This document shows, in pieces, positions 1-64,000 of a DNA stretch of 64,000 nt. Within the stretch, counting starts at the first letter, position 1. The number at the start of each line of letters is the position of its first letter. A program made the translations under genes and the position numbers. The stretch is from assembly GCA_011839185.1 (NCBI GenBank), contig GCA_011839185.1_3918.1; one strand, 5' to 3'. The notes under the pieces are model-generated. The model searched no databases. It was not told where the DNA came from and saw only the letters and a list, made by a program, of their open reading frames with translations. The DNA comes from a phage.

Positions 1-2
1 TT

Positions 3-269
3 GTGGTAGTATCTGAGACATGCGTTATCTGCAAAGGTATTGTAGGTAGCTTAAAGGATTTGGGTGTAGATGGTTTTGTAGAAGTTAATCCAATTACCTC
101 TAAAGCAGATAAAGACTTCTGTAAAGAGAACGGACTATGGATTGCAGATATTGTCTACTATGATGGTGAGCAGTTCCATGTAACCTCATACCCGAAACTG
201 AATTATGATGCTAATAACCTGAAGTGCTGGTTAAAAGGGGTTGGTTATAATGGATTCACAGAACATTAA
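3..269 (+). CDS. hypothetical protein (start at window edge, possibly N-terminally truncated)
   Basis: ORF track 88 aa; same strand and tight spacing with downstream genes; no recognisable motif. Confidence 0.35.
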   Translation: MVVSETCVICKGIVGSLKDLGVDGFVEVNPITSKADKDFCKENGLWIADIVYYDGEQFHVTSYPKLNYDANNLKCWLKGVGYNGFTEH

Positions 270-573
270 TAAAGAAGGTGTGGCTCAGAAGAGCCACTTC
301 TCAAACTACAATATTTCTATGACGGTGTTTATGAATGACCCGTTACTAGAAAAATATGGTGAGACTCCAGATACACTTCTGGACAATGAACAAGTTTTAA
401 AAGCAGTCCTGTACAAATATGGGATTGATATTGAGAAAGAATATTCTTTTGAAATCTGCCAACACAGGAATACTTTTGGTAAAGTTGTAATGGCTCCACT
501 ATTCATGGGTGTAGAAAGAACTGACTATGGTTGGTTATATCTAAAAAGAAACTTGGAGAAATACCGTGTCTAA
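241..573 (+). CDS. hypothetical protein
   Basis: ORF track 110 aa; short overlap with neighbours suggests an operon; no motif recognised. Confidence 0.45.
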   Translation: MVIMDSQNINKEGVAQKSHFSNYNISMTVFMNDPLLEKYGETPDTLLDNEQVLKAVLYKYGIDIEKEYSFEICQHRNTFGKVVMAPLFMGVERTDYGWLYLKRNLEKYRV

Positions 574-901
574 AGCAAAAAAGCTATCTTATGATGACAT
601 TATCTCAGGTGCTAAATTAGGTGTTGACAGTATCGGACAAGATGTTAAGCACGGAGACACAGTTATGTACTGTGATGACCGAAGAGGCAGAAGTGCAATC
701 TTGTTTGGAAGAATTGTTTGCAAGATGCGAGGTAACTACGTTGTTGCAGACATGGATGAGAACACTACACAAGAGCTTGAAGCAATTATGAATGGCAACA
801 CATCATCGTGGTTCCTGAATTGTATGCACACTTCATCAGTCACAAAGGTAAGCGATAAGTTTTACGATATGTGGCAGAATGAGCAAATTTTCAAGATTTA
901 A
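566..901 (+). CDS. hypothetical protein
   Basis: ORF track 111 aa; followed by a terminator-like hairpin. Confidence 0.45.
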   Translation: MSKAKKLSYDDIISGAKLGVDSIGQDVKHGDTVMYCDDRRGRSAILFGRIVCKMRGNYVVADMDENTTQELEAIMNGNTSSWFLNCMHTSSVTKVSDKFYDMWQNEQIFKI

Positions 902-907
902 ACTAGG

Positions 908-930
908 GAGCCTCTTCGGAGGCTCTTTTC
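908..930 (+). terminator. rho-independent terminator-like hairpin
   Basis: GAGCCTC-TTCG-GAGGCTC stem-loop followed by TTTTC. Confidence 0.55.
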
Positions 931-947
931 ATCTGTAGGATTTAAAA

Positions 948-3182
948 ATGATTAAGACAATTAAAAAATCAAACGGTACAGTAGTAAGCTTTGACCCAGA
1001 AAGACTGAATAAATGGGCATCATGGGCAGATAAGCGTGGAATTATCTGGTCAGAAGTCACTATGGAAGCTATGAAACGTGTCTATGAAGGTTGCACCACA
1101 AAAGAGATGCACCAAGCCATGATTGATGTTTGTGTTGATAAACAAACTCAAGAGTACTCAGATATGGCTGGACGGCTACTTCTGGGTATTATCTACAAAG
1201 AAGCCTTTGGAGGCTTTACTAAGGTTCCTACGCTGGTTACCTTCGTTAAAAATATGGAGAGAGCAGGACTTTGGGAGAAGATGGATTATTCACAGGAAGA
1301 ACTTGAATACCTGCAAGGCTACATCGTACACTCAAAAGATATCTCTTACGGCTATGCAGTGTTGAAACAGTTCAGAGATAAATATGGTATCCGTGATATT
1401 AAAACGGGAAGACTTTTTGAGTCACCACAATTTATGTTTATGGGTATGGCTATGAAAGCCTTTGAGAAGCAACCAAAGCACCGTAGACTGCAAGATGTTA
1501 TTAAGCTGTACACTTACCTATCTGACCTGAAGATTAATGCTCCTACACCTTATCTGAATGGTTTACGTGCTACTAAATCAGGTTATGCGTCATGCTGTTT
1601 GATTAAGGCGAATGATACTGCTGAATCTCTCGGTATTGCTGCAAAGGTTGCTTATGACATGACTACAAAGCAAGCTGGCATTGGGATGCTGATGGAGACT
1701 CGTACTATTGGTGATGGTATCCGTCAAAATACTATTGAGCACATGGGTAAACTACCTTATTACAAGCTTGTACGCTCATCTGTAGAGGCAAACAAACAGA
1801 AGAGTCGTGGTGGTTCAGCTAATAACTTCTACACTGCTCTAGACCCGCAGATTGAAGATTTACTGCGTTTGAAGCACCCTACAACGGTTCCTTCTAAACG
1901 TATTAATGAGATGGACTACTCATTCGGCACAAACGATTATTTCTGGCAGTGTGTTCAGTATGATACAGATTGGTTGCTATTCTCTTACAAAGATGCACCA
2001 AAACTCTATGACATGTTCTACACAGCATCTGCTGATGAGTTTGCTATGGCAGTTGGTCATGCAGTACATTCAGGTGTTAAGCATAGACGAGTCAAGGCTC
2101 GTGAAATTGCTAAGCTGTTTATTCAACAGCGTTATGCTACAGGTCGTGTGTATCCATTCTTCACTAACAATGCAAACACACATACACCATTTAAAGAACC
2201 ATTGAAGATGTCAAATCTTTGTATGGAAATTGTATTGCCAGTGTATGGTTTTGAGAAAGAGACAGACCTTTACAGAGACGATGCTGTGAAAGAGGATGGT
2301 GAGGTGGCTCTTTGCTTCCTAGCTAGTTTGGTTGCAGGGAGAATTTCAGAAGATGAATACGCTGACGTTGCTTATTATGCTCTTGCAATGGTTGACTCCG
2401 TTATTGACCTTATGGATTATCCGTATCCGTCGATGCGTAACCATGTTCAGAAGCGTCGTTCTGTTGGGATTGGCCTTACAAATGTGGCTCATTACCTTGC
2501 GAAGAACTACGTGAACTATTCTTCAAGAGCGGGTAAGACGAAGCTTCATGAGCTTGCTGAAATGCACTCTTACTACTTACACGAAGCTTCTTTGAGACTT
2601 TCTAAAGAACGTGGTGTACCTGAATACATGAAGTTCACTAAGTACCCTGAAGGATGGGTTCCTCCGAAGACAGCTAACAGGAAGATTGATGAGAAGCATG
2701 ATGCAAAACTTCGTTATGATTGGGATGACTTAGCACAACGTATTAAAGAAAATGGTGGAATCCGTAACTCTGTATTAGAAGCTTACATGCCTAATGAGAG
2801 TTCTTCACTGGCAACTAATACGACAAATGGCTTGTATCCAATTCGTGACTTTATTTTAACTAAAAAGTCTGCAACTGGTAACGTACTGTTTATTGTTCCA
2901 GATTATGAAGAGTTGAAGTATGTCTATGAAATTGCTTGGGATATTGACACCTTTGACCTAATTGATTGTTATGCAATTGTTCAAAAGTTCACTGGTCAAG
3001 CTATCTCTTCAGATTTCTATGTTGACTACGCAAAAGCGAAGAAGGTATCATTGGCTCAAGCTTTGAAGTATATGATTTATGCCAACTCAGTAGGTATGAA
3101 AACCATGTACTACCTTAACAGCCGCATTGGTGTAGGTAAATCTGCACTGCAAGATGCTTATTGCGAGGGTTGTGGTGTTTAG
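948..3182 (+). CDS. nrdA: ribonucleotide reductase class Ia large subunit
   Basis: 744 aa; N-terminal ATP-cone-like segment; NLCMEI active-site motif; C-terminal CEGCG cysteine pair; followed by a beta-subunit gene. Confidence 0.9.
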   Translation: MIKTIKKSNGTVVSFDPERLNKWASWADKRGIIWSEVTMEAMKRVYEGCTTKEMHQAMIDVCVDKQTQEYSDMAGRLLLGIIYKEAFGGFTKVPTLVTFVKNMERAGLWEKMDYSQEELEYLQGYIVHSKDISYGYAVLKQFRDKYGIRDIKTGRLFESPQFMFMGMAMKAFEKQPKHRRLQDVIKLYTYLSDLKINAPTPYLNGLRATKSGYASCCLIKANDTAESLGIAAKVAYDMTTKQAGIGMLMETRTIGDGIRQNTIEHMGKLPYYKLVRSSVEANKQKSRGGSANNFYTALDPQIEDLLRLKHPTTVPSKRINEMDYSFGTNDYFWQCVQYDTDWLLFSYKDAPKLYDMFYTASADEFAMAVGHAVHSGVKHRRVKAREIAKLFIQQRYATGRVYPFFTNNANTHTPFKEPLKMSNLCMEIVLPVYGFEKETDLYRDDAVKEDGEVALCFLASLVAGRISEDEYADVAYYALAMVDSVIDLMDYPYPSMRNHVQKRRSVGIGLTNVAHYLAKNYVNYSSRAGKTKLHELAEMHSYYLHEASLRLSKERGVPEYMKFTKYPEGWVPPKTANRKIDEKHDAKLRYDWDDLAQRIKENGGIRNSVLEAYMPNESSSLATNTTNGLYPIRDFILTKKSATGNVLFIVPDYEELKYVYEIAWDIDTFDLIDCYAIVQKFTGQAISSDFYVDYAKAKKVSLAQALKYMIYANSVGMKTMYYLNSRIGVGKSALQDAYCEGCGV

Positions 3183-3195
3183 TTTTAACAACTAT

Positions 3196-3215
3196 GAGGG
3201 TCGTAAAAGACCCTC
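3196..3215 (+). terminator. intergenic stem-loop between nrdA and the next gene (attenuator or weak terminator)
   Basis: GAGGGTC-GTAAAA-GACCCTC perfect 7-bp hairpin followed by an A-rich rather than T-rich tract. Confidence 0.3.
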
Positions 3216-3237
3216 TAAAAATAACTTTGGAGAGACC

Positions 3238-3495
3238 ATGAAAGATTTAATAGAAAAACATGAGCGACCAATATACTTGCTCTACAAACCCCGCAAAACA
3301 TTGTACTATGTGAGCAGCACAGGTATCATGATAAAGCAGAATGATGACTTATGGGTCACTGGAGCCTCTTACATCTCTACAGCAGATGGTAAAATCTACG
3401 CAAGACCTTATGAGATGTTTAATAAAGAAAATTGGGAAGTTTTAGATAGAAAACAAGCCTTAGAGATGATAAAGAAAGGAGAAATCACATTATGA
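3238..3495 (+). CDS. hypothetical protein (start trimmed from ORF-track 3154 to the ATG behind a GGAGAG RBS)
   Basis: ORF-track start overlaps nrdA and the hairpin; ATG at 3238 is preceded by GGAGAG. Confidence 0.4.
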   Translation: MKDLIEKHERPIYLLYKPRKTLYYVSSTGIMIKQNDDLWVTGASYISTADGKIYARPYEMFNKENWEVLDRKQALEMIKKGEITL

Positions 3496-4565
3496 TTAAC
3501 CAACACCCAATCTTTTTAGGTGGTGAGAGAAAGACATTTGACTCACTTAACAAGCACTACCCAAAAATCTTTGAGCTATATAAACAACAAAAAGCGCAAG
3601 ACTGGTCAGAAGATGAGTTCCCTTTTGAACAATCACGTCTTGATTTTGAGAGTGTGCCAGCATCAATGTCAGGTGTAATGCTTGAGATTCTTAAGTGGCA
3701 GTGGGAAGCAGATACCCAAGTTGCTAAGAGTTTAGCGTTTGCTTTTGCACCATTCATCTCTGATGACATTTATGCAACTGCAATTATGAAGCAGTCTGAG
3801 ATTGAAAACTTACATGCTCTGACTTACTCAGAGATTGTAAGGCAATGTATTAAAAACCCTGAAACAATCTTAGATGAGATTAACCAGAACATTGCTGTAC
3901 AAGACCGATTAAAAACTGTGAATCGTGTTCTTGAAGAATTGCTGGATGAAGGTATAAACTATCGACTGAGTTATGTCCGTGACTCACTTCTGGACAAAGA
4001 CCCTTTACACTTCCATAAAGTGATTCTGAAAGGTCTATTTGCAGTGACTGCACTGGAAGGTATATCTTTTATGGCATCCTTTGCATGTACTTTTGCACTT
4101 GATGCTCAAGATAAATTTCAGGGTATTGCTCAAGCTGTTCAGAAAATTATGCTTGATGAAATCCTTCACACTAAAATTGATATTGAAGTTTTAAAAGAAA
4201 CTTTAAGAGACGATGAGTGGCAAAAAGCTTTCCAACAAATTCTTCCAGAGATTAAAGTAATCTTAGATGAAGTAGTTGAAAGCGAAGAAAAATGGTCGTA
4301 TTATATCTTCTCCGAAGGACGTGCTGTAGTTGGTTTAAATACAAAGCTTCTCCATGAGTGGGTTTACTATAATGCTGCCCCACTGTATGATATGTTTGGC
4401 ATTCCCAGAGATTTTGTAGCTCCTAAAGAACCACCTCTGAAGTATATGATTAAGAAGATGGAAATTGATAAAGAGCAGAATGCTAATCAGGAGCAACAGA
4501 ACGGCGCGTATTTATTGAATACTGTTGTAGATGATTTGAATAGTGGATTTTTAGAGGTTCCTTAA
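3492..4565 (+). CDS. nrdB: ribonucleotide reductase class Ia small subunit
   Basis: 357 aa immediately downstream of nrdA; size and helical, acidic composition fit the di-iron R2 subunit. Confidence 0.8.
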   Translation: MINQHPIFLGGERKTFDSLNKHYPKIFELYKQQKAQDWSEDEFPFEQSRLDFESVPASMSGVMLEILKWQWEADTQVAKSLAFAFAPFISDDIYATAIMKQSEIENLHALTYSEIVRQCIKNPETILDEINQNIAVQDRLKTVNRVLEELLDEGINYRLSYVRDSLLDKDPLHFHKVILKGLFAVTALEGISFMASFACTFALDAQDKFQGIAQAVQKIMLDEILHTKIDIEVLKETLRDDEWQKAFQQILPEIKVILDEVVESEEKWSYYIFSEGRAVVGLNTKLLHEWVYYNAAPLYDMFGIPRDFVAPKEPPLKYMIKKMEIDKEQNANQEQQNGAYLLNTVVDDLNSGFLEVP

Positions 4566-4807
4566 TGACTTATGTAATTTACTCCAAAACTGGATGCCCT
4601 CAGTGTGAGACTGCAAAGAATTTTGCAAAAGCTCGTGGTATTGACCATGTTGTGAGAATGTTAGGGCAGGACTATGAACTGTCAGACCTGATGGATATTG
4701 CACAGATGCCAGTTCGTCAGATGCCATTCATCATGAAAACTGATGGTCAAAATCTAAAACCTGTTGGGACGCTACAGAATTTTATGGTAGAGGTGAATAA
4801 TGCTTAA
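4565..4807 (+). CDS. glutaredoxin/thioredoxin-like redoxin (NrdH/NrdC-like)
   Basis: 80 aa with CPQC redox motif near the N-terminus; sits between nrdB and nrdD. Confidence 0.6.
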   Translation: MTYVIYSKTGCPQCETAKNFAKARGIDHVVRMLGQDYELSDLMDIAQMPVRQMPFIMKTDGQNLKPVGTLQNFMVEVNNA

Positions 4808-5006
4808 ACGCCTTTGGGAAGGTTTGGTTGTTGATGCACCAGCCATTGTGATTGGTATGCTTGTTGTTAACCTATTTACTGATTTTGAACAAGGTTCATT
4901 GTTTGGAGCCATGCTATTATGGGTTATCTTTGAAATATTAGAGATACAGCTAGGCATCACTGAAAAACTAAGAAAACTCGTTTCAAAGTTTTCTAAAAAG
5001 ATTTAA
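4800..5006 (+). CDS. small hydrophobic protein
   Basis: 68 aa, mostly hydrophobic with a basic C-terminus; overlaps the previous stop. Confidence 0.35.
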   Translation: MLKRLWEGLVVDAPAIVIGMLVVNLFTDFEQGSLFGAMLLWVIFEILEIQLGITEKLRKLVSKFSKKI

Positions 5007-5013
5007 AATGAAA

Positions 5014-5035
5014 GGGTCTCTTCGGAGACCTTTTT
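5014..5035 (+). terminator. rho-independent terminator-like hairpin
   Basis: GGGTCTC-TTCG-GAGACC followed by TTTTT. Confidence 0.55.
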
Positions 5036-5054
5036 AGCATGTAAAGGGGCAATA

Positions 5055-7199
5055 ATGAACAAAGTACAGATTATTAAAAAGAATGGCTCACTTGAAGAAC
5101 CTGATATCAAAAAAGTTTTAGCAGCAGTAACTAAGTCAGCTAACAGGGTTGGGTATAAAGAACTTCCACCAGATGTTACCCAAGCTCTTGAGTCAGCATT
5201 CATGAGGATTCTGGTGAAGTCCACTAAGCAGAATAATTTGCTCATCTCGGTAAATGACATTCACAGTATTGTTGAGGGTGCTTTGGCAGAAGTCAATCAC
5301 GAGATTTACGAGTCTTACTCAACATATAGAAATTACCGTAAAGAGGTTGCTCAAAATTGGGATGAGCTTTACCAAAAGACTAGAGACACACTCTTCTTAG
5401 GTGACCGTGAAAATGCCAACTTTGACAGCAGTTTAATTTCTACAAAAGGTTCAATTATTCGTGGTTATCTGACTAAAGAAATCTTTAAACAATACCATTT
5501 AACACCAGAGGAACTTGAAGCCATTGAAAAAGGGTTTATCTACATCCATGACTTAAGAGACTTAATTTTTGGTGGTATTAACTGCTGCTTGTTTGACATT
5601 GGTAAAGTACTGAAAGGTGGCTTTGAAATGTCTGGCATCGAATATTGTGAACCGAAGTCTGTGCTGTCGGCCTTACAAGTTATTGGTGACGTAGTTCTTT
5701 CAGCAACTGCACAGCAATTTGGTGGCTTTACTTTAGCAGAGATTGACAAGGTACTTGTACCGTATGCTAAGAAGTCTCTACGCTATCATGCTGAGAAAGC
5801 AACATCTTATGGTATTCCTAAAGAACATTACCATAATTATGTCATGGAGCAGTTACAGATTGAATTAACTCAAGGTTTCCAATCACTTGAAATGAAGCTA
5901 AACACTGTACCTTGCAGCCGTGGTGATTTCGCATTCACAACTTTAACATTTGGTTTACTTGACTCAGATATGTCTAATGAAGACAACCGATTACAATACA
6001 TGATTGCAAGTACTCTCCTAGATGTTCGTATGAATGGACAAGGGAAGAGCAAGAAGCCTGTTGTATTTCCTAAACTGGTTTATATTTATGACCAGAAGAG
6101 GCATGATGAAAATATCTGTCAAGGTCAACTGTACAGTAAAGCCATTGAGTGTTGCTCTAAAGCAATGTATCCAGATTTCTTAAGTGTATCTGGTCATGGT
6201 GCTGTAGCAGAGGCTTTTGAGCGTTCTGGCAAGGTAATTTCACCGATGGGTTGCAGAGCCTTCTTATCTCCATATCTTAATGAGGATGGAGAAGAGTTCT
6301 ATGTTGGTCGTGCTAATATTGGTGCTGTATCTTTGAACTTACCAATGATTTATCAGTACGCCAAAGAGAATGGTTTAGATTTCTGGAAAGAGCTTGATAA
6401 GTACCTAGAGATGATTCGCAGCTTCCACAAGAAACGCTACGAAATGATTGCTAATATGCCAGCAAGTTCTAACCCTCTTGCATTCACACAAGGTGGTCTG
6501 TACAAAGGAACTAAGAAACCTACTGACAAGGTTGGTTGGGATATTGTGAAGTCCTTCACAGCTTCTTTTGGGGTTACTGCGCTTGATGAGTTATCTGTTC
6601 TTGCTGAGGGTAAACGACTTCATGAAGTTGGAAGCTATAGTTTTGCATACGATGTTCTGGCATACATCAACATGAAAACTGAAGAGTTTAAAAACGAAGA
6701 TGGCTTCTTATATGCCGTCTATGGTACTCCAGCAGAATCACTTTGTGGAACTCAACTAAAACAGTTCAGAGATATGCTTGGCGTTATTAAAGGTGTTTCT
6801 GACAAGGAATACTTCACAAACAGTTTTCATATGAATGTTGCAGCAGACATCTCACCATTTGAGAAGCAGGACTTAGAAGAGCCATTCTTCCATATCTGTA
6901 GAGGTGGCAGAATCCAGTATGTAAGGGTGGCTAACCCAGAAAACTTATCAGCACTTAAAAGCTGTATTACAAGAGGCATGTTGAAAGGTTTTTATCAGGG
7001 ACTTAACTTTGACTTAGCAATCTGTGAGCATTGTGGTAACAGGCCAAAGGCTGATGTTGAAGAATGTGAAGTTTGTCACTCACATGATATCTCTGTGATT
7101 AACAGGGTGTGTGGGTATCTTGGATGGACTAAGATTAAAGGTGAATCCCGAATGAACGATGCAAAAATCGCTGAGATTCGTGATAGAGTCTCTATGTAA
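5055..7199 (+). CDS. nrdD: anaerobic ribonucleotide reductase class III
   Basis: 714 aa; N-terminal ATP-cone-like segment; C-terminal glycyl-radical motif RVCGYLG; CxxC...CxxC zinc ribbon before it. Confidence 0.9.
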   Translation: MNKVQIIKKNGSLEEPDIKKVLAAVTKSANRVGYKELPPDVTQALESAFMRILVKSTKQNNLLISVNDIHSIVEGALAEVNHEIYESYSTYRNYRKEVAQNWDELYQKTRDTLFLGDRENANFDSSLISTKGSIIRGYLTKEIFKQYHLTPEELEAIEKGFIYIHDLRDLIFGGINCCLFDIGKVLKGGFEMSGIEYCEPKSVLSALQVIGDVVLSATAQQFGGFTLAEIDKVLVPYAKKSLRYHAEKATSYGIPKEHYHNYVMEQLQIELTQGFQSLEMKLNTVPCSRGDFAFTTLTFGLLDSDMSNEDNRLQYMIASTLLDVRMNGQGKSKKPVVFPKLVYIYDQKRHDENICQGQLYSKAIECCSKAMYPDFLSVSGHGAVAEAFERSGKVISPMGCRAFLSPYLNEDGEEFYVGRANIGAVSLNLPMIYQYAKENGLDFWKELDKYLEMIRSFHKKRYEMIANMPASSNPLAFTQGGLYKGTKKPTDKVGWDIVKSFTASFGVTALDELSVLAEGKRLHEVGSYSFAYDVLAYINMKTEEFKNEDGFLYAVYGTPAESLCGTQLKQFRDMLGVIKGVSDKEYFTNSFHMNVAADISPFEKQDLEEPFFHICRGGRIQYVRVANPENLSALKSCITRGMLKGFYQGLNFDLAICEHCGNRPKADVEECEVCHSHDISVINRVCGYLGWTKIKGESRMNDAKIAEIRDRVSM

Positions 7200-7209
7200 A
7201 ACTTGACAA

Positions 7210-7247
7210 GGTGATGTGGGTCTTGATAGGCTTACATCACCTTTTTT
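7210..7247 (+). terminator. rho-independent terminator
   Basis: GGTGATGT...ACATCACC hairpin followed by TTTTTT right after the nrdD stop. Confidence 0.6.
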
Positions 7248-7353
7248 ATTGGATGTTAGATATGACAGATAGTATTATTGGGTTGTTCATAGGTTCTGTC
7301 TTACTAGGGTTCTTTTTAGGACTCTCTTATTGTGAATTGAGAGATAAGTTAAA

Positions 7354-7554
7354 ATGTTTAAGATATCAAAAGCGTTGATATACATACTCCACATTCTAAT
7401 CTTCTTCTTTGGTGTTAGCGTTATGGTATGGGGTTTTTCAGACCCACAATGGAGTTTCTCATATCATGGTCAGATGGATTTATGGCCATGCTTCAAACCA
7501 TTTTTAGGATTAGCTATAGCATTCAGTACATTACCAACTAAGGTGAAATTATGA
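7354..7554 (+). CDS. small membrane protein
   Basis: 66 aa with a hydrophobic N-terminal segment. Confidence 0.3.
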   Translation: MFKISKALIYILHILIFFFGVSVMVWGFSDPQWSFSYHGQMDLWPCFKPFLGLAIAFSTLPTKVKL

Positions 7555-7946
7555 TTAAGTTAAGCCAAAAACAGTTAGAGTGGATTAAAGATTATGCCTC
7601 AGAGTGTGGCTCTTGTGAAAAGAATCACGTAAGATACTCAACATTCCACACGGTCTTCACATTGTATATTGGCGACAATGTTCTAAGTGATTCTGTAGAA
7701 GATGGTGTAGCATTGCCTAATGAATTGCTTGACAAATTAGCTGTAGTCACTGGAACTTGGTCTGAAGAAGACGGTCATGAACTATCTAACGATGTTGTCT
7801 TCTACAGTCTTGAAAACATCATGAATCCAGAGTACATTATGCTAATGACTTGCGCACAAGATTGTGTACCATTACAAAACTTCATTAAAGAGCACTGTGA
7901 AGAATTTATTACTAAACAGGTTCCTTGTCAGGTGGTGTTTGAATGA
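7551..7946 (+). CDS. hypothetical protein
   Basis: 131 aa; cysteine-containing; overlaps the upstream stop. Confidence 0.45.
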   Translation: MIKLSQKQLEWIKDYASECGSCEKNHVRYSTFHTVFTLYIGDNVLSDSVEDGVALPNELLDKLAVVTGTWSEEDGHELSNDVVFYSLENIMNPEYIMLMTCAQDCVPLQNFIKEHCEEFITKQVPCQVVFE

Positions 7947-8005
7947 GTAAAACAATTCGAAGAAAAGGTTTAAAGAACGTTTATATTTATTGGTGAGGTA
8001 ACTAG

Positions 8006-8491
8006 ATGAATTACATGGAGATTAGACCATTTGACACAGCTAATGGTGAAGGGGTTCGTGTAAGCCTCTTCGTAGCTGGTTGTAAGCATCACTGCGAAGG
8101 CTGCTTTAACAGGGAGTCTTGGAAGTTTAATGCTGGTAAAGAGTTTACTTATGCAAACCTCTACGGTATCATTAAGTTAATGGATGATGAGGCCATCAGT
8201 GGGTTGTCAATACTCGGTGGAGAGCCTCTGGATGATAGAAATATTCAAGAGGTTACCAACATATGCAAGCGTATTAAAACTGTTTATCCAGAAAAGTCTA
8301 TATGGCTTTGGACAGGTTTTCAACTGCACGAAAAAATTCACCTAGATGTGATGAAATATGTTGACGTGGTGATTGATGGTAAGTATGATTCATCTAAACC
8401 AACAGTTAAACCATATCGTGGTTCTGATAACCAAAACCTCTGGAGAAAAGAGTATGGGTGGCAAGGCGATTGTCAGTGGAGAGCCGAGTAA
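8006..8491 (+). CDS. nrdG: anaerobic ribonucleotide reductase activating protein (radical SAM)
   Basis: 161 aa; CKHHCEGC cysteine cluster near the N-terminus; close to nrdD. Confidence 0.85.
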   Translation: MNYMEIRPFDTANGEGVRVSLFVAGCKHHCEGCFNRESWKFNAGKEFTYANLYGIIKLMDDEAISGLSILGGEPLDDRNIQEVTNICKRIKTVYPEKSIWLWTGFQLHEKIHLDVMKYVDVVIDGKYDSSKPTVKPYRGSDNQNLWRKEYGWQGDCQWRAE

Positions 8492-8615
8492 GTCTCGTTG
8501 TAAAGTAGGTTATCGGTAAAGGCCACTTTACAATGTTCTACAGAACAAACTTAACCGTTGGTGTCACTGAAGAAGAACTTAAAACATTTTGTGAAAAGAT
8601 TGAGAGAGATATGAA

Positions 8616-8873
8616 ATGGGACTCTGGAATAGTTTTAAATCAAAAGTAAAAGCCGCACTAGCTTCATTAGGTATGCTCACTGGGGTTGATGTGACTCATC
8701 TTATGCAGAACTTTAAGATGGATGAGAAGCTGGCTAATGAGATTATGGAAAGTATCTATGTAGGCCGTGGCAAAGGTGGTAAGAAACAAGCCCACCGTCC
8801 GTCTGGTGCAGCAGCTATTAAACGAGCAGCTAAGAAAGCTCGTAACCGTAAACGTAATAAGAAGGCTAAATAA
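8616..8873 (+). CDS. small basic protein
   Basis: 85 aa with a Lys/Arg-rich C-terminus. Confidence 0.4.
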   Translation: MGLWNSFKSKVKAALASLGMLTGVDVTHLMQNFKMDEKLANEIMESIYVGRGKGGKKQAHRPSGAAAIKRAAKKARNRKRNKKAK

Positions 8874-8875
8874 TC

Positions 8876-9196
8876 ATGAGCAAAGTTTATAACACTCGCA
8901 AATTACAGATTTTCGTACTGTGCCAGTTTATGGCTAAAGAATACAACTTCTACTATTGTGGTACAGGTTTTATTAGTGATGATGATGGCTCATACCTTCC
9001 ATTCAAAGAAGCTGTGAAGCTCTTTAATGAAGAGGAAAGCTCTAAGAAAGATATTGAAAAGGTGAAACTGACCTACAGCAAGAAAGATAAGAAGATTATC
9101 TGCCTAGATAACTTTGTAAAAGTTACTGGAAAAGCAAAAGAGCTTATGGATGAGAGTGAGATTCCATTCACAAGCCTCTTGAAAGTAGCTCAGTAA
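8876..9196 (+). CDS. hypothetical protein
   Basis: 106 aa; followed by a terminator. Confidence 0.45.
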   Translation: MSKVYNTRKLQIFVLCQFMAKEYNFYYCGTGFISDDDGSYLPFKEAVKLFNEEESSKKDIEKVKLTYSKKDKKIICLDNFVKVTGKAKELMDESEIPFTSLLKVAQ

Positions 9197-9209
9197 GCAG
9201 ATACTATAA

Positions 9210-9235
9210 GGGAACTGTAAAGGTTCCCTTTTTAT
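9210..9235 (+). terminator. rho-independent terminator
   Basis: GGGAAC...GTTCCC hairpin followed by TTTTTA. Confidence 0.6.
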
Positions 9236-9247
9236 TTTGGAGATAGT

Positions 9248-9763
9248 ATGTACCTGTCAAATCTGAAACGTTCTGCTGCAATGTCAGTGTTAAGACTCAG
9301 TTTTGAGGAACGTCAAGAGTTCATTGACTCCCACCAATACGACCCTTCCAACTCCAATCACATGATTCTCTGGAATCGTGAGAGTACTCGTGAAAGAGCA
9401 TTATTTCGATATTACCCACACTACACCATAGATAATCTGTATGAATGTTTTGTTGTGAAGAACACCATTACAGTACTCAATAAACTTTGCAGATACACAG
9501 GCAGTCAATCCTTCACATTAGGTCATCACAAACCTGTTACAAAAGGTGGTGAACATCACTGTGCAAACTGGTTTATCCAAACTAAAGCTGATAACCAGAA
9601 GCAAGGAGATAGCCTCCTAAGTATCCCTAAGATGACCTATGAAGAGCAAGAGAAATATATCAAAAATAATATGCCAGATGTGCTTGACAACAACTATACA
9701 GATTTGGCAATATCTCTCCTGTTGAAGTTCGAGACAGTTTATAGGGCAACTTATAATGGCTAA
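9248..9763 (+). CDS. HNH-family endonuclease-like protein
   Basis: 171 aa; HHKPVTKGGEHHCANWFIQ...N matches the HNH pattern. Confidence 0.55.
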   Translation: MYLSNLKRSAAMSVLRLSFEERQEFIDSHQYDPSNSNHMILWNRESTRERALFRYYPHYTIDNLYECFVVKNTITVLNKLCRYTGSQSFTLGHHKPVTKGGEHHCANWFIQTKADNQKQGDSLLSIPKMTYEEQEKYIKNNMPDVLDNNYTDLAISLLLKFETVYRATYNG

Positions 9764-10034
9764 AGAAAAGTGGGAGATTTTACCATTAGTCAGTGAAGGA
9801 GGTAATGGTTGTGAAATGTACATGATACGTGGTCATGTTCCAGAGCCAATTGCACTTGAGATGGTAAACAACTTTACAGATGGTTCTTACAAAGACTTAG
9901 GCGAACCAACTGTCAAGCAACAATGGGTTAAACCTGTACCAGACAGCACAGGTAACTGTAGTGTACTTTATCACGTTGTAGACCCTGCAAAATGCAAATC
10001 TGCAATGGCAGTAACAAACGTAACTTTTGATTGA
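9756..10034 (+). CDS. hypothetical protein
   Basis: 92 aa; start overlaps the upstream stop. Confidence 0.4.
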   Translation: MAKEKWEILPLVSEGGNGCEMYMIRGHVPEPIALEMVNNFTDGSYKDLGEPTVKQQWVKPVPDSTGNCSVLYHVVDPAKCKSAMAVTNVTFD

Positions 10035-10049
10035 GAGAGAGAGAAAACT

Positions 10050-10931
10050 ATGAAAACAACTATCCGAGTTCTGCTTAATGCTAATACTAAAGGTAGCATT
10101 CAAGAAGTCTTTAACATTATCCAATTCCCGTCTGGTGAGATTGGTGGCAACTTCTCCGAAGACTTTGTTGGATTTGCTGAAAAATTTGCTGGACAGATTG
10201 ATAATGCTTTCTTCGCAGTGCAAGGCTATGACAAAGATACGCTATTTGCATTAGCTCTGGCTAAAGAGGCAGTTGATAAATTGGTTCCTCAAGGTTCAGC
10301 TACGAAGACAGTTGTTTTTGGATTCTTACCAAACGCACGTTATGACCGTCACATGTTTAAAGGTGATGCAGCAGCCCTTAAGGTATTTGCTAATTTGGTA
10401 AATGCAATGGAGTTTGATGCAGTATGTGCTTTGGACACTCACAGTAACGTTGCAGAAAACCTTTTCAAGTGCTTCCACAACTTACCTCAGAAAGAGTTTG
10501 CAGCACACTTTGCAAGTGACCCTCGCATTGATTACTTGGTAGCTCCAGATGCAGGTGCAGCTAAGAAGACTGAAGAGACTGCTAAAGAGGTTGACAAGCC
10601 TTACATTACAATGGCAAAAGTTCGCAACCTGAAAACTGGTGAAATCACTGGTATGCGACTTCTCGATGATGTAGACTTAACTGGTAAAACCGTCATGATT
10701 CTTGATGATATTTGTGATGGTGGTCGAACATTCGTAGAGGCTGCAAAGTGTCTTCGTGAAGCTGGAGCAGAACGTGTGGAACTGTATGTGACACATGGTA
10801 TTTTCTCTAAAGGTGTCCAGAACCTTCTTTACAATGGTATTGACCATGTTTATACTACAAACTCTTTAGGAAATGCTGAAGACCGTGGGTTATCACATTT
10901 CAACAAAGTAACTGTAGCAAACCTTGATTAA
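10050..10931 (+). CDS. ribose-phosphate pyrophosphokinase-like enzyme (PRPP synthetase or ADPR-PP synthetase type)
   Basis: 293 aa; LVAPDAGAAKK and VMILDDICDGGRT PRPP-binding-type motifs. Confidence 0.7.
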   Translation: MKTTIRVLLNANTKGSIQEVFNIIQFPSGEIGGNFSEDFVGFAEKFAGQIDNAFFAVQGYDKDTLFALALAKEAVDKLVPQGSATKTVVFGFLPNARYDRHMFKGDAAALKVFANLVNAMEFDAVCALDTHSNVAENLFKCFHNLPQKEFAAHFASDPRIDYLVAPDAGAAKKTEETAKEVDKPYITMAKVRNLKTGEITGMRLLDDVDLTGKTVMILDDICDGGRTFVEAAKCLREAGAERVELYVTHGIFSKGVQNLLYNGIDHVYTTNSLGNAEDRGLSHFNKVTVANLD

Positions 10932-10940
10932 AACTTTATA

Positions 10941-10963
10941 GGGGCTTTTAAGCCCCATTTTGA
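10941..10963 (+). terminator. terminator-like hairpin
   Basis: GGGGCTT-TTAA-GCCCC followed by ATTTT. Confidence 0.45.
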
Positions 10964-10976
10964 GAGAGATTAAAAG

Positions 10977-12758
10977 ATGACTAAATCACTTTATGCAGTA
11001 CCAGCAGGTTTAAACGCAGATGCTTACAAATCTGGTCACATTTACCAGTATCCTAGTGCAACAGAATACTTGATGTTCAACCTAACACCACGTAGTGACA
11101 AATGGTTTAACAGCCCTTTAGCAATTGACGGTGTAGTGGCTTTTGGTATTCAACGTTTTGTTAAAGATTACCTGATAGACCACTGGAACGCCACCTTCTT
11201 TGAACGTGACAAAAAAGAAGCAATTGATGAAATCTTAGAAGTCATGAACGGTGTTCTGGGTAAAGATGCTATTGGTCGAGAGCATTGGGAAGCACTCCAT
11301 GACTTAGGTTATCTACCAGTTGAAGTATACGCTGTAGAAGAAGGCACAGTTGTCCCTATGCGTGTACCAATTATTGTCTTCCAGAACACTGTTTCAGGTT
11401 TCCATTGGGTAGCGGGGTATCTTGAAGATGCTTTCTCTGCTGAGATTTGGAAGGCTTGTACCATTGCAACTATTGCATTGCACTACAAACGTATCTGTAA
11501 GAAGTGGGCTGACCTTACTTGTGACAACGACTTGCATTTACCTTATCAGTGCCATGACTTTGCTATGCGTGGTATGTCCGGCTTTACTGATGACGCATTT
11601 AACGCTGTAGGACACTTAACCAGCTTTAAAGGAACTGATAGTTTCCCTGCTGTGTATACAGCTAAACGCATCTATGGGCAGTCCTACCCAATCTCTGATA
11701 TTGGTAGTTCTGTACCAGCCACTGAACACTCTGTAATGTGTGCAAACATTGCTTGGGAAGGTGGTAATGAATTGATTGAAGAAGAAAGACGCTTCAAAGG
11801 TGAGTTGCAAACCTTCCGTCGCTTCTTAACAGAGACTTACCCGACTGGTATTGCAAGTATTGTTTCAGACACTTATAACTTCTGGAGAACTGTGTCAGAA
11901 ATCTTGCCAGCACTTCGCAAAGAGATTATGGAACGTGACGGTAAACTGGTAATTCGTCCTGACTCTGGAGACCCTGTACATATTGTCACAGGTTATAAAG
12001 CAATCCACTTAGAGTGTGCTAAAAAGGCTTATTATGAACACCTAAGCAAGCTGGAAGCCAGTGACACAATGCTGAATGCTGTTCTGAACATGAAGCTTGA
12101 GAATATCAACTATGGTATTGCTGGATGGCTACTGTCAGAAGGCTATGAAATGGTTGTTGACAGAGAAGACTTTGAAGTTGCTGATACAGTGATGTTGAAA
12201 AATGCTTATATGGTTGGTTCTGCAAACGTTGTAACACGTCCTGTAGCAGAGATTGATGGGGCCATTAAGACCCTGTATAACATCTTTGGAGGAACTATCA
12301 ACTCTAAAGGGTTTAAGGTACTGGATGAGCACATTGGACTTATCTATGGTGACTCTATCACGTTGGAACGTGCAAACGAAATCCTGAAGCGTTTGTATGA
12401 AATGGGTTTTGCAAGTTCTAACGTAGTGTTTGGTGTAGGTTCTTACACTTACCAGTACATGACTCGTGACACCTTTGCATTTGCTGTCAAAGCAACTCTT
12501 GCGAGCATTGGTGGTAAAGAGATTATGCTTGCAAAAGACCCTAAAACAGATAGTGGTATTAAGAAGTCTGCTTTTGGTGGTGTAGCCCCTATGTGGGATG
12601 GTGAGAACCTGAAAGCTGTAGATGGCTATGGATTCCAGAGTTTTGCAGATGCACTTGAACACCCAGCTTGTGCTTTACGTCTAGTCTTTAGCGACTCTGA
12701 GCAGTTCGGCTACACAACTCTTGGCGATATTCGAAATAATATTGACAAGCAGCTTTAA
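10977..12758 (+). CDS. nicotinamide phosphoribosyltransferase-family protein (NAMPT-like)
   Basis: 593 aa; VIRPDSGDP motif typical of NAMPT/NAPRT enzymes; directly downstream of the Prs-like gene. Confidence 0.7.
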   Translation: MTKSLYAVPAGLNADAYKSGHIYQYPSATEYLMFNLTPRSDKWFNSPLAIDGVVAFGIQRFVKDYLIDHWNATFFERDKKEAIDEILEVMNGVLGKDAIGREHWEALHDLGYLPVEVYAVEEGTVVPMRVPIIVFQNTVSGFHWVAGYLEDAFSAEIWKACTIATIALHYKRICKKWADLTCDNDLHLPYQCHDFAMRGMSGFTDDAFNAVGHLTSFKGTDSFPAVYTAKRIYGQSYPISDIGSSVPATEHSVMCANIAWEGGNELIEEERRFKGELQTFRRFLTETYPTGIASIVSDTYNFWRTVSEILPALRKEIMERDGKLVIRPDSGDPVHIVTGYKAIHLECAKKAYYEHLSKLEASDTMLNAVLNMKLENINYGIAGWLLSEGYEMVVDREDFEVADTVMLKNAYMVGSANVVTRPVAEIDGAIKTLYNIFGGTINSKGFKVLDEHIGLIYGDSITLERANEILKRLYEMGFASSNVVFGVGSYTYQYMTRDTFAFAVKATLASIGGKEIMLAKDPKTDSGIKKSAFGGVAPMWDGENLKAVDGYGFQSFADALEHPACALRLVFSDSEQFGYTTLGDIRNNIDKQL

Positions 12759-12773
12759 AAGTATATGATAAGA

Positions 12774-12795
12774 GGCTCCTACGGGAGCCTTTTTA
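12774..12795 (+). terminator. rho-independent terminator
   Basis: GGCTCC-TACG-GGAGCC followed by TTTTT. Confidence 0.6.
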
Positions 12796-12811
12796 ATTTC
12801 TGGAGAAGATT

Positions 12812-13147
12812 ATGAAAATCAAAGAAATGAACATCAATATTGTCTTAGAAGAACGCTGGGAGAACATCAAGAAGCCTGAAAATGGTCATAAGTTCCTCAA
12901 CAAAATCTTAGTAGCAGCTAAAGAAGAACTGACTGGCAAGATTGCAGCAGCAGTCACAATAAAAGTTTGTGTAAAAGGTCTTCCAGACAACCACCAATTT
13001 GCGCTTGACGAGTTTAAAAAAAGCTTCTACAATCCAAACAAACAGATGCTTGAAAGTAACTTTGCAGTATCTACAAGTATCGTCCATGACAGAAGCTTTA
13101 TCCTTTACAAAAATATGAGAGGTGAGTCATGCAAGCATATTGGATAG
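12812..13147 (+). CDS. hypothetical protein
   Basis: ORF track 111 aa. Confidence 0.45.
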   Translation: MKIKEMNINIVLEERWENIKKPENGHKFLNKILVAAKEELTGKIAAAVTIKVCVKGLPDNHQFALDEFKKSFYNPNKQMLESNFAVSTSIVHDRSFILYKNMRGESCKHIG

Positions 13148-13305
13148 AAATTTTACTGTCACTTGGTAGCGTAGCAGTATTTGTTTACCTTCTTTGCAAG
13201 TACTATGCAGAGTACAAGAAGTGTGATTACTGCAATGGGGAAGGGTATACAAGAGCAGGTTGTTGCCCTATGTGTGGTGGTTCTGGTAAAATGTTTAATA
13301 AGTAA
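13129..13305 (+). CDS. small membrane protein with C-terminal zinc ribbon (58 aa, absent from the ORF track)
   Basis: ATG at 13129 to TAA at 13303-13305; hydrophobic N-terminus then CDYC...CPMC. Confidence 0.3.
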   Translation: MQAYWIEILLSLGSVAVFVYLLCKYYAEYKKCDYCNGEGYTRAGCCPMCGGSGKMFNK

Positions 13306-13333
13306 TTTAACAGTAAACTAAGAGGAAAGTATT

Positions 13334-15700
13334 ATGCGCATGGTAAATGACCACGCAGAAGTGATTAAGAGTTCAACTTCTTTAGAGACGTCTCAAGCAC
13401 AGATTACAATGACACCTGAGATGTTCAGCCTTTTGAGTTCTGGTGTATATACCTTTAAAGAAAGGGCAGTGATTCGTGAACTGTCATGTAACGCAGTAGA
13501 TGCTCAGAAAGAAGCTGGAAAAGAGAACATTCCGTTCCATGTGCATTTACCTACTCGTTTTGAGCCTTACTTTGAAGTTCGTGATTTTGGAACTGGATTG
13601 ACTCATGATAAAGTTATGAGTTTGTACCTAAACTACGGGGCTTCTACGAAGAATGACTCTAATGACTACATTGGTGCAATGGGTATCGGCTCAAAATCCC
13701 CATTTGCAATTGCTCAGTCATTCACAGTATCTAGCTATGTTGATGGTGTTGTTAATAAGTACTCTGTTTATCTTGAGAATGGTATCCCTCAAGTAACTAA
13801 GCTGACCACTAACCCAACAAAAGAACCCAATGGTTTAGCTGTACGTGTGGCAGTTGCTGACCACCGTATCTCAAAGTTCTTTGAAGAAGCTGGAAATGTG
13901 TACTCATACTTCACTGTAAAACCAGAAAGTAATATTGAGTACGACGATGTATTAGCAGATATGAACGTCATTGCCCGTGAAGAAGGTGTTTATGATGCCA
14001 TGATTCATAAGCAAAGCTGGCGTTCTAGTGGTAACAGGACAGAGTTTAATGTGGTGATGGGTAATATTGCCTATCCAGTGAACATGGAAGCATTACTTGG
14101 TGATGATTTCTTCAAAGTCTTGCCAGAGTTTTTCCGTAGGAGCGTAGACCTTGTAAACATCTACATGCCTATTGGTTCAGTTGCTATAGCAGCTTCTCGT
14201 GAAGCATTGCAGATGAATGATACGACAAAAAATGTTATCATCGAGGCTACCAAAAAGATAACTGAAGCAATTACAAAGGATGTTATCAAGAAAGTTAATA
14301 GCCAACCTACACTCATGGATGCTGCACAGGCTTATGCAGAGTTACGTTTGAACTCACGAGAGATGTTTAATGCTGTGTGTCCAAAGCTAGAGTGGGGAGG
14401 CGTTAAGCTTGATTCTCTGGAAGAAGAATTGTTAAACATTCGTCGTGGAATTATCTACGCAGAAGACGGCTCAGTCATTTATGAACGTGACGGTAAAGGC
14501 AATATTAAGGTTGATAGGAACGGGAACAATATCCCTAAAGTAGATTATCTTTATAACCCAGTTGCTTATGTCAAGTTCAACTCTTTAGAGAGTAAGATTC
14601 GTGCAACAGCACTTTCCTACACTCAAGAGGCAAGTATGTTCAATATCTTTGGCGCAATGCGTAAAAGCCAAATTGAACAGTTTTTGTTCGTGATTAATGA
14701 CCGTCGCAATAAAAATGGTACTGAGAAGACTGTAGGCCGCAATCAGATTCTGCGTGGTGCATGTCGAGACTACGCCAGTGAGTCAAGTCTGTTTCACAGA
14801 TATAATGGTATTGTGTTTGTATTCTCGACTGAAAAAGAGTTAGACGACCTAATCAACCTACACAAACTTGATAAAAGCTTGTTAAAGATTGTGAAGATGT
14901 CTGATAAGGAACATCACTATCAGCGTAAAGAAGCTGTAAGAGGTGTTGTAAAACTCTGGAAAGCTGTTCCAGCAGAAGGTGTAGCTTCCTATAAAGAGGT
15001 TTCAGAGGACTTAGATACGATTGAAGAGCCTCAGCTTTATATTAAGGCAGTAGGCGACACAGTTGATGGCGAATGTTTTTGCTCATCTCCAGAAGATGTA
15101 GCTAAGTCAGTTGCCAATGTCATTGGAAAGAAAGTATATGTTTTCCGAAAAGCAAATTGGAAAAAGATACCAGAAGACTGGATTGAAGTAGATGAGAAGC
15201 TCTTGAATGACAGCTTAACTGATGTTCACTGGATTAACCATAACAGGTATATGACACGTATCTATATGAATGGTGTCCTTGACCTTACAAGCAGTTGGAT
15301 TATTGCCAGAAACTTTACGTTCAATAACAGGAAGATTTCTCGTGGCTATTGTTATTCGCGGGATACAAACAAAACTATCTTCTTAGAAGGTAATGAAGAT
15401 GCTGTAGAGGCAATGTTTGGTAAAATCCAATACGTTGCTGCACCATTTGCATACACTTACATTATTAGTGTGTTGCAAGATTTGAAAAGGTGTCTTGATA
15501 ATGATACAAAGCTTTACAAGAAAATTAAGAAAGCTGGTGACCGCATGGTCATTAAGGTGACAAACTACCTTTCAAAAAGAAAACAAGAAAACTTCTTGCT
15601 TTCTCATTTAGATTGGAATAAAGTGTCACCCATCGAAGTGAGTAAGTTCTTAGGCTTTGATGTGAAGTGTGTTCCAGAAGGGACTACAATTTACGATTAA
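13334..15700 (+). CDS. rIIA: rIIA-like protein with GHKL-type ATPase N-terminal domain
   Basis: 788 aa; ELSCNAVDA, DFGTG and GAMGIGSKS motifs of a histidine-kinase-like ATPase fold; followed by an rIIB-sized gene. Confidence 0.7.
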   Translation: MRMVNDHAEVIKSSTSLETSQAQITMTPEMFSLLSSGVYTFKERAVIRELSCNAVDAQKEAGKENIPFHVHLPTRFEPYFEVRDFGTGLTHDKVMSLYLNYGASTKNDSNDYIGAMGIGSKSPFAIAQSFTVSSYVDGVVNKYSVYLENGIPQVTKLTTNPTKEPNGLAVRVAVADHRISKFFEEAGNVYSYFTVKPESNIEYDDVLADMNVIAREEGVYDAMIHKQSWRSSGNRTEFNVVMGNIAYPVNMEALLGDDFFKVLPEFFRRSVDLVNIYMPIGSVAIAASREALQMNDTTKNVIIEATKKITEAITKDVIKKVNSQPTLMDAAQAYAELRLNSREMFNAVCPKLEWGGVKLDSLEEELLNIRRGIIYAEDGSVIYERDGKGNIKVDRNGNNIPKVDYLYNPVAYVKFNSLESKIRATALSYTQEASMFNIFGAMRKSQIEQFLFVINDRRNKNGTEKTVGRNQILRGACRDYASESSLFHRYNGIVFVFSTEKELDDLINLHKLDKSLLKIVKMSDKEHHYQRKEAVRGVVKLWKAVPAEGVASYKEVSEDLDTIEEPQLYIKAVGDTVDGECFCSSPEDVAKSVANVIGKKVYVFRKANWKKIPEDWIEVDEKLLNDSLTDVHWINHNRYMTRIYMNGVLDLTSSWIIARNFTFNNRKISRGYCYSRDTNKTIFLEGNEDAVEAMFGKIQYVAAPFAYTYIISVLQDLKRCLDNDTKLYKKIKKAGDRMVIKVTNYLSKRKQENFLLSHLDWNKVSPIEVSKFLGFDVKCVPEGTTIYD

Positions 15701-15705
15701 AGTGT

Positions 15706-15735
15706 TTGACAAGGGGCTTCAAAGCCCCTTAGAAT
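15706..15735 (+). promoter_or_regulatory. sigma70-like promoter overlapping a hairpin
   Basis: TTGACA, 17-nt spacer (AGGGGCTTCAAAGCCCC, itself an inverted repeat), then TAGAAT. Confidence 0.45.
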
Positions 15736-15779
15736 AGCCTTACAAAATGATTTATTAACTAACAAGAGAGAGTAATAAG

Positions 15780-16889
15780 ATGACTACTAAAACTAAAGCA
15801 CAGATTGACGCAGAAATTTACAAACTGGTTAAAGAAGGTAAGCTGACTAAAACAGCTATTGCACAGAAATTTAATACTTCAACCCGTTCAGTTGGTCGTG
15901 CTGTAGAGCGTCATGAAGCAACCTTAAAAGGGAATAAGAAGGCGACTTCTACACCAGCTACGAAAACTTTGAAGCAAGTTGCTAAGACCTTTAAGAAGAA
16001 AGCTGGCAAACCAGTTGAAAAGGCTGTTAAAGAGTCTGTACAGAAAGCTCCGGTGAATAAACTGCATGAAGCTATGCAGAAAGATGACAAGATTGAGTAC
16101 ATGATTACTGGTGACTCTGTAATTATGACTTACGGTTCAGAATCTGAAATTGTTGAGTCTACTCATCCGAACTATCAAGATATTGTAGTTCATGTTGTGA
16201 AAGGTGAGTTTAAGAAAGCCTTTGAACTGATGAACATTCGTAAGTCTATCGAAAACTTCACTCAGGGTGCTATCACAATCAAAGGTGACAAGCTATTCTA
16301 CGGTGCTGTTGAGATGCGTTCTACTCTGGTTGACCGTATTCTTCACATGATGAAGACTGGGGATAAAGGTTTTGAACGCCTTGTGATGTTCTTCGAAAAA
16401 CTGATGGAAAACCCATCTAAAGATTCTGTAGAACAACTTTGGGGCTTCGTATCTCACCTTGATGTTGAAATTGATGAAGAAGGTTACATCATTGGTTGGA
16501 AGAAAGTATCTACTCGTGAAGGCAAGTTGGTTGATTCTCACACCTACAGAGTGCCTAATGATTTGGGTAACATTGTAGAAATGCCACGTTGGATGGTTGA
16601 TAATAACCGTAACGTGACTTGCTCTCAAGGTCTTCATGTTGGTGCTTGGGATTATGTTCGTTGTTTCTCAGGTGATACAATTCTGAAGGTTCGTGTCCAT
16701 CCACGAGATGTTGTATCTGTTCCAACTGATTACAACGATATGAAGATGCGCTCATCTCGTTATGAAGTTGCAGCAATCGTTGATAATCAACGTAAAGTGT
16801 TGAAAGCATGGGATGGCAAGACTGAAGCTTTACATGTCATCGTTGGTACTGCTGGTGAACTCATCTCTCAGCGTAAACGTGAAATCTAA
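15780..16889 (+). CDS. rIIB: rIIB-like protein
   Basis: 369 aa immediately downstream of the rIIA-like gene; assignment by position and size only. Confidence 0.5.
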   Translation: MTTKTKAQIDAEIYKLVKEGKLTKTAIAQKFNTSTRSVGRAVERHEATLKGNKKATSTPATKTLKQVAKTFKKKAGKPVEKAVKESVQKAPVNKLHEAMQKDDKIEYMITGDSVIMTYGSESEIVESTHPNYQDIVVHVVKGEFKKAFELMNIRKSIENFTQGAITIKGDKLFYGAVEMRSTLVDRILHMMKTGDKGFERLVMFFEKLMENPSKDSVEQLWGFVSHLDVEIDEEGYIIGWKKVSTREGKLVDSHTYRVPNDLGNIVEMPRWMVDNNRNVTCSQGLHVGAWDYVRCFSGDTILKVRVHPRDVVSVPTDYNDMKMRSSRYEVAAIVDNQRKVLKAWDGKTEALHVIVGTAGELISQRKREI

Positions 16890-16906
16890 TAAGTAATTTC
16901 TTAAAA

Positions 16907-16928
16907 GGCTGCTTCGGCGGCCTTTTTT
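16907..16928 (+). terminator. rho-independent terminator
   Basis: GC-rich hairpin around TTCG followed by TTTTTT. Confidence 0.55.
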
Positions 16929-16989
16929 ATTTGTATTTTGTGCAGAGTGCTGTATAATTGTTGTCACGATAAACTAAACAGGAGAACCA

Positions 16990-17538
16990 ATGAAGAAATT
17001 GATTCTAGGTTTGTGCTTAATGTTTACAGCACACTTATCTTATGCAGTTGACTGCCCAGAGCTATCAATTAGCCAAAAAGTGAACATGTTAAAAGCTTAC
17101 CAGTATGGTGAGAATAACATGGGTAAAGGTTGGGGTATCACTCTAGCAGCTATAGCCTTACAAGAGTCAGAGTTAGGTCTGAAGGTAGAAAATAAAAAGA
17201 CCCATGACTATGGTATCTTCCAGAATCACTTGAAGACTGTTGTAAAGCGTAACAAAATTAGTCCTAATGTTGCTAAAAAGAAACTCTTAAAAGATTTTGA
17301 CTATGCCGCAAAAGAAACACATAAAGAGCTTGAGTTTTGGACGAAGGTACATGGTCAGCCAAAGTCAAAGAAGACTTTACAAAAAGTTTTAGCATCATAT
17401 AATGCTGGGTATTCGTACAAAACCCCTAAAGCTAAGAAATACTCTCAAGATGTCTATAACAATATGAAAGTTATCGCTCAATGTGAATTTGCAACAAACA
17501 TTTCTAAGGTAAATCATGAAAAAATTAAGAAAGTCTGA
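16990..17538 (+). CDS. secreted lytic transglycosylase / lysozyme-like protein
   Basis: 182 aa; N-terminal signal-peptide-like segment; ALQESELG ... DYGIFQ resembles the SLT catalytic region. Confidence 0.45.
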   Translation: MKKLILGLCLMFTAHLSYAVDCPELSISQKVNMLKAYQYGENNMGKGWGITLAAIALQESELGLKVENKKTHDYGIFQNHLKTVVKRNKISPNVAKKKLLKDFDYAAKETHKELEFWTKVHGQPKSKKTLQKVLASYNAGYSYKTPKAKKYSQDVYNNMKVIAQCEFATNISKVNHEKIKKV

Positions 17539-18211
17539 TGAAGTCCTGTGCCACGCTTATGACTTGCATCCTCATGAGTTAGGTCTTGATTCCTGTGTAT
17601 GGACTCCAGAACAGTGCAGGGATTTTGAAGACACTGCAAGAGAAGTTGTATGTTCACTGGAAGAGTTCCACACATCAGAACCAATTGTGAACGTTGTGGA
17701 CAAAGAGACTGGACAAACTATAGGTGTAAGGCGTGATAGTTTAGTCATAGTCAATAAAGACCTTGTAGAAAAAGGTAACCTCATCTTAGCAGATATTGAT
17801 GGTGTTCTTACAAATTTTAATCACGAAGATTGCTCAACGGAATTGACTGATGGGTCATTCTCACAGTACACTAATCTTCTTGACTCTGTAAGAGCAAAAC
17901 CAACGTATGTTTTTAGTATTATTGATGCAATTGCTAATCATGCTGCCATTGGACTCTTGACAGCGAGAGGTGAATCTCAGAGAATACCTACTGAGATGTT
18001 TTTAAGGCATAACATAGAGCATGATTACATGCTTTTTATGCGTGGTTTTGGAACTAACTCTATAAGTGCAGAAAGTTTAAAAGTGAGGATGATTCAGTCT
18101 TGCATTCTTCCTTATTTTAATATAGTATGCTTTATAGAAGATACAGAGAAGAATGTTCAGAAGGTAAACAGAATCCTTCCACACATTAAAACCATGTTAG
18201 TTAAACATTGA
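17516..18211 (+). CDS. hypothetical protein, possible HAD-family phosphatase
   Basis: 231 aa; LADIDGVLTNF resembles the HAD DxDG motif; weak. Confidence 0.35.
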   Translation: MKKLRKSDEVLCHAYDLHPHELGLDSCVWTPEQCRDFEDTAREVVCSLEEFHTSEPIVNVVDKETGQTIGVRRDSLVIVNKDLVEKGNLILADIDGVLTNFNHEDCSTELTDGSFSQYTNLLDSVRAKPTYVFSIIDAIANHAAIGLLTARGESQRIPTEMFLRHNIEHDYMLFMRGFGTNSISAESLKVRMIQSCILPYFNIVCFIEDTEKNVQKVNRILPHIKTMLVKH

Positions 18212-18687
18212 GAGAAAAACTTATGAACAATATCATTACGGTAGCACTGGACGATACGGCAAACAAATCTGAAGTAGTTCGTAAAATGATTCAAGGTAAC
18301 TTTGAAGGTAAAATTTTCCGTGCTGTTAATGTAAAAGCTGATGGCAGTATTCGTGAATACCGTGCATTGTTGAATGTTAAAAAGCACGTAAAAGGTGCTG
18401 GTTCAACGACTGCACACAAAGAAAACCTGATGACTATCTATGATATGGGTAAGGCTTCAGAGTTAGGTGCTGAAGGTATCGTTAAAGAAGGTGCTCCGTA
18501 TCGCTCTTTCAATCTGGAAACTACTCTTATGCTTTCCTTTACGAGTGGTTCTAAAACAATCACTTATCTCTTTACTGATGCTGCAACGGTATCTGCTATT
18601 AAGGATAGCACTGTCAAAGCTGGCGTAGTTGCTGCTGCAAAAGCTTCTTCGATGGCTGCAAATATCCTTGCTAAAGTCCTCGGTTAA
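18208..18687 (+). CDS. hypothetical protein
   Basis: 159 aa; followed by a strong terminator. Confidence 0.45.
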   Translation: MREKLMNNIITVALDDTANKSEVVRKMIQGNFEGKIFRAVNVKADGSIREYRALLNVKKHVKGAGSTTAHKENLMTIYDMGKASELGAEGIVKEGAPYRSFNLETTLMLSFTSGSKTITYLFTDAATVSAIKDSTVKAGVVAAAKASSMAANILAKVLG

Positions 18688-18699
18688 GGTTAAGATACA

Positions 18700-18721
18700 G
18701 GCTCCTTCGGGAGCCTTTTTC
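18700..18721 (+). terminator. rho-independent terminator
   Basis: GGCTCC-TTCG-GGAGCC followed by TTTTT. Confidence 0.65.
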
Positions 18722-18739
18722 ATTTCAGGAGATTGTTAA

Positions 18740-19087
18740 ATGACATTTAAAGAGTTCTGTCAAGCTACTTTCATAATTGTTTTCTTAGTTGGGGCAGGTG
18801 TCTGGGGAGGATACTCTTACAGAGACTACCAAGTTGCTGAAACTGAGCTAAACAATGAGAAGCTGATAAGTGTTGCTAAAGATGCTTATCAGGAAGGATT
18901 AGCTACACTGAGCACCAATTACAAAAATGATTTGAAAGATGTGCTTGCTAAGAATAAGCACACAAAAGAGGTACTAACGTATGAAAAAACTAAGCCAGAG
19001 TTTTATAATGTTTGTGTTACTGATAATTATGTCAGGGTGTTCAACGAACAAAGTGAACAGTACATTCAAAAACTCCCAAGTAAGTGA
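18740..19087 (+). CDS. inner-membrane spanin-like protein
   Basis: 115 aa; single N-terminal TM segment then charged periplasmic-type region; 3' end overlaps a lipoprotein gene in another frame. Confidence 0.4.
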   Translation: MTFKEFCQATFIIVFLVGAGVWGGYSYRDYQVAETELNNEKLISVAKDAYQEGLATLSTNYKNDLKDVLAKNKHTKEVLTYEKTKPEFYNVCVTDNYVRVFNEQSEQYIQKLPSK

Positions 19088-19250
19088 GAGTGATAAGTAC
19101 ACTCAAGAAGATTCAAGATTCACTATCAAAGGTAATACTGGTAGTGATGTGGCAGCAGCCCTTGAGTTCTATCGTGATGGATTTTACCAGTGCACAATCA
19201 AAGCTAATAACCTTATTGATATGATTTTATTAGGAAATAAACAGCAATGA
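18981..19250 (+). CDS. outer-membrane lipoprotein, spanin-like
   Basis: 89 aa; signal peptide with lipobox-like IMSGC; starts inside the 3' end of the preceding gene. Confidence 0.4.
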   Translation: MKKLSQSFIMFVLLIIMSGCSTNKVNSTFKNSQVSESDKYTQEDSRFTIKGNTGSDVAAALEFYRDGFYQCTIKANNLIDMILLGNKQQ

Positions 19251-19516
19251 CAGAGAATGAAGATACTTTTTACGTAGAAGGATACTTACTGTTACCGCGA
19301 CCAAAAGAAACTTATATGCGAATTGACTTTATACCAACCATTATGGATAATGTGATGTGTCATATCTTTATGCAGGGTGTCACAGCACAGCTTAAGCATG
19401 TTGGTAAAGAGTGCAAAATAAAGGTTGACACTCATCCAGAAATCAAAGAGAATCACTACACATGGTTCTTACCAGACTCTAAAGAAATCTTAGCAGTTCT
19501 TAAAACGAGGAAGTAA
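19247..19516 (+). CDS. hypothetical protein
   Basis: ORF track 89 aa. Confidence 0.4.
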   Translation: MTENEDTFYVEGYLLLPRPKETYMRIDFIPTIMDNVMCHIFMQGVTAQLKHVGKECKIKVDTHPEIKENHYTWFLPDSKEILAVLKTRK

Positions 19517-19518
19517 CT

Positions 19519-19845
19519 ATGCAGATTAATGGAAGAGACTTTGTAGCCGTTTACTACGAGAAAGATAAAGAGGTTGGTGTAGCACAAGTAACTTACGGCA
19601 ATGGTAAGTGGCTATATGGAACAATCGCAGTAGTTGGAACAAGAAGTGACACAAAAACTTTTAAAGATTGTGTTGACCTTCTTGAAGAATCCATTCAGAA
19701 TCATTGGTGTCTGATATGGATGACTGACAACGAAGTGATAGAACGCTTCAAAAAGATTGATATCAACATTGATAGTATTGAGCATGTTGATTTATACGAG
19801 CTAACTGAGAAGGTAAACTATGAAAGTAATACTAGCCAGAGATAA
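19519..19845 (+). CDS. hypothetical protein
   Basis: ORF track 108 aa. Confidence 0.4.
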   Translation: MQINGRDFVAVYYEKDKEVGVAQVTYGNGKWLYGTIAVVGTRSDTKTFKDCVDLLEESIQNHWCLIWMTDNEVIERFKKIDINIDSIEHVDLYELTEKVNYESNTSQR

Positions 19846-20047
19846 AAAGACACGAAAGCTTATCAGGTCAGCAGTGTTCATTGGACGAAATGAGGTCATC
19901 CCATTTACAGCAAATGATGTGATAGCTTACAGGAAGAACTTAGTATTCACTGACTGCTTACGTGGCTTCATCTCTGAACCATTGGAAGACTTTAAAAGTC
20001 GTTGTGGTAAAGGTATCATCATTCAAGAGGCAATTATTCATGGCTGA
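19820..20047 (+). CDS. hypothetical protein
   Basis: ORF track 75 aa. Confidence 0.35.
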   Translation: MKVILARDKKTRKLIRSAVFIGRNEVIPFTANDVIAYRKNLVFTDCLRGFISEPLEDFKSRCGKGIIIQEAIIHG

Positions 20048-20240
20048 CTTCTGTAAAGATTGTTCTATCGAAATGTTCGGACGTGATACAGGTGACTTAA
20101 AAGGTCTTATCACTGAAGATGACTTTAAAGCTGGTTATGCAATGCCAGTAATCTGTGAAGGTTGTGGGTGCATCTGGGTAGACCACGAAGGGCAGCGTGT
20201 AAAACCTTCAGAAGATAAAGAATCTTGGGAGAGATGTTAA
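20040..20240 (+). CDS. small Cys-rich protein (start trimmed to the ATG overlapping the upstream stop)
   Basis: MADFCKDC ... CEGCGC cysteine pairs; ORF-track entry 19962..20240 trimmed. Confidence 0.35.
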   Translation: MADFCKDCSIEMFGRDTGDLKGLITEDDFKAGYAMPVICEGCGCIWVDHEGQRVKPSEDKESWERC

Positions 20241-21026
20241 ATGGGTATTGTAAAAATCATCAATGGCGATATCTTTGCCGCATTTGATAAAGGTAAGTTT
20301 GACATTATTGGTCACGGTTGCAACTGTATGAATTTAATGGGTGCAGGTATCGCTGACAAGATTTCTAAACTTTACCCAAAAGCATATGAGACAGATACAG
20401 AAGTCTATCTATATGCAGGTGGCATAGGTCACAAACCCTGTGAAAATTTACTGGGTAATTTCTCTGTAGCACGTTTAAAACAAGGTCGTATAGCTAACCT
20501 TTACACTCAGCTTAAGACTGGTAAAGATGCCCGATACAGTGCTTTAGAGTCATCTTTGAAACAGCTTAACAGATACTGTGAAGTTAATCAGTTGAAGAAA
20601 GTTGGTTTACCTATGATTGGTGCAGGTATAGGTGGGCTGGACCCTCAAGCTGTCACAGTTATCATCAATCAGGTGATGAAGAGTGTAGATGTTTATCTGT
20701 ATGTCTATGAAGGAGAGATGTACCACAAGTTACGCTCAGGTTGGAAGAACTACTGTGAACCAGAATACTTTGCAGGTGTAGCAGTGTTCACGGATAACGC
20801 AGTTACCCTCTTCAGACGAAGAAAAGGTAAGATACATCAAAGTAACCCTCCGGTTGAAAGGATGTCTCTAAGTAACGCTCTAGTTACCCACCTGTCGAAG
20901 AGCAATCACAGAATAGCTGTGACATTTGGTAGTGATGCAGATGCTTACATCTATGCAAGAACTGATGAGGATATCGAGGCAATTTTCTCATCACCGGAAG
21001 TTACCTTCTTAGACGCAAAGAACTAA
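20241..21026 (+). CDS. macro-domain-like protein (ADP-ribose binding or processing)
   Basis: 261 aa; GHGCNCMNLMGAGIADKI resembles the macro-domain Gly-rich loop; not confirmed. Confidence 0.4.
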   Translation: MGIVKIINGDIFAAFDKGKFDIIGHGCNCMNLMGAGIADKISKLYPKAYETDTEVYLYAGGIGHKPCENLLGNFSVARLKQGRIANLYTQLKTGKDARYSALESSLKQLNRYCEVNQLKKVGLPMIGAGIGGLDPQAVTVIINQVMKSVDVYLYVYEGEMYHKLRSGWKNYCEPEYFAGVAVFTDNAVTLFRRRKGKIHQSNPPVERMSLSNALVTHLSKSNHRIAVTFGSDADAYIYARTDEDIEAIFSSPEVTFLDAKN

Positions 21027-21094
21027 GAAACTCTGTAGAATATTCACAATAGACTAAGCCTTTCTTATCTGGTAAATTTTTCAGGTAAGGGGGG

Positions 21095-21280
21095 CTTTTT
21101 CATTTCAGGATTGTGCAGGTAGAGTTCTGTATAGAAATCTGTAGAGAAAATTTTGAACTCCAAAGGGAAAATTCATTTTCAAGCTGTGCAGGTAATCTCC
21201 AAAGAGCTTTTTCATTTTCAAAACGTGCAGACCCCGCTCAGGTCGGGCAAGAAAAATCATTTTAGAATCGTGCAGGTAGG
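21095..21280 (+). repeat. four direct repeats of about 25 bp (TTTTCATTTTCA-N4-GTGCAGGTA)
   Basis: copies at 21095-21122, 21168-21195, 21207-21233, 21251-21280; non-coding context upstream of the early-gene array. Confidence 0.6.
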
Positions 21281-21302
21281 TTTTTATAGAGAGTCAGACC
21301 AA

Positions 21303-21334
21303 CCCCTCTCCCCCTCTTACTCCCCCTCTCCCCA
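21303..21334 (+). repeat. CT-rich polypyrimidine tract
   Basis: CCCCTCTCCCCCTCTTACTCCCCCTCTCCCC. Confidence 0.6.
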
Positions 21335-21453
21335 AAAGTCAAGAGAAAAATTTGTAGTGGATTGAAAAATAATTCTTGATTTGTGTTTTGTTTTGTGGTA
21401 GTCGTGCGCGCCCGTTCATTTCCCAACCTTACAAAAATATTTAATAAAAACCG

Positions 21454-21482
21454 TTGACACGCCAAACAAGTTTACGTACTAT
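21454..21482 (+). promoter_or_regulatory. sigma70-like promoter
   Basis: TTGACA, 17-nt spacer, TACTAT; downstream GGAGAATC RBS before the ATG at 21532. Confidence 0.55.
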
Positions 21483-21531
21483 TTGCATCAGACGGGCAAG
21501 CTAGCCACTTCCTAAACTGGAGAATCTAAAA

Positions 21532-21723
21532 ATGGCATCAAGAAAAATCAAAGTCGGTGATGAGGTTAACGTTAAGTATGAGCACTCTCATAAAATGTTA
21601 ACTATTCGCTCTTACAAGGTTTATCAGGTGGAAGCTATCCACGAAGACGGTACATTTTCCCTAAAAGGACATAGCGAACGTTTCCCTGCTGAATTGTTCG
21701 AAAAATGGAGTACTAAAAAATGA
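21532..21723 (+). CDS. small early protein
   Basis: 63 aa; conserved AAACTGGAGA RBS context. Confidence 0.55.
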   Translation: MASRKIKVGDEVNVKYEHSHKMLTIRSYKVYQVEAIHEDGTFSLKGHSERFPAELFEKWSTKK

Positions 21724-21926
21724 TTTACAGCCGTGAATTGATGGTTACAACTAACGTTAACACAAAGGTAAAACGTTTTTACATGCAAATCTGTGGCGTA
21801 TGGTCCAGAATATCAGAAGCCGACTATTGCAACTATGTAGAAACGGCAATCAACTCGAATTGCTACCTTACAAGAAACACTAAGAATTTTACAAGGCAGA
21901 CAGCGATTTACTACTACGATAAATAA
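21720..21926 (+). CDS. small early protein
   Basis: 68 aa; start overlaps the upstream stop. Confidence 0.45.
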   Translation: MIYSRELMVTTNVNTKVKRFYMQICGVWSRISEADYCNYVETAINSNCYLTRNTKNFTRQTAIYYYDK

Positions 21927-21931
21927 AGTAC

Positions 21932-21967
21932 TTTACAAGGGGCTTATAGTTCGATAGAGTAAGCCCC
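21932..21967 (+). promoter_or_regulatory. type-I cassette: promoter embedded in a hairpin
   Basis: TTTACA, 17-nt spacer, TAGAGT; the spacer and -10 lie inside the inverted repeat GGGGCTTA...TAAGCCCC; followed by the conserved UTR CAGATAAAGAGCTTTAC...GGAGATTCTAAAATG. Confidence 0.5.
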
Positions 21968-22012
21968 AGATAAAGAGCTTTACTAACTAACCTTAAACTA
22001 GGAGATTCTAAA

Positions 22013-22393
22013 ATGGCTTATCGTGCACCGAAATTCATCAACAAAGACAACTTTCGCAACGTACTGGAGAAGGCACTTGATGAAAAATTTAAAGGTAACA
22101 TTATTATTGTTCACTCATTCAATTTTAAGTATGACATCAACGGGAATAAAATCAACCATTACACGGCAACAATGATAGACGGTACGTTATCAAGTGAAAA
22201 AGCCGTACTGAATGCACTTGCTGGACGTGGTAAAAACCTGATAAGCTGCAATAAGAGACGTTATCAAGGTGGCGCATATGGTTATGATGATGCTGTTTAC
22301 CATCTTGAAAATATGGGCTATTCAGTGGAGAAAGCTGGAGCGTCTCAAATAATTGGTAGTGATGGTTATGTGACAATATTCAAAATTAACTGA
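22013..22393 (+). CDS. small early protein
   Basis: 126 aa behind a type-I cassette. Confidence 0.55.
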   Translation: MAYRAPKFINKDNFRNVLEKALDEKFKGNIIIVHSFNFKYDINGNKINHYTATMIDGTLSSEKAVLNALAGRGKNLISCNKRRYQGGAYGYDDAVYHLENMGYSVEKAGASQIIGSDGYVTIFKIN

Positions 22394-22401
22394 TAAAGTA
22401 C

Positions 22402-22437
22402 TTTACAAGGGGCTTATAGTTCGATAAAGTAAGCCCC
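22402..22437 (+). promoter_or_regulatory. type-I cassette promoter/hairpin
   Basis: near-identical copy of the 21932 cassette (TTTACA, 17 nt, ATAAAG/TAAAGT). Confidence 0.5.
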
Positions 22438-22481
22438 AGATAAAGAGCTTTACCACTCAATCCTAAATTGGAGATTCTAAA

Positions 22482-22772
22482 ATGGCTATTATCAAAAACG
22501 TTGTAATTCCTGCAAAAACTCGTGATGACGCTCGCATCATGGCGAAAAAGTTAGGCGGGAAAGTGGTTGACAATGGAAAACAATCTGCTGTAAGATGGGG
22601 CGTAAAGGCTGATAAACAGTTGAAGCTAAAAAATTCACCGATAAACCTTTTTACATGTGTAAGCACTATCGGGAAGACAAATGTATACACGAAAAAGGCA
22701 TATATTAGACGCATAACCTTAACATCCCCCATTCGTACAATGAGAAGTTATGCAAAGCTGAAAATTAACTGA
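22482..22772 (+). CDS. small early protein
   Basis: 96 aa behind a type-I cassette. Confidence 0.5.
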   Translation: MAIIKNVVIPAKTRDDARIMAKKLGGKVVDNGKQSAVRWGVKADKQLKLKNSPINLFTCVSTIGKTNVYTKKAYIRRITLTSPIRTMRSYAKLKIN

Positions 22773-22780
22773 TAAAGTAC

Positions 22781-22816
22781 TTTACAGGGGGCTTAAAAGT
22801 TGATATCTTAAGCCCC
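22781..22816 (+). promoter_or_regulatory. type-I cassette promoter/hairpin
   Basis: TTTACA, 17 nt, TATCTT inside GGGGGCTTAAAAG...CTTAAGCCCC. Confidence 0.5.
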
Positions 22817-22860
22817 AGATAAAGAGCTTTACCACTAAATCCTAAACTGGAGATTCAAAA

Positions 22861-23157
22861 ATGAAACTATCAAATAAAGTCCGTGAAAATCTAAGCAAGT
22901 TACTTAATAAAATTGATTTCATTGAAACATCAAGGAATAGTCATGATGTTATGGAATGGTTACACGGAAAAATCAAAGGCCGTCGTGTAGTGATTTGCTT
23001 ATGGAATAGTTGCAGGGAGTATAAAAAACCTGTATTGCAAGTCAATATTTACGATGATACTTTTAAAAGCCCTGTAAAGTCTAAAAGCGATTTATTAGAA
23101 TCTTATGAGATAACTGTAAGTGGCAAAGTATCACGTAAAGAGGAAACACCATGTTAA
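22861..23157 (+). CDS. small early protein
   Basis: 98 aa behind a type-I cassette. Confidence 0.55.
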   Translation: MKLSNKVRENLSKLLNKIDFIETSRNSHDVMEWLHGKIKGRRVVICLWNSCREYKKPVLQVNIYDDTFKSPVKSKSDLLESYEITVSGKVSRKEETPC

Positions 23158-23483
23158 TGACTGGTATCACTGCAATCATTGCCATTTTCGCGCTATATAA
23201 GGCATATAAAGCCTATAATCTAGCAAATAAGGCAATCACACAGCAGGTTAGCAATAACCTTGTAGAAAGCTTTCTAGGACGTCTCAGTGATGAGCAAATA
23301 AAGCGGCTAGAGATGAGCTTCAGATATAAAGCCAAAACCTATCAGATAAGTGACATCTTCAAAGATGATTTTCAGTTAGTTGATGATTATAATTCTCTGA
23401 TAAATGCTTTAAACATCAGTGACTTGAAAGGCTATCATGCTGTAATTGTTCAAGAGTTGAGCAAACGAAAACAAAATTCTTGA
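23151..23483 (+). CDS. small membrane-anchored protein
   Basis: 110 aa; hydrophobic N-terminus; start overlaps the upstream stop. Confidence 0.45.
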   Translation: MLMTGITAIIAIFALYKAYKAYNLANKAITQQVSNNLVESFLGRLSDEQIKRLEMSFRYKAKTYQISDIFKDDFQLVDDYNSLINALNISDLKGYHAVIVQELSKRKQNS

Positions 23484-23538
23484 CACTGGTTTTTAGATAG
23501 ATTAAATTACACATCAACGGGGAGGGGATGACCTTCCC
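23479..23538 (+). promoter_or_regulatory. type-II cassette: promoter plus 5'-UTR hairpin
   Basis: TTGACA, 17 nt, TAAATT, then hairpin GGGGAGGGGATGACCTTCCCC and the conserved RBS GGAGAATCTAAAATG. Confidence 0.55.
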
Positions 23539-23571
23539 CACTAAATAAAGTCCTAAACTGGAGAATCTAAA

Positions 23572-23844
23572 ATGTATGCTACTAACAATGGTCGCACTTT
23601 AAATGTCACACTACGTCACTATGTAGATGGTGTCATGCACTTTGAAGATTTACAAGCTGAGCAACATATCTTAGATTGGCAAGTCGCAGGACTCCAAAAA
23701 ACTGCTACGGGATACGGTAAAAAGATTCCAACCAGTTGGAAAGTACACTACGAAGGACGTTTGCGCAGAATTTATCAGGATGTGCAAAGCAATAGTGCAT
23801 CGAGTTACATTATAGTAAAAGGTAAAAAACTGCATTTAGTGTAA
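23572..23844 (+). CDS. small early protein
   Basis: 90 aa behind a type-II cassette. Confidence 0.55.
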   Translation: MYATNNGRTLNVTLRHYVDGVMHFEDLQAEQHILDWQVAGLQKTATGYGKKIPTSWKVHYEGRLRRIYQDVQSNSASSYIIVKGKKLHLV

Positions 23845-23849
23845 AGTAC

Positions 23850-23885
23850 TTTACAGGGGGTTATCAAGCTGATAAGATAGCCCCA
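23850..23885 (+). promoter_or_regulatory. type-I cassette promoter/hairpin
   Basis: TTTACA, 17 nt, TAAGAT inside GGGGGTTATC...GATAGCCCC. Confidence 0.5.
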
Positions 23886-23928
23886 GATAAAGAGCTTTAC
23901 CACTCAATCCTAAATTGGAGATTCTAAA

Positions 23929-24333
23929 ATGACTATTAATAACCGTGAATTATCAATCTTAAAAGCACGTTTGACCGTCAACCGGATTAATGTTCTGACA
24001 TCATCAGCGCCTGATGAAACATTGCACAACATTATCGGAAAGATTCAAAGCGTTATTTTAGACGTTGAAAACGTAAAAAGCTCATTGGCTGACGTTGCAG
24101 CAGGTATCACGCTAGACGGTGCGCAATATGAAATGGCTGACATGTTAGGCAAATCGAAGGTAATGAATAAAGAGCTTGATTTAAAAATGTTTCGATTTGC
24201 CGTGAAAGTATGGCTATCCGTCGAGTATGACGCTAATTTTGCAATCGCTGATTTCTTCGCCACTTGGTTACAACGTAATTTGGCAAATCATGACTTTCGT
24301 GACATCTGCGACGCAATTTATGCAGAACTCTAA
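23929..24333 (+). CDS. small early protein
   Basis: 134 aa behind a type-I cassette. Confidence 0.55.
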   Translation: MTINNRELSILKARLTVNRINVLTSSAPDETLHNIIGKIQSVILDVENVKSSLADVAAGITLDGAQYEMADMLGKSKVMNKELDLKMFRFAVKVWLSVEYDANFAIADFFATWLQRNLANHDFRDICDAIYAEL

Positions 24334-24341
24334 AAATTTTA

Positions 24342-24401
24342 TTGACACTGGTTTTTAGATAGATTAAATTACACATCAACGGGGAGGGAATGACCTTCCC
24401 C
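24342..24401 (+). promoter_or_regulatory. type-II cassette: promoter plus 5'-UTR hairpin
   Basis: TTGACA (24342-24347), 17 nt, TAAATT (24365-24370), hairpin GGGGAGGGAATGACCTTCCCC (24381-24401). Confidence 0.55.
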
Positions 24402-24433
24402 ACTAAATAAAGTCCTAAACTGGAGAATCTAAA

Positions 24434-24637
24434 ATGGCTATTATTAACGGCTTACACATTGAAACAACTCACATCAAAGATATTAAAGTTGGTGATGTAG
24501 TCCTTTCCCACGGCGTAGAGAAAACTGTCACTGCAAAGGATATCAAAGAGGACTCTTTCATGGGTAGGACTCTCTTCGGTGATTCTTATTGCTTAGGTTA
24601 TCTTGCAGTTTTAAAAGTTGTCAAAAATAACAAATAA
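24434..24637 (+). CDS. small early protein
   Basis: 67 aa behind a type-II cassette. Confidence 0.5.
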   Translation: MAIINGLHIETTHIKDIKVGDVVLSHGVEKTVTAKDIKEDSFMGRTLFGDSYCLGYLAVLKVVKNNK

Positions 24638-24642
24638 AGTAC

Positions 24643-24680
24643 TTTACAGGGGGCTTGGAAGTTGATATCTTAAGCCCCAG
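24643..24680 (+). promoter_or_regulatory. type-I cassette promoter/hairpin
   Basis: TTTACA then GGGGGCTTGGAAGTTGATATCTTAAGCCCC. Confidence 0.45.
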
Positions 24681-24724
24681 ATAAAGAGCTTTATCACTCA
24701 ATCCTTAAACTAGGAGATTCAAAA

Positions 24725-25267
24725 ATGAAATGCTATCACGGAACTACTCAAGAAAATTTCCTCAACCTGATTAATAACGGTGATAAACCATCAGGCGCAT
24801 GGAATTGTTCGGATATGGACGGCAATTTTTACGTGTATCCAGAAAATAAAATCTATGGCGACGATGAGGAAGAGATAACATCAGAAGGCATCCAGCAAGC
24901 TCTAGGCAATGCCACTATCACCGCAGCTTTTCAGATGAAGACTCAAAATATTGTTATCTTAGAACTCGATATTCCAGAGGATGAGCTGAATGACGATTAT
25001 TCTTGTGATAATATGTCGAGTGTAGCAAGTTTTACAGAGTACTTTGATGTAAATTGGATTAAAAAGGTCTATACAACAGAGTTTAACGCTATGTATTCAC
25101 CTTTTTGTCTTCCTTCATTGGATAACCCAAATTTAAACTATCTTGATGAGTCTCTGGAGCTTCTTGCTAAAAGTGTCCAACAGTCGGACAGTATTCAGGT
25201 TTTTTGTGACATCATGGATACACTGACAGGGAACATTGCAGAAGAGGATTTAAAGAGCTTTTTCTAA
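24725..25267 (+). CDS. hypothetical acidic protein
   Basis: 180 aa behind a type-I cassette. Confidence 0.55.
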   Translation: MKCYHGTTQENFLNLINNGDKPSGAWNCSDMDGNFYVYPENKIYGDDEEEITSEGIQQALGNATITAAFQMKTQNIVILELDIPEDELNDDYSCDNMSSVASFTEYFDVNWIKKVYTTEFNAMYSPFCLPSLDNPNLNYLDESLELLAKSVQQSDSIQVFCDIMDTLTGNIAEEDLKSFF

Positions 25268-25300
25268 AAACCTATGCAATCACCTTATAAACACTAATTA

Positions 25301-25320
25301 GCCCCTTGTAGGGGCTTTTA
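25301..25320 (+). terminator. terminator-like hairpin
   Basis: GCCCC-TTGTA-GGGGC followed by TTTTA. Confidence 0.5.
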
Positions 25321-25333
25321 GAGGACTTAAATC

Positions 25334-25567
25334 ATGCTTACAACCATTTATCTCATCCTTTCCATTTGTAACGGCCATTCATGCGATTTTAAAGGGCTTG
25401 AGGAGTTCACAGGAAGTAAAGAAAATGCCATTCAAGTTTGTCAGATAGCAAGGCAAGACTATCCCGCCAGTGATGACATACAATGCTACTTTAAGACAGA
25501 AGATGAAGAAGGCATTTATTTTGATAGTGTTGACGGTCAATATGAAATTATCATTGAAAAAGACTAG
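25334..25567 (+). CDS. small protein with N-terminal hydrophobic segment
   Basis: ORF track 77 aa. Confidence 0.45.
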   Translation: MLTTIYLILSICNGHSCDFKGLEEFTGSKENAIQVCQIARQDYPASDDIQCYFKTEDEEGIYFDSVDGQYEIIIEKD

Positions 25568-25603
25568 ACAAGCCTGATAAAAGCTTGTAGAGTGTCAATC
25601 AAC

Positions 25604-25624
25604 GGGGAGGGAATAACCTTCCCC
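25604..25624 (+). promoter_or_regulatory. type-II cassette 5'-UTR hairpin
   Basis: GGGGAGGGAATAACCTTCCCC followed by the conserved RBS context. Confidence 0.45.
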
Positions 25625-25658
25625 ACTAAATAAAGTCCTTAAACTAGGAGATTCTAAA

Positions 25659-25907
25659 ATGTATACTAAAACGCAACTTAAAAGCATGGTTAACAATGGT
25701 TTAATGGATGAAGTCTACAAAGAATGTAGACGCTATGGAAAAATCATGGATAAGTCTAGTTATGAGTATACTCACACAATAGATTTCAAAACTAATGAAA
25801 AACGAACTGACTTTATCACTGTGATAGTTATTGAATATAAATGCTTACTGTGGACTTTTGAGCTAGTAAAGGGTGAGTGTATAGAAATCGAATACAAAGA
25901 CGCTTAA
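25659..25907 (+). CDS. small early protein
   Basis: 82 aa behind a type-II hairpin. Confidence 0.5.
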   Translation: MYTKTQLKSMVNNGLMDEVYKECRRYGKIMDKSSYEYTHTIDFKTNEKRTDFITVIVIEYKCLLWTFELVKGECIEIEYKDA

Positions 25908-25913
25908 AAGTAC

Positions 25914-25950
25914 TTTACAGGGGGCTTAAAAGTTGGTATCTTAAGCCCCA
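25914..25950 (+). promoter_or_regulatory. type-I cassette promoter/hairpin
   Basis: TTTACA then GGGGGCTTAAAAGTTGGTATCTTAAGCCCC. Confidence 0.45.
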
Positions 25951-25993
25951 GATAAAGAGCTTTACCACTAAATCCTAAACTGGAGATTCAAAA

Positions 25994-26335
25994 ATGGCTT
26001 ATGTAACTGTAATTACCGATAAAGAGAATTCATCTTGGTCAACTCAGGTTAGTGATAAGATGTCACCTATGCAGTGCCTAAAATACTTTGAGCAGTGGAA
26101 CAAAGGCGAGGATGTAAGCCCCTTTCAGGTAATGCAAATCATCCATACAGATAACGAAGGGAATAAAACGACACTGAATAGTGAGTACTATGCAAGCCGT
26201 TTTGAAACGAGAAGTAAAACAATGAAGCTTTTACGTGAATCCGGCTATTCTCACATTGCCGCGCTAATATGGGATGACCTGCTGAAAAGCCAGCGTATCA
26301 GCTATGTAAAACCTGAAAAAATATTCATCAGTTAA
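25994..26335 (+). CDS. small early protein
   Basis: 113 aa behind a type-I cassette. Confidence 0.55.
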   Translation: MAYVTVITDKENSSWSTQVSDKMSPMQCLKYFEQWNKGEDVSPFQVMQIIHTDNEGNKTTLNSEYYASRFETRSKTMKLLRESGYSHIAALIWDDLLKSQRISYVKPEKIFIS

Positions 26336-26535
26336 TCAATAACTTATAAAAAACTTTAAAAAATTACTTGACGATACCCCTTGACAATAGTACATTTGTT
26401 CGAGGGGGTTTATCTAAAAGGGATTCACTTAAAAGATTCTTTATAGATAAACTTAAAAAATTGCTTGCAATCATCTTCCAAAAACTTTATAGTTTATCTC
26501 AAGCAATAATGCTTTCCTAAACTGGAGATTCAAAA

Positions 26536-27066
26536 ATGAACAAGTTCAAAGCTATCAACTACATTCGCTCAAATAGTGTCATGTCTAAGCCTGTTAAGGA
26601 TACCTACGAATTTCGTTGCAATGGCGAACACTTTGCTACCATCACCAAATCAAACAACGGGGCTTATTATATCCATCGTCGTAATGTTTCTACGGTTGTA
26701 GTTTCTAACTTTATGCAAGCTGTAGCGGAACTCCTCCCACTCTTCTTAGAAAAGTATGCCGTACAGTGTGAAAGTGTTCGTGAATGCACTAAAACAGTGT
26801 TAAACGGTTATCGTATGGCTTATGAGCGCTCTTTAAAGAATCTCAATAAATACTACAAAGCACCGGAAGGTACTTCATCCACAGCCTACGGGGTAGGGGG
26901 CTTCAATGTCAGCCTTTACGAAGTGGAAGAAATCGAGCTTTATGACCATCGCCCAAATGGTTACGCTAAGACACTGGGAGATGGGTTAATGCTGAATATC
27001 AAGAACTTAGAAAAAACTTTAAGAGAAATTGAAAAAGATATTGACGAGACAATCAAAAGTCTGTAA
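26536..27066 (+). CDS. hypothetical protein
   Basis: 176 aa; conserved GGAGATTCAAAAATG RBS context; promoter-like TTGAC/TTGCTT words upstream. Confidence 0.55.
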   Translation: MNKFKAINYIRSNSVMSKPVKDTYEFRCNGEHFATITKSNNGAYYIHRRNVSTVVVSNFMQAVAELLPLFLEKYAVQCESVRECTKTVLNGYRMAYERSLKNLNKYYKAPEGTSSTAYGVGGFNVSLYEVEEIELYDHRPNGYAKTLGDGLMLNIKNLEKTLREIEKDIDETIKSL

Positions 27067-27079
27067 ATTATCAATCAAC

Positions 27080-27100
27080 GGGGAGGGAATAACCTTCCCC
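27080..27100 (+). promoter_or_regulatory. type-II cassette 5'-UTR hairpin
   Basis: GGGGAGGGAATAACCTTCCCC. Confidence 0.45.
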
Positions 27101-27131
27101 ACTAAGTAAAGTCCTAAACTGGAGATTCAAA

Positions 27132-27395
27132 ATGGAACACGTAGAACTGACCACACTCTTACAAATCGCAACCGACAAGGAAGACGTAGCATTATTTCAC
27201 CGTATCGAAAGTGATTTGTTCAATGGTGAAATCATCAAAGAATCTTACGAAGTTGTCGGATTCAAAGATGGTAAAGCATTTGGCTTTTTTGACCTCGACA
27301 AAAGCAAAGCGGTTACAAAGTACGATGTTCTATCTTGTGAGATTCTTACAAAATACAACGAAAAAAGGCTTGCAACATACGCCAACATGCAGTAA
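27132..27395 (+). CDS. small early protein
   Basis: 87 aa behind a type-II hairpin. Confidence 0.5.
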   Translation: MEHVELTTLLQIATDKEDVALFHRIESDLFNGEIIKESYEVVGFKDGKAFGFFDLDKSKAVTKYDVLSCEILTKYNEKRLATYANMQ

Positions 27396-27408
27396 ATTAC
27401 TAATCAAC

Positions 27409-27427
27409 GGGGAGGGATGACCTCCCT
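27409..27427 (+). promoter_or_regulatory. type-II cassette 5'-UTR hairpin (variant)
   Basis: GGGGAGGGATGACCTCCCT. Confidence 0.4.
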
Positions 27428-27459
27428 ACTAAATAAAACCTTAAACTAGGAGATTCAAA

Positions 27460-27708
27460 ATGGCTACTATCCGCGCAACTGTTAACGAATTCGGCTTTTG
27501 CTCTCTGGATGTTAAATTTGACCTTGTAGGTACTGATAACGCCTTTGAGATGGTGAAAGGTCTTATCAGTCAAACCATCAAAGACTATAACCCTTCTGAT
27601 GAGTTCTGGAAAGAAACAAAACAGGAAGTTCTCAAAGATGGTTATTCTTATCACTATTGGGGTGAAAAAATTGTCTCCCTATACTACGACAAAGAGGGCA
27701 CTAACTAA
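27460..27708 (+). CDS. small early protein
   Basis: 82 aa; last gene of the + strand block. Confidence 0.5.
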   Translation: MATIRATVNEFGFCSLDVKFDLVGTDNAFEMVKGLISQTIKDYNPSDEFWKETKQEVLKDGYSYHYWGEKIVSLYYDKEGTN

Positions 27709-28482
27709 TCGACGCAACGGGGCTAAATAGCCCCAGATACCTTAAAAGCTCCTTCTCATAGGGGCTTTTTTACGTCTATAAAGAATCCTTTCCCTTTCCT
27801 TTCCAGAATCTACCCCACTGATTCGATAGAGTCTATCTCATACCTTAAAAAGCAATAACTCTATAGTCTATTCTATAGCCCCTTATCAAATCAACTTAAA
27901 TAAAAGCCAATAACCCCAGAAAGGGGATGGCCCATTTAAACGCTCTATAAAGCTCTATAACAGCCTTATCAACCTAACTTAAGGGATTGCATTAACCCAC
28001 TCTAAAAAGCCCTTTATAAAGCTTCCTATAGCCTTAAAAGAATCTTATAAGGTGTAAGCTTTATCATCTCGTTAGTTTCTTGTGAATATCTAAAAAGGGC
28101 TTGTTAGTGTCTTAAAAGTATGTTATAGGGGCTTAAAAGTAGCTTAAAAGCTATGTGAAAGAGGCTATAAAGTTACGTAAATGCTAGCCCCCTTAACATT
28201 TTCTTAACAATTTCTTAACAAACCCTACATAGTTATGCTTGTTAGAGACTTGTTAGCCCCTTGTTAAATCTCTGTTAAAACCACGTAAAAGGCTTGTAAG
28301 AACCTTTGGCATAGCCTTAAAAGCTCCTGTAAAGCCCTATAAAGAGCTATCCATACAGTTGAGGGGTAAATACTAGGAAGAGGCTTAAAAGAGCTTACAA
28401 GGAGCTATAGAGAGCTTTTAAGAGGCATGTTTAAGGAATCACTAAGAAAGGAAAGGGAACGATAAGGAAGAGATAGTGACCA

Positions 28483-28757
28483 TGTTAATAGCTTGTTAAA
28501 AAGATTAAACACTTGTTAGAAACTTGTTAATTATCTTAACAAAATAACCCTTTAAAATTAACTTGTTAGCTCTTGTTAGTCATCTGTTAAGATTCTGTAA
28601 AGCCTATTCAGCACTTGTTAGAAAACTGTTACAGTCTTGTTAGTTCTGTTAAGAATCTGTTAAGACCTTTGAAGAGTTGTTAAGAAGATGTAAGGACTGT
28701 TAAGAGATTGTTAAGGATATTTTAAAATTTTGCAAAGTACTTGTAAGGGAGTTGTTA
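28483..28757 (+). repeat. helically phased array of at least 16 TGTTA(A/G) words
   Basis: TGTTA at 28483, 28494, 28514, 28524, 28564, 28574, 28585, 28615, 28627, 28638, 28648, 28658, 28678, 28698, 28709, 28753; spacings are multiples of 10-11 bp. Confidence 0.65.
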
Positions 28758-29317
28758 AGGGCTACCAAGCAGATATACATCTTCTACAGATATTTTTCAG
28801 TTCCTTCAAAGACCCTAAAAAATGACTTGATAGTCCTATTTTATAAAAATTTTAAAATTCTGAATAATTACCTATACAGTCTTTTAAAAATACAGGTAGA
28901 AACAGGCTTATAAGATACCTTGTTAGTACCGTGTTAGACCTTGTGAGATAAGGTCTGTAAAGATATTACTGTTAAGTTTGTTAAAACAGTCTATATAGAG
29001 GCTTAGTATTTCCTAGTGAACATCTATAGAGAGTCACATAGCTGACATAGAGATTAAGAGGTGTATAGGAGCTTCTAAGAAGGTGTAGAGAGATGGTTAA
29101 GGTGATTGTATAGGTTGTTAAGAAGGCTTGTTAGAGGGCTTGTTAGAAGGGTTATACAGAGGGGCTATTAAGACCACTAGATAGTTACTAAGATACTATA
29201 TAGTACTATATAACTATATAGAGAGTAAGATTAAGAAGGTTGTTAAGAAGGGTAGATATTTTATTCACATATGATGGTGACCCAGAGGTTGGGACAACCG
29301 ATAAATTTTATAAAAAT

Positions 29318-29345
29318 TAAAAAGCCCCCGATTAAGGAGGCTCTT
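29318..29345 (-). terminator. terminator-like hairpin for the minus-strand block
   Basis: on the minus strand AGCCTCC-TTAATC-GGGGGCT followed by TTTTT. Confidence 0.4.
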
Positions 29346-29353
29346 AAGATATT

Positions 29354-29947
29354 TTAAATCAGTGTTTCCAGAACTGTTTTTAATGATGACTTAGTTGTCT
29401 GATAAAAATGAGTGAATCCGTTGTTGTTATCGAATATCTGCATCATGATATCATCTCCCTTGATTGGATACACTCGGATATCATAGTGAAACCCATTAAA
29501 GACAGCAGAACCATTACAGAACACACTAAAATCACTTGCTGAGATATACTCTTCATGACCTGTGATTTTTATACAGATACCCTTACTTGGTCTCTTAGGG
29601 TTGATATCCTCCATCACAGACATACTCTGTCCACCAAGAGATACCATAGTGACCACTTTACGGTTCTTCTGTTTAAAGTACATCTTAACTTTCTGCAAAG
29701 TGTCTTCATAGAACGGATAAGACTTCTCTACAAAGATTCCTTCTAATGGCTCTTTACCATTTTCAACCTCTCTGTTGTGTCGTACTGCAAAGGTAATTTG
29801 TTCGAACCAGTCAAGATTTTCTTCGGAGAGTGCTTCTCGAATATCATTCGAGTCAAGGACTAGGTAGTTACCTTCAACCTCTTTTAAGTTATCTTTTTCC
29901 ATAGCTATCACACCATTATCGTAAAACTTGGTAAGCTGGTACTGCAA
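29354..29947 (-). CDS. hypothetical protein
   Basis: ORF track 197 aa. Confidence 0.5.
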   Translation of the reverse strand: MQYQLTKFYDNGVIAMEKDNLKEVEGNYLVLDSNDIREALSEENLDWFEQITFAVRHNREVENGKEPLEGIFVEKSYPFYEDTLQKVKMYFKQKNRKVVTMVSLGGQSMSVMEDINPKRPSKGICIKITGHEEYISASDFSVFCNGSAVFNGFHYDIRVYPIKGDDIMMQIFDNNNGFTHFYQTTKSSLKTVLETLI

Positions 29948-30380
29948 ACTTGTTGCTATTGTTCCTAATAAGGTCTTCTTCTGTTACTAAGAATGTAATC
30001 CCACATAAGTGCGTATAGTGGCTGTCATACTCGAATATTTTAAGTAAGTATTTACCATCATGATAAACAGATTCTACTACACCTTTTGCAACAATCTTTC
30101 CAGTCTTGAAGTCTTTAAGAGGGTATGTATTACCAACTTTAGGGACTGTTTTCACTTCAGGTTCTTTTAGCTTCTCACTAGCTTCTACATCACCTAGTAA
30201 GTTAGAACTTTCAAAAGCTCTGAATCTCATATAAGCTTCTGAACATTCCCAGATAAAACAATGTACAAGAACCTTAGCAGCATGTCTTGAGCAATTCAAC
30301 TCATCACAGATTTCTTTGTACATCTCATCTTTAGTTGAGTTGTTAAGCATTGCTTTTTGAACTACTTCTTTAATTTTCAT
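29916..30380 (-). CDS. hypothetical protein
   Basis: ORF track 154 aa. Confidence 0.5.
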   Translation of the reverse strand: MKIKEVVQKAMLNNSTKDEMYKEICDELNCSRHAAKVLVHCFIWECSEAYMRFRAFESSNLLGDVEASEKLKEPEVKTVPKVGNTYPLKDFKTGKIVAKGVVESVYHDGKYLLKIFEYDSHYTHLCGITFLVTEEDLIRNNSNKFAVPAYQVLR

Positions 30381-30798
30381 AAGCTCTCCGAATAACCCTA
30401 TTAAGCATCTCTAAAGTCAGCTTTCCAGACTCTAAATGTGGCATAACAAGCTTTAAAGCTTTTTCAACATCATGCACAACATCTATTATACCTTCTTCAT
30501 AGGCTTCTACAAGGATATCTTTTACGTTTTGTTGGTTATCTTTTTGTGGTATTGCTAGACGCATATCAAACTCATTTGCTTGAGGGTGGTCACTACCATG
30601 CCAGTAACCATCTTTGTTAAAGCTGATGTAGTCACCGTGGTAAAAGTGTACACCATTAGCTTTAAACTTCTCCAGCACAAGGCATTGAATTGGGTATTCA
30701 GTATTCCACTCCCTGACTCCTATAACCTTCACTGTTGCGATGTACTCCTGTGTTTTTGCATCTACGATGTCAAGTTCTTGACCAGCTATGATTTGCAT
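30370..30798 (-). CDS. hypothetical protein
   Basis: ORF track 142 aa. Confidence 0.5.
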   Translation of the reverse strand: MQIIAGQELDIVDAKTQEYIATVKVIGVREWNTEYPIQCLVLEKFKANGVHFYHGDYISFNKDGYWHGSDHPQANEFDMRLAIPQKDNQQNVKDILVEAYEEGIIDVVHDVEKALKLVMPHLESGKLTLEMLNRVIRRAYEN

Positions 30799-30851
30799 AT
30801 TCGCTACCTTCTAAGTTCTACAAAGGGGCTATCAAGTAACCCCTCAAGCTA

Positions 30852-31076
30852 CTACTCAGACTTTTCAGTCTTCTTATCGGATTTCTTACTAGTCTTCTTC
30901 TCAGCTTTCTGTTCAGGTTCCTTCTCAGAAGTTGCCTTGATAACCATATCAAGAAGCTCTGATAAGTCACTCTTCAGCAAAGTAACAGGTTGCTCATTGT
31001 AGAAGTTTTTGTCAAGATAGACTTTGAACTCTTCAATAGATGGAAATCCAAAAATTGGTACAGGTGTCTTAATCAT
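30852..31076 (-). CDS. small protein with Lys-rich C-terminus
   Basis: ORF track 74 aa. Confidence 0.4.
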   Translation of the reverse strand: MIKTPVPIFGFPSIEEFKVYLDKNFYNEQPVTLLKSDLSELLDMVIKATSEKEPEQKAEKKTSKKSDKKTEKSE

Positions 31077-31152
31077 TACTTAGTTTCTCCATAAGCATCT
31101 TTCAAGATTGCCTTGTTAATCATTTCAGCGATTGCAAAACGAACACATACAG

Positions 31153-31656
31153 CTATAATTGTAGGTTGCATTCTTTACTTACCTCTTCAAGTTTAACCTC
31201 AGAGTCCTTAAGTCGTTTCTTATGAACTCTGAATCTTATTAGTGAGATGATGATACCAGCTAAAGGAACAGCATACAAGTACCAGATATCATGTAGCTTT
31301 GCAGTAATCTGTGTAATTGTCAAATCTTGAGCTATGTAGCTGATTGCTGATACTGCTAGTAATGTTGCTAAGAAAAACACTAGTATCATTGCAATATTCA
31401 TACAACCTCTTGCATGGTACTCATGCTTAATACACTTATTCTTTTCGTCAACAACCCTGTTGTAGTCATTTGTAAAGTCTCTGTAGAAAGCTTTCAAGTA
31501 TTCTTTATTGTAGCCTTCAAAGCAACCTGTACCGTACCAATAATCACCACCAAAATGTGCTATGATACCAGTATCTCCGTTTGGTTTGGTTACTCTTAGA
31601 GAGACATGATGACCAGTCTTCTGGTAATCTATCTTATATCTTTCTTCGTAAATCAT
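31153..31656 (-). CDS. membrane protein (two predicted C-terminal TM segments)
   Basis: 167 aa with hydrophobic stretches MILVFFLATLLAVSAI and YAVPLAGIIISLI. Confidence 0.5.
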   Translation of the reverse strand: MIYEERYKIDYQKTGHHVSLRVTKPNGDTGIIAHFGGDYWYGTGCFEGYNKEYLKAFYRDFTNDYNRVVDEKNKCIKHEYHARGCMNIAMILVFFLATLLAVSAISYIAQDLTITQITAKLHDIWYLYAVPLAGIIISLIRFRVHKKRLKDSEVKLEEVSKECNLQL

Positions 31657-31871
31657 TTTTCAACCCCTCTCAATCTCTTGTTCCATTCAAGGTCAACAAA
31701 TCTTTGCAGAACTTTTCCTCTAGGTGTTACACCTTTTAAATCTGCATCGTAACAATGGTAAAAGTCACCTTCAGCGTGTTTACCATAGCATTTTCTGATA
31801 TTCTGGCTTCTGCGATACTGTTCTAACAAGGACAGTTTGTAGTAATCTTCAACTGTAGTTAGTTTTTTCAT
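31653..31871 (-). CDS. hypothetical protein
   Basis: ORF track 72 aa. Confidence 0.4.
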   Translation of the reverse strand: MKKLTTVEDYYKLSLLEQYRRSQNIRKCYGKHAEGDFYHCYDADLKGVTPRGKVLQRFVDLEWNKRLRGVEK

Positions 31872-31955
31872 TCTTTCACCACGTATCTTCTCAAGAAACT
31901 AAAAAAGGGAACTACCTCTCGATAGCCCCCATCATAGTTAATGTTGTATATTCGG

Positions 31956-32537
31956 TCAAGAGTATTTTTTAGGCAGTAATGCACTGCGCTTATTGCTCTC
32001 TTCACTCAATAGTGCGATAAATTCATCACCTTTACCCTTCCACGGGCTGAATGTCGGAATGTGCTCTCTGATAGCATCAATCACTGTTTTAAGGGCGTTG
32101 TTTTTTAACCACCAATCAGACACTGCTGAGGCTACAATATAATAAGCACCATCATCTGTGAAGATTGGCTCAGAGATACATGGTGAAATCATAGTGGTGA
32201 TGATAGAGCCGTTATTCATGTAATATGTTCTTTTTTCAACCTTATCAAGAAGTTTATGTAGGTCTGCAAAGAGACTCACAACCTCTTTATGGTCAATATC
32301 TTTTTCAAGATTTGCTCTGTATTTCAGCAGTGCAGCATCGACCTCTTTGTCATTGAATTTGAAGTATTGAACTTCTTCATTCACACATACACTGATGTTG
32401 TTGGTGTTTATCGTCAATTTGCACAGTTTGACTGGAGAGTTAATGTTGGTCTGAAAAAGTGCTACACAGCCTTCTACATTCCCGAAATGTTTGACTAATG
32501 TAACTTCTGGTTGGATGTGCTCATGTTCTTCTGACAT
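31956..32537 (-). CDS. hypothetical protein
   Basis: ORF track 193 aa. Confidence 0.5.
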   Translation of the reverse strand: MSEEHEHIQPEVTLVKHFGNVEGCVALFQTNINSPVKLCKLTINTNNISVCVNEEVQYFKFNDKEVDAALLKYRANLEKDIDHKEVVSLFADLHKLLDKVEKRTYYMNNGSIITTMISPCISEPIFTDDGAYYIVASAVSDWWLKNNALKTVIDAIREHIPTFSPWKGKGDEFIALLSEESNKRSALLPKKYS

Positions 32538-32881
32538 TATAGTTTCCTCATTAAATACTTTTTAAGTTGTGTGTTAGGTTTCTCAAAAACTTCTATAGAA
32601 GATATCTTGACAGACTCACCACGCATACCTGTATGTTTAAATATGTAATACTCTAACATCCCTATGTACTTTGCTGGTAAGTCATGTTTGACATACACTG
32701 TTACAGAATCTTCAAATTCAACAACCTTTGTACCATCCTTGTAGTTAAACTCTCTAGGGTGGTTGTAGTTATCAATGTCATACATTAAAAAGAGTCTTTT
32801 CCGTTGCATGTCAAGCTTATTGGTTAAAGACTCTTTAATATCTGAGAAGTTTTTGTACACTGTGACATGGAGCTTACTCAT
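32537..32881 (-). CDS. hypothetical protein
   Basis: ORF track 114 aa. Confidence 0.45.
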   Translation of the reverse strand: MSKLHVTVYKNFSDIKESLTNKLDMQRKRLFLMYDIDNYNHPREFNYKDGTKVVEFEDSVTVYVKHDLPAKYIGMLEYYIFKHTGMRGESVKISSIEVFEKPNTQLKKYLMRKL

Positions 32882-33167
32882 CGTTAAACTCTCTGACGAA
32901 GAAATAGTTGACTTTATTATTACCTACCATAAGGTCAAAGCAGGTATTCTCAAAAGGTTTGTTGTAGGCATCGTATGAAGTGTACGTATCAGCTACTTGT
33001 TTAGTATTGAGCTTTTTACTTGATGGGTTTAAGAGGCCACCATACAGTTTCTTGATAGCCTCTTCTACAACAGACCAGATGATTTCGTCAGTAATTTCTT
33101 CGTACAGGTCAAGTTCACGCTCTAGTGAGAAGTCACAAATAGGGAAGATAACCTGTACTTTGCTCAT
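32874..33167 (-). CDS. hypothetical protein
   Basis: ORF track 97 aa. Confidence 0.45.
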   Translation of the reverse strand: MSKVQVIFPICDFSLERELDLYEEITDEIIWSVVEEAIKKLYGGLLNPSSKKLNTKQVADTYTSYDAYNKPFENTCFDLMVGNNKVNYFFVREFNDE

Positions 33168-33562
33168 TAACGAATAACCTGTGAAACTTGAATTGCTTCA
33201 GTTACAGACAAATCACCAACTTTCTCTTCTTTGATGAAAGTAAAGGTGAGTTCAACAGGTTCTTGCTCTTCTTGCTCAACTGGAATACCGTTAAGCTCAT
33301 CAAAGATTGATTGGGTAGTCCAGTCTTCTCCACCATCTGGATAGTGGATGGCATAAAGAGGAAACTCTAAATTATACCAAGCAAAAACAGGACAACCGTC
33401 TGCATCATCTCGGCATCTGTGGAGGTACGTATTTGTACCTTCAAAATGCAAATGAAGATTGCCATTCTTCTCAAAGAGAAGAGCATCTCGCAGGTCTAGT
33501 TCCTCATTTTCGCTGTAACGACTGACATCAACTTTAACGTGGATATGACTGTTATTATTCAT
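33167..33562 (-). CDS. hypothetical acidic protein
   Basis: ORF track 131 aa. Confidence 0.45.
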   Translation of the reverse strand: MNNNSHIHVKVDVSRYSENEELDLRDALLFEKNGNLHLHFEGTNTYLHRCRDDADGCPVFAWYNLEFPLYAIHYPDGGEDWTTQSIFDELNGIPVEQEEQEPVELTFTFIKEEKVGDLSVTEAIQVSQVIR

Positions 33563-33953
33563 AAAAACCTCTCTCTGCTTGTTCGATTTTTGCTCTTAAA
33601 GTTTCGCAATGCTGTAAATGGTAGTTAGCTTCTTGTTCATGTGTTGCTAACTGCCTTTCAAGAACAGTTTTATAGTAACCTGCAAGTTGCTCTTTTGTCA
33701 ATGGGTGCTCTGAAATAATATCAAGTCCACTTTCACCAAGAGGATTGAATTGTCCATGCTCATTGACATTGTAAGTCTCAAACTTGAACATACCATTGTT
33801 CACAGACTCAATAGGTGACAGTTCAACAAGCTCTACAGTAAACCGTGTATACACCTTGTCGCCTCTTGAAACTACATTGTTTCCAATGATGCGTACAAGC
33901 GAACCATTACGAGTGTATTTAAAAGTCCCAAAATCACTAGCCCAAAGCTTCAT
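33555..33953 (-). CDS. hypothetical protein
   Basis: ORF track 132 aa. Confidence 0.45.
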   Translation of the reverse strand: MKLWASDFGTFKYTRNGSLVRIIGNNVVSRGDKVYTRFTVELVELSPIESVNNGMFKFETYNVNEHGQFNPLGESGLDIISEHPLTKEQLAGYYKTVLERQLATHEQEANYHLQHCETLRAKIEQAERGFYE

Positions 33954-33971
33954 AGTTTTCTCCTTAGAAAA

Positions 33972-33994
33972 TAAAAAAGGCTCCCGAAGGAGCC
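33972..33994 (-). terminator. rho-independent terminator downstream of the endolysin gene
   Basis: on the minus strand GGCTCC-TTCG-GGAGCC followed by TTTTTT. Confidence 0.6.
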
Positions 33995-34004
33995 TATGAA
34001 GATA

Positions 34005-34469
34005 TTACTTTGGATATACACTGTCAAGATAAATGTCAGCTTCCATTCTACGTCTGTTTTTCAGACCGTTTGAAGTGACCTTCTTACCTTTGACTGTAAC
34101 CTTGTTCCACCACTGCATAGCTTCTGCACAACCTACCTTATTACCAGCATTGTGGCGCTTGATAAATGTGGAATCCTGCATAGCTGTGATACCGATGTTG
34201 TATGTTTCACTTACAAGTGCATCGAACTCATTCTGAGTAGTTGGAACCTTGATAGCTTTGTTCACTGCTGCAACAAACTTCTCAACATCCGCGAGAAGAT
34301 ACTGTTCAGCTTGTTCAGCGGTGATTTTCATTCCCATCTTAACAGGTTTTCCGTCAATACGGATTGTACCATACCCGATTGTTGGGATTCCGGCAGAGTC
34401 TTCGTAAGCCTCTAACTCCAGACCTTCGAAGAACTTAATAGCTTCTAAACCTTTTCTTGAGAGTTGCAT
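34005..34469 (-). CDS. endolysin, phage lysozyme (glycoside hydrolase family 24 type)
   Basis: 154 aa; LEAYEDSAGIPTIGYG and NEFDALVSETYNIG motifs typical of T4/P22-type lysozymes. Confidence 0.85.
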   Translation of the reverse strand: MQLSRKGLEAIKFFEGLELEAYEDSAGIPTIGYGTIRIDGKPVKMGMKITAEQAEQYLLADVEKFVAAVNKAIKVPTTQNEFDALVSETYNIGITAMQDSTFIKRHNAGNKVGCAEAMQWWNKVTVKGKKVTSNGLKNRRRMEADIYLDSVYPK

Positions 34470-35353
34470 TATGCCTCCCCTGCTGGGTTAACAGTAACTG
34501 TTGCAGCATTAGACGTTACAGAACCACCTGCACCAGTAACTACACAGGTGTAGCTTCCTGCATCAGCAGCGGTTGCACCTTCTTTGGTGTAAGTTGCAGT
34601 AGTTGCATCGAGGATGTCTTCCTCACCTTTCTTCCATTGGTAACCTGTCGCACCTGTTGCCACAACATTCAGCGTTAAGGTCTCACCTTCAGTGATTTCT
34701 TGATTTGCTGGCTGTTGAGTGATTACTGGAAGTGCATTCACAGTAACTGTTGCTGCATCTGAGGTAACACTTGTTCCACCCTCTCCAGATACAACACAAG
34801 TGTATGAACCAGCGTCAGAAGGTGCTACTGACTGTTTTGTGTAAGTTGCAGAATTGGCACTAGGGATGTCCTCACCATCCTTTTTCCATTGATATCCAGT
34901 GGCATTAGTTGCAATAACGCTTAGGGTAAGTGTACCCCCTTCATTTACTGTTTGATTGGTTGGTTGCTGAGTGATTGATGGTGGTGTGATGACATCTTTC
35001 AACTTAGCATTCAACATTGAGAACGGCTTAACTCTTGCCAACCATTCACAGTAAATTGTGTCAACATCTTTACCATTGATGATTGCATACTGCAAATCCA
35101 TGAAGAAATCAGCAGTTCTCATCTGTGCACCAACACTGTAAAGCAATTCATCACTAAATGGAACTTTGTAGTCTGGTTTGTAGTCAAACTTCTCAACTTC
35201 TGCAATATCAGCTTCAGGCCAATATGAACTATAGGTAAGTGGTAAAATAGCCTCTTGATATGTTCTAAAATCATATCTCTTACCAGCCTTTACGTTTGCA
35301 ATGAAGCCCTTCACAAACTCTTTAAAGTCTGGGTAAGTCTTTGCTTTAATCAT
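34469..35353 (-). CDS. protein with two tandem C-terminal Ig-like domains
   Basis: 294 aa; duplicated ~85-aa segment each with DAGSYTCVV and GYQWKK motifs; N-terminal ~100 aa paralogous to the upstream gene. Confidence 0.6.
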   Translation of the reverse strand: MIKAKTYPDFKEFVKGFIANVKAGKRYDFRTYQEAILPLTYSSYWPEADIAEVEKFDYKPDYKVPFSDELLYSVGAQMRTADFFMDLQYAIINGKDVDTIYCEWLARVKPFSMLNAKLKDVITPPSITQQPTNQTVNEGGTLTLSVIATNATGYQWKKDGEDIPSANSATYTKQSVAPSDAGSYTCVVSGEGGTSVTSDAATVTVNALPVITQQPANQEITEGETLTLNVVATGATGYQWKKGEEDILDATTATYTKEGATAADAGSYTCVVTGAGGSVTSNAATVTVNPAGEA

Positions 35354-35721
35354 TTCTTTTTAGCCTCTAAATGTGCGTTTAGTCTAAAATAACCTTTGTG
35401 GTGTGGAGATACATCACCAACAACAATGCCTTTAACCTTATAACCTTTACCAATTACATACTGAATATCCATAAGGAATCTCCCAAGACCAACAATATGG
35501 AACATTGGATATAATAGGTTCTCAGAGTCTGGAATATTGATTTCAGGTTTGTAGGTGTGTTGTTTGCTTGTTGGTGTAATATCTTCTTCAGGCCATTTAC
35601 TGAGTCTCCATGTCAAAGGTGTTGGGATAACATCATTAAGGTTGTACCTTTCACCATTTTGCACGGAATTGATATAGGATTGTAGGAAGCAATAAAAGTC
35701 TTTTGCACTCTTAGCTTTCAT
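35350..35721 (-). CDS. hypothetical protein, paralog of the N-terminal domain of the Ig-like protein
   Basis: 123 aa; shared YKP, LLY and FLMD(I/L)QY(V/A)I segments with 34469..35353. Confidence 0.5.
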   Translation of the reverse strand: MKAKSAKDFYCFLQSYINSVQNGERYNLNDVIPTPLTWRLSKWPEEDITPTSKQHTYKPEINIPDSENLLYPMFHIVGLGRFLMDIQYVIGKGYKVKGIVVGDVSPHHKGYFRLNAHLEAKKK

Positions 35722-35768
35722 TAAATATCCTTATAAATAGTTAAAGGGGCTGATGCCCCTATTCACAC

Positions 35769-36359
35769 TTAAGCTTTGGTCTTAAGTAGGTTTTTAAGTT
35801 TTTTAAGATTCATACTCTCATCAAACTTAAAACCAAATCCATTGACATAATCAATGAACTCGGATTTCTTACTGAGTGACAATGCGTAACTCATATCGAA
35901 GTTCTTACTTGTTTCTGCGTCTGGACTAGAGTTCACATCAAATGAAATTTCTGTAGGTTCTTGCTTACTTTTTCTCATATTATCAACCAACAAACATGTA
36001 TAGTTTGCTGGATAGAAGTTTACACTACCATCAACGTAGCTGTACTTATTATTATGGATAAGGTTTGAAAATACCTTAAGAAATGTTTCTGAGTCGTGGC
36101 AAACAAGTTTGAATTGGCTGCTCTCTCCAAGCGCAACTAATGAGTACGGACTTTCACTATCAAAGTCATAATTTGGATTCGATGGCGTCACTGTTACACG
36201 CATCAAGTTATTAGCGATAGTCTTCTGTTTAAAAGAATTTTGAACATAGTGAAGACCTCTATCACACTGATTGACTAGCTCTTTAAGTAGGTCATTTGCA
36301 TATGGTGAATTAATTGATACAGAGCCATCACTATTGTAATTAAAACTTACTGTTAACAT
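35769..36359 (-). CDS. hypothetical protein
   Basis: ORF track 196 aa. Confidence 0.5.
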   Translation of the reverse strand: MLTVSFNYNSDGSVSINSPYANDLLKELVNQCDRGLHYVQNSFKQKTIANNLMRVTVTPSNPNYDFDSESPYSLVALGESSQFKLVCHDSETFLKVFSNLIHNNKYSYVDGSVNFYPANYTCLLVDNMRKSKQEPTEISFDVNSSPDAETSKNFDMSYALSLSKKSEFIDYVNGFGFKFDESMNLKKLKNLLKTKA

Positions 36360-36586
36360 TTTTCAGTTCTCCTGCGATTTATAATTTTGCTGCAATAGAG
36401 AAACGAAGTAAACTCACTGGAAGAAACCATTAAGTGTTGTTCACTAGATTGAGCCATTGCCCTGAAATACATTCCAGTCAAAGCATCATAGTGACTATTC
36501 TTTCCAATTGAGGTTATATAGCCATGACTCTTTGCAGTTTGATATAAATCTATAATATCTGCGATTTCTAATTGGGAACTACACAT
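36353..36586 (-). CDS. hypothetical protein
   Basis: ORF track 77 aa. Confidence 0.4.
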   Translation of the reverse strand: MCSSQLEIADIIDLYQTAKSHGYITSIGKNSHYDALTGMYFRAMAQSSEQHLMVSSSEFTSFLYCSKIINRRRTEKC

Positions 36587-36750
36587 AGATAATCCTCTTG
36601 TCTTCTGTAATTTTGAAAGAACAGGTACAGACCAATTTCAGAGGATGAATAGTAGATTAACTCTACCCTTTTTGATTCCTTACAGTGATTGGTATTCTTA
36701 CCTTTCTTCGGTTTATTTGATTTTCTCATTAAGTCTCCTTTGTAGAACAA
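36568..36750 (-). CDS. small basic protein
   Basis: ORF track 60 aa; first gene of the minus-strand block. Confidence 0.35.
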   Translation of the reverse strand: MFYKGDLMRKSNKPKKGKNTNHCKESKRVELIYYSSSEIGLYLFFQNYRRQEDYLCVVPN

Positions 36751-36978
36751 GGCAGACCTACAGCTTTAACTAAGATGGTACAGTAATCCATACAACAAGT
36801 CAAGAACTATTGCAAGTTAAAAAAGTTGTTGACAAAGTACTTGACAAGGTGTAGGCTTATAAATACTTAGAAGATAACTTAAAAGGTTCCTCTAAAAAGG
36901 CTATTTAAACAGATATCTTTCTGGATATCTATCTTTTATCTTAAAAGCCTTTTAAGAGGTCTTATAAGAGGCATACCA
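36751..36978. promoter_or_regulatory. divergent promoter region between minus- and plus-strand blocks
   Basis: two TTGACA hexamers (36829, 36841) and TATAAAT (36858-36864) in an AT-rich intergenic region. Confidence 0.4.
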
Positions 36979-37350
36979 ATGAAAAACAGAACAAACAAAG
37001 GCCAGTTTAAAAAAGGCCAGTCTGGAAACCCATCTGGAAGACCAAAAGGCTCTCGTAACAAAAGCTCACTTGTAAAAGCTCAACTGACCATTGATAATTC
37101 TGCTGAGTTTGCTGCAAAGTTGTTTGAAGCAATTGTTACAAGGGATGCTGCTAAGCTTGCAGAGTTCGGGTTAAACACAGACGACGTAACCATCAAGAGC
37201 ATGATTGAGGTCGGTAAAACTATCATGACTCACTCAGCAGGTGAGATGAAAGCCATTGCAGCAGACACTAAGAAGACTCCTGATAATGGTGGTCAGTCTC
37301 AGACAGATAACAAACCAACGTTCTCTGCTGTAGCGACTCTTAAAAAATAA
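36979..37350 (+). CDS. hypothetical protein with basic N-terminal KGQSGNPSGRPKG motif
   Basis: ORF track 123 aa. Confidence 0.5.
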   Translation: MKNRTNKGQFKKGQSGNPSGRPKGSRNKSSLVKAQLTIDNSAEFAAKLFEAIVTRDAAKLAEFGLNTDDVTIKSMIEVGKTIMTHSAGEMKAIAADTKKTPDNGGQSQTDNKPTFSAVATLKK

Positions 37351-37362
37351 TTTTAAAAGATG

Positions 37363-37392
37363 TTGACAGACTCTACAAAGTTGCTCTAAAGT
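37363..37392 (+). promoter_or_regulatory. sigma70-like promoter
   Basis: TTGACA, 18-nt spacer, TAAAGT. Confidence 0.5.
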
Positions 37393-37431
37393 CTGTCACA
37401 TCAAACAACAAATGAGAGAAGAGAGTAAAAT

Positions 37432-38847
37432 ATGAGCGAATTATTTAAACATGCGCACCTTCATGCAGGTCGAACTGAAAATGGTGCTGTAAACCATACT
37501 TCATCAATGTCTGCTCTTGTAGACTTTTACAAAGCTGCTGGTTCAAGCCGTAGTAACGTAGAAATCTTACCAGACCTGTTCTACAAAGCTTTGCGTGAGG
37601 ATGTTGATGTTGCAGTTCGTATTTTGCTTCATATGCGAGATGTACGAGAAGGTATGGGTGAGCGTAAAGCCTTCAGAACTGTTTTGCTTCAAGCAATTGA
37701 AGATAAAGTTTTAGAGTCTACGCAGGTTCTTCGCATTATGGATAAGATTGCAGAACTTGGTCGTTTTGATGACTTCAAAATCTTCGTAGGTACTCGTTTC
37801 GAGACAGATGCCTTCAAACATTTAGAAGAAGCATTACTAGACCCTGCAACAGCAGGTTTGGCGGCTAAGTGGTTACCACGAGTCAAACCACGTCATAAGC
37901 AGTTTGTAAAACGTTTCTGCAAGTTTGCCAACTTGAGTGAGAAAGAGTACCGCACACTGTTGTCTGCACTATCTGATACAGTTGAGCAAAAAATCTCTGC
38001 TAATGAGTTTGGTAAGATTGACTACAGTAAGATTCCTTCACTTGCTGCTGCACGTTACCAAAAACTGTTTAACCGTAAAGATGGAGAGCGTTACAAAGCT
38101 TACATCGAGTCCTTATCAAAAGGTGAGGCTAAGATTAATGCTGGTGCTGTTTACCCATACGATGTGATTAAATCTGTCAAGCATGGTAATGCAGATGTTG
38201 CTAATGAGCAGTGGAAAGCACTACCAAACTGGATGGCAGAAGGTGAAAACATCTTGTGTATGTCTGATGTATCAAGTTCAATGTCTTGGGTGAATTTTGG
38301 CTCCATTACTGCTCTGGATATTGGTGTATCACTTGCCTTGTATGTAGCAGAACGCAATACAGGTTGCTTTAAGAATGAGTTGATGGTTTATTCAACAAAC
38401 CCTCACTTCATCGAACTGAGTGGTGATTTACGAAACCGTCATCGTCAGGTGATGCGACACGTTGAATATGGCTCAACTAACTTACAAGCAGCTTTTGACC
38501 GCATTCTTGAGACAGGCAAAAGAAACAACTTGACTCAGAAAGATATGCCAAGTAAGCTTATCATCTTCTCCGATATGGAGTTTAATCAGGTTGATGGGGC
38601 TAACGGTCGTACAAACTTTGAAGCAATTCAGAGTAAGTACAAAAAAGCTGGATATGAGATGCCACAACTGGTATTCTGGTACTTAGCAAACCGTAATGGT
38701 ACTTGCGAAGTATCTGTTAAGGATAACGGTGTAGCAATGGTATCAGGGTTCTCTCCAGCCACTTTAAAAGCTCTGCTTGGTGGTGAGAAGTTTGACCCAA
38801 TCAGTGTAATGCTCAAAGCAGTAATGATTGACCGTTATATCTGGTAA
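37432..38847 (+). CDS. vWA-domain protein with helical N-terminal domain (possible Ro60/Rsr-like or DUF2828-like)
   Basis: 471 aa; MIDAS-type DVSSSM at about residue 279 with downstream T and D residues; ~270-aa helical N-terminal region; directly upstream of the tRNA array. Confidence 0.6.
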   Translation: MSELFKHAHLHAGRTENGAVNHTSSMSALVDFYKAAGSSRSNVEILPDLFYKALREDVDVAVRILLHMRDVREGMGERKAFRTVLLQAIEDKVLESTQVLRIMDKIAELGRFDDFKIFVGTRFETDAFKHLEEALLDPATAGLAAKWLPRVKPRHKQFVKRFCKFANLSEKEYRTLLSALSDTVEQKISANEFGKIDYSKIPSLAAARYQKLFNRKDGERYKAYIESLSKGEAKINAGAVYPYDVIKSVKHGNADVANEQWKALPNWMAEGENILCMSDVSSSMSWVNFGSITALDIGVSLALYVAERNTGCFKNELMVYSTNPHFIELSGDLRNRHRQVMRHVEYGSTNLQAAFDRILETGKRNNLTQKDMPSKLIIFSDMEFNQVDGANGRTNFEAIQSKYKKAGYEMPQLVFWYLANRNGTCEVSVKDNGVAMVSGFSPATLKALLGGEKFDPISVMLKAVMIDRYIW

Positions 38848-38865
38848 AAAGTTTTAAAAAGGGTA

Positions 38866-38894
38866 TTGACAATGTGTTTAATACCCTTTAATAT
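38866..38894 (+). promoter_or_regulatory. sigma70-like promoter
   Basis: TTGACA, 17-nt spacer, TAATAT. Confidence 0.5.
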
Positions 38895-38955
38895 GTTCTA
38901 CATAGAAACGAAATGAGAGCTTTTCTAAGATACTGAAAAATATTTTAAAAAGTTC

Positions 38956-38985
38956 TTGACAACCACTAAAAAATAATGTTAAAGT
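38956..38985 (+). promoter_or_regulatory. sigma70-like promoter ahead of the tRNA array
   Basis: TTGACA, 18-nt spacer, TAAAGT. Confidence 0.5.
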
Positions 38986-39011
38986 GGTTACATAGAGTTT
39001 GAAAAGTTTAT

Positions 39012-39088
39012 CTCTGTTTAGCTCAGCTTGGTAGAGCGTTCCGTTTGGGGCGGTAAGGCCGGAGGTTCAAGTCCTCCAACAGAGACCA
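39012..39088 (+). tRNA. tRNA-Pro (anticodon TGG)
   Basis: manual cloverleaf: acceptor CTCTGTT/AACAGAG, D-arm GCTCAGCTTGGTAGAGC, T-arm GGAGGTTCAAGTCCTCC, encoded CCA. Confidence 0.8.
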
Positions 39089-39095
39089 AATTAAT

Positions 39096-39173
39096 GTTCC
39101 AGTGGACAAAATGGTAAAGTCACCACTCTTTCAAAGTGGATATTTGAGGGTTCAAATCCCTTCTGGAACGCCA
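39096..39173 (+). tRNA. tRNA-Glu (anticodon TTC)
   Basis: acceptor GTTCCAG/CTGGAAC, anticodon arm CCACT-CTTTCAA-AGTGG, T-loop TTCAAAT, encoded CCA. Confidence 0.75.
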
Positions 39174-39180
39174 GTTTTGA

Positions 39181-39253
39181 CAGAAGACCAATTACAGCAA
39201 ACTTAATCTTATTCATCTGAAGGTAAATCGGACAAAGAAGAGATTTGGTCTGG
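39181..39253 (+). ncRNA. candidate structured element A (hairpin with conserved bulged closing stem)
   Basis: 5' CAGAAGACCAAT ... ATTTGGTCTGG 3'; AT-rich ~48-nt interior; one of four related elements. Confidence 0.35.
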
Positions 39254-39264
39254 TCATTAAGAAT

Positions 39265-39341
39265 TGCGGGTATAGAGAAAGGGCGTCTCACATGTCTCAT
39301 TAGCATGGTATCGGCAGGTTCGACTCCTGCACCCGCCTCCA
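39265..39341 (+). tRNA. tRNA with CAT anticodon (Met or Ile2)
   Basis: acceptor TGCGGGT/ACCCGCC with 1-72 mismatch, anticodon arm CATGT-CTCATTA-GCATG, T-arm GCAGGTTCGACTCCTGC, encoded CCA. Confidence 0.65.
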
Positions 39342-39347
39342 AATTTA

Positions 39348-39411
39348 CAGAAGACCGTTTACAGCAATATTTATTAAATTTTTAGCGGAAAAATTGAAAG
39401 ATACGGTCTGG
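39348..39411 (+). ncRNA. candidate structured element B
   Basis: 5' CAGAAGACCGTTTACAGCAA ... ACGGTCTGG 3'. Confidence 0.35.
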
Positions 39412-39424
39412 TAATACTAAACAT

Positions 39425-39501
39425 GGTTAGGAAGCACATAAGGTATGTGCGGTCGCCTGTTAAGCGAATGGCACAGGGTTCGAATCCCTGACTAACCGCC
39501 A
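39425..39501 (+). tRNA. tRNA-Asn (anticodon GTT)
   Basis: acceptor GGTTAGG/ACTAACC, D-arm GCACATAAGGTATGTGC, loop CTGTTAA, T-arm CAGGGTTCGAATCCCTG, encoded CCA. Confidence 0.75.
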
Positions 39502-39570
39502 AATTTAGGAGAGAAGCGATTGCTCACCGATTTGTAAGGTGCAAGTCCTTAGCCTGAATAGAAATCAAAT

Positions 39571-39658
39571 GTGTCGTTATCCCGTAGATGGTAGCGGTGG
39601 GGACTGTAAATCCCTTGTCATTGAGACTCGGTAGGTTCGACTCCTACACGGCACACCA
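39571..39658 (+). tRNA. tRNA-Tyr (anticodon GTA), long variable arm
   Basis: 88 nt; acceptor GTGTCGT/ACGGCAC, loop CTGTAAA, T-arm GTAGGTTCGACTCCTAC, encoded CCA. Confidence 0.75.
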
Positions 39659-39663
39659 ATAAA

Positions 39664-39741
39664 GGTTATGTAGTTTAATTTGGTTAAAATACTCCCCTGT
39701 CACGGGAGATGATGAGGGTTCAAATCCCTTCGTAACCGCCA
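39664..39741 (+). tRNA. tRNA-Asp (anticodon GTC)
   Basis: acceptor GGTTATG/CGTAACC, arm CTCCC-CTGTCAC-GGGAG, T-arm GAGGGTTCAAATCCCTT, encoded CCA. Confidence 0.8.
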
Positions 39742-39769
39742 ATTTTGAGAGGGCTATTTAGCCCCTCCC

Positions 39770-39797
39770 TTAAAGGGTTCTTACGAGTATCCTTTAA
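39770..39797 (+). promoter_or_regulatory. conserved hairpin with GTTCTTACGAG loop (copy 1 of 4)
   Basis: TTAAAGG-GTTCTTACGAGTAT-CCTTTAA. Confidence 0.4.
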
Positions 39798-39802
39798 AGG
39801 AG

Positions 39803-39876
39803 CAGAAGACCAAATACAGCAAGTTACTTAAAATTTCAAGCCAATTTAATTTTGAAAAATTTAAAACTTGGTCTGG
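39803..39876 (+). ncRNA. candidate structured element C
   Basis: 5' CAGAAGACCAAATACAGCAA ... CTTGGTCTGG 3'. Confidence 0.35.
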
Positions 39877-39889
39877 CTCAACAAATTTA

Positions 39890-40020
39890 CAGAAGACCGT
39901 TTACAGCAAAACTTAAACAATCTATTTCTCGGTAAAGAAAAGGCGAAGGTTCGATTCCTTCACTCGGCAGATGTCGAGTTGGTGTAATGGTAGCACTTAA
40001 GATGATAAACAACGGTCTGG
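39890..40020 (+). ncRNA. candidate structured ncRNA D: closing stem as A-C, enclosing a permuted tRNA-like module
   Basis: CAGAAGACCGTT ... AACGGTCTGG; inside in order: T-arm GAAGGTTCGATTCCTTC, 7-bp acceptor-like hairpin ACTCGGC-AGAT-GTCGAGT, D-arm GTGTAATGGTAGCAC. Confidence 0.45.
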
Positions 40021-40021
40021 T

Positions 40022-40165
40022 AATTATCTTTGTAGATAAGTTATTAAGCTTACCTGTGAGTATGCGACCACAAAGGGTGAAAGGGTAAATTCTAGATTTA
40101 AACCTAAAAAGGCACATCGCTACAGACCTTAAGCAAGTCTGGGTAGCTTATCTACAAAGATAATT
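40022..40165 (+). repeat. long inverted repeat (19-bp perfect arms) enclosing about 106 nt
   Basis: AATTATCTTTGTAGATAAG (40022-40040) and its exact reverse complement (40147-40165). Confidence 0.6.
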
Positions 40166-40169
40166 TAAT

Positions 40170-40245
40170 GGAAGTGTAGCAGAATGGTGATGCGGCAGAC
40201 TTTTAATCTGACAGGCGATGGGTTCGAATCCCTCCACTTCTACCA
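40170..40245 (+). tRNA. tRNA-Lys (anticodon TTT)
   Basis: acceptor GGAAGTG/CACTTCT, loop CTTTTAA, T-loop TTCGAAT, encoded CCA; T-stem imperfect in my parse. Confidence 0.65.
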
Positions 40246-40323
40246 AATTCACCCTTAACTGAGAAACACCTGCGCGGCTGGAAACACCCACTCAACAGTT
40301 TCTCTAACTAGGGTACTTATTCT

Positions 40324-40400
40324 GGTTCAGTCGCAGATAAGGTAATGCAAGGGTCTCATAAGCCCTATGAATGTGGGTTCGATTCCCATCTGAACCTCCA
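40324..40400 (+). tRNA. tRNA with CAT anticodon (Met, fMet or Ile2)
   Basis: acceptor GGTTCAG/CTGAACC, anticodon stem with three G-C pairs (AGGGT/GCCCT), loop CTCATAA, T-arm GTGGGTTCGATTCCCAT, encoded CCA. Confidence 0.7.
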
Positions 40401-40416
40401 ATTCGTTGGTGATATT

Positions 40417-40902
40417 ATGTTTTGTGCTAATAAAGATTGTGACAACAAAGCCGTTAAAGGTGGAAAGTATTGTTCACGCTCTTGTGCTGCAAGGGTAAAC
40501 AACAAGAGTCATCCAAAAAGAAGACAAGAAGGCTCTTGTCATTCATGTGGAAAGCAGACACCAAAATCAAGAAAGTATTGTGATGAATGTATTTCAAATG
40601 GTATTCTGAAACAATACAAAAACCCCGATGAAGAAAAGAAAGCGAAGTCACAACACGTTAAAAAGTCTCGTGACAAACTTAAGAGGGTTTTAGTTGATTA
40701 CAAAGGTGGTTGTTGCTCAATTTGTGGATACAATAAGTGCATAAAGGCTTTAGAGTTTCACCACTTAGACCCTAATACAAAGGACTTCACAGTAGGACAA
40801 AAACACTTCTCTATAGAGGTAATGAAGTCTGAAGTTGATAAGTGTGTATTACTGTGTGCAAATTGCCACAGAGAGGTACACGAAGGGGTAACAAAGCTGT
40901 GA
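40417..40902 (+). CDS. HNH homing-endonuclease-like protein with N-terminal zinc ribbons (start trimmed past the tRNA)
   Basis: C-terminal EFHHLDP...LLCANCHREVH HNH motif; several CxxC pairs; ORF-track start 40345 lies inside the tRNA. Confidence 0.65.
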   Translation: MFCANKDCDNKAVKGGKYCSRSCAARVNNKSHPKRRQEGSCHSCGKQTPKSRKYCDECISNGILKQYKNPDEEKKAKSQHVKKSRDKLKRVLVDYKGGCCSICGYNKCIKALEFHHLDPNTKDFTVGQKHFSIEVMKSEVDKCVLLCANCHREVHEGVTKL

Positions 40903-40971
40903 AAGCACATATGGATGTGCATTCGGCTGATAACCGAAAGGCAGAAGGTTCGAATCCTTCTCACAGTACCA
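40896..40971 (+). tRNA. tRNA-Ile (anticodon GAT)
   Basis: acceptor GCTGTGA/TCACAGT, D-arm GCACATATGGATGTGC, arm TTCGG-CTGATAA-CCGAA, T-arm GAAGGTTCGAATCCTTC, encoded CCA; first 7 nt overlap the HNH stop codon. Confidence 0.75.
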
Positions 40972-40986
40972 ATTTCAATAAAGTTG

Positions 40987-41015
40987 TTGACATTGAGATG
41001 TGACTACTTTATAGT
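40987..41015 (+). promoter_or_regulatory. sigma70-like promoter inside the tRNA array
   Basis: TTGACA, 17-nt spacer, TATAGT. Confidence 0.55.
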
Positions 41016-41182
41016 AACCTTAGTTTTCGTTGCGTAGCGTCTATTTTGCAAATTTAAAATAAATGCAAACGACAATGTTTTTCTGGCAGTAGCTTGATAG
41101 GCTAAACACCAGTGAGGTCTTCCAATCCCTCATCAAAGAATTTGGCGTACTCGCCCACGGTATGATTAATAAGGTGGGCATC

Positions 41183-41210
41183 TTTAAGGGCTTTCTAAGA
41201 GAGTCTTTAA
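41183..41210 (+). promoter_or_regulatory. conserved hairpin-motif variant (copy 2 of 4)
   Basis: GGCTTTCTAAGAGAGTCTTTAAAG, about 10 nt upstream of tRNA-Arg. Confidence 0.3.
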
Positions 41211-41218
41211 AGATTAAT

Positions 41219-41295
41219 GCACCCTTAGTTCAACTGGACAGAGCAAATGACTTCTAATCATTGAGTTACAGGTTCGAATCCTGTAGGGTGTGCCA
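41219..41295 (+). tRNA. tRNA-Arg (anticodon TCT)
   Basis: acceptor GCACCCT/AGGGTGT, arm AATGA-CTTCTAA-TCATT, T-arm ACAGGTTCGAATCCTGT, encoded CCA. Confidence 0.8.
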
Positions 41296-41437
41296 ATTAG
41301 TTAGCAGATTACTTAGACGACCTTATCGGGTCTCCGTGTAAGGAGGTGGTCTGTATCTCATGTTTTCCAGAACATGTAAATAATCTGAGAAGGGGCTTTA
41401 CAGTGTTGAGATAACAGGGTAAGCTTCGAATTATAGT

Positions 41438-41520
41438 ATGGGACGATGTTAAGACTCTAAGGCATGAGCAACGGCTTCCAACACCGTTTCAAAGGGGTTC
41501 AACTCCTCCGTCCCATGCCA
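41438..41520 (+). tRNA. atypical tRNA-like gene, anticodon CCA (Trp-type), about 7 extra nt between acceptor and D-arm
   Basis: 3' two-thirds parse canonically (arm ACGGC-TTCCAAC-ACCGT, T-loop TTCAACT, acceptor GTCCCAT, CCA) but the complementary 5' acceptor sits 7 nt too far upstream. Confidence 0.3.
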
Positions 41521-41533
41521 AAGTCTTATTAGG

Positions 41534-41621
41534 GGTAGGTAGCGGCTAATGGTAGCCAAACTGTCTTGAAAACAGTTGCCACTGTAGAGATACGGTGAGG
41601 GTTCGACTCCTTTACTTACCG
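41534..41621 (+). tRNA. tRNA-Ser (anticodon TGA), long variable arm
   Basis: 88 nt; acceptor GGTAGGT/ACTTACC, 3-bp D-stem, arm ACTGT-CTTGAAA-ACAGT, T-loop TTCGACT; no encoded CCA. Confidence 0.65.
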
Positions 41622-41843
41622 CCTAATAAGATTTAAAGCCAAGCTTCATTCGGATGTTGCTTTGGTATCCCTCGTGTATTGTCGTACACACTGATAAAGC
41701 ACCTAGTAGGTGTCACGGAGAAGAGATAATATCAAGCTCTCCAAAGGTTCTAGTCACCGGATTAAACAAGACTATGCAAAGACCTATTTAGGTCTTTTTA
41801 GAGGGCTTCTAAGGTTATTACAGCTTGTTGTGGAACCTTGTTG

Positions 41844-41868
41844 CTTAGGTTCTTAGAAGTTCTCTAAA
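41844..41868 (+). promoter_or_regulatory. conserved hairpin-motif variant (copy 3 of 4)
   Basis: TTAGGTTCTTAGAAGTTCTCTAA, about 10 nt upstream of a tRNA. Confidence 0.3.
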
Positions 41869-41878
41869 AAGATTTAAT

Positions 41879-41955
41879 GCACCTATAGCCCAACTGGTAG
41901 AGGCAGCAGACTTAGAATCTGCTCAGTGTGAGTTCGAATCTCTCTAGGTGTACCA
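41879..41955 (+). tRNA. tRNA with Leu anticodon TAG, class-I-length variable loop
   Basis: perfect anticodon stem GCAGA/TCTGC with loop CTTAGAA; Leu-like D-loop AACTGGTAGA; discriminator A; 5-nt variable loop. Confidence 0.6.
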
Positions 41956-41962
41956 AATTAAT

Positions 41963-42038
41963 GCAGGTGTAGCAAAATGGTTATGCGGCTGACTCTTAAT
42001 CAGTAAGACGATGGGTTCAATTCCCTCCACCTGTACCA
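41963..42038 (+). tRNA. tRNA-Lys (anticodon CTT)
   Basis: acceptor GCAGGTG/CACCTGT, loop CTCTTAA, T-loop TTCAATT, encoded CCA. Confidence 0.65.
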
Positions 42039-42044
42039 AACATT

Positions 42045-42120
42045 GGGGTCATAGTTTATATGGTTAAAATTCGAGTTTTGCAAACTTGGGAACTGAGTTC
42101 AATTCTCAGTGACTCCACCA
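42045..42120 (+). tRNA. tRNA-Ala (anticodon TGC)
   Basis: acceptor GGGGTCA/TGACTCC with G3-U70 wobble (Ala identity element), loop TTTGCAA, T-arm CTGAGTTCAATTCTCAG, encoded CCA. Confidence 0.8.
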
Positions 42121-42125
42121 ATTAG

Positions 42126-42201
42126 TGCATCCATAGTTTAAACGGGAAAATTACAGTCTTCCAAACTGAGGTTGAGGGTTCGATTCCCTCTGGATGCTCC
42201 A
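42126..42201 (+). tRNA. tRNA-Gly (anticodon TCC)
   Basis: acceptor GCATCCA/TGGATGC, loop CTTCCAA, T-arm GAGGGTTCGATTCCCTC, encoded CCA. Confidence 0.75.
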
Positions 42202-42208
42202 AATTAAT

Positions 42209-42284
42209 GCTCCTATCGTATAATTGGCTATTACGGTTGCCTTGTAAGCAACTTATCAGGGTTCGAATCCTTGTGGGAGCACCA
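42209..42284 (+). tRNA. tRNA-Thr (anticodon TGT)
   Basis: acceptor GCTCCTA/TGGGAGC, arm GTTGC-CTTGTAA-GCAAC, T-arm CAGGGTTCGAATCCTTG, encoded CCA. Confidence 0.8.
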
Positions 42285-42287
42285 ATT

Positions 42288-42376
42288 CAGAGGTCAAGTG
42301 AAAGACCGCTTTGAGTCAACTGAAGACCGTAACAAATTCCACGGAGTTGAGTTAGCGGCACAACTCCAGACCTCTT
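42288..42376 (+). ncRNA. candidate structured element E between tRNA-Thr and tRNA-Val
   Basis: 7-bp closing stem AGAGGTC/GACCTCT enclosing an internal hairpin GGAGTTG...CAACTCC and a GAAGACCG word shared with elements B and D. Confidence 0.3.
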
Positions 42377-42380
42377 TCAT

Positions 42381-42455
42381 ACTCGCTTAGTTTATATGGT
42401 AAAACATCACCCTTACAAGATGAAGAAAAAGGTTCAAGTCCTTTAGTGAGTACCA
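42381..42455 (+). tRNA. tRNA-Val (anticodon TAC)
   Basis: acceptor ACTCGCT/AGTGAGT, loop CTTACAA, T-arm AAAGGTTCAAGTCCTTT, encoded CCA. Confidence 0.7.
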
Positions 42456-42456
42456 T

Positions 42457-42534
42457 GTTCCAGTATCCCAATTGGCAGAGGATGCAAGCTCAAACCTTGT
42501 ACTAGTGACGGTTCGAATCCGTCTTGGAACACCA
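42457..42534 (+). tRNA. tRNA with Leu anticodon CAA, class-I-length variable loop
   Basis: acceptor GTTCCAG/TTGGAAC, Leu-like D-loop CAATTGGCAGA, loop CTCAAAC, T-arm GACGGTTCGAATCCGTC, discriminator A, encoded CCA. Confidence 0.55.
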
Positions 42535-42539
42535 ATTTT

Positions 42540-42615
42540 GCAGGATTAGTTCAAATGGATAGAGCAACAGTCTACGAAGCTGTTAGTAGGGGTTCGAATC
42601 CCTTATCCTGCGCCA
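42540..42615 (+). tRNA. tRNA-Arg (anticodon ACG)
   Basis: acceptor GCAGGAT/ATCCTGC, arm ACAGT-CTACGAA-GCTGT, T-loop TTCGAAT, encoded CCA. Confidence 0.75.
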
Positions 42616-42633
42616 GATAAGCAAGAGGAATTT

Positions 42634-42876
42634 ATGCAAACATTAATCGTCGTTGAACATGAAAATCCCAACAGTATTGAGTTTGTAAGGGTTCCCACTA
42701 TAGATACTCACATTTTCTTGAAAGTCGGATGGGAATGCGACCCGATAAAAGTAGGAAAATTTCTTGGTCATTACTTTGGTGGAAGACAATTTAAAAGTAT
42801 CAATTTTGAGACAGTATTACCAGAAAACTCAGAAACAGACAATAATACTTACCTCCTTACGAGGATTAGACAATGA
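42634..42876 (+). CDS. hypothetical protein inside the tRNA array
   Basis: ORF track 80 aa; does not overlap any tRNA. Confidence 0.45.
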   Translation: MQTLIVVEHENPNSIEFVRVPTIDTHIFLKVGWECDPIKVGKFLGHYFGGRQFKSINFETVLPENSETDNNTYLLTRIRQ

Positions 42877-43430
42877 GATACTTAAAATATGTTTCATGGA
42901 TTTTCTTAGCTTTGTTAGAACCATTTGCAGCAACCCTAGCAGTCATCTTAGCACCTTTCGTAGTTCCATTCTACAGTGAGAAGAAAGGGCATCTACCTTT
43001 TGGATTCAGATGGATGGAGACCTATGACAACCCTATTGATGGTGACAAAGGCCACGTTGAGAGATGGGCTAAGATTAGAAAGATTGGTAAGCTTGGTGTC
43101 TACATGCAGAGAGTTGGATGGCTCTGGAGAAACAAAGCTTATAACTTCTCTTACCATGTATTAGGAAGAGATGTAAAAGACGTTACTAAGTGGAAAGGTA
43201 ATATCAACGTAAGTTCTAACCCTGAAGATAATCAAACAGGTTATCTCCTAATGTGGAATAGCAATGCTTGGGGATTATTTGCTTTTATCCCATCAATTAA
43301 AGTCTTTGGTAAACAGTTTTACTGGAGAATTTATATTGGATGGAAACTAAAAAGTGTTGTCCCAGAAGAAAGAGCATTCTCAAGGGAAAGAGTTATGTTG
43401 GCATTCTTTATTCATCCACTGAGAAAGTAA
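42873..43430 (+). CDS. hypothetical protein with N-terminal hydrophobic segment
   Basis: 185 aa; Trp/aromatic-rich; start overlaps the upstream stop. Confidence 0.5.
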   Translation: MRYLKYVSWIFLALLEPFAATLAVILAPFVVPFYSEKKGHLPFGFRWMETYDNPIDGDKGHVERWAKIRKIGKLGVYMQRVGWLWRNKAYNFSYHVLGRDVKDVTKWKGNINVSSNPEDNQTGYLLMWNSNAWGLFAFIPSIKVFGKQFYWRIYIGWKLKSVVPEERAFSRERVMLAFFIHPLRK

Positions 43431-43438
43431 AGATTTAA

Positions 43439-43514
43439 AGGGGATTAGTTTACAAGGTTAAAACCTCGGTCTTTGAAATCGAAGAAGTTGGTTCAATTCC
43501 AACATCCCCCGCCA
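43439..43514 (+). tRNA. tRNA-Gln (anticodon TTG)
   Basis: acceptor AGGGGAT/ATCCCCC with weak 1-72 pair, arm TCGGT-CTTTGAA-ATCGA, T-arm GTTGGTTCAATTCCAAC, encoded CCA. Confidence 0.7.
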
Positions 43515-43516
43515 AT

Positions 43517-43595
43517 GCTCCATTACTCCAATTGGCAGAGAGGCCAGACTTAAAATCTGTGTTATGTATCGGTTCGAATCCGATATGGAGTACCA
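43517..43595 (+). tRNA. tRNA with Leu anticodon TAA, short variable loop
   Basis: acceptor GCTCCAT/ATGGAGT, Leu-like D-loop CAATTGGCAGA, loop CTTAAAA, T-arm ATCGGTTCGAATCCGAT, discriminator A, encoded CCA; anticodon stem imperfect. Confidence 0.5.
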
Positions 43596-43600
43596 AATTT

Positions 43601-43675
43601 AGCGGTATAGCATAACTGGCAATGCAACAGTCTCTGAAGCTGTCCTATTAAGGTTCAAATCCTTATGCCGCTGCC
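43601..43675 (+). tRNA. tRNA-Gln (anticodon CTG)
   Basis: acceptor AGCGGTA/TGCCGCT, arm ACAGT-CTCTGAA-GCTGT, T-arm TAAGGTTCAAATCCTTA, encoded CCA. Confidence 0.7.
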
Positions 43676-43680
43676 ACTTC

Positions 43681-43704
43681 TAAGGGTTCTTACGAGAGTC
43701 CTTA
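43681..43704 (+). promoter_or_regulatory. conserved hairpin with GTTCTTACGAG loop (copy 4 of 4)
   Basis: TAAGG-GTTCTTACGAGAGT-CCTTA just upstream of tRNA-His. Confidence 0.4.
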
Positions 43705-43707
43705 AAT

Positions 43708-43783
43708 GTGGCCTTATCATAAATGGTAATGACCCATGCTGTGAACATGGTCTATACGGGTTCAAATCCCGTAGGTCACCCCA
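43708..43783 (+). tRNA. tRNA-His (anticodon GTG)
   Basis: acceptor GTGGCCT/AGGTCAC, arm CCATG-CTGTGAA-CATGG, T-arm ACGGGTTCAAATCCCGT, discriminator C, encoded CCA; no encoded G at -1. Confidence 0.7.
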
Positions 43784-43789
43784 ATTTAT

Positions 43790-43865
43790 AGTCCAAGTAG
43801 CTTATATGGTTAAAGCGCGTGTCTGAAAAACATGAGAAGAGGGTTCAAATCCCACTGGACTACCA
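43790..43865 (+). tRNA. tRNA-Phe (anticodon GAA)
   Basis: D-arm GCTTATATGGTTAAAGC, arm CGTGT-CTGAAAA-ACATG, T-loop TTCAAAT, CCA; acceptor pairing imperfect so ends are approximate. Confidence 0.6.
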
Positions 43866-43881
43866 ATTTCAAAGGTGCTTA

Positions 43882-44616
43882 ATGAAAGAGATGACAGAAC
43901 AAGGTAAGGAGATTTTTAATCTCTTAAAAACCGGTAAAGGGTTCTCTAACCCACTTATTACTGGTGCAGCAGTTCTCGGTGGAACCGTAGCTGCTTCTAC
44001 ATCACTTGTAAGCTCTATTAGTTCTGTAACAGACCCTACAATGAAGGAGAAACTTGTTGCTGCTGGACTTACAACAGTCCTTCTAAACAGCTTTACAACA
44101 AGCCTTACAAGCACTACAGCAACTACTAAGACCCTAACAGACTACGGTCAAAAGTCTATTGATGAGTTTTCATCACGTATGCAGGTAGCAAAGGGATACT
44201 CCAATGTTATGGGTGCAGCAGGAGAACAAGTTGGTTGTACACCATTCAGTGGTATTATGGGTGTTGCTACAGAGTATGGTCAAAAAGCTATTGACATGAT
44301 GAACAGTACACTAGATAGTGTTAATGGTGTGTTAAGTGACTTACAAGATGCTATTGACAAAGGTCTTGATACTATTTCTGATTTAGCTGAGCAAGCTGTT
44401 AGTAAGATTAATGAAGGTATTTCAAAAATTACAGCTTATGCAGATGAAGTTGTGCAGATGATTGAAGAAGAAGCTGCTCTTATTGCAGAGTACCTTAAAA
44501 CGAATATCAATGGGTTCTTAGCAGGTATCTTACCAGACTGGTTTGATGATGCCTGTAAAACTGGTGTAATTGACACTATTGCAACACCAGAAATGAAGAA
44601 CGCATTACAGAAATAA
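43882..44616 (+). CDS. hypothetical protein (Ser/Thr-rich segment then helical region; start trimmed past tRNA-Phe)
   Basis: ATG at 43882 preceded by AAAGGTG; ORF-track start 43819 lies inside the tRNA. Confidence 0.5.
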   Translation: MKEMTEQGKEIFNLLKTGKGFSNPLITGAAVLGGTVAASTSLVSSISSVTDPTMKEKLVAAGLTTVLLNSFTTSLTSTTATTKTLTDYGQKSIDEFSSRMQVAKGYSNVMGAAGEQVGCTPFSGIMGVATEYGQKAIDMMNSTLDSVNGVLSDLQDAIDKGLDTISDLAEQAVSKINEGISKITAYADEVVQMIEEEAALIAEYLKTNINGFLAGILPDWFDDACKTGVIDTIATPEMKNALQK

Positions 44617-44618
44617 AT

Positions 44619-44711
44619 GGAAGATTAACCCTAAAAGGTAAGGGAGCAGTTTGCTAAACTGCCAGTAGCTGAGAAATCGGTGTACCAGTTCAAGTCTGGT
44701 ATCTTCCTCCA
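44619..44711 (+). tRNA. tRNA-Ser (anticodon GCT), long variable arm
   Basis: 93 nt; acceptor GGAAGAT/ATCTTCC, arm GCAGT-TTGCTAA-ACTGC, T-arm ACCAGTTCAAGTCTGGT, encoded CCA. Confidence 0.75.
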
Positions 44712-44715
44712 ATTT

Positions 44716-44791
44716 GAATCCGTGACAGAAATGGCTATGTGCCTGTCTGCAAAACAGGTTTATAAGGGTTCGAGTCCCTTCGGATTCTCCA
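44716..44791 (+). tRNA. tRNA-Cys (anticodon GCA)
   Basis: acceptor GAATCCG/CGGATTC, arm CCTGT-CTGCAAA-ACAGG, T-arm AAGGGTTCGAGTCCCTT, encoded CCA. Confidence 0.8.
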
Positions 44792-44828
44792 AGTTATTTT
44801 ACTCTCTCTCAATTAAAATAATAATAAT

Positions 44829-44888
44829 GCCCTGCTATAAGTATTCTTCCTTTCGCTACCGAAGAGTATTTTTAGACAGGGCTTTTTT
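44829..44888 (+). terminator. rho-independent terminator (long nested hairpin) ending the tRNA array
   Basis: GCCCTG ... CAGGGC with inner inverted repeat, followed by TTTTTT. Confidence 0.55.
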
Positions 44889-44953
44889 ACAGAGTTATAC
44901 TTTATAAGAAGACTTATACAGTATGTCTCTGACGTACATTGTGGTTTCTCCTT

Positions 44954-44977
44954 GACGGTCTCTGTGCCGTCTTTTTT
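44954..44977 (+). terminator. rho-independent terminator
   Basis: GACGG-TCTCTGTG-CCGTC followed by TTTTTT. Confidence 0.6.
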
Positions 44978-45013
44978 AAGGGGAAACATGGTTAACTATT
45001 TGGAGAAAACATA

Positions 45014-45214
45014 ATGAGCGAGACCGTTTATAAAGAGCTTTATGAAGCTAATAAGAAGCTAGAATTTATGCAGAATACTATCATGGCAATTGCAGACAGA
45101 TTGTCTGTAGCAACAGGTATTGATATTAAAGAAGCATCTATGGATGCACTTCTTGATGCTGTTGATGCAAAGTTCGAAGTTAAGAAAGAAGAGACTGCTA
45201 CAGACTCTGAATAA
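45014..45214 (+). CDS. small acidic helical protein
   Basis: 66 aa immediately upstream of the large terminase gene. Confidence 0.45.
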   Translation: MSETVYKELYEANKKLEFMQNTIMAIADRLSVATGIDIKEASMDALLDAVDAKFEVKKEETATDSE

Positions 45215-45220
45215 TTCTAT

Positions 45221-46837
45221 TTGCGGAGGTGCTTAATGGACTTAAATGCTGTTAAGCAGAAGCGAGTGGAAGATGTTAGGAAAGTCCTAGCTGGAGAGTT
45301 GGGGCTCTCTGATGAAGTAAAAGAAATTATCAAATCATTCGGTAAAGACCCCTCTAAATTCCTTCCAACTCAAATTCTGACTTTATTAAGATACACACCA
45401 GACCAAGTTAGACTTATCTTCAAATTGATGACTGATAAGAATTATGTAGCCCCTCAGCCGGGTTCTCAAGAGGTCTTTTTAAATACTAATGCTGACTTGG
45501 TTCTCTATGGTGGTGCTGCTGGTGCTGGTAAAACTGCTGCATTGTTAATGGATTCTTTAAGGTTTATTGAAGACCCTAACTATAATGCTGTATATTTCCG
45601 TCGAAATACAACACAGCTACAAGGTGGTTTATGGCCTGCTGCAAAGAAACTATTTGGTAAGTTTGGTGGGATTCCTCACGAGCAGAAAATGACTATCACA
45701 TTCCCTTCTGGGGCAACTATCAAGTTTACCTACCTAGAACTTGAAAAGCACGCTGAAGGTCATCAGGGTATTGAATACTCAGCTATTTACTTTGACGAAG
45801 GTACACACTTCTCTGCTTCACAGATTTCATACCTACAAACCCGTCTACGTTCTGGTGCTGAAGGTGATTCATACATGAAGATTTCCATGAACCCAGACAG
45901 AGACCACTTTATTTACGATTGGGTAGAGCCATTCTTAGATGAAGAAGGCTATCCAGACCCTGAAAAATGTGGTCGTATTCGTTGGTATGTAATGAACGAT
46001 GGTGTGATGGTTTCTGATTGGGAGAGAGACAAGATTCTTGAAATGTTCCCTCTTGAGATTCCTCAAACATACACCTTTATCTCTGGTACGATTGATGATA
46101 ACCCAATCCTTGACTTCTTAGAGCCTAAGTACCGTGGTAAGTTGGAAAACAACACCCCTGTAAACGTTGCAAGACTTCGTTTCGGTAACTGGAAGGCTCG
46201 TGCAGAAGGTTCAAACTATTGGCAAAGGCAATGGTGTGAGATTGTTGATTCACTCCCAGAAGATGTATTTGATGTTAGAGCGTGGGACTTAGCAGCAACT
46301 TTACCATCTGAGATTAACCCTAATCCAGACTGGACAGCAGGTGTTAAGATGGGTAAATCTAAAAAAGACGGTTGCTATTATATCATTGATGTAGTAAGAT
46401 TTAGAGATAGACCCTCTGGAGTCGAAACACAAATTAATTTGACTGCTGAAAGTGACGGTAAGCGAACTGGTATTTTTATCCCTCAAGACCCAGGCGCTGC
46501 TGGTAAATCCTACGCAACATCCCTCATCAGGAAACTTGCCGAGAAAGGTTATCGTGCAAGAGCTAAACCAACAAATAAAGATAAAGTTACCCGCTTTGCG
46601 GGATTTTCTGCTGCTTCTGAGGCTGGACTTGTAAAAGTCTTGAGAGGTAGTTGGAACGAAGCTTATTTTCAAGAGCTTGAAGGCTTTTGTGGTGATGGCA
46701 AAACTAAAGATGACCAAGTGGATGCTACCAGTGATGCTTTCAACAGTCTTAACGAAGTTAAATTATTCAAGCCACCATCAATGGGTGCTCACACAGACTT
46801 AGTGAGAGGAAACCCATATGAGGGGCTTAGACGTTGA
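45221..46837 (+). CDS. terminase large subunit
   Basis: 538 aa; Walker A LYGGAAGAGKT; Walker-B-like IYFDEG; position ahead of the portal gene. Confidence 0.8.
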   Translation: MRRCLMDLNAVKQKRVEDVRKVLAGELGLSDEVKEIIKSFGKDPSKFLPTQILTLLRYTPDQVRLIFKLMTDKNYVAPQPGSQEVFLNTNADLVLYGGAAGAGKTAALLMDSLRFIEDPNYNAVYFRRNTTQLQGGLWPAAKKLFGKFGGIPHEQKMTITFPSGATIKFTYLELEKHAEGHQGIEYSAIYFDEGTHFSASQISYLQTRLRSGAEGDSYMKISMNPDRDHFIYDWVEPFLDEEGYPDPEKCGRIRWYVMNDGVMVSDWERDKILEMFPLEIPQTYTFISGTIDDNPILDFLEPKYRGKLENNTPVNVARLRFGNWKARAEGSNYWQRQWCEIVDSLPEDVFDVRAWDLAATLPSEINPNPDWTAGVKMGKSKKDGCYYIIDVVRFRDRPSGVETQINLTAESDGKRTGIFIPQDPGAAGKSYATSLIRKLAEKGYRARAKPTNKDKVTRFAGFSAASEAGLVKVLRGSWNEAYFQELEGFCGDGKTKDDQVDATSDAFNSLNEVKLFKPPSMGAHTDLVRGNPYEGLRR

Positions 46838-46844
46838 TAGCTAG

Positions 46845-48320
46845 GTGAGAAGAATGGCAGATATTACAGAAACACAAGAAAGCTTACCACCATTTAGAAT
46901 GGGTGAAGTAGGTTCTTTGGGTCTGAAGGTTAAGAATGGAAGAATCTATGAAGAACCTCGTCAGGCACTAAGGTTCCCTGAAAGTATTAAAACTTTCCAA
47001 TTAATGATGCGTGACCCTGCTGTAGCAGCATCTGTAAATATTATTAAGATGTTTGTCAGAAAAGTCAACTGGAGATTCGTACCTCCAAAGGGAAAAGAGC
47101 AAGACCCTAAAATGCTTGAAAGAGCAGACTTCTTTAATTCTTTAATGGATGACATGGAGCATGATTGGGCAGATTTTATTAACTCTGTAATGTCATTCTG
47201 CACTTATGGGTTCTGTGTTAACGAAAAGGTTTATAAGAAACGTCAGGGTAAAAAAGGAAAGTACCAGTCAAAATTTGATGATGGTCTAATTGGGTGGGCT
47301 AAATTACCAATCAGAAACCAGTCAACGCTTGATAAGTGGTATTTTGACGAAGACTTTAGAAAAGTTACTGGTGTTAGACAGAATCTGAGAAATGTTTCAC
47401 ATATTGCTGGAGCAATCAATCTCGGAGAAAGACCACTAACAAGAAAACTTCCACGAGCTAAATTCATGCTGTTTAAGTATGATGATGAGTATGGTAACCC
47501 AGAAGGTCGTTCACCATTACTTAATGCTTATGTACCGTGGAAATATAAAGTACAGATTGAAGAGTATGAAGCTGTTGGTGTTTCAAGAGACTTAGTAGGT
47601 ATGCCAAAGATTGGTTTACCACCAGACTATCTGGATGAAAATGCAGAGCCTGAAAAGAAAGCTTTCGTACAATACTGCAAAACTGTTGTTAATGACATGA
47701 TTGCTAATGACAGAGCAGGTTTAATCTGGCCTAGATATATCGACCCAGAAACTAAAGAGGATATCTTTGAGTTCTCATTAGTTTCTAGACAGGGTGCTAA
47801 AGCATATGATACAGGTTCTATCATTGACAGATATTCCAAGCAAATTATGATGGCATTTATGTCAGATGTTCTTGCTATGGGTCAGTCAAAATATGGTTCA
47901 TTCTCTCTTGCAGATTCTAAGACAAGCCTATTAGCAATGTCAGTAGATATTCTGCTGAAGCAAATTAAGAACGTAATTAACCGTGATTTAGTTGCACAGA
48001 CTTATGCTCTTAATATGTGGGATGATGAAGAACATGTACAAATCACATACGATGATATCGAAACTCCAGACCTTGAAGCAATTGGTTCTTATATTCAGAA
48101 GACTGTTGCAGTAGGTGCTTTGGAAGTTGACAAAGAGCTATCTAACAAACTTAGAGAGCATATTGGTCTTCCTCCTGCTGATGAGTCTCAGCCAGTATCT
48201 GAAAAGCTTTCTCCAAATAGCCAAAGCCGTTCAGGAGATGGTTATAAGACCGCTGGAGAAGGTACTGCAAAGACACCTTCAGCGAAAGACCCAAGCACAG
48301 CAAATAAGGCAAATAAATAA
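46845..48320 (+). CDS. portal protein
   Basis: 491 aa immediately after the large terminase; assignment by size and position. Confidence 0.6.
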   Translation: MRRMADITETQESLPPFRMGEVGSLGLKVKNGRIYEEPRQALRFPESIKTFQLMMRDPAVAASVNIIKMFVRKVNWRFVPPKGKEQDPKMLERADFFNSLMDDMEHDWADFINSVMSFCTYGFCVNEKVYKKRQGKKGKYQSKFDDGLIGWAKLPIRNQSTLDKWYFDEDFRKVTGVRQNLRNVSHIAGAINLGERPLTRKLPRAKFMLFKYDDEYGNPEGRSPLLNAYVPWKYKVQIEEYEAVGVSRDLVGMPKIGLPPDYLDENAEPEKKAFVQYCKTVVNDMIANDRAGLIWPRYIDPETKEDIFEFSLVSRQGAKAYDTGSIIDRYSKQIMMAFMSDVLAMGQSKYGSFSLADSKTSLLAMSVDILLKQIKNVINRDLVAQTYALNMWDDEEHVQITYDDIETPDLEAIGSYIQKTVAVGALEVDKELSNKLREHIGLPPADESQPVSEKLSPNSQSRSGDGYKTAGEGTAKTPSAKDPSTANKANK

Positions 48321-48820
48321 TGGCTGAAGTTATCTCTATTTCAAATGCTACACGAGTGCATTCGTATAGGGGTGTCCTTATCATCACTAATAAGTTATCT
48401 GTAGAGGCTGGCTCAAGGGTCAGCCTTTCAGGTTATGTTAGTGATGGTGGAGTCTCTGACGTTTTCACTATTTGCAGGTTACTTGATGCACCAATGAGTG
48501 GAAAACCGTTTATTTCAGGAAATTGTAGTGAAATTGTTAAAATTCCATTTGACAGTTCATGCCTTTTGGGTGTAAAGTTATATAACTGCGAGAATAAACG
48601 TATCAATGTTAATAGCATTGAAGCCGCTTTCATTACCCTCGATACTGCATTTCAATCCCCAATGACAGTTAACAAAGAAACAAACAGACTTGAATACATT
48701 TTTTCACAAAATGATTACAAAGTACTTGTCAAAGGTAAAGTATATGATATGATTGTAAATGTGGTAGATGAATCTGGTAACCATTCAACAGTCCTTAAAC
48801 AAAAAGTAAGGTTTAATTAA
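48320..48820 (+). CDS. hypothetical head-module protein
   Basis: ORF track 166 aa; start overlaps the portal stop. Confidence 0.45.
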   Translation: MAEVISISNATRVHSYRGVLIITNKLSVEAGSRVSLSGYVSDGGVSDVFTICRLLDAPMSGKPFISGNCSEIVKIPFDSSCLLGVKLYNCENKRINVNSIEAAFITLDTAFQSPMTVNKETNRLEYIFSQNDYKVLVKGKVYDMIVNVVDESGNHSTVLKQKVRFN

Positions 48821-49152
48821 TGGGAACATTAACTATTGATGGTAAGAATAAAATCCTCGCCACGCTAACCCCAACGACTATTATTTTACACAATGTAGAC
48901 CCAACGGCAGACCCTACAGCAAATAAGGTTACTCAGCCAGTGGCTATTTATTTTTCTGAACCGGATAATGGCTTAATTGCCTCAGAAGACACAGTTAATA
49001 TTACTGTTCCAGCTTCTGCAACGGTCTCACACTATAGCTTGTGGGATGCTAACGATAAATGCGTGGCAACTGGTGCTCTTAGCAAACCTCAATTCTTTGC
49101 TGAAGAAGGTATCTATGTTATCTCTTCAGTCTCTGTAGATTTAAACAAATAG
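48820..49152 (+). CDS. hypothetical head-module protein
   Basis: ORF track 110 aa. Confidence 0.45.
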   Translation: MGTLTIDGKNKILATLTPTTIILHNVDPTADPTANKVTQPVAIYFSEPDNGLIASEDTVNITVPASATVSHYSLWDANDKCVATGALSKPQFFAEEGIYVISSVSVDLNK

Positions 49153-49163
49153 GGTGAGTAAAA

Positions 49164-50510
49164 ATGAGTTCGAATATCTTCAGACTTGCTGATAGATTAT
49201 TCAACCAACCTTTACTAGCCACTGAATCATTAGCTCACTCAGCAGCAACTTATGTGAATAACAGATTGCTGGGTGATGTCCAAGCAGCAGTAAACTTTGA
49301 TAAACCCAAAGGTGAAGCAAGAAGTCTTTTAAAAGTGAAAGATGATATTGCTATTATTCCTATTATGGGTGGCTTAACCCATCGTATGACATTCATTGAT
49401 GCAATGTGTACAGGTGGTTTAAGCTCTTATGAAGGTTTACGCAGAGGCTTTGACGAAGCTTTAGCAGATGAGTCAATTAAGACTATTGTTCTGCACATCG
49501 ATTCTGGTGGTGGTGAAGCTTCAGGTTGCTTTGAATTAGCACGTCACATTATGGCTTCAAGAGGCCAAAAGAAAATTATTGCTTATGTAGATGAGTTCGC
49601 TTGTTCCGCTGCATATGCTCTTGCATCTTCTGCTGAAGAAATTATTGCATCACCAGATGCAGATGTTGGTTCTATCGGTGTAATCATGGTTCATCAGGAA
49701 TTAACTAAGGCATTTGAAAAGAATGGCGTAACAATTAACGTCATCAAAGCTGGTGAGTTTAAAGGTATGGGTTCACCATTCCAAGCACTTTCAGAAGAAA
49801 GCAAAGAAAGACTTCAAAAGAGAATTAATGATACCTACGCAACCTTTACAGGTTTTGTAGCCGAATCTCGTAATCTCTCTGAAGAAGCTGTAAAGAATAC
49901 TGAGGCGAATGTTTATTCTGCTCAGGAAGCTCTTGAACTTGGTTTAATTAACTCAATCATGTCTCAAGATGATTTCTTAAATTACTTACAAGGTTCTGAA
50001 GAGGCTCCTGTAAGTTTAAACGTTAACAATTCAGGTGAAGAAATGACTGAACAAGAAAAGCAAGAACTAGAAGCTTTGCGTCTTCAGGTTGCTCAAATGA
50101 AAGCTAAAGAACAGGAAGCTGCTTTGTCAGATTTGACTAATAAGATTTCTGCTTCTGCTGAAGCTTTTGGGTTTGATGCAAAAGAAGCTGCAACGACTAT
50201 TTTAGGTGCTGGTCTTGATAACCCTCTGAGCGTTCTGTTTATGAATGCTATGGAAGGTGCTAACCAGAAACTTAATGAAACTATCGCGTCCCATGCTTCT
50301 GCAATGGAAGAAAAAGAATCAGAAATTACCAAGCTGAAAGAAACTGCTGGTGCTGTTCTTGAACATTCCAACGCTATGGAAGAAATGGGTAATGACGGCG
50401 AAGCTGATTTGGTTGAAGAAGAAAAAGAACCAGCTAAGAATGCTTCCGAAGACACCGCTGAACAACGCAAACTGGCTCTCCAGAATGCTCTAAAATCTCT
50501 TATTAAATAA
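49164..50510 (+). CDS. prohead serine protease (S49/ClpP-like) fused to a scaffold-like coiled-coil C-terminus
   Basis: 448 aa; HIDSGGGEASG and FACSAAYALA motifs; C-terminal helical E/K/A-rich region. Confidence 0.7.
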   Translation: MSSNIFRLADRLFNQPLLATESLAHSAATYVNNRLLGDVQAAVNFDKPKGEARSLLKVKDDIAIIPIMGGLTHRMTFIDAMCTGGLSSYEGLRRGFDEALADESIKTIVLHIDSGGGEASGCFELARHIMASRGQKKIIAYVDEFACSAAYALASSAEEIIASPDADVGSIGVIMVHQELTKAFEKNGVTINVIKAGEFKGMGSPFQALSEESKERLQKRINDTYATFTGFVAESRNLSEEAVKNTEANVYSAQEALELGLINSIMSQDDFLNYLQGSEEAPVSLNVNNSGEEMTEQEKQELEALRLQVAQMKAKEQEAALSDLTNKISASAEAFGFDAKEAATTILGAGLDNPLSVLFMNAMEGANQKLNETIASHASAMEEKESEITKLKETAGAVLEHSNAMEEMGNDGEADLVEEEKEPAKNASEDTAEQRKLALQNALKSLIK

Positions 50511-50521
50511 GGAACACAATA

Positions 50522-50899
50522 ATGGCATATGAAGGTTTTACTAAGCTAGGTAAAAGAGAACCTCTGAATGATATCATTCTTTGGGAACAGGTTACCCCAA
50601 CAGGCCACTCTCGTAAAGAGTACACTCCAGTTGCTTCAACAGAATACCGTGTAGGTGAAGTTCTGAAAGCAGATGGTACTAAAGTTGCAGCAGGGGAAGA
50701 AACTCAGGCTGATTCTGTATGTATCGTTAACTTTTATGCAGACCTGCAACTGTCTTACCACGGTCAGTTGAAAGTTGTTGGTATTTACCGCGACGCAGAA
50801 CTAAAAGACCTGCTTACTCTTGAATCAGGTGTTGATGCTGCCGCAGTCAAGACAGCTCTGGCTGCTAAAGGTATCGATTTCGTACCAACTGGCCTGTAA
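50522..50899 (+). CDS. hypothetical head protein (possible decoration protein)
   Basis: 125 aa between the protease and the capsid gene. Confidence 0.4.
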   Translation: MAYEGFTKLGKREPLNDIILWEQVTPTGHSRKEYTPVASTEYRVGEVLKADGTKVAAGEETQADSVCIVNFYADLQLSYHGQLKVVGIYRDAELKDLLTLESGVDAAAVKTALAAKGIDFVPTGL

Positions 50900-50932
50900 T
50901 AACAATAATAAGACATTCTGGAGAATTTTACA

Positions 50933-52039
50933 ATGTTGACTAATTCTGAAAAAAGCAGATTTTTCCTTGCTGACCTGACTGGTGAAGTCCAGTCTATCCC
51001 AAATACTTATGGGTATATTTCCAACTTAGGTCTGTTCCGTTCAGCACCAATCACCCAAACTACTTTCCTTATGGACTTGACTGATTGGGATGTTAGCTTG
51101 CTTGATGCGGTAGACCGTGATAGCCGTAAAGCAGAGACTAGCGCACCTGAGCGTGTTCGTCAAATCAGCTTCCCAATGATGTACTTCAAAGAAGTTGAAA
51201 GCATCACTCCTGATGAAATTCAGGGTGTACGTCAGCCAGGCACTGCAAACGAACTGACTACTGAAGCTGTAGTACGTGCTAAGAAACTGATGAAGATTCG
51301 TACCAAGTTCGATATTACTCGTGAGTTCCTGTTTATGCAAGCTCTGAAGGGTAAAGTTGTTGATGCTCGTGGTACTCTGTATGCTGACCTGTACAAGCAG
51401 TTCGACGTTGAGAAGAAAACTGTTTACTTCGACCTTGACAACCCTAATGCTGACATCGACGCTTCTATTGAAGAACTGCGTATGCACATGGAAGACGAAG
51501 CTAAGACTGGCACTGTAATCAACGGTGAAGAAATTCACGTAGTTGTTGACCGTGTATTCTTCAGCAAGCTGACTAAACACCCTAAGATTCGTGACGCTTA
51601 TCTTGCACAGCAGACTCCGCTGGCTTGGCAACAGATTACTGGTTCTCTGAGAACTGGTGGTACTGACGGCGTTCAGGCTCACATGAACACTTTCTACTAC
51701 GGTGGTGTTAAGTTTGTCCAGTACAACGGTAAGTTCAAAGACAAGCGTGGTAAGGTTCACACTCTGGTGAGTATTGATAGTGTAGCAGCAACTGTTGGTG
51801 TAGGTCATGCTTTCCCTAACGTTTCTATGCTGGGTGAAGCAAACAACATCTTCGAAGTGGCATATGGTCCATGTCCTAAGATGGGTTATGCAAATACACT
51901 TGGTCAGGAACTGTACGTATTCGAATACGAAAAAGACCGTGACGAAGGTATTGACTTTGAAGCTCACTCTTACATGCTGCCATACTGCACACGTCCTCAG
52001 TTGCTGGTAGACGTTCGTTCTGACGCTAAACCAGACTAA
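50933..52039 (+). CDS. major capsid protein
   Basis: 368 aa; position after protease/scaffold; by position and size. Confidence 0.6.
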   Translation: MLTNSEKSRFFLADLTGEVQSIPNTYGYISNLGLFRSAPITQTTFLMDLTDWDVSLLDAVDRDSRKAETSAPERVRQISFPMMYFKEVESITPDEIQGVRQPGTANELTTEAVVRAKKLMKIRTKFDITREFLFMQALKGKVVDARGTLYADLYKQFDVEKKTVYFDLDNPNADIDASIEELRMHMEDEAKTGTVINGEEIHVVVDRVFFSKLTKHPKIRDAYLAQQTPLAWQQITGSLRTGGTDGVQAHMNTFYYGGVKFVQYNGKFKDKRGKVHTLVSIDSVAATVGVGHAFPNVSMLGEANNIFEVAYGPCPKMGYANTLGQELYVFEYEKDRDEGIDFEAHSYMLPYCTRPQLLVDVRSDAKPD

Positions 52040-52060
52040 TATTCTTAAGGAGGGTTATGA

Positions 52061-52510
52061 ATGTGCTATACAGGCGACCCAGCCAATAACCCTCTTGATA
52101 GAGTAAGAATCCTCTGCACAGACACCAATAATGATGAAATTCTTATTGAACAGTCTGTGCTAGAGTGGTTCTATCTAGAATCTGGAAAGGATGAAAAGAA
52201 AGCAGCCATCAAAGCTCTTAAATATTTACTCTTTCAAGTAGCCAAGATGGGAGATGAGAAGGTTGGTGGTGTTTATTTACGTAACTCTTCCAGATTCAAA
52301 TCTCTGAAAGCTGTTTATGACGACCTTGTTAAAAGCTCTGTTTCAGGACTACCCTATGCAGGTGGTATTAATCAGTGTGATATTGACATGCGTCGTCAGA
52401 ATCCTTGCTCTGTCAAGAAATACACAGAATATGGTGATGCTGCCAGATACGAAGGCAGAGATTACTGCAACCGTGTTAATGGCGTATTTATTATCGAGCG
52501 AGATGAATAA
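52061..52510 (+). CDS. hypothetical head-tail joining module protein
   Basis: ORF track 149 aa. Confidence 0.45.
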   Translation: MCYTGDPANNPLDRVRILCTDTNNDEILIEQSVLEWFYLESGKDEKKAAIKALKYLLFQVAKMGDEKVGGVYLRNSSRFKSLKAVYDDLVKSSVSGLPYAGGINQCDIDMRRQNPCSVKKYTEYGDAARYEGRDYCNRVNGVFIIERDE

Positions 52511-52992
52511 TGGTTAAAAGGGTTATTCACCCCGCTAGAGCAAAATTAGTCGGGGCTATGAAGAACTTGCAAACGGCTAATGCTCAAGTTGGGTATTTTC
52601 AAGAACAAGGTCAACATAGCTCTGGTTTTTCTTATCCTGCTTTAATGTATTTGCAAGAAGTTATTGGGGTTCCCTCAGCTTCTGGTAAAGTATATCGTAG
52701 GTTGTTTGAAATCACTATGATGCTAAACAGACAGACCTTGTTAGAGCAGACTAAGAAGAATCTATATAAGCAACTTAGCAGTCTCAACACAGACCCTTCA
52801 AATACCTTAGAAGCATTTGCAAAGAATGCTCAAAAGGCAATTAAAAGAGGTTTTGGTAATTCTGCTATACTCCCTCCTAACGCACCTTCCACAGTCAAGA
52901 AAAAAGGCTTTAATGCACCTCTTGTTGAGACAGGTGACTTAAGGGATAACCTTGCTTATAAAATTTCTACTAAGAAGGGTATTAAAAAATGA
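52510..52992 (+). CDS. hypothetical head-tail joining module protein
   Basis: ORF track 160 aa; start overlaps the upstream stop. Confidence 0.45.
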   Translation: MVKRVIHPARAKLVGAMKNLQTANAQVGYFQEQGQHSSGFSYPALMYLQEVIGVPSASGKVYRRLFEITMMLNRQTLLEQTKKNLYKQLSSLNTDPSNTLEAFAKNAQKAIKRGFGNSAILPPNAPSTVKKKGFNAPLVETGDLRDNLAYKISTKKGIKK

Positions 52993-53390
52993 GACTCTTA
53001 AACAGACACAGCTTTGTAGTAAAGCGCAAAGTCTCTGAAGATGGTTATTACAATGATGATGGTGATTGGGTAGCTTCACAAGATATTGTAGAGGTTAACT
53101 GTAAAGGTAATATCCAGCCATATATCAAAGGTTCTGTAAAGAATGGTACACAGATTGCTTTACCGGAAGGTATTAGACTAACCGATACAAGAATCCTGTA
53201 TACTACATATAAACTTAGAACTTCAGATGATGTAGAGTGGAATGAGTCTGACATTGTTATGATTGATGGTCATGAGTATGAAGTATTTATGACTATGGAT
53301 TGGTCACAGCAATTAGCCCATACGTCCCATTATGAATATATCATTATTAGAAGGGATAAAATGAATGCAGTTAGAAACAGCAGAACTTGA
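52989..53390 (+). CDS. hypothetical head-tail joining module protein
   Basis: ORF track 133 aa. Confidence 0.45.
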   Translation: MRLLNRHSFVVKRKVSEDGYYNDDGDWVASQDIVEVNCKGNIQPYIKGSVKNGTQIALPEGIRLTDTRILYTTYKLRTSDDVEWNESDIVMIDGHEYEVFMTMDWSQQLAHTSHYEYIIIRRDKMNAVRNSRT

Positions 53391-53964
53391 AAAAGGTCTA
53401 GTTAGAACCTTAGTGGATGTTATTGGTCACAGACTAGCTCGTGATAAAAATAATAGACCAAACGTAATTAGAGCTTACCCTTCTGATAACTCAAATGACA
53501 AAGGTTTAAAACCTGACCAGCCATTTATTACCGTATATTGTCAAGATGCTGCAACACCTTATGGTTGGGTTCTTGATAAGTTTGTTGAGGATGATGTAGT
53601 TTGCTATAGAATTGCTTTTCAAATTCCAGTATTAATTACGGTAAATGGTAAAGGTGCTCACAGTATTATGCTTGAGCTTAAACAACGATTAGAGATGAGT
53701 TCAGTCAGAGATTTAATTCTTGAAGAGACAGGAGCTACAGTACTAGACACTGGAGCAATCCCAAATGATTATACTTATCTCAATACAGATTTCGAAAATT
53801 CTGCGCCTCTTGTTGTAACTCTTGTAAAAAATTCAGTCCTGAAAGATGAACGTGGAAGTATTATTGAGCGTGTCATTGTTGATGGTGAGTTGGTTTATGA
53901 AGAAGGACAAGAGCCACCAGAATATACTATCCATCTAGATGTAGACTCCAAAGGGGTAAAATAA
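53365..53964 (+). CDS. hypothetical tail completion-type protein
   Basis: ORF track 199 aa. Confidence 0.45.
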   Translation: MQLETAELEKGLVRTLVDVIGHRLARDKNNRPNVIRAYPSDNSNDKGLKPDQPFITVYCQDAATPYGWVLDKFVEDDVVCYRIAFQIPVLITVNGKGAHSIMLELKQRLEMSSVRDLILEETGATVLDTGAIPNDYTYLNTDFENSAPLVVTLVKNSVLKDERGSIIERVIVDGELVYEEGQEPPEYTIHLDVDSKGVK

Positions 53965-55317
53965 ATGTGGAATCCAATTGTTAATGTAGATATTACATTG
54001 AACACCGCAGGAACTACAAGAGAAGGTTTTGGTTTACCACTATTCTTAGCTTCAACAGATAACTTTGAAGAAAGAGTACGTGGCTACACTTCCTTAACTG
54101 AAGTTGCTGAAGATTTCGATGAAAATTCTGCTGCATATAAGGCTGCTAAACAACTTTGGAGTCAGACTCCTAAAGTAACTCAGCTTTATATTGGTAGACG
54201 TGCTATGCAGTACACTGTATCAATTCCTGATGAGGTTGCTGAGAGCACCGACTATTCTTTAACTGTAGCTGTGAGCGGTGGAGTTTCTCAGCCATTCCAG
54301 TACACTTCACAGTCAGAAGATACTGCTGAGAAGGTGCTACAGCAGCTTAAAACTCAGATTGAAGCAGAACCTTCTGTAAAAGACCTTGTTACTGTCAATG
54401 TAACTGGTGCTGGCGGTTCAGCAACAATGGTAATCACCAAAGCTGGTGTCAACGACTTCGTGAAGGTTACTACTACAGCACAAACAGTGTCAATTGCAAG
54501 CACAACTGCTGACACAGCATCGACTGCTCTGGCAGCTATTGAAGCGTATTCAACTGACTGGTATTTCATTGCAGCAGAAGACAGAACTCAACAGTTTGTC
54601 TTAGCAATGGCTTCTGAGATTCAAGCTCGTAAGAAGATTTTCTTTACAGCTAACTCCGATGTAGCAGCACTGCAAGGTACAGAATTAGCGAGTGCAAATG
54701 ATGTTCCAGCACAGCTTGCTAAGAATCAGTACACTCGTACAGTTTGCTTGTGGCATCACACAGCAGCAGAAGACTATCCAGAAATGGCTTATATTGCTTA
54801 TGGTGCTCCGTATGATGCAGGTTCAATTGCTTGGGGTAACGCACAGTTAACTGGTGTAGCTGCTTCTCTACAGCCATCTAACCAGAGACCTCTGACAAGT
54901 ATTCAGAAGTCAGCTTTAGATGCACGTCACTGTAACTTTATTGACCTTGATGGTGGTGTTCCAGTGGTTCGTAGAGGGATTACTTCTGGTGGGGAATGGA
55001 TTGATATCGTCCGTGGTGTTGACTGGTTAGAATCAGACCTGAAAACTTCTCTGAGAGACTTGCTAATTAACCAGAAGGGTGGTAAGATTACTTATGATGA
55101 TACTGGTATTACCCGTATTCGTCAAGTCATTGAAACCTCTCTGCAAAGAGCAGTCAACAGAAACTTCCTGTCATCTTACACAGTTAATGTTCCTAAAGCC
55201 TCTCAAGTTGCTTTGGCAGACAAGAAAGCTCGTATCCTGAAAGATGTTACCTTCGCAGGTATCTTAGCAGGGGCTATCTTGGATGTTGACTTGAAAGGTA
55301 CAGTGGCTTACGAATAA
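53965..55317 (+). CDS. tail sheath protein
   Basis: 450 aa directly upstream of a ~150-aa tube-sized gene and the tape measure gene; by order and size. Confidence 0.55.
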   Translation: MWNPIVNVDITLNTAGTTREGFGLPLFLASTDNFEERVRGYTSLTEVAEDFDENSAAYKAAKQLWSQTPKVTQLYIGRRAMQYTVSIPDEVAESTDYSLTVAVSGGVSQPFQYTSQSEDTAEKVLQQLKTQIEAEPSVKDLVTVNVTGAGGSATMVITKAGVNDFVKVTTTAQTVSIASTTADTASTALAAIEAYSTDWYFIAAEDRTQQFVLAMASEIQARKKIFFTANSDVAALQGTELASANDVPAQLAKNQYTRTVCLWHHTAAEDYPEMAYIAYGAPYDAGSIAWGNAQLTGVAASLQPSNQRPLTSIQKSALDARHCNFIDLDGGVPVVRRGITSGGEWIDIVRGVDWLESDLKTSLRDLLINQKGGKITYDDTGITRIRQVIETSLQRAVNRNFLSSYTVNVPKASQVALADKKARILKDVTFAGILAGAILDVDLKGTVAYE

Positions 55318-55332
55318 TAGAGGTAAATTGGA

Positions 55333-55779
55333 ATGGCTATGTATCAGCAATATTCCCCTAAAGACGTTGTGTGTAGCTGGAATGGTATTGCCATTGAAGG
55401 CTTTGCCCCAGACTCATTCTTACGTCTACAGAGAACATCACCACTTGTGACACCAGTTGTAGGTGCGGGTGGTCAAGTTGCTCTGACAAGAAATGCAGAC
55501 AAGACAGGTACTATTGAGATTGAGCTAATGCAGACTTCTCTCTCTAACCAGATGCTTTCTGCAATTCAAGCTAAACAAGACAATATGGAACTTGAAGAAG
55601 ATATCTCTTCTAACTTCGTAATCTACGACCCATCAGGCTCTGTTCTGGCAACTGGTATTAATGCTTGGTTGCAGGAATTACCACAGATTGAACTTGGTCG
55701 TGACCAGAACTCTAAAACTTGGATTTTTGGTTGTGAGAAGCTAGACTACACTTCTACAATTCCAGCGTCAAGTGTTTAA
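55333..55779 (+). CDS. tail tube protein
   Basis: 148 aa after the sheath gene; followed by a strong terminator. Confidence 0.5.
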   Translation: MAMYQQYSPKDVVCSWNGIAIEGFAPDSFLRLQRTSPLVTPVVGAGGQVALTRNADKTGTIEIELMQTSLSNQMLSAIQAKQDNMELEEDISSNFVIYDPSGSVLATGINAWLQELPQIELGRDQNSKTWIFGCEKLDYTSTIPASSV

Positions 55780-55791
55780 TAAATCCTATAA

Positions 55792-55824
55792 GGGGGAGAC
55801 TTTAAAAGGTCTTCCCCTTTTTTG
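55792..55824 (+). terminator. rho-independent terminator
   Basis: GGGGAGAC-TTTAAAAG-GTCTTCCCC followed by TTTTTTG. Confidence 0.65.
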
Positions 55825-55852
55825 TTTCTTTTAAAAGTATTAAGGAATCACA

Positions 55853-56251
55853 ATGAAAACAGAATCTAGAGTAATTAATGGTAAGAAAGTAAATATCGTT
55901 CTGCTTGGGGCAAGAGATGGTATTAAGATGTCTATGAAGTTGGGTAAAATTGTTGTTCCAACCTTTGCACAGATGCTGTCAAGTCTGACTGATAAAGACA
56001 AGAAAGAAGCTCCAATGGTTCCATTTAAAGAACTTGTTGAAGCTTGTTTTGACAGAATTGAAGAAATTAACCTTGAAGAAATGGCTACATTACTATTTCA
56101 AGGGGCAACTGTTGATGACTTCCCACTTAATATTGATACATACTTCCAAGCAAACTACGGTGAATTTATTGATTACTTAGCATTTGCGCTGGAGGCAAAC
56201 TTCGGAAGTTTTTTCGAAGCAAGCATTTTCAAAAGCCTAACTTCTCAGTAA
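55853..56251 (+). CDS. tail assembly chaperone-like protein
   Basis: 132 aa upstream of the tape measure gene. Confidence 0.45.
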   Translation: MKTESRVINGKKVNIVLLGARDGIKMSMKLGKIVVPTFAQMLSSLTDKDKKEAPMVPFKELVEACFDRIEEINLEEMATLLFQGATVDDFPLNIDTYFQANYGEFIDYLAFALEANFGSFFEASIFKSLTSQ

Positions 56252-56253
56252 AC

Positions 56254-56492
56254 ATGGGTAACACTCTACAGACACCACTGACTGATGCTGCTGTAGAGGC
56301 AACCTATGAAGAAGCAGACGAGATGAAATTTGTGCTTGCTATTTATGGTATGGAAGGGTGTAAAGAAACACTTGACCAACTCTTTGCTATGACATTCTCT
56401 GATTTATTATCATTGAGACAATTTCTTGAGATTCAGAGGTCGTATAAAGAGGAAATTGCTTACAACGAACTTAGAAGAGCAGGAAAAATGTA

Positions 56493-56493
<1 letters not shown>
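56254..56493 (+). CDS. tail assembly chaperone-like protein (second ORF)
   Basis: 79 aa in the -1 frame relative to the preceding ORF. Confidence 0.4.
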
Positions 56494-61877
<5,384 letters not shown>

Positions 61878-61878
<1 letters not shown>

Positions 61879-63347
61879 TGGCAGGATTAACTACAACAGG
61901 ATTACAAACTCTAAGATATCAGGAAATTTTTGATAATATCAAATCAAGACTTCTTAGAGATATTTCACCAAACCTTGACGTCTCTGAAGATAGCCAATTA
62001 GGTCTCTTCCTAGCTTCAATTGCAAGGTCTTTAGCAGATACACACGAGATTCTATCAGAAATCTATGACGGCGGGACAATTGACAAGGCTGAAGGATTTA
62101 ACCTTGATGATATTACAGCTTTGAATGCTGTATACAGATATGTTGCTCAGGCAACAAGGGGTCAGGTTGAGTTCACTGGAACAACTGGTGCTACCATCTC
62201 TTCAACAACAAGATTGAGAAGTACTGCTGGAAATATCTTTTATCCAGTTAACAATATTACCCTTACCCCATCATATTGTGTTGAAGCTGTTCTTGAAGTT
62301 AACTCTTTACGAACTGATGCAGATTATGTTATTATTATTGATAACGTTATTTTCTCATATAAACCAACCTCATCAGACACAATTACCACACTCCTAACTA
62401 AATTAGCAGAGGCTATTAATGGTGGTATTGTAGCAAAAGCAGAAGTTATCAATGATGGAGCCGCATTAAGAGTCTATAAAGATGAGGGTGATATCATTGC
62501 AAGAACAAATCCTATGGTTGTCACTGCGACAACGTTTCTGACCTTTACAAAGATTACAACTATCTCAGATGTAGTAGCTGAAGAGGTTGGTGCTATTCCT
62601 GCTTTAGCTGGAACTCTTATTGAGATTGAGACAACTGTTGATGGTCTTGACAGCATCTATAACAGGTATGACTTAACGACTGGTAGAAACGAAGAAACTG
62701 ACACAGAACTTAGACAGAGATATTTAGAATCCTTAGCAGTTACTGGTGTAGGGACTTTGGATGCAATTGTAGCTGCTGTTAAAAGAGTTCAAGGTGTCTC
62801 AGATGCTTCAGGTGTTGAAAATGATACTGAAGAGACAAACTCAGAAGGTCTTCCACCAAAATCTTTTAAGATTGTTGTAGTTGGTGGTCAAAATGATAAT
62901 GTTGCTCAAGCAATCTGGGATACAAAACCTGCTGGTATCAGGGCTTATGGCTCAATTTTTGGTACAGCCTATGATTTAGGTGGTCTGGCACATAATATCT
63001 ATTTTAGCAGACCAACACCAAAATACGCATTTGTTAAGGTGTCTTACTCATTATATGACGAAGAAAGTTTGACAATCCCTGAAGAAGATATCAGAGATAG
63101 TATTGTGCAAGGTATTAACGCCTACGGAAGAACTCTTAAGGTTGGTAATGATGTTATCCCTAACAGAATTTATGGGTACATCTATGACGTAATCAAAGGT
63201 ATTGAGATTAATGAGGTGAAAGTAGCATTATCAAACAGCCAATCAGTTCCACCTAGTGACGGACAATATACTACAGCAAGAATTACTGTTGACGGTGACC
63301 AATATACTGTTTGGGAAAGTAGCCAGTATACCATCACTAAGGAGTAA
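61878..63347 (+). CDS. putative baseplate J-like protein
   Basis: 489 aa; by position and size only. Confidence 0.4.
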
Positions 63348-63350
63348 TAA

Positions 63351-64000
63351 TGTTTGAAAAGATTGATAGTGTTTATTATAAAACACTTGATGAAAGGACT
63401 GTAACACAGTTTAAAGATAAATTTATCTATACAAGTATCTTGAAAGCAATCACTGATGAGCTACAAACACTAGAGGATGTTTGCTGGCAGATGCACACAG
63501 AGAGAAATATCAGGACGTCAGTAGGTCAACAACTTGATAATATTGGCTCACTGATTAAAGTTCCTAGACCTTTAGGTGCTGATGATGAAACATACAGAGC
63601 TATGCTTTATATCCAAATCTTCCTAAGACGTTCTGATACTACTCCAACATTCTTGCAAAAAGCAATTATGACATTGTATGGTGCAGCTTTCTCTCAGATT
63701 TTTGAGCATATTACTCCTAAGACTGGTGGTATCGTTATCCGTATTAATACTAGAAAAAGCGTTCTTGATGCTGCATATACACTGTCAAAGATTTCTGCAA
63801 CAACCACTGGTTCCGCTGTTATCTTAAGAGATGTTACTTTAAATGGGACTGCTTGGACACCTGTAGAGGTTGCTGATTCATCACTTGCTATTGTTGATGA
63901 TAAAGAGAACTGGTTTGTAACTGATGCTAACAGGGGTCTGGTAACAAATAACACTGGTGGCTCTCTGGAGTCCAACCTAGTAGGGAGTCTTGCAGATGCT
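63351..64000 (+). CDS. putative tail fiber or baseplate protein (3' end beyond the window)
   Basis: ATG at 63351 behind AGGAG; open to the window end with no stop; not in the ORF track because incomplete. Confidence 0.45.

Follow-up and report, generated by a model that had tools for sequence, protein, structure and literature searches.

Related systems

The closest described counterparts of the repeats considered here are the promoter-early stem-loops (PeSLs) of T4-like phages (Arbiol et al. 2010, PMC2839356; Comeau et al. 2014, PMC4122927). In phi1/RB49, the stem-loop of the PeSLs lies mostly between the -35 and -10 hexamers or overlaps the -10, and both promoter and terminator activity were shown experimentally (PMC2839356). 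The cassettes of the present phage share with them a repeated intergenic unit built from the stop codon of the preceding gene, a sigma-70-like promoter for early expression, a stem-loop set between its -35 and -10 or over the -10, a Shine-Dalgarno (SD) sequence and a start codon, the clustering of such units upstream of small ORFans in hyperplastic regions, and indels or replacements between close relatives with junctions in the repeats. They differ in belonging to Ounavirinae instead of T4-like phages and in being known here from sequence alone. The type I cassette has two extra outer helices, forming with nearly invariant arms a 20-bp hairpin that takes in the complete promoter together with about 15 nt of the leader, and the type II hairpin lies within the 5' UTR, past the predicted start. 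Neither has a U-tract, so that a terminator role is doubtful, unlike the role reported for PeSL stem-loops. The cassettes are a well-supported new example of the PeSL-like design known from T4-like phages, not a new kind of element, and place such a system in Ounavirinae, outside the T4-like phages.

In the early region of phage T7, transcripts cut at the RNase III sites (R0.3-R1.3) retain a hairpin at the 3' end, by which the upstream mRNA is stabilised. These sites share with the cassettes an interrupted hairpin of about 20 bp, made up of a lower stem, an internal loop and an upper stem, and an intergenic place between successive small early genes that host RNA polymerase transcribes; unlike the cassettes, the T7 sites lack promoters, and cleavage of the cassettes is purely hypothetical. 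No sequence similarity between the cassettes and the T7 RNase III sites was found. The 5'-terminal stem-loop of the ompA 5' UTR is reportedly an mRNA stabiliser (Emory, Bouvet and Belasco 1992); the type II hairpin resembles it in beginning 2-4 nt beyond the predicted 5' end, ahead of an AU-rich leader without structure and the SD, but would also be internal in read-through transcripts, its 5' end being predicted and stabilisation hypothetical. The early promoters of phage N4 are DNA hairpins with 5-7 bp stems and 3-nt loops, which are read by the virion RNA polymerase. A promoter overlapping an inverted repeat is common to both, but N4 needs a phage RNA polymerase, whereas type I has a 9-bp stem, an 11-nt loop and canonical -35/-10 hexamers; Felix O1 encodes no RNA polymerase (PMC3185647).

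The cassette array and its genes

The window, that is, the whole stretch of 64,000 nucleotides analysed, comes from a Felix O1/wV8-like myophage of the genus Felixounavirus (257 Felixounavirus-type records matched by megablast). Downstream of rIIA/rIIB and a macro-domain gene, as placed by synteny with wV8 and Felix O1, the segment from 21.45 to 27.46 kb carries six type I cassettes, five type II cassettes, one decayed type II copy and two other promoters, behind which lie 16 small genes, all on the + strand (Table 1). It is best read as a hyperplastic early-gene array, bounded by terminators at 21056-21097 upstream and about 27745-27775 downstream; the latter, a terminator-like hairpin with T6 that was read by eye and not listed by the terminator scan, coincides in position with t23 of Felix O1 (Table 2, PMC3185647).

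The repeats themselves were already on record. The 57-bp (CTTTACATGGGGCTTAAAAGTCTGTAAAGTAAGCCCCAGATAAAGAGCTTTACCACT) and 39-bp (TTGACACTGGTTTTTAGATAGATTAAATTACACATCAAC) direct repeats of Felix O1 are the type I and type II sequences, respectively, the wV8 GenBank record enters the cassette sequences as DR_1 to DR_9, and the Mordin record marks the 14-nt leader as a repeat_region. The Felix O1 and wV8 repeats are thus identical in sequence to the cassettes but were recorded purely as repeats, with no promoter, hairpin or shuffling role given; the Felix O1 paper does not include the cassettes in its promoter list and lists the repeats without function (PMC3185647).

Table 1. Positions of the cassettes, additional promoter-like sites and gene array in the window.
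Feature	Position	Strand	Parts and context
Type I cassette 1	21924..22015	+	hairpin 21924-21983 (-24.5 kcal/mol, z -3.4; covariance-model score 83.8 bits); TTTACA 21932; -10 TAGAGT ending 21960
Type I cassette 1, downstream parts		+	leader, SD, ATG of 126-aa ORF
Type I cassette 2	22394..22484	+	hairpin 22394-22453 (fold z -3.66); TTTACA 22402; -10 TAAAGT ending 22430; precedes 96-aa ORF
Type I cassette 3	22773..22863	+	hairpin 22773-22832; TTTACA 22781; TG-extended -10 TATCTT ending 22809; precedes 98-aa ORF, which overlaps the next, N-terminally hydrophobic 110-aa ORF at ATGTTAATGA
Type I cassette 4	23842..23931	+	59-nt variant, inner stem GGGGGTTATC/GATAGCCCC; TTTACA 23850; -10 TAAGAT ending 23878; ahead of 134-aa ORF
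Type I cassette 5	24635..24727	+	hairpin 24635-24694; TTTACA 24643; -10 TATCTT ending 24671; ahead of 180-aa ORF
Type I cassette 6	25906..25996	+	hairpin 25906-25965; TTTACA 25914; -10 TATCTT ending 25942; ahead of 113-aa ORF
Type II cassette 1	23480..23574	+	TTGACA 23480; TAAATT 23503-23508; hairpin 23519-23539 (-19.3 kcal/mol, z -3.0); SD; ATG of 90-aa ORF
Type II cassette 2	24342..24436	+	TTGACA 24342; TAAATT 24365-24370; hairpin 24381-24401; ahead of 67-aa ORF
Type II cassette 3	25565..25661	+	TAGACA 25565; TAGAGT 25588-25593; hairpin 25604-25624; ahead of 82-aa ORF
Type II cassette 4	27041..27134	+	TTGACG 27041, within end of upstream ORF; TAAATT 27064-27069; hairpin 27080-27100; ahead of 87-aa ORF
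Type II cassette 5	27370..27462	+	TTGCAA 27370; TAAATT 27393-27398 (hexamers read from sequence and alignment); hairpin ~27409-27427; ahead of 82-aa ORF
Decayed type II cassette	21454..21534	+	TTGACA 21454; 17 nt; TACTAT 21477-21482; remnant hairpin; shared SD leader; ATG of 63-aa ORF
Two sigma-70-like sites	26368..26538	+	TTGACG-17-TACATT 26368; TTGCAA-17-TATAGT 26465; with shared SD leader, precede 176-aa ORF
Gene array	21532..27708	+	16 small protein-coding genes, 63-180 aa

The type I sequence AAGTACTTTACARGGGG recurs with no mismatch at 21926, 22396, 22775, 23844, 24637 and 25908 (three mismatches allowed in the search; 0.44 matches expected by chance), CCCCAGATAAAGAGCTTTA occurs six times against 0.00 expected, and a covariance model run over the window recovers six type I copies and no others; the six align at 83% mean column identity. 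The five type II copies are marked by ATCAACGGGGAGGG at 23513, 24375, 25598, 27074 and 27403 (0.13 expected) and align at 79%; the shared leader CCTAAACTGGAGATTC occurs nine times in the region, and the strong shared SD leader is CCTAAACTGGAGATTCnAAAATG. The original prediction of repeated promoter-hairpin-RBS cassettes ahead of small ORFs, with six type I copies bearing a TTTACA -35 and a 17-nt spacer, is confirmed by these exact matches and copy counts against chance, the alignments and the covariance model; it overlooked the outer helices and the shuffling of modules between related phages. Its division of type II into two full and three hairpin-only copies, cassette 3 being among the latter, does not hold, for all five carry the hexamers in register: in copies 1 to 5 the -35 reads TTGACA, TTGACA, TAGACA, TTGACG and TTGCAA, and the -10, 17 nt further on, TAAATT, TAAATT, TAGAGT, TAAATT and TAAATT. 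Z31 and wV8 have an intact type II cassette at the position orthologous to the decayed copy, and most relatives have one where the window has the two sigma-70-like sites.

What had been described in type I as an 8-bp inverted repeat, GGGGCTTA...TAAGCCCC, is really a three-segment hairpin of about 59 nt and 20 bp, in which a 3x3 internal loop separates an 11-bp lower stem, interrupted by a mismatch, from an upper stem of 9 bp. Its 5' arm, TAAAGTACTTTA, takes in the stop codon of the gene upstream and the greater part of the -35, and its 3' arm is the conserved leader AGATAAAGAGCTTTA, so that the hairpin encloses the stop codon, the -35, the -10 and, as predicted, the first ~15 transcribed bases.

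Eleven of the 16 ORFs in the region (67-180 aa) stand directly behind cassettes. The 180-aa ORF is followed by a terminator-like hairpin (25300-25316) with TTTT, at a site whose homologue is annotated as a terminator in the wV8 record, and then by a 77-aa ORF without a cassette of its own. The claim that the small ORFs have no recognisable domains held up: nothing in Pfam exceeded the curated cut-off for any of the 16, the sole two matches being weak and sub-threshold, and all 16 fall in PHROGs of unknown function. Differences from orthologues number 723, 468 and 2501 at codon positions 1, 2 and 3, with third-position-biased divergence in 16/16 ORFs; because the differences concentrate at position 3, comparative evidence identifies the small ORFs as real genes. 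Homologues in Felix O1 were detected by RT-PCR, ORFs 16, 20, 21 and 22 peaking at 5 min (PMC3185647 Table 3), and type I and type II genes are not separated by that timing (PMC3185647). The originally suggested role of the ORFs in host takeover or anti-defence is putative, though plausible from their context.

Proposed role and the absence of U-tracts

The reading that we favour, and regard as probable, is that the cassettes join early sigma-70 promoters to RNA boundary hairpins and to a common SD leader, and double as recombination homology. Each would comprise, in order, the stop codon of the upstream gene, a host sigma-70 promoter, a + strand RNA hairpin and the SD leader. In type I, where the whole core promoter would lie within the interrupted hairpin, the predicted start is the A of CCCC/AGATAAAG; given that this falls in the 3' arm, the hairpin would be formed solely in read-through transcripts from the upstream gene, and the cassette's own transcript would begin with an unstructured leader. 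The type I hairpin most likely both marks the upstream message's 3' end and protects it, possibly as an RNase III-type processing site, a 3' stabiliser or a weak attenuator. In type II, the putative promoter (TTGACA-like-17-TAAATT-like) would be followed, about 10 nt after the -10, by a hairpin so close to the predicted 5' end that this terminal stem-loop is expected to shield the mRNA from 5'-end-dependent decay.

Type I RNA folds at -24 to -26 kcal/mol (z -2.7 to -3.7) and type II at -16 to -19 kcal/mol (z -2.5 to -3.3), and 49/49 distinct type II hairpins fold. No U-tract follows either hairpin, the next bases being AGATAAAG in type I and ACTAAATAAAG in type II, and they are therefore not canonical intrinsic terminators. 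This bears directly on an alternative that we consider unlikely, namely that, as has been proposed for PeSLs, the hairpins are true terminators or insulators, which would block read-through and make every gene a transcription unit of its own. A phi1 PeSL stem-loop did cut lacZ expression as much as rrnB T1 (PMC2839356), the hairpins stand exactly between genes with a GC-rich inner-stem base, and the wV8 depositors annotated "terminators" at two of them, but on the opposite strand. The recognisable terminators at 21056-21097, 25300-25316 and about 27745-27775, however, all have the T-runs that every type I and type II hairpin lacks, and an efficient type II terminator, being downstream of its own promoter, would abort its own transcript.

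Conservation of the promoters

Across about 100 distinct type I copies from three genera, the -35 and the T, A and T of the -10 are fixed at 17-nt spacing while the bases between vary. TTTACA is kept in 68/68 distinct type I cores and TAnnnT stands at exactly 17 nt in 61 of them, as 12 different hexamers; the remainder are six length variants with TAnnnT at an 18-nt spacer and one core reading TAAAGC. This TTTACA-17-TAnnnT form often has an extended TGn (before the -10 in 4/6 copies of the window) and a GC-rich discriminator. T32 and A33 are invariant and T37 is present in at least 90% of copies, all inside the hairpin loop, and their conservation is not explained by RNA structure, which imposes no constraint on a loop. 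For type II, 127 contexts were extracted, a handful of them chance matches, and the ~120 genuine distinct ones, which fall into several unrelated spacer families, have the two hexamers in register throughout. In all, 288 phage records contain the cassette, among them Mooglevirus and Kolesnikvirus (Erwinia phages), whose copies have diverged in sequence and retain the structure and TTTACA-17-TAnnnT.

The original prediction of promoters driving small genes is supported: the cassettes look like true sigma-70-type promoters joined to a strong RBS, their hexamers and spacing being conserved. A generic promoter scan found 60 sites against 45 +/- 7 in shuffles, no enrichment in this AT-rich DNA, and the promoter call accordingly rests on comparative conservation; no mapped transcription start, 3' end or processing site was found in the searchable literature for any Felixounavirus.

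We give little credence to the view that type I is no promoter and solely an RNA processing or stability hairpin within one long early transcript, for which 21454 and the type II promoters would supply the starts, after the pattern of the RNase III sites in the T7 early region. The T7 sites do resemble the type I hairpin in size and shape, and conservation of TTTACA could reflect pairing with TAAAG in helix 2. Such pairing leaves aside the loop bases T32, A33 and T37, conserved 17 nt from TTTACA around three variable positions in 12 hexamers, as well as the TAnnnT retained by the length variants at 18 nt, the extended -10 TG in 4/6 copies, and the Erwinia phage copies, which keep TTTACA-17-TAGTAT or TAATCT despite different stems.

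Pairing in the + strand

In 97 distinct type I copies, 96.0% of cells pair, compared with 31-57% when partners are slid, and the covariation score of 0.106 (0.066 in shuffles) is reached by 0/500 shuffles. Compensatory swaps are seen between GC and UA at pair 5/55 (13 sequences), between T-A and A-T at inner levels 7 and 8 (14 and 12 sequences), and from GC to UA at pair 18/43 in Erwinia phage copies. The stems hold 172 G.U cells against 28 A.C cells, an asymmetry that traces to about five columns of the alignment, of which one hardly varies, and hence represents few independent wobble events. Correspondingly, 96.0% of type I cells pair on the + strand and 88.5% on the - strand, and the commonest type II hairpin folds at -13.7 kcal/mol in sense and -10.3 in antisense. 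Tolerance of G.U with A.C rare is expected of pairing in + strand RNA, not of a duplex-DNA palindrome or operator, and points to hairpins that would act in + strand RNA.

The original suggestion that a promoter inside a hairpin might respond to DNA structure or to a protein binding the hairpin is unsupported by these counts. Very little likelihood attaches to its fuller form, in which a cruciform under supercoiling, or an operator bound by a dimeric phage or host protein, silences the type I promoters. The palindrome from the -35 to about +15 is a favourable repressor position, the outer GGGG/CCCC and TAAAG/CTTTA arms keep fixed distances, and a GC-rich discriminator suggests supercoiling- or ppGpp-sensitive promoters. 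Yet an excess of G.T (172) over A.C (28) arm mismatches is meaningless for duplex DNA; inner stems within the same genome vary in sequence and length (GGGGCTTAT, GGGGTTATC, GGTGTTTATAC) with complementarity kept, so that one protein would need to read several half-sites; and in type II the hairpin forms no palindrome about the promoter. With its stem of 9 bp and loop of 11 nt, the type I element would also make a poor cruciform, unfavourable for extrusion.

Module shuffling between related phages

The favoured reading of the cassettes as promoters with boundary hairpins extends to their exchange: as units of ~60-95 nt recurring a dozen times in direct orientation, they would also supply homology, and recombination at them may add, delete and re-order ORF-plus-cassette modules between related phages. 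The gene maps of 10 phages differ by such modules. Homology ends inside cassettes in 160/195 cases, cassettes making up 21% of the region, and 29/48 distinct breakpoint sites lie inside them (p = 3e-9); nearly all intergenic DNA of the array is cassette, and breakpoint location alone is no proof that repeats cause the exchange, since selection alone also favours intergenic breakpoints.

It is most improbable that, instead of providing passive homology, the cassettes serve a dedicated recombination system, as folded sites of the integron attC kind or as homing targets: modules of an ORF and an imperfect hairpin with conserved outer arms and a variable centre, PeSL mini-circles reportedly detected in T4-type phages, and the several homing endonucleases of the Felix O1 lineage (PMC8300805) are set against the lack of any recombinase evident in the array (0/16 ORFs with a Pfam match above cut-off), junctions scattered over the cassette (start, middle, SD/ATG) with no single point, and the equal involvement of type II cassettes, which lack the long hairpin.

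At least 80% of the 6.5 kb array region is covered in 2/257 records, compared with 211/278 for a neighbouring and 251/299 for a structural region of equal size. In wV8, a type II cassette stands ahead of the 126-aa gene, where the window has type I, and JLBYU28 and Felix O1 have a type II cassette joined without a break to the ATG of the 113-aa gene, again one that follows type I in the window.

The cassettes and their promoter elements

The cassettes of the array are real, strongly non-random, and functionally coherent. The positions given for them in the original prediction were matched by the type I and type II alignments and by a repeat search, and every motif count lay far above chance: the type I 5′ motif occurs six times exactly and eight times at up to three mismatches (0.44 expected), the 19-mer CCCCAGATAAAGAGCTTTA six times (0.00 expected), ATCAACGGGGAGGG five times (0.13 expected), and the Shine-Dalgarno (SD) leader nine times within the region. 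Every cassette ends with GGAG and ATG, and TAA opens the type I hairpin in five of the six window copies. Three type II copies had been taken for hairpins only; this proved incorrect, as all five carry −35-like hexamers (TTGACA, TTGACA, TAGACA, TTGACG, and TTGCAA in copies 1–5) and, after 17 nt, −10-like hexamers (TAAATT, TAAATT, TAGAGT, TAAATT, and TAAATT) in one register. Together with a decayed type II unit and two extra sites, the five type II and six type I copies amount to about 14 promoter-like sites for 16 ORFs. That individual units can degenerate is shown by a decayed type I cassette (ATTAAAGTGCTCTACATGTGGCCCGGG...CAAAGAGCTTTACC) upstream of the homologue of the 113-aa gene in Shigella phage SflM_004 (L005).

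Features of the array and its surroundings (window coordinates)
Feature	Position	Strand	Remark
Promoter with internal hairpin	15706-15735		between rIIA and rIIB
Strong terminator	21056-21097		precedes array; terminator scan
C-rich run CCCCTCTCCCCCTCTTACTCCCCCTCTCCCC	~21300-21335		
Decayed type II unit	21454-21534		
110-aa ORF	23151-23483	+	overlaps preceding ORF (ATGTTAATGA)
180-aa ORF	24725-25267		
Further promoter-like sites (two)	26368 and 26465		
CAACGGGGCTAAATAGCCCCAGATACC	27715-27740		
Terminator-like hairpin and T6	~27745-27775		after array
Non-coding 1.5-kb stretch	27775-29300		follows the array's terminal terminator-like hairpin
26 tRNA genes	39012-44791	+	clustered

A generic promoter scan of this AT-rich region gave no enrichment over shuffles and was left out of the evidence, so that the promoter argument rests on comparison between genomes. 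Type I copies were gathered from 43 IMG/VR stretches (all on contigs of ~54–94 kb) and from GenBank relatives, yielding 192 copies that represent 68 distinct cores. TTTACA is kept in all 68, and TAnnnT, in the form of 12 different hexamers, follows after exactly 17 nt in 61; six cores are length variants with TAnnnT at an 18-nt spacer, and one reads TAAAGC. In the alignment of 97 type I sequences, T32 and A33 never vary and at least 90% of the copies keep T37, all three within the hairpin loop, and the three −10 bases between A33 and T37 are freely variable. A fixed TA and T around a variable middle is the pattern expected from σ70 and not from an RNA loop. A TGn extension is present in four of the six window type I copies. 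For type II, 127 distinct contexts were extracted, a handful of which are chance matches; the ~120 genuine ones span several unrelated spacer families, in each of which a TTGACA-like hexamer is followed at 17 nt by a TAAATT/TAAAGT/TAGTAT-like one and then by ...ATCAAC ahead of the hairpin.

Taking the usual 7 nt past the −10, transcription would start at the A of CCCC|AGATAAAG in type I and 2–4 nt before GGGG (GGGGAGGG) in type II. A reading of GTACTTTA as a T4 MotA box was rejected, its separation from the −10 being 19 nt rather than the ~12 nt of MotA boxes. Just two forms of the SD leader occur, never mixed: CCT-AAAYT-GGAG, in 193 distinct contexts, and CCTT-AAAYT-AGGAG, in 121 (window examples, 22461-22473 and 25636-25650). 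That of the Erwinia phages reads CCTT-AYAA-AGGA. The two forms are each predicted to fold as a mini-hairpin (UCC/GGA or UCCU/AGGA) sequestering the SD, and they could represent translational tuning or just two linked haplotypes.

Structure and covariation of the hairpins

The original prediction had the type I −10 embedded in an inverted repeat. RNA folding bore out the GGGGCTTA/TAAGCCCC pair, but as merely the inner helix of a longer hairpin. When the whole unit is folded, the invariant leader AGATAAAGAGCTTTA pairs with TAAAGTACTTTA, a segment holding the upstream stop codon and the CTTTA of the −35, and this pairing accounts for the leader's strong conservation. The hairpin comprises 6 + 5 + 9 = 20 bp with one A/A mismatch and a 3x3 internal loop, its fold energy is −24 to −26 kcal/mol (z −2.7 to −3.7), and its inner stem covers the spacer and the −10 end. 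The type II stem starts 10 nt past the −10 in all five window copies. Both cassette types fold with z of −2.5 to −3.7 and show covariation.

Standard pairs occupy 96.0% of the cells among 97 distinct type I copies, compared with 31–57% when the 3′ partners are slid by 1–3 columns, and the covariation score of 0.106 (0.066 in shuffles) was reached by none of 500 shuffles. Pair 5/55 changes from G-C to U-A in 13 sequences. Column-based counts understate pairing at the three innermost pairs because both MAFFT and the covariance-model alignment place the 1-nt gap of the 59-nt variant within the 3′ arm; an end-anchored count was used there instead, by which levels 7 and 8 of the inner stem (counted from the helix ends) show T-A/A-T switches in 14 and 12 of the 68 cores, and level 9 shows four pair types. 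The same architecture is found in Erwinia phage phiEa104 (Kolesnikvirus), where GGTG...CACC replaces GGGG...CCCC and TTTACA-17-TAGTAT or TAATCT is retained, and the covariance model finds nine type I copies in Citrobacter phage Mordin (Mooglevirus).

Non-Watson-Crick cells of type I comprise 172 G.T against 28 A.C, and its pairing of 96.0% with the + strand folded compares with 88.5% for the − strand. All 49 distinct type II hairpins fold, the common one being 3.4 kcal/mol more stable in the sense than in the antisense direction. From the G.T excess and the sense preference of type II, it is concluded that the hairpins probably act in + strand RNA. The alignments provide a clean, natural set of covariation data on an element read as DNA promoter and RNA hairpin alike.

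Possible role of the hairpins in RNA

With the predicted start inside its 3′ arm, a complete type I hairpin would be present solely in read-through transcripts from upstream, and the leader of the cassette's own transcript is predicted to be almost without structure. For the type I hairpin, a role as a 3′-end or processing element is favoured, with that of an efficient terminator ranked lower, because U-tracts follow the region's three recognisable terminators but none of the cassette hairpins. The terminator scan listed none of the 11 cassette hairpins, whose 3′ flanks are AGATAAAG and ACTAAATAAAG, and assignment to the intrinsic (Rho-independent) class, defined by a GC-rich stem with an immediate U-tract, was rejected. 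The intergenic type I geometry of 11 bp, a 3x3 loop, and then 9 bp fits the shape of the early RNase III substrates of T7, which consist of about two turns of interrupted double-stranded RNA with an internal loop and have dimensions like those of type I. A search of 20–30 kb of the window against Rfam at a permissive threshold returned nothing relevant and no match to the cassette hairpins.

The type II hairpin would occupy the extreme 5′ end of its mRNA, where stabilising stem-loops are known at distances of up to about 4 nt from the end; given the predicted start, the 10-nt distance from −10 to stem predicts a 5′ tail of 2–4 nt. An N4-type hairpin promoter, with its stem of 5–7 bp, loop of 3 nt, and phage-encoded RNA polymerase, was rejected for type I, in which the stem has 9 bp and the loop 11 nt. 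An RNA polymerase gene is absent from the Felix O1 lineage (PMC3185647).

Shuffling of gene and cassette modules

The window belongs to the Ounavirinae, genus Felixounavirus. Megablast of window 21500-28000 matched 257 phage records, almost all of Escherichia, Salmonella, Shigella, or Citrobacter phages of this genus (Felix O1, wV8, JLBYU28, and Z31 among them), with a piecewise identity of 86–91%. As a check on hyperplasticity, records that cover at least 80% of a region in one place were counted: only 2 of 257 do so for this 6.5-kb stretch, whereas the neighbouring rII region has 211 of 278 and an equally long stretch of structural genes 251 of 299.

Between the window and nine relatives, the gene maps differ by single ORFs that are present or absent together with one cassette. 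The 126-aa gene is preceded by type I in the window, JLBYU28, Z31, and SflM_004 and by type II in wV8, UAB_Phi87, and DE17. Ahead of the 113-aa gene, the window and wV8 carry type I, and six others carry type II. In JLBYU28, the 113-aa gene is joined at SD/ATG to the type II unit orthologous to window 25565-25661, and both the 82-aa ORF and a type I unit are missing; in Felix O1, this gene is joined to the unit orthologous to window 24342-24436, with four ORFs absent; and ahead of the 126-aa gene, two ORFs and a type I unit are absent from wV8. The 5′ part of a cassette goes with the upstream gene and the SD variant with the downstream gene, as expected if crossovers fall inside the unit. BLAST homology ends were counted for every locus of 6 kb or more; cassettes, which make up 21% of the region, held 160 of the 195 ends and 29 of the 48 distinct sites (binomial p = 3e-9), although almost all intergenic DNA of the array is cassette and selection against gene disruption would also put junctions there. 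The commonest sites are cassette starts and the ATG.

The recombination mechanism, like the RNA-level steps, is inferred. Were the type I unit not just passive homology but a folded-strand recombination site, like integron attC or the mini-circle junctions of the promoter-early stem-loops (PeSLs) of T4-like phages, the early region of the Ounavirinae would be an integron-like array whose ORF-plus-hairpin modules excise as circles and reinsert, each bringing its own promoter and ribosome site. The type I unit is indeed an imperfect palindrome with conserved arms, as is the folded attC, but attC also has a dedicated integrase and a fixed recombination point; Pfam made no recombinase evident among the 16 ORFs, and the junctions are spread over the cassette instead of lying at one fixed point. 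We regard such a site as very improbable.

Relation to known systems

Judged by sequence, the closest described system to the cassettes is the PeSL. PeSLs are units of σ70 promoter, stem-loop, and SD upstream of ORFans in hyperplastic regions of T4-like phages, for which promoter and terminator activity and PeSL-to-PeSL recombination were shown by experiment (PMC2839356, PMC4122927); the stem-loop lies mostly between −35 and −10 or over the −10 (PMC2839356), and mini-circles were detected as well (Arbiol 2010, PMC2839356). The window cassettes share all sequence-level features of PeSLs, namely σ70-like hexamers at canonical spacing and a stable stem-loop in or near the promoter (both in type I and type II), a unit that runs from the upstream stop codon to the next gene's SD and start codon, a hyperplastic region with small ORFs, and indel or replacement junctions within the repeats. 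The cassettes vary the PeSL plan by the outer helices of type I and by the transcribed hairpin of type II, and they lack U-tracts, which argues against simple termination. The cassettes occur in Ounavirinae, whereas PeSLs were described in T4-like myoviruses, a difference in place of description and not in a functional criterion.

The Felix O1 genome paper lists the cassette sequences as 57-bp and 39-bp direct repeats with no function assigned and describes early promoters and temporal control as not understood (PMC3185647). They are marked DR_1 to DR_9 in the wV8 GenBank record, and the phiEa21-4 RefSeq record has no promoters annotated in the homologous region. Among the papers searched, which did not include that on the phiEa21-4 genome (Lehman 2009), there was neither a transcriptome nor a transcription start site study of a Felixounavirus, and none connected PeSLs with Felix O1-like phages. 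The present reading accounts for the direct repeats on record in Felix O1 and wV8 since sequencing and offers a first explicit map of likely early promoters, which the Felix O1 genome paper reported it was unable to find, for a group widely used in Salmonella and E. coli typing and biocontrol. Under this reading, an unrelated subfamily of myoviruses shares the PeSL principle of T4-like phages, with portable stop-promoter-hairpin-RBS units by which small accessory genes would be both expressed and shuffled, which suggests a design of general use in the accessory-gene arrays of phages.

The small genes

Divergence of all 16 ORFs from their orthologues is mostly at the third position (723/468/2501 at codon positions 1/2/3), and all are therefore real genes under purifying selection. 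Transcripts of array homologues were detected in Felix O1 by RT-PCR, those of ORFs 16, 20, 21, and 22 peaking at 5 min and those of ORFs 17, 19, and 23 at 25 min (PMC3185647). Temporal classes by cassette type were rejected, this timing being unrelated to type I or II.

The expectation of no recognisable domains was upheld by Pfam, with none above the curated cut-off and two weak sub-threshold matches among the 16 ORFs, and PHROGs places each in a family of unknown function. A PDB sequence search with the 180-aa and 176-aa ORFs returned nothing. The 180-aa protein starts MKCYHGTT and has homologues only on Felixounavirus-sized contigs; its AlphaFold model, built from 19 homologues, is poor (pLDDT 56), and Foldseek gave no match against the PDB with E < 0.1. 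The top, non-significant matches include ADP-ribosyltransferase toxins (Rhs TreTu/TreX, pertussis S1), a likeness that may serve as a lead only; with so poor a model and no significant match, no functional claim is made. The 110-aa ORF, with a hydrophobic N-terminus (MLMTGITAIIAIFALY) and no cassette of its own, probably encodes a translationally coupled small membrane protein. The array supplies 16 well-delimited small genes, each with predicted promoter service, as candidates for host-takeover or anti-defence screens.

Surroundings of the array

The counterpart of the array in wV8 and Felix O1 follows rIIA, rIIB, and a macro-domain "phosphatase" gene and is on the same strand. The non-coding gap after the strong terminator (21100-21450) contains four repeats of TTTCA...GTGCAG(G)TA and a C-rich run. 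At the other end, CAACGGGGCTAAATAGCCCCAGATACC is a type II 5′ flank joined to a type I 3′ flank, with no gene behind it and the terminal terminator-like hairpin next; it is possibly a recombination relic. The 1.5-kb stretch that follows is packed with more than 25 direct-orientation copies of (C)TTGTTA(A/G) or CTGTTAAG, and it may hold the terminus or a terminal repeat of the genome, or else an iteron-bearing origin, since the JLBYU28 and Z31 GenBank records start or end just past its homologue. Further downstream, the tRNA cluster has 22 genes in its Felix O1 counterpart. The promoter between rIIA and rIIB reads TTGACA-18-TAGAAT with GGGGCTT-CAA-AGCCCC in the spacer; it is a weak match of the type I covariance model, and the hairpin-in-promoter design therefore reaches beyond the array.

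Follow-up and report, generated by a model that had tools for sequence, protein, structure and literature searches.

A probable concatemer junction with phased word arrays in the ORF-free gap of a Felixounavirus genome

A direct terminal repeat (DTR) has been published for several Ounavirinae phages, with lengths of 608 bp in UAB_Phi87, 613 bp in Ro111lw, 581 bp in Pr103Blw and D4, and 439 bp in the Kolesnikvirus SPARTY. Most of these calls were made with PhageTerm, as was that for Pr103Blw (PMC8303462; D4 is described in PMC11737134), and wet-lab mapping is confined to UAB_Phi87, whose ends were located by Bal31 (and SpeI) digestion combined with run-off sequencing and for which drop-offs in the sequencing and a heat test negative for cos ends are reported as well (PMC4837284). 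The searchable literature on these phages gives the existence or the length of the repeat only, with no description of phased arrays, inverted end motifs or boundary boxes, and the PhageMaP paper on Bas63 holds no data on the region considered here. The terminal repeat is therefore already known for relatives of the phage described below, and the word arrays in and around it have not previously been studied.

Outside this group, the junction of T7 carries a terminal repeat of 160 bp, and 13 CCTAAAG words lie inside and beside it, spaced by 13 bp. Repeated small-terminase sites also flank the cut in lambda (the R sites of cosB), P1 (the pac hexamers) and SPP1 (pacL/pacR). Phages of this kind have cohesive ends or headful cuts and not exact DTRs, the sites number 3-7, and the proteins that bind them are known.

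We analysed a window of 64 kb, the whole stretch of DNA under study, which is a Felixounavirus (Felix O1-like myovirus) sequence. The first-pass annotation, made from the letters alone, had placed a gap where two gene blocks converge, and the ORF list confirms both edges, with a + strand ORF ending at 27708 and a - strand ORF at 29354..29947. It had also described 1.6 kb without any ORF of at least 60 aa. Indeed, the longest ORF within the gap has 53 aa (28752..28913), no ORF of at least 40 aa is common to the 12 aligned genomes, and the gaps of Felix O1 and ASO1A contain no ORF of at least 40 aa at all. The alternative of an assembly artefact fails, as 255-292 phage records contain the gap at 75-93% identity (among Felix O1-like records, 255 match it at 80-93%); in Felix O1 itself it sits unannotated between ORF23 and ORF24. 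The outer features of the region are as follows.

27709..29353, between the + strand early block and the - strand block: ORF-free gap of about 1.6 kb
27719..27739, + strand: hairpin GGGGC-TAAATA-GCCCC and then AGATA, the final copy of the cassette found between early genes, here lacking a promoter, from cassette alignment
27747..27771, + strand: rho-independent terminator closing the + strand early block, with stem AGCTCCT/AGGGGCT and then a T-run, read from the sequence
29320..29345, - strand: rho-independent terminator closing the - strand block, with a 10-pair stem and a T-run, found by scan

The site homologous to the + strand terminator, which is absent from the list produced by the simple terminator scan, is annotated as a terminator (TranstermHP, WebGeSTer) in ASO1A and also in Maleficent, and the counterpart of the - strand terminator is annotated in the same two phages. 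The DTR together with about 450-550 bp on each side forms one ORF-free block that is insulated by these convergent terminators. At the left edge of the gap, the hairpin with GCCCCAGATA constitutes the seventh copy of the cassette, the other six lying between 21.9 and 26 kb; all seven occurrences of GCCCCAGATA are on the + strand, from 21963 to 27730. The early-cassette-like fragments reported in the first reading of the sequence are accounted for at this edge.

The same reading had offered the physical genome terminus as one explanation of the gap, and this is borne out by mapped relatives, which start and end within it at the window-equivalent positions 28187 and 28766. Pr103Blw and D4, deposited independently by different laboratories, both start at GCCCCCTTAACA and end at TGTTAAGGGCTACC, each with an exact 581-bp duplication and with identical first and last bases; in Pr103Blw the opening 581 nt recur unchanged as the final 581 nt, and the annotated terminal repeat maps to 28187-28766. 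By homology, virion DNA of the window phage would thus start at 28187 and end at 28766, with a 580-bp exact repeat at both ends of the packaged molecule, these coordinates resting on relatives that are 88-93% identical. The window carries a single copy of the DTR, as expected for a circularly collapsed assembly.

Several other records point to the same positions. The SPJ41 record starts or ends at the left boundary and that of GE_vB_7A lies within 6 nt of it, while the ends of the NJ12 and EcSzw_1 records are no more than about 10 nt from the right boundary. In UAB_Phi87, compared by DTR length only since its record version is not opened at the ends, the distance between the boundary motifs is 614 bp versus 608 bp measured in the wet lab. 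The DTR boundaries recur in an Erwinia relative belonging to a different genus: in the alignment, the Roscha1 (Kolesnikvirus) record begins 1 nt away from the left boundary, and its box AAGCAGATATACA begins at position 439, giving a boundary distance of 438 bp versus the 439 bp published for SPARTY. The ends of the mistaenkt record were excluded as physical ends owing to a 43 nt duplicated assembly overlap, and an apparent 4-fold CTATAAAGTTACGTAAAAG repeat in that genome was discounted for the same reason. Across the relatives, the ends are fixed and non-permuted, at conserved sequence positions. The Ounavirinae DTRs occupy the same locus, with identical boundary sequences and the same convergent gene blocks, and the window shows no difference in kind, with its equivalent length of 580 bp. 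We regard the terminus as essentially established, and a terminal repeat has already been published for the genus. Relative to these boundaries, the region can be divided into the following parts.

27774..28186, + strand: left sub-terminal array, in the virion adjoining the right-end DTR copy on its inner side, from word positions
28187..28766, no strand: predicted DTR of virion DNA, 580 bp, from homology to relatives
28190..28222, - strand: three reversed 11-bp units CTTAACAnnnn in tandem (period 11), the first of them 3 nt inward from the left end
28237..28282, + strand: four forward CTTGTTAR units at exact 11-bp spacing, with gain and loss of units visible in the alignment
28300..28440, + strand: cluster of CTTAAAAG, CTGTAAAG, CTATAAAG and CTATAGAG words inside the DTR, at spacings of 10, 11 and 21 bp
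28480..28762, + strand: main array of about 20 yTGTTAR sites, the final TGTTAAGGG lying 5 nt before the right cut
28767..28779, + strand: conserved box AAGCAGATATACA, directly outside the right DTR boundary, from the alignment
28780..28900, no strand: AT-rich spacer of 25-31% GC, almost without array words, conserved at 0.88-0.94
28901..29260, + strand: right sub-terminal array, in the virion adjoining the left-end DTR copy on its inner side, from word positions

That the gap is dense in repeats, as first noted by eye, is confirmed by the counts. TGTTA[AG] occurs 28 times on the + strand and 4 times on the - strand, 17 per kb versus about 1 per kb elsewhere, whereas first-order Markov resamples of the gap give an expectation of 1.8 +/- 1.3 with a maximum of 7; no other 400-bp window across the 64 kb holds more than 3. 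All 11 copies of CTTGTTAG in the gap are on the + strand, versus 1 (+) and 3 (-) in the remaining 62 kb, and CT[TA][AT]AAAG is found 13 times where 0.8 are expected. The gap further contains 7 copies of CTTAAAAG, 10 of TGTTAAG and 6 of TGTTAGA. The words follow the helical repeat, with a best period of 10.25 bp (R=0.56 versus a null of 0.085 +/- 0.05) and yTGTTAR spacings of 9-11, 20, 22 and 33 bp.

TGTTA[AG] occupies the DTR and the right flank; CTWWAAAG words are distributed across the left flank and the DTR. The left sub-terminal array holds CTTAAAAG- and CTATAAAG-class words together with a small palindromic indel element, GATTCGATAGAGTCTATC, at 27820-27837, and terminates in the unit CTATAAAGTTACGTAAATGCTA, which abuts the cut site and is conserved in 11 genomes. 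The right sub-terminal array is built from TGTTAG/TGTTAAG, TTAAGA and CTATAGAG/CTATATAG, with a G-rich + strand and a GC skew of +0.4 to +0.8. Each flank has 8-mers in common with the DTR, read in direct orientation (z=4.5 for the left, z=7.7 for the right). Because the GC skew flips across the gap, the two flanks were also considered as inverted copies of each other, an idea that we rejected when the reverse complement of the left shared 8-mers with the right at chance level (z=0.7). Within the DTR, the reversed units at 28190..28222 form an inverted repeat with the right end (an I1/I2 pair with 28688-28761); these units are conserved in four genera, with one extra 11-bp unit in Heid. In the AT-rich spacer, promoter-like matches do not rise above chance, and a promoter candidate at 28827 (TTGATA...TAAAAT) was discarded for its 20-nt spacer and its lack of conservation in Mooglevirus.

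Conservation follows the words. In the main array, word cores are conserved at 0.96 versus 0.85 for spacers (p=1e-8), many sites being present in 10/10 genomes and in Roscha1, and in the cluster at 28300..28440 the values are 0.92 versus 0.80 (p=0.002). Variation of the array among genomes takes the form of gain or loss of whole 11-bp units. Across three genera, the gap is 78-85% identical versus 54-67% for the flanking coding sequences; the left sub-terminal array, likewise at 78-85%, compares with 54-65% for the coding sequence beside it. The words are thus one-stranded, lie on one helical face, and are more constrained than both their spacers and the neighbouring genes. In Roscha1, where a BLAST alignment to the window covers only about 8% of the region, the gap still has 17 TGTTA[AG] versus 1.4 expected, and reversed copies stand at the left boundary as in the window. 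As a negative control only, IMG/VR was scanned with a 14-base box, most matches to which were due to chance: in 105 unrelated viral contigs with the same 14-mer, the TGTTA[AG] count is 0-2. The box AAGCAGATATACA, which occurs once in the window, is invariant in Felixounavirus, Suspvirus, Mooglevirus and Kolesnikvirus and is a candidate cleavage or recognition site. The left-flank words differ by genus, being CTWWAAAG in Felixounavirus, Suspvirus and Mooglevirus and TTCTAAR in Kolesnikvirus.

Taken together, we consider it likely, with a probability of about 0.8, that the gap is the concatemer junction, comprising the DTR and the cis-acting signals for packaging and cleavage, organised like the terminal repeat of T7. 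The arrays might instead be the iterons of an origin of replication, which would occupy the gap by itself or together with the terminus, with an initiator melting the AT-rich stretch at 28780-28900. Such an origin, as in lambda ori or plasmid iterons, would share with the present locus direct, one-stranded, helically phased repeats adjoining DNA of 25-31% GC, and in T7 secondary origins are located near the terminal repeats. Here, however, no initiator-like gene lies near, the ORFs flanking the gap having no Pfam match and only PHROGs of unknown function, and, despite the conservation of the words, comparison of the terminus-proximal gene on the + strand side with its counterpart in Roscha1 detected no similarity. 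The single DnaA box (TTATNCACA) is at chance level, the change in GC skew simply tracks gene orientation, and the sites extend over more than 1 kb, beyond typical iteron sets, bracketing the mapped cut sites. The iteron-type origin that headed the initial suggestions has no specific support and is unlikely. A role for the words in binding some protein other than terminase, for example a nucleoid-type protein of phage or host that shields the linear ends from RecBCD, favours end pairing and the formation of concatemers, or silences transcription at the junction, seems to us unlikely, if less so. Phasing and core conservation do not specify which protein binds, Bas63 is without a RecBCD inhibitor according to the PhageMaP authors, and the presence of CTTAAAAG-class words in the divergent promoter region at 36.9 kb and in the early cassettes hints at a regulator. 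The TGTTAR sites, on the other hand, are confined to the terminus region and stand symmetrically, 3-5 nt inward of either cut, which links them to the formation of the ends.

Two further readings are highly improbable. If the gap encoded one or more non-coding RNAs, the folding z-scores of -2.0 to -2.9 and a + strand hairpin with a T-run at 29287-29299 would find an explanation. Yet an Rfam scan of 27-30 kb gave one sub-threshold match (best E=0.39), a sigma-70 scan found 7 promoter-like sites versus 7.8 expected, the hairpin is not conserved in Suspvirus or Mooglevirus, and variation consists of 11-bp unit indels and not of compensatory changes; moreover, the two DTR strands are similar in how well they fold, as expected of inverted repeats at the level of DNA. 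Decayed early-promoter cassettes, which the first-pass annotation had also raised, or functionless spacer DNA, would fit the truncated cassette at the left edge and the occurrence of words such as CTTAAAAG in cassettes. This description applies to the left-edge hairpin only and is contradicted for the bulk of the gap: in three genera its conservation exceeds that of the neighbouring genes, in a fourth its architecture is kept, and it contains TGTTAR sites that are missing from the cassettes.

Returning to the concatemer junction, the protein expected to cut it in trans is encoded elsewhere in the window.

45236..46837, + strand: large terminase subunit, Pfam Terminase_6N (2e-43) and Terminase_6C (4e-33), PHROG 979

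Searches with Pfam and PHROGs of the ORFs beside the gap and around the large terminase gene recognised no small terminase subunit, and none was recognised in the study of UAB_Phi87 either (PMC4837284). An acidic ORF of 66 aa upstream of the large terminase gene (45014-45214) is a candidate for the small subunit or another DNA-binding protein by position only. The packaging-type protein-binding array of the initial suggestions is the reading of the words that we infer, since they are phased, one-stranded and conserved in their cores but not in their spacers. From the phasing, the stronger conservation of cores than of spacers, and the position at the cut sites, the arrays may be terminase recognition sites. 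We hypothesise that replication would produce head-to-tail concatemers with one DTR per junction, and that a sequence-specific factor, either a small-terminase equivalent or the terminase itself, would assemble cooperatively on the phased yTGTTAR array. The large terminase would then cut or nick at two fixed boundaries, marked on the inside by CCCTTAACA/TGTTAAGGG copies in inverted orientation, 3-5 nt from each end, and on the outside by ...GTTACGTAAATGCTA beyond the left boundary and AAGCAGATATACA beyond the right boundary, and strand-displacement synthesis would duplicate the repeat to yield two copies per genome. The CTWWAAAG-class words of the left flank, differing by genus, may bind a second factor.

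The resemblance to T7 lies in a short exact DTR within an ORF-free stretch, with regularly spaced words in one orientation inside it and in both flanks; the Felix O1 DNA polymerase and primase-helicase are also T7-like. The arrays differ, being without sequence homology, spaced by 13 bp in T7 versus 10-11 bp here, and associated with a DTR of 160 bp versus 580 bp. T7 furthermore encodes an RNA polymerase of its own and the small terminase gp18 and has promoters on either side of the junction, none of which was found in the window phage, whose large terminase is of the T4-like Pfam type. Large terminases of this type (Terminase_6) are usually associated with headful packaging, so the T7 mechanism may not transfer in detail. 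The relation is one of analogy and not of membership, as neither the junction nor the packaging proteins are homologous. With lambda, P1 and SPP1 the locus shares multiple short repeats beside a terminase cut site, here about 35 sites, and by analogy helical phasing would imply cooperative binding and DNA bending. Comparable arrays may be individually dispensable.

The discovery value of these observations is limited by the published terminal repeat and by an architecture that parallels T7. In practical terms, the ends at 28187 and 28766 tell annotators how to open and orient the genome, and that its true length exceeds the recorded one by about 580 bp. They also account for a conserved gap left blank in the Felix O1 reference and in the other inspected records not opened at their termini. 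The arrays provide a cheap experimental handle on DNA recognition in phages that are widely used in therapy and diagnostics, with relevance to phage engineering, to packaging-competent cosmid-like vectors and to judging transduction risk. For the biology of the group, a phased yTGTTAR array is conserved across four Ounavirinae genera, inside and beside the DTR, in phages without a recognisable small terminase. We tentatively propose, as a possibility, that this array may be the platform for the DNA-recognition component of packaging, and that the genus-specific words of the opposite flank may bind a second, co-evolving specificity factor.

The gap at 27709-29353 is bounded as the first-pass annotation had it, by a + strand ORF ending at 27708 and a - strand ORF at 29354..29947, and the reported lack of ORFs of 60 aa or more holds, the longest ORF inside being 53 aa. 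In a gap alignment of 12 genomes (seven Felixounavirus including the window, two Suspvirus, two Mooglevirus and one Kolesnikvirus), the genomes have no ORF of at least 40 aa in common; because of this, the few 'hypothetical proteins' annotated in the gap by some records are spurious. The gaps of Felix O1 and ASO1A contain zero ORFs of at least 40 aa. The repeat density noted previously is far over chance by word counts against the rest of the window and Markov resamples. CTTGTTAG occurs 11 times in the gap, exclusively on the + strand, versus four times in the remaining 62 kb, and TGTTA[AG] is present in 28 copies on the + strand and four on the - strand, compared to 1.8 +/- 1.3 in first-order Markov resamples; 400-bp windows elsewhere in the 64 kb hold three at most. 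Database searches matched the gap to 255-292 phage records at 75-93% identity, almost all of them Felix O1-like myoviruses (Ounavirinae). The Felix O1 equivalent (12306-13927) lies unannotated between the convergent ORF23 and ORF24; it goes unmentioned in the Felix O1 genome paper, which deduced 'short terminal repeats' from genome size only. A full-length match of 87% identity at 135357-137078 of the 147-kb record of Staphylococcus phage SA1 (GU169904) is a Felixounavirus region, and that record is probably chimeric or contaminated.

Several database records start or stop within the gap. The record of vB_EcoM-Pr103Blw carries at both ends an annotated 581-bp 'short direct terminal repeat', for which the published basis is PhageTerm (PMC8303462), and this direct terminal repeat (DTR) aligns to 28187-28766. 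An exact 581-bp duplication with the same first (GCCCCCTTAACA...) and last (...TGTTAAGGGCTACC) bases is present in vB_EcoM_D4, from another laboratory (PMC11737134). Furthermore, the SPJ41 record starts or ends at the left DTR boundary and GE_vB_7A at most 6 nt from it, while NJ12 and EcSzw_1 end about 10 nt or less from the right boundary. Wet-lab evidence comes from UAB_Phi87, in which two SpeI fragments were lost under time-limited Bal31 digestion, the DTR came to 608 bp by run-off sequencing and cos ends were excluded by a heat test (PMC4837284); boundary motif to boundary motif measures 614 bp in its record. A DTR of 613 bp has been reported for Ro111lw. By alignment, another genus keeps these boundaries: the record of the Kolesnikvirus Roscha1, an Erwinia phage, starts 1 nt off the left boundary as aligned, and the box AAGCAGATATACA, found just past the right boundary in all genomes aligned, begins at Roscha1 position 439. 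For the Kolesnikvirus SPARTY, a DTR of 439 bp has been published. Homology thus places a single collapsed copy of the DTR at 28187-28766 in the window, and the physical ends of the phage DNA would be 28187 and 28766. Among the options raised in the first-pass annotation, the physical genome terminus is thus the one on which the mapped and annotated ends of relatives fall; the region is the Felixounavirus terminal repeat with the genome ends, already published and annotated in close relatives. In the mistaenkt record (MN850587), the first 43 nt equal the last 43 nt, an assembly overlap; since it breaks some 40 nt left of the DTR boundary, within CTATAAAGTTACGTAAAAG units, this record was not opened at a physical end.

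Anatomy of the gap, left to right, with cuts placed by homology.
Before 27747: early-gene hairpin cassette, in a copy that lacks the promoter
27747-27771, +: intrinsic terminator, left bracket of the block, convergent with the right one
27774-28186: left flank with CTTAAAAG/CTATAAAG-class words; CTATAAAGTTACGTAAATGCTA abuts the cut
DTR start: three reversed 11-bp units (CTTAACA...), then four forward CTTGTTAR at exact 11-bp spacing
28300-28440: CTTAAAAG-class cluster in the DTR
28480-28762: about 20 forward yTGTTAR sites, the last being TGTTAAGGG, 5 nt before the cut
Just outside the right DTR boundary: invariant box AAGCAGATATACA
After the box: spacer of the right flank, 25-31% GC
Beyond the spacer: G-rich right flank with further TGTTAG/TGTTAAG, TTAAGA and CTATAGAG words
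29320-29345, -: intrinsic terminator, right bracket of the block, convergent with the left one

The DTR edges are mutual inverted copies: CCCTTAACA is set 3 nt in from the left end and TGTTAAGGG 5 nt in from the right. DTR words recur in both flanks in direct orientation (z=4.5 left, z=7.7 right); a flank-versus-flank comparison found no inverted sharing beyond chance. Because + strand GC skew changes from -0.3 to -0.5 at 27700-28050 to +0.4 to +0.8 at 29000-29300, sub-terminal DNA is G-rich when read inward 5'->3' from each virion end. A palindromic element, GATTCGATAGAGTCTATC, occurs once in the window (27820-27837) and in relatives at L014 1551-1568, L013 1585-1602, L012 3059-3076 (-) and L009 1423-1440, its position and orientation within the gap varying between phages as if it had moved as a unit. 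A second palindromic insertion of 24 nt, TTAATTGGTATTGTTACCAATCCC, was not found anywhere in the window with two mismatches allowed; it sits at varied gap sites in several relatives (window-equivalent positions near 28625 in heid, 27936 in L27, 27926 and 28564 in SUSP2, and 27894 in mistaenkt).

Several lines of evidence point to the words as functional sites. Nearest-neighbour spacings between words are foremost 11 bp (12/34), then 20, 22 and 33 bp. A period of 10.25 bp fits distances of up to 120 bp best (R=0.56 versus 0.085 +/- 0.05 in jittered controls), which places the sites on a single face of the helix. In the DTR array, conservation is 0.96 at the six core positions and 0.85 in the spacers (11 genomes, p=1e-8). 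Many sites are retained in 10/10 genomes and in Roscha1 as well, and genomes often differ by whole 11-bp units gained or lost. BLAST aligns only about 8% of the region to Roscha1, whose gap holds 17 TGTTA[AG] versus 1.4 expected, spaced 11 or 20 bp, with reversed copies lying 17 and 28 nt in from its left end; the left flank there uses a different word, TTCTAAR, in 11 copies. In the 650 nt upstream of the 14-base box, 15 Ounavirinae contigs carry 12-22 TGTTA[AG], compared to 0-2 in a control set of 105 unrelated viral contigs with a chance box.

Between genera, the gap keeps 78-85% identity, compared to 54-67% for the flanking coding sequence, and this conservation contradicts junk or the decayed promoter cassettes suggested earlier. 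A replication origin with iteron-like sites, also suggested at first, is possible but has no specific support: no initiator gene was found nearby, the single DnaA box is at chance level and GC skew tracks gene orientation. A non-coding RNA is unlikely, given that there is no Rfam match, promoters are not in excess and the two strands fold about equally, as predicted for DNA-level inverted repeats. It is possible that the words bind another protein, serving end protection, end pairing or regulation, and CTTAAAAG-class words are also found within the early cassettes and the divergent promoter region at about 36.9 kb. That intergenic region (36850-36980, between - and + blocks) abounds in left-flank-class words, holding CTTAAAAG twice plus CTTTTAAGAGG and CTTATAAGAGG, and has CTTTTAAGAGGCAT in common with 28415-28428; it may share a regulator site with the gap.

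The early-gene intergenic cassette itself occupies seven sites at 21963-27739 (+), arranged AAAGTACTTTACA-GGGGCTTA...TAAGCCCC-AGATAAAGAGCTTTACCACT...GGAGATTC..ATG, with GCCCCAGATA in seven copies versus 1.9 expected. It reads as a putative sigma-70-like TTTACA-N17-TAnnnT promoter in which spacer and -10 element form a hairpin with a 9-bp stem; this hairpin may act in termination, in RNA processing or as the target of a regulator. Elsewhere, 26 tRNA genes cluster at 39012-44791 (+), with an HNH homing-endonuclease ORF embedded at 40345-40902.

Phages with short exact DTRs are understood via T7, where each concatemer junction contains one repeat, terminase cuts at either boundary and a second copy of the repeat is made during packaging. 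In the T7 sequence, the stretch that holds the 160-bp repeat is free of ORFs, and 13 CCTAAAG heptamers lie within and beside the repeat, many 13 bp apart. The junction in Felixounavirus is built along similar lines, but the words and period are different and there is no homology. On the strength of this likeness, we propose that the phased yTGTTAR array would recruit and orient the packaging enzyme, that the inverted end motifs and two boundary boxes would position both cuts, and that the DTR would be duplicated in T7 style. A packaging-type binding array, as suggested at first, is the best reading of these phased, core-conserved, cross-genus words, with enzyme recruitment as a putative role. 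The large terminase, of T4-like Pfam type, is encoded at 45236-46837 (start ATG 45236 after GGAGG), and no small subunit is recognisable by Pfam or PHROG among the ORFs around it and beside the gap, or in the literature. Single array units may be redundant. Directly upstream lies a 66-aa acidic ORF (45014-45214, +; PHROG 4397, a family of unknown function), on a homologue of which the Bas63 record opens; by position its product is a candidate packaging accessory protein, although a typical small terminase would be larger and less acidic. We found no description of phased cross-genus word arrays, inverted end motifs or boundary boxes in searchable papers, and these features constitute a modest, testable extension of the published terminus.

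What the first reader, a model, noticed from the sequence alone, without database searches (positions are those of the whole stretch)
28194..28757. Helically phased TGTTA array with an orientation flip
Seen in sequence: at least 16 TGTTA(A/G) words between 28483 and 28757 with spacings of 10, 11, 20, 30, 40 and 44 bp (multiples of a helical turn), preceded at 28194-28217 by three TCTTAACA words in the opposite orientation. Phasing at about 10.5 bp puts every site on one face of the helix, as expected for cooperative protein binding or intrinsic DNA bending; the inverted block resembles inverted iterons.
Basis: seen in the sequence. Interest (0 to 1): 0.7.

Follow-up and report, generated by a model that had tools for sequence, protein, structure and literature searches.

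The report
Phage terminal repeat with phased words
The flagged stretch is the 580-bp repeat that forms both physical ends of a Felix O1-type phage chromosome; it carries a conserved five-letter word once per turn of the DNA helix, most likely as a landing pad for the proteins that cut and package the genome.

Summary
There are 16 TGTTA words in 28483-28757, against 1.25 in dinucleotide shuffles. All lie within about 2 bp of one phase at a 10.3-bp period (0 of 2000 random placements). Three inverted TTAACA words sit at 28193-28220.

The window is a Felixounavirus. The finding coincides with that genus's direct terminal repeat (DTR), window 28187-28766. Three GenBank records carry this repeat at both ends with identical boundaries, and it was mapped experimentally in phage UAB_Phi87. 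The inverted words start 6 nt inside the left terminus. The last forward word ends 9 nt before the right terminus.

Across 21 homologues the words are 98-99% conserved and the spacers 85%. Larger indels come in steps of about 10-11 or 22 bp, so the phase is kept. Erwinia phages, with otherwise unalignable DTRs, have the same word and layout.

A wedge model predicts no intrinsic bend in the array. Nothing supports a replication origin.

Best reading, inferred: phased protein-binding sites for recognising and cutting the genome ends. One candidate reader turned up: a DUF5681 protein (36979-37350). Its relatives sit directly upstream of terminase large-subunit genes, and its invariant GRPKGS motif resembles an AT-hook.

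The DTR is known. The array architecture and the candidate reader appear undescribed.

The parts
27709..29353 (.). ORF-free region of 1645 bp between convergent gene blocks. It holds the terminal repeat and its flanks.
   Evidence: ORF list. The homologous region is unannotated, or carries only terminators, in GenBank relatives.
27744..27771 (+). Terminator-like hairpin plus T-run closing the left-hand (+ strand) gene block.
   Evidence: Sequence read directly. A rho-independent terminator is annotated at the homologous place in phage AYO145A.
27741..28172 (+). Left flank with a second word family (CTTAAAAG, CTATAAAG, CTGTAAAG) at a loose period of about 11 bp.
   Evidence: k-mer enrichment and periodicity, R 0.6-0.7 at 10.9-11.1 bp. 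Weaker than the TGTTA signal.
28187..28766 (+). Direct terminal repeat (DTR) of the phage genome, present here as a single copy.
   Evidence: Exact repeats at both record ends of CRP22 (579 bp), SeKF_63 (613 bp) and Pr103Blw (581 bp, PhageTerm, annotated). All begin GCCCCCTTAACA and end TGTTAAGGGCTACC. The UAB_Phi87 608-bp DTR, mapped by Bal31 digestion and run-off sequencing, corresponds to 28195-28768.
28193..28220 (-). Three inverted words (TTAACA, the reverse complement of TGTTAA) 11 bp apart, starting 6 nt inside the left terminus.
   Evidence: Copy number is 2, 3 or 4 in homologues, changing in exact 11-bp steps.
28240..28277 (+). Four forward (C)TTGTTA(G/A) words at 11-bp spacing.
   Evidence: One homologue has two extra 11-bp units.
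28278..28482 (.). Central part of the DTR with no TGTTA words. It holds CTTAAAAG-type words and a purine tract, GAAAGGAAAGGGAA.
28483..28757 (+). Main phased array: 16 forward TGTTA(A/G) words plus one inverted word at 28537.
28753..28766 (+). Right terminus: the last word fused to the boundary, TGTTAAGGGCTACC.
   Evidence: Last 14 nt of the DTR in the three records that carry both copies.
28767..28779 (+). AAGCAGATATACA, the 13-mer that immediately follows the DTR. It is conserved in Erwinia phages (Kolesnikvirus).
   Evidence: Invariant in the alignment. Present just after the DTR in Roscha1, and with one substitution (AAGTAGATATACA) in vEam_S_24.
28921..29245 (+). Smaller TGTTA(A/G) clusters in the right flank: 28921-28983, 29116-29145 and 29241.
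   Evidence: Comparable clusters lie right of the DTR in Roscha1.
29320..29345 (-). Terminator-like hairpin closing the right-hand (- strand) gene block.
   Evidence: A terminator is annotated at the homologous place in AYO145A.
36979..37350 (+). 123-aa DUF5681 protein, proposed as the small-terminase-like reader of the words. This is a candidate only.
   Evidence: Pfam PF18932, E 2e-14. Distant family members lie directly upstream of terminase large-subunit genes. The invariant G-R-P core inside GNPxGRPKGSxN matches the HMG-I(Y) AT-hook peptide.
45221..46837 (+). Terminase large subunit, the nuclease and motor expected to cut at the DTR boundaries.
   Evidence: Pfam Terminase_6N (E 2e-43) and Terminase_6C (E 4e-33).

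Best explanation
The flagged stretch is the direct terminal repeat (DTR, window 28187-28766) of a Felix O1-type myovirus. This is the sequence found at both ends of the packaged linear chromosome and once at each junction of the replicating concatemer.

I propose that the TGTTA(A/G) words are phased binding sites for a sequence-reading protein of the packaging machinery. Twenty forward and four inverted words sit on one face of the helix. Binding would coat or wrap the DTR and place the terminase nuclease (TerL, 45221-46837) at the two fixed boundaries.

The inverted words at the left boundary and the forward word at the right boundary give the repeat an approximate two-fold symmetry. That is what a staggered-nick-and-fill-in mechanism for duplicating a terminal repeat would need.

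A candidate reader is the DUF5681 protein (36979-37350). Its family occupies the small-terminase gene slot in other phages. Its invariant GRPKGS motif resembles a minor-groove AT-hook that could contact the TTAA core of each word once per turn.

Shown: the identity with the DTR, the boundaries, the enrichment, the phasing, and the conservation.
For: DTR identity. The window is a Felixounavirus: 255 phage records match, the best at 91-94% identity. CRP22, SeKF_63 and Pr103Blw carry exact repeats of 579, 613 and 581 bp at both record ends, mapping to 28187-28766. Pr103Blw's repeat was called by PhageTerm. The UAB_Phi87 DTR was mapped by Bal31 and run-off sequencing, and its published sequence aligns to 28195-28768.

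Words are selected. Word positions are 98-99% identical across 21 homologues against 85% for spacers, and 0 of 274 circular shifts reach that difference. Every homologue keeps 19-23 TGTTA plus 2-6 TAACA.

Phase is selected. R is 0.70-0.89 at 10.1-10.45 bp in all homologues. Indels other than 1 bp are 8-12, 21-23 or 48 bp long.

Geometry at the termini. The left end reads GCCCCC-TTAACA and the right end TGTTAA-GGGCTACC. The boundary regions align as inverted repeats (33 nt; 48 of 2000 shuffles score as high).

Cross-genus conservation. The DTRs of Erwinia phages are 442 bp and mostly unalignable. They still start with TTAACA-type words 11 bp apart, hold 13-14 TGTTA (29.5 per kb against 1.7 per kb nearby), and are followed by a near-identical flanking 13-mer.

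Not an intrinsic bend.

Reader candidate.
Against: No binding data exist for any protein. No paper in the searchable library discusses these words.

The DUF5681 gene lies 7.9 kb from TerL in this genome, not next to it. Its model is a disordered arm plus simple helices, with no fold match to solved small terminases. The AT-hook resemblance rests on a 12-residue match at E 0.2, and no AT-hook match was returned when its first 40 residues were scanned against Pfam-A at E up to 10.

The mirror symmetry of the boundaries is only modestly significant in the window (p about 0.02) and not significant in the Erwinia phage.

Word clusters also occur outside the DTR, so the array is not strictly a DTR feature.

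The 17 IMG/VR loci among the 21 aligned sequences were fished with the exact 14-mer at the right boundary. The invariance of that boundary is therefore partly by construction. The homologues are related, so their phasing tests are not independent.
Confidence: 0.6

Rival explanations
1. The words bind a protein that acts on the ends of the incoming or replicating chromosome rather than in packaging. Possible roles are holding the two DTR copies together for recombination or concatemer formation, or shielding the ends from host exonucleases, in a telomere-like way.
For: The array is present at both ends of every virion DNA because it lies inside the DTR. A phased one-face array suits a coating or bridging protein. 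The PhageMaP preprint notes that Bas63, a Felixounavirus, lacks a RecBCD inhibitor.
Against: The words abut both cleavage positions, and the word-boundary junctions are the most conserved parts. That points to cutting rather than only coating. No candidate protein was found. The two roles do not exclude each other.
Confidence: 0.15
2. The array is a set of origin iterons, and phage DNA replication starts here.
For: It is a long, AT-rich (32.5% GC), ORF-free region with phased direct and inverted repeats. No origin has been defined for these phages in the papers read.
Against: The conserved unit is 5-7 bp, whereas classical iterons are about 17-22 bp (my knowledge). DnaA-box and IHF matches are at chance level, and none falls inside the DTR. 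Flanking genes have no recognisable initiator or DNA-binding domain. Transcription converges on the region. The array's limits coincide with the genome termini, which an origin does not explain.
Confidence: 0.08
3. The phased words make an intrinsically curved or otherwise structured DNA segment that works without a dedicated binding protein.
For: Phasing at about one helical turn is the classical signature of curvature. The left part of the DTR (284-bp windows starting 28091-28171) ranks top of the 64-kb window for predicted curvature.
Against: The main array 28483-28766 has below-average predicted curvature: mean 9.4 degrees against 11.0, with 86% of windows more curved, and an end-to-end ratio close to that of other 284-bp windows and above the shuffle mean. 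It has few phased A-tracts. Selection acts on the exact word TGTTA rather than on AT content. The model parameters were recalled from memory, so this evidence is only moderate.
Confidence: 0.05
4. The repeats are a neutral by-product of replication slippage or recombination in non-coding DNA and have no function.
For: Copy number changes by exact 11-bp units, as slippage would produce. Tandem Repeats Finder reports only short, imperfect arrays.
Against: Words are conserved far more than spacers. The same word and layout persist in a genus whose DTR is otherwise unalignable. An unrelated 22-23-bp palindromic insert also preserves the phase.
Confidence: 0.05
5. The words are sites for a host regulator that binds head-to-tail repeats 10-11 bp apart, such as an OmpR/PhoB-family protein. 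The PhoP box TGTTTA-N5-TGTTTA looks similar.
For: The local 11-bp direct-repeat spacing and a TGTT core resemble such boxes. This comparison rests on my own knowledge and was not tested here.
Against: The word is TGTTA(A/G), not TGTTTA. The same word is kept in phages of Escherichia, Salmonella, Citrobacter and Erwinia. There are no comparable clusters at promoters elsewhere in the window.
Confidence: 0.03

Closest known systems
Direct terminal repeat of Felixounavirus (UAB_Phi87 608 bp, Bardina et al. 2016, PMC4837284; Pr103Blw 581 bp, PMC8303462)
   Same: It is the same element. The sequence is homologous (roughly 80-94% identity across the records compared), with the same left (GCCCCCTTAACA) and right (TGTTAAGGGCTACC) ends and the same position between convergent gene blocks.
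   Different: Those papers report only the length and the ends. Neither describes the phased TGTTA words, the inverted words at the left end, or any recognition protein.
Phage T7 terminal repeat with its flanking arrays of short repeats (SRL/SRR of Dunn and Studier 1983, named from memory), and the similar array in SP6
   Same: Many copies of a short word sit at or next to a short exact DTR: T7 has 14 TAAAG in its first 360 bp and SP6 has 9 CTTAG. As far as I know, the function of the T7 arrays is also unproven.
   Different: The T7 period is 13.1 bp and the SP6 period 11.8 bp, so the words do not stay on one helical face. They lie mostly outside the repeat. Here the period is 10.3 bp, the words lie inside the repeat and reach both termini, and the orientation flips at one end. 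phiKMV and N4 have no such array.
Terminase recognition sites made of reiterated words: P1 pac (TGATCA/G hexamers on both sides of the cut), lambda cosB (R1-R3 sites for gpNu1), SPP1 pacL/pacR (all from my own knowledge)
   Same: Several copies of a short word flank the cleavage position. In lambda and SPP1 a small terminase binds them and bends or wraps the DNA. This is the proposed way of working here.
   Different: Those sites have 3-7 copies over 100-200 bp and serve cos or headful packaging. Here there are 24 words over 580 bp of an exact DTR, and no small terminase has been identified for this phage group. Binding is untested.
Plasmid and phage iterons, and the parC centromere of plasmid R1 (ten 11-bp repeats bound cooperatively by ParR; from my own knowledge)
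   Same: Direct repeats at helical-turn spacing place a protein filament on one face of the DNA.
   Different: Iteron units are longer and sit next to their Rep gene. parC sits next to parMR. Neither kind of gene is recognisable here, and the array's limits are the genome termini.
AT-hook minor-groove binding motif of HMGA proteins (PDB 2ezd/2eze)
   Same: The invariant DUF5681 segment PsGRPKGSrNks matches PRGRPKGSKNKG of HMG-I(Y), including the G-R-P core. It lies in a predicted disordered, basic N-terminal arm.
   Different: The match is short (E 0.2) and no AT-hook match was returned from Pfam-A. AT-hooks have little sequence specificity beyond AT-rich DNA, whereas the G in TGTTA is invariant.

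Membership tests
Short exact direct terminal repeat (DTR) of Felixounavirus | Sequence homologous to a DTR whose ends were mapped experimentally | tested here: met
   The published UAB_Phi87 DTR sequence (Fig. S1 of PMC4837284) runs AACATTTTCTTAACA...GGGCTACCAA, corresponding to window 28195-28768.
Short exact direct terminal repeat (DTR) of Felixounavirus | Same boundaries as repeats present at both ends of complete linear records | tested here: met
   CRP22 1-579 equals 86615-87193. SeKF_63 has 613 bp and Pr103Blw has 1-581 annotated. All map to 28187-28766.
Short exact direct terminal repeat (DTR) of Felixounavirus | Physically duplicated at both ends of this phage's own virion DNA | not testable with these tools
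   The window holds a single copy. Sequencing reads or virion DNA are needed.
Terminase recognition (pac/cosB-type) site | Lies at or next to the terminase cleavage positions | tested here: met
   Words start 6 nt inside the left terminus and end 9 nt before the right terminus.
Terminase recognition (pac/cosB-type) site | Reiterated, conserved short words | tested here: met
   24 words. Word positions are 98-99% identical against 85% for spacers. The word is conserved in Kolesnikvirus.
Terminase recognition (pac/cosB-type) site | Bound by the phage's small terminase | not testable with these tools
   No small terminase is annotated in the genus. Only a candidate, the DUF5681 protein, was found.
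Replication-origin iterons | Repeats of about 17-22 bp, conserved along their whole length | tested here: not met
   Only 5-7 bp per 10-11-bp unit is conserved, and flanking positions vary.
Replication-origin iterons | Adjacent initiator gene, or host initiator boxes with an unwinding element | tested here: not met
   Flanking ORFs have no Pfam domain and fall in PHROGs of unknown function. DnaA-box and IHF matches are at chance level, and none lies in the DTR.
Replication-origin iterons | Replication initiates there | not testable with these tools
   Replication-intermediate mapping is needed.
Intrinsically curved DNA | Predicted curvature well above the genomic background, with phased A-tracts | tested here: not met
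   Array mean is 9.4 degrees against a window mean of 11.0, and 86% of windows are more curved. It has 6 scattered A/T-tracts. Wedge parameters were recalled from memory, so this is approximate.
Small terminase subunit (for the DUF5681 protein 36979-37350) | Gene directly upstream of the large terminase gene | tested here: inconclusive
   Met in distant family members: L142, L144/L145, L146/L147, L152 and, weakly, L148. Not met in this window, where it lies 7.9 kb upstream of TerL. An intermediate arrangement of 1.9-2.5 kb occurs in L150/L151.
Small terminase subunit (for the DUF5681 protein 36979-37350) | Fold or sequence similarity to a solved small terminase | tested here: not met
   No PDB sequence or fold match. 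No NCBIfam model matches, and the matching PHROGs are of unknown function.
AT-hook DNA-binding motif (for the DUF5681 N-terminus) | G-R-P core flanked by basic residues that matches curated AT-hook models | tested here: inconclusive
   G20, R21 and P22 are invariant in 32 family members. The best PDB hit is the HMG-I(Y) AT-hook peptide at E 0.2. No AT-hook match was returned from a Pfam-A scan of the first 40 residues at E up to 10.

The most novel reading that the evidence does not exclude
DUF5681 proteins are a hitherto unrecognised class of small terminase. They would read DNA through an AT-hook-like arm instead of a helix-turn-helix.

In Felix O1-type phages an oligomer of this protein would insert one arm per helical turn into the minor groove of the TTAA core of the TGTTA words and wrap the 580-bp repeat. 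Through the mirror-image words at the two ends, it would position the large terminase for the two nicks that define and duplicate the terminal repeat.
Probability: 0.25. Interest if true: 0.7.

Novelty: new variant of a known kind. Interest (0 to 1): 0.5.

Why it matters
Felix O1-type phages are classical Salmonella typing phages and are now widely used in biocontrol and therapy cocktails. Even so, how they recognise and cut their genome ends is unknown, and no small terminase has been assigned to them.

This work turns the known but featureless 'DTR of about 600 bp' into a concrete map. It gives two invariant boundary sequences, 24 conserved words on one helical face, a flanking 13-mer conserved across genera, and one named candidate reader. 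That makes packaging recognition in this group directly testable.

If the DUF5681 idea holds, it would also assign a function to a widespread family of unknown function. That family sits upstream of large terminase genes in unrelated phages and prophages.

On the practical side, the boundaries tell assemblers where these genomes should be opened. They also explain why several deposited records break at exactly this position.

Tried and rejected
- **RNA element.** Rfam at a permissive threshold found only a sub-threshold Phe-leader match on the right-hand terminator. Rejected.
- **Promoters.** Sigma-70-like matches in the region equal the shuffle expectation. Rejected.
- **Origin signals.** DnaA-box and IHF patterns are at chance level.
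- **Intrinsic curvature of the array.** Not predicted. The parameters came from memory, so this is moderate evidence only.
- **'repeat_region' annotations** in phages humlepung, allfine and warpig are just short tandem repeats, not the DTR.
- **The UAB_Phi87 GenBank record** is opened elsewhere, so its ends could not be read from the record. The paper's supplement was used instead.
- **The 66-aa ORF directly upstream of TerL (45014-45214).** It falls in a PHROG of unknown function, has no Pfam or PDB sequence match, models as a confident helical hairpin, and has no fold match. It cannot be called a small terminase.
- **Genes flanking the gap (82 aa and 197 aa).** No domains and no significant PDB match.
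- **DUF5681 fold search.** No match.
- **Boundary mirror symmetry in the Erwinia phage.** Not significant.
- **Literature.** Searches for the boundary sequences, for origin or repeat descriptions in the Felix O1 and wV8 papers, for DUF5681, and for AT-hook terminases found nothing relevant.
- **PhageMaP preprint on Bas63.** The passages searched give no data for this region.
Full report
**1. The observation**

The finding lies in a 1645-bp ORF-free gap, 27709-29353. The gap sits between + strand genes that end at 27708 and - strand genes whose 3' end is at 29354. Each gene block is closed by a terminator-like hairpin.

TGTTA starts 16 times between 28483 and 28757, with spacings 11, 20, 11, 39, 10, 11, 31, 11, 11, 9, 11, 20, 20, 11, 44. 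TAACA starts at 28194, 28205 and 28216.

The enrichment is large:
- 16 words against 1.25 +/- 1.02 (maximum 5) in 1000 dinucleotide-preserving shuffles of the same 284 bp.
- 18.2 words per kb in the gap against 1.5 per kb in the other 62 kb.
- An unbiased k-mer scan ranks TGTTA, TTGTTA and TGTTAA first.

The phasing is also real. The Rayleigh resultant is 0.84 at a 10.3-bp period, and none of 2000 random placements with the same count, span and minimum spacing reached it. At 10.3 bp every word lies within -1.7 to +2.2 bp of one phase over 26 helical turns.

Neighbouring words are usually 11 bp apart. The longer gaps (9, 20, 31, 39 bp) bring the long-range average back to 10.3.

Elsewhere in the 64 kb there is only one same-strand pair 9-12 bp apart.

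**2. What the region is**

The window is a Felix O1-type myovirus (Felixounavirus). The 1.66-kb region matches 255 phage records, the best at 91-94% identity, including Felix O1 at 12299-13934.

A more sensitive search showed that many deposited genomes begin or end inside this region. Three of them carry an exact repeat at both record ends:

| Phage | Repeat length | Source |
|---|---|---|
| CRP22 | 579 bp | |
| SeKF_63 | 613 bp | |
| Pr103Blw | 581 bp, annotated 'short direct terminal repeat', called with PhageTerm | |

All three begin GCCCCCTTAACA and end TGTTAAGGGCTACC. They map to window 28187-28766.

Independent wet-lab evidence comes from Bardina et al. 2016. They mapped a 608-bp DTR in UAB_Phi87 by Bal31 digestion and run-off sequencing. 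Their Figure S1 sequence runs from AACATTTTCTTAACA to GGGCTACCAA, corresponding to window 28195-28768.

The finding's coordinates (28194-28757) are therefore almost exactly the direct terminal repeat of the genome. The window shows it as the single copy expected in a collapsed assembly or a concatemer junction.

The inverted words begin 6 nt inside the left terminus, and the last forward word ends 9 nt before the right terminus.

**3. Evidence that the words and their phase are functional**

I aligned 21 distinct homologues. Four came from the GenBank records fetched earlier. Seventeen were IMG/VR loci fished with the right-boundary 14-mer. That sampling biases the right boundary only.

Results from the alignment:
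- Word positions are 98-99% identical and other DTR positions 85-87%. None of 274 circular shifts of the word mask reaches the observed difference.
- Every homologue keeps 19-23 TGTTA and 2-6 TAACA.
- The left inverted words number 2, 3 or 4, changing in exact 11-bp steps. One genome has two extra CTTGTTAGTAG units.
- Indels other than 1 bp are 8-12, 21-23 or 48 bp long.
- The phase statistic stays at 0.70-0.89 (period 10.1-10.45 bp) in all homologues. This includes genomes that acquired an unrelated 22-23-bp palindromic insert.

The Erwinia phages Roscha1 and vEam_S_24 (genus Kolesnikvirus) share only about 75-130 alignable bases with this region. They have a 442-bp DTR with the same design:
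- It starts with TTAACA-type words 11 bp apart.
- It holds 13-14 TGTTA and 7 TAACA, at 29.5 per kb against 1.7 per kb in neighbouring DNA.
- It is followed by a near-identical 13-mer: AAGCAGATATACA in Roscha1 and AAGTAGATATACA in vEam_S_24.

**4. How it most likely works**

What is shown: a conserved word on one helical face fills the repeat and touches both cleavage positions. The rest of this section is inference.

I take the words to be binding sites for a protein of the end-recognition and packaging machinery. That protein would coat or wrap the repeat and position the large terminase, which is at 45221-46837 (Terminase_6N/6C).

The two boundary regions align as inverted repeats: arms 28190-28222 and 28729-28761, with CCCTTAACA shared. 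The alignment score is reached by 48 of 2000 shuffles. This approximate two-fold symmetry is what the classical model for duplicating a terminal repeat needs. In that model, nicks on opposite strands at the two boundaries are followed by strand-displacing fill-in (established model for T7-type phages, from my own knowledge). The symmetry is only modestly significant here, and it is not significant in the Erwinia phage.

A wedge-model calculation gives the array below-average curvature. The parameters were recalled from memory and the implementation is my own. This argues for protein-induced geometry rather than an intrinsic bend. In the same model, the left boundary and left half of the DTR are the most curved stretch of the whole window.

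**5. A candidate reader**

No small terminase has been identified in this phage group.

The 66-aa ORF directly upstream of TerL is a helical hairpin with no informative match.

While inspecting the other strand-switch region I noticed a 123-aa ORF, 36979-37350, that belongs to Pfam DUF5681. Evidence from its relatives:
- In distant family members the gene overlaps or directly precedes a large terminase gene. This holds for L142, L144/L145, L146/L147, L152 and, weakly, L148. The downstream ORFs were confirmed as large terminases with Pfam or PHROGs.
- In a marine relative the large terminase lies 1.9-2.5 kb downstream.
- Two short contigs were uninformative.

In this window the gene is 7.9 kb upstream of TerL. 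A Ro60-like ORF and 26 tRNA genes lie between them.

The family's invariant N-terminal motif is FKKGQSGNPxGRPKGSxN, with G-R-P invariant in 32 sequences. Its best match among solved structures is the AT-hook peptide of HMG-I(Y): PRGRPKGSKNKG, E 0.2. The motif lies in a predicted disordered arm ahead of two long helices.

An oligomer presenting one minor-groove arm per subunit would fit words spaced one helical turn apart with a TTAA core. This is a hypothesis, and several results count against it or fail to support it:
- No AT-hook match was returned from a Pfam-A scan of the first 40 residues.
- There is no fold match to known small terminases.
- AT-hooks alone would not explain the invariant G of TGTTA.

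**6. Rival explanations**

- **An end-synapsis or end-protection protein instead of the terminase.** This fits the array being present at both virion ends. It does not explain the conserved word-boundary junctions. It is not exclusive of the main reading. I give it about 0.15.
- **Origin iterons.** These are poorly supported. The conserved unit is short, no initiator gene is recognisable, DnaA and IHF signals are at chance, transcription converges on the region, and the array's limits equal the termini.
- **Pure curvature.** Contradicted.
- **Neutral slippage.** Contradicted.
- **A host-regulator decoy.** Contradicted by the exact word and its conservation across host genera.

**7. Comparison with what is known**

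The DTR itself is already known for the genus. None of the papers I could read describes its internal words.

The nearest analogues are the short-word arrays at the T7 and SP6 terminal repeats. I measured them: TAAAG x14 at a 13.1-bp period, and CTTAG x9 at an 11.8-bp period, mostly outside the repeat. phiKMV and N4 have none.

Functionally, the closest models are the reiterated terminase-binding words of P1 pac, lambda cosB and SPP1 pac (from my own knowledge).

This case differs in four ways:
- The number of words (24).
- Strict one-face phasing over 26 helical turns.
- Location inside the repeat, reaching both termini.
- The mirror arrangement of words at the two ends.

I rate it a new variant of a known kind. 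The element is known.

**8. Verdict**

- Observation: confirmed.
- Interpretation: partly supported. Phased protein-binding sites are likely. An intrinsic bend and origin iterons are not supported.
- Identity as the genome's direct terminal repeat: near certain.
- Role of the words in terminus recognition and packaging: plausible, about 0.6.
- Interest: 0.5.

Noticed in passing
window 36979-37350 (+): A 123-aa DUF5681 protein with an invariant FKKGQSGNPxGRPKGSxN motif that resembles an AT-hook. Distant family members sit directly upstream of large terminase genes, so the family may be an unrecognised small terminase.
   Followed up: partly
loci L002, L004, L006, L009, L016, L029, L033, L038, L053, L074, L096 (absent from the window; alignment positions near window 28540, 28563, 28621): A 22-23-bp palindromic insert (..ATTGGTATTGTTACCAAT..) occurs once or twice at different places of the non-coding region in different genomes. 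It behaves like a tiny mobile element, and its length of two helical turns keeps the word phase.
   Followed up: partly
window 27790-27803 and 28446-28459: A perfect 14-nt inverted pair, TTCCCTTTCCTTTC and GAAAGGAAAGGGAA, lies 642 bp apart. One copy is in the left flank and the other in the centre of the DTR. A chance match of this length in 1.66 kb has a probability of about 0.005 by my estimate.
   Followed up: no
window 27741-28172, 28316-28415; also 22792, 25925 and 36860-36970: A second word family (CTTAAAAG, CTATAAAG, CTGTAAAG) with a loose period of about 11 bp fills the left flank. CTTAAAAG also sits in the loop of a repeated GGGGG...CCCC hairpin at 22792 and 25925, and in the divergent promoter region near 36.9 kb. 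It looks somewhat like the T7 CCTAAAG word.
   Followed up: partly
window 28767-28779: AAGCAGATATACA directly follows the right terminus. It is conserved in Erwinia phages whose DTR is otherwise unalignable (exact in Roscha1, one substitution in vEam_S_24). It may be part of the cleavage signal.
   Followed up: partly
window 28090-28450 and 28767-29353: In my wedge-model calculation the left boundary and left half of the DTR are the most curved 284-bp stretch of the 64 kb. The single highest local value (37 degrees) falls in the right flank. The model parameters were recalled from memory.
   Followed up: no
window 37432-38847 (+) and 39012-44791: An ORF with DUF2828 and DUF7788 domains lies directly upstream of a block of 26 tRNA genes. 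The homologous Bas63 gp130 is called Ro60-like in the PhageMaP preprint.
   Followed up: no
window 45014-45214 (+): A conserved 66-aa ORF immediately upstream of the large terminase gene is predicted as a confident helical hairpin (pLDDT 83). It has no Pfam, PDB or fold match.
   Followed up: yes
L002 (humlepung 1-69), L009/L010 (mistaenkt ends): Several deposited genomes break at the left DTR boundary and carry small artefacts there: a 69-nt inverted piece at the start of humlepung and a 43-bp overlap between the ends of mistaenkt. This suggests assembly breakpoints caused by the terminal repeat.
   Followed up: partly
window 29194-29222: A short tandem array of ACTATATAG-type units (about 3 copies) lies in the right flank of the DTR.
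   Followed up: no
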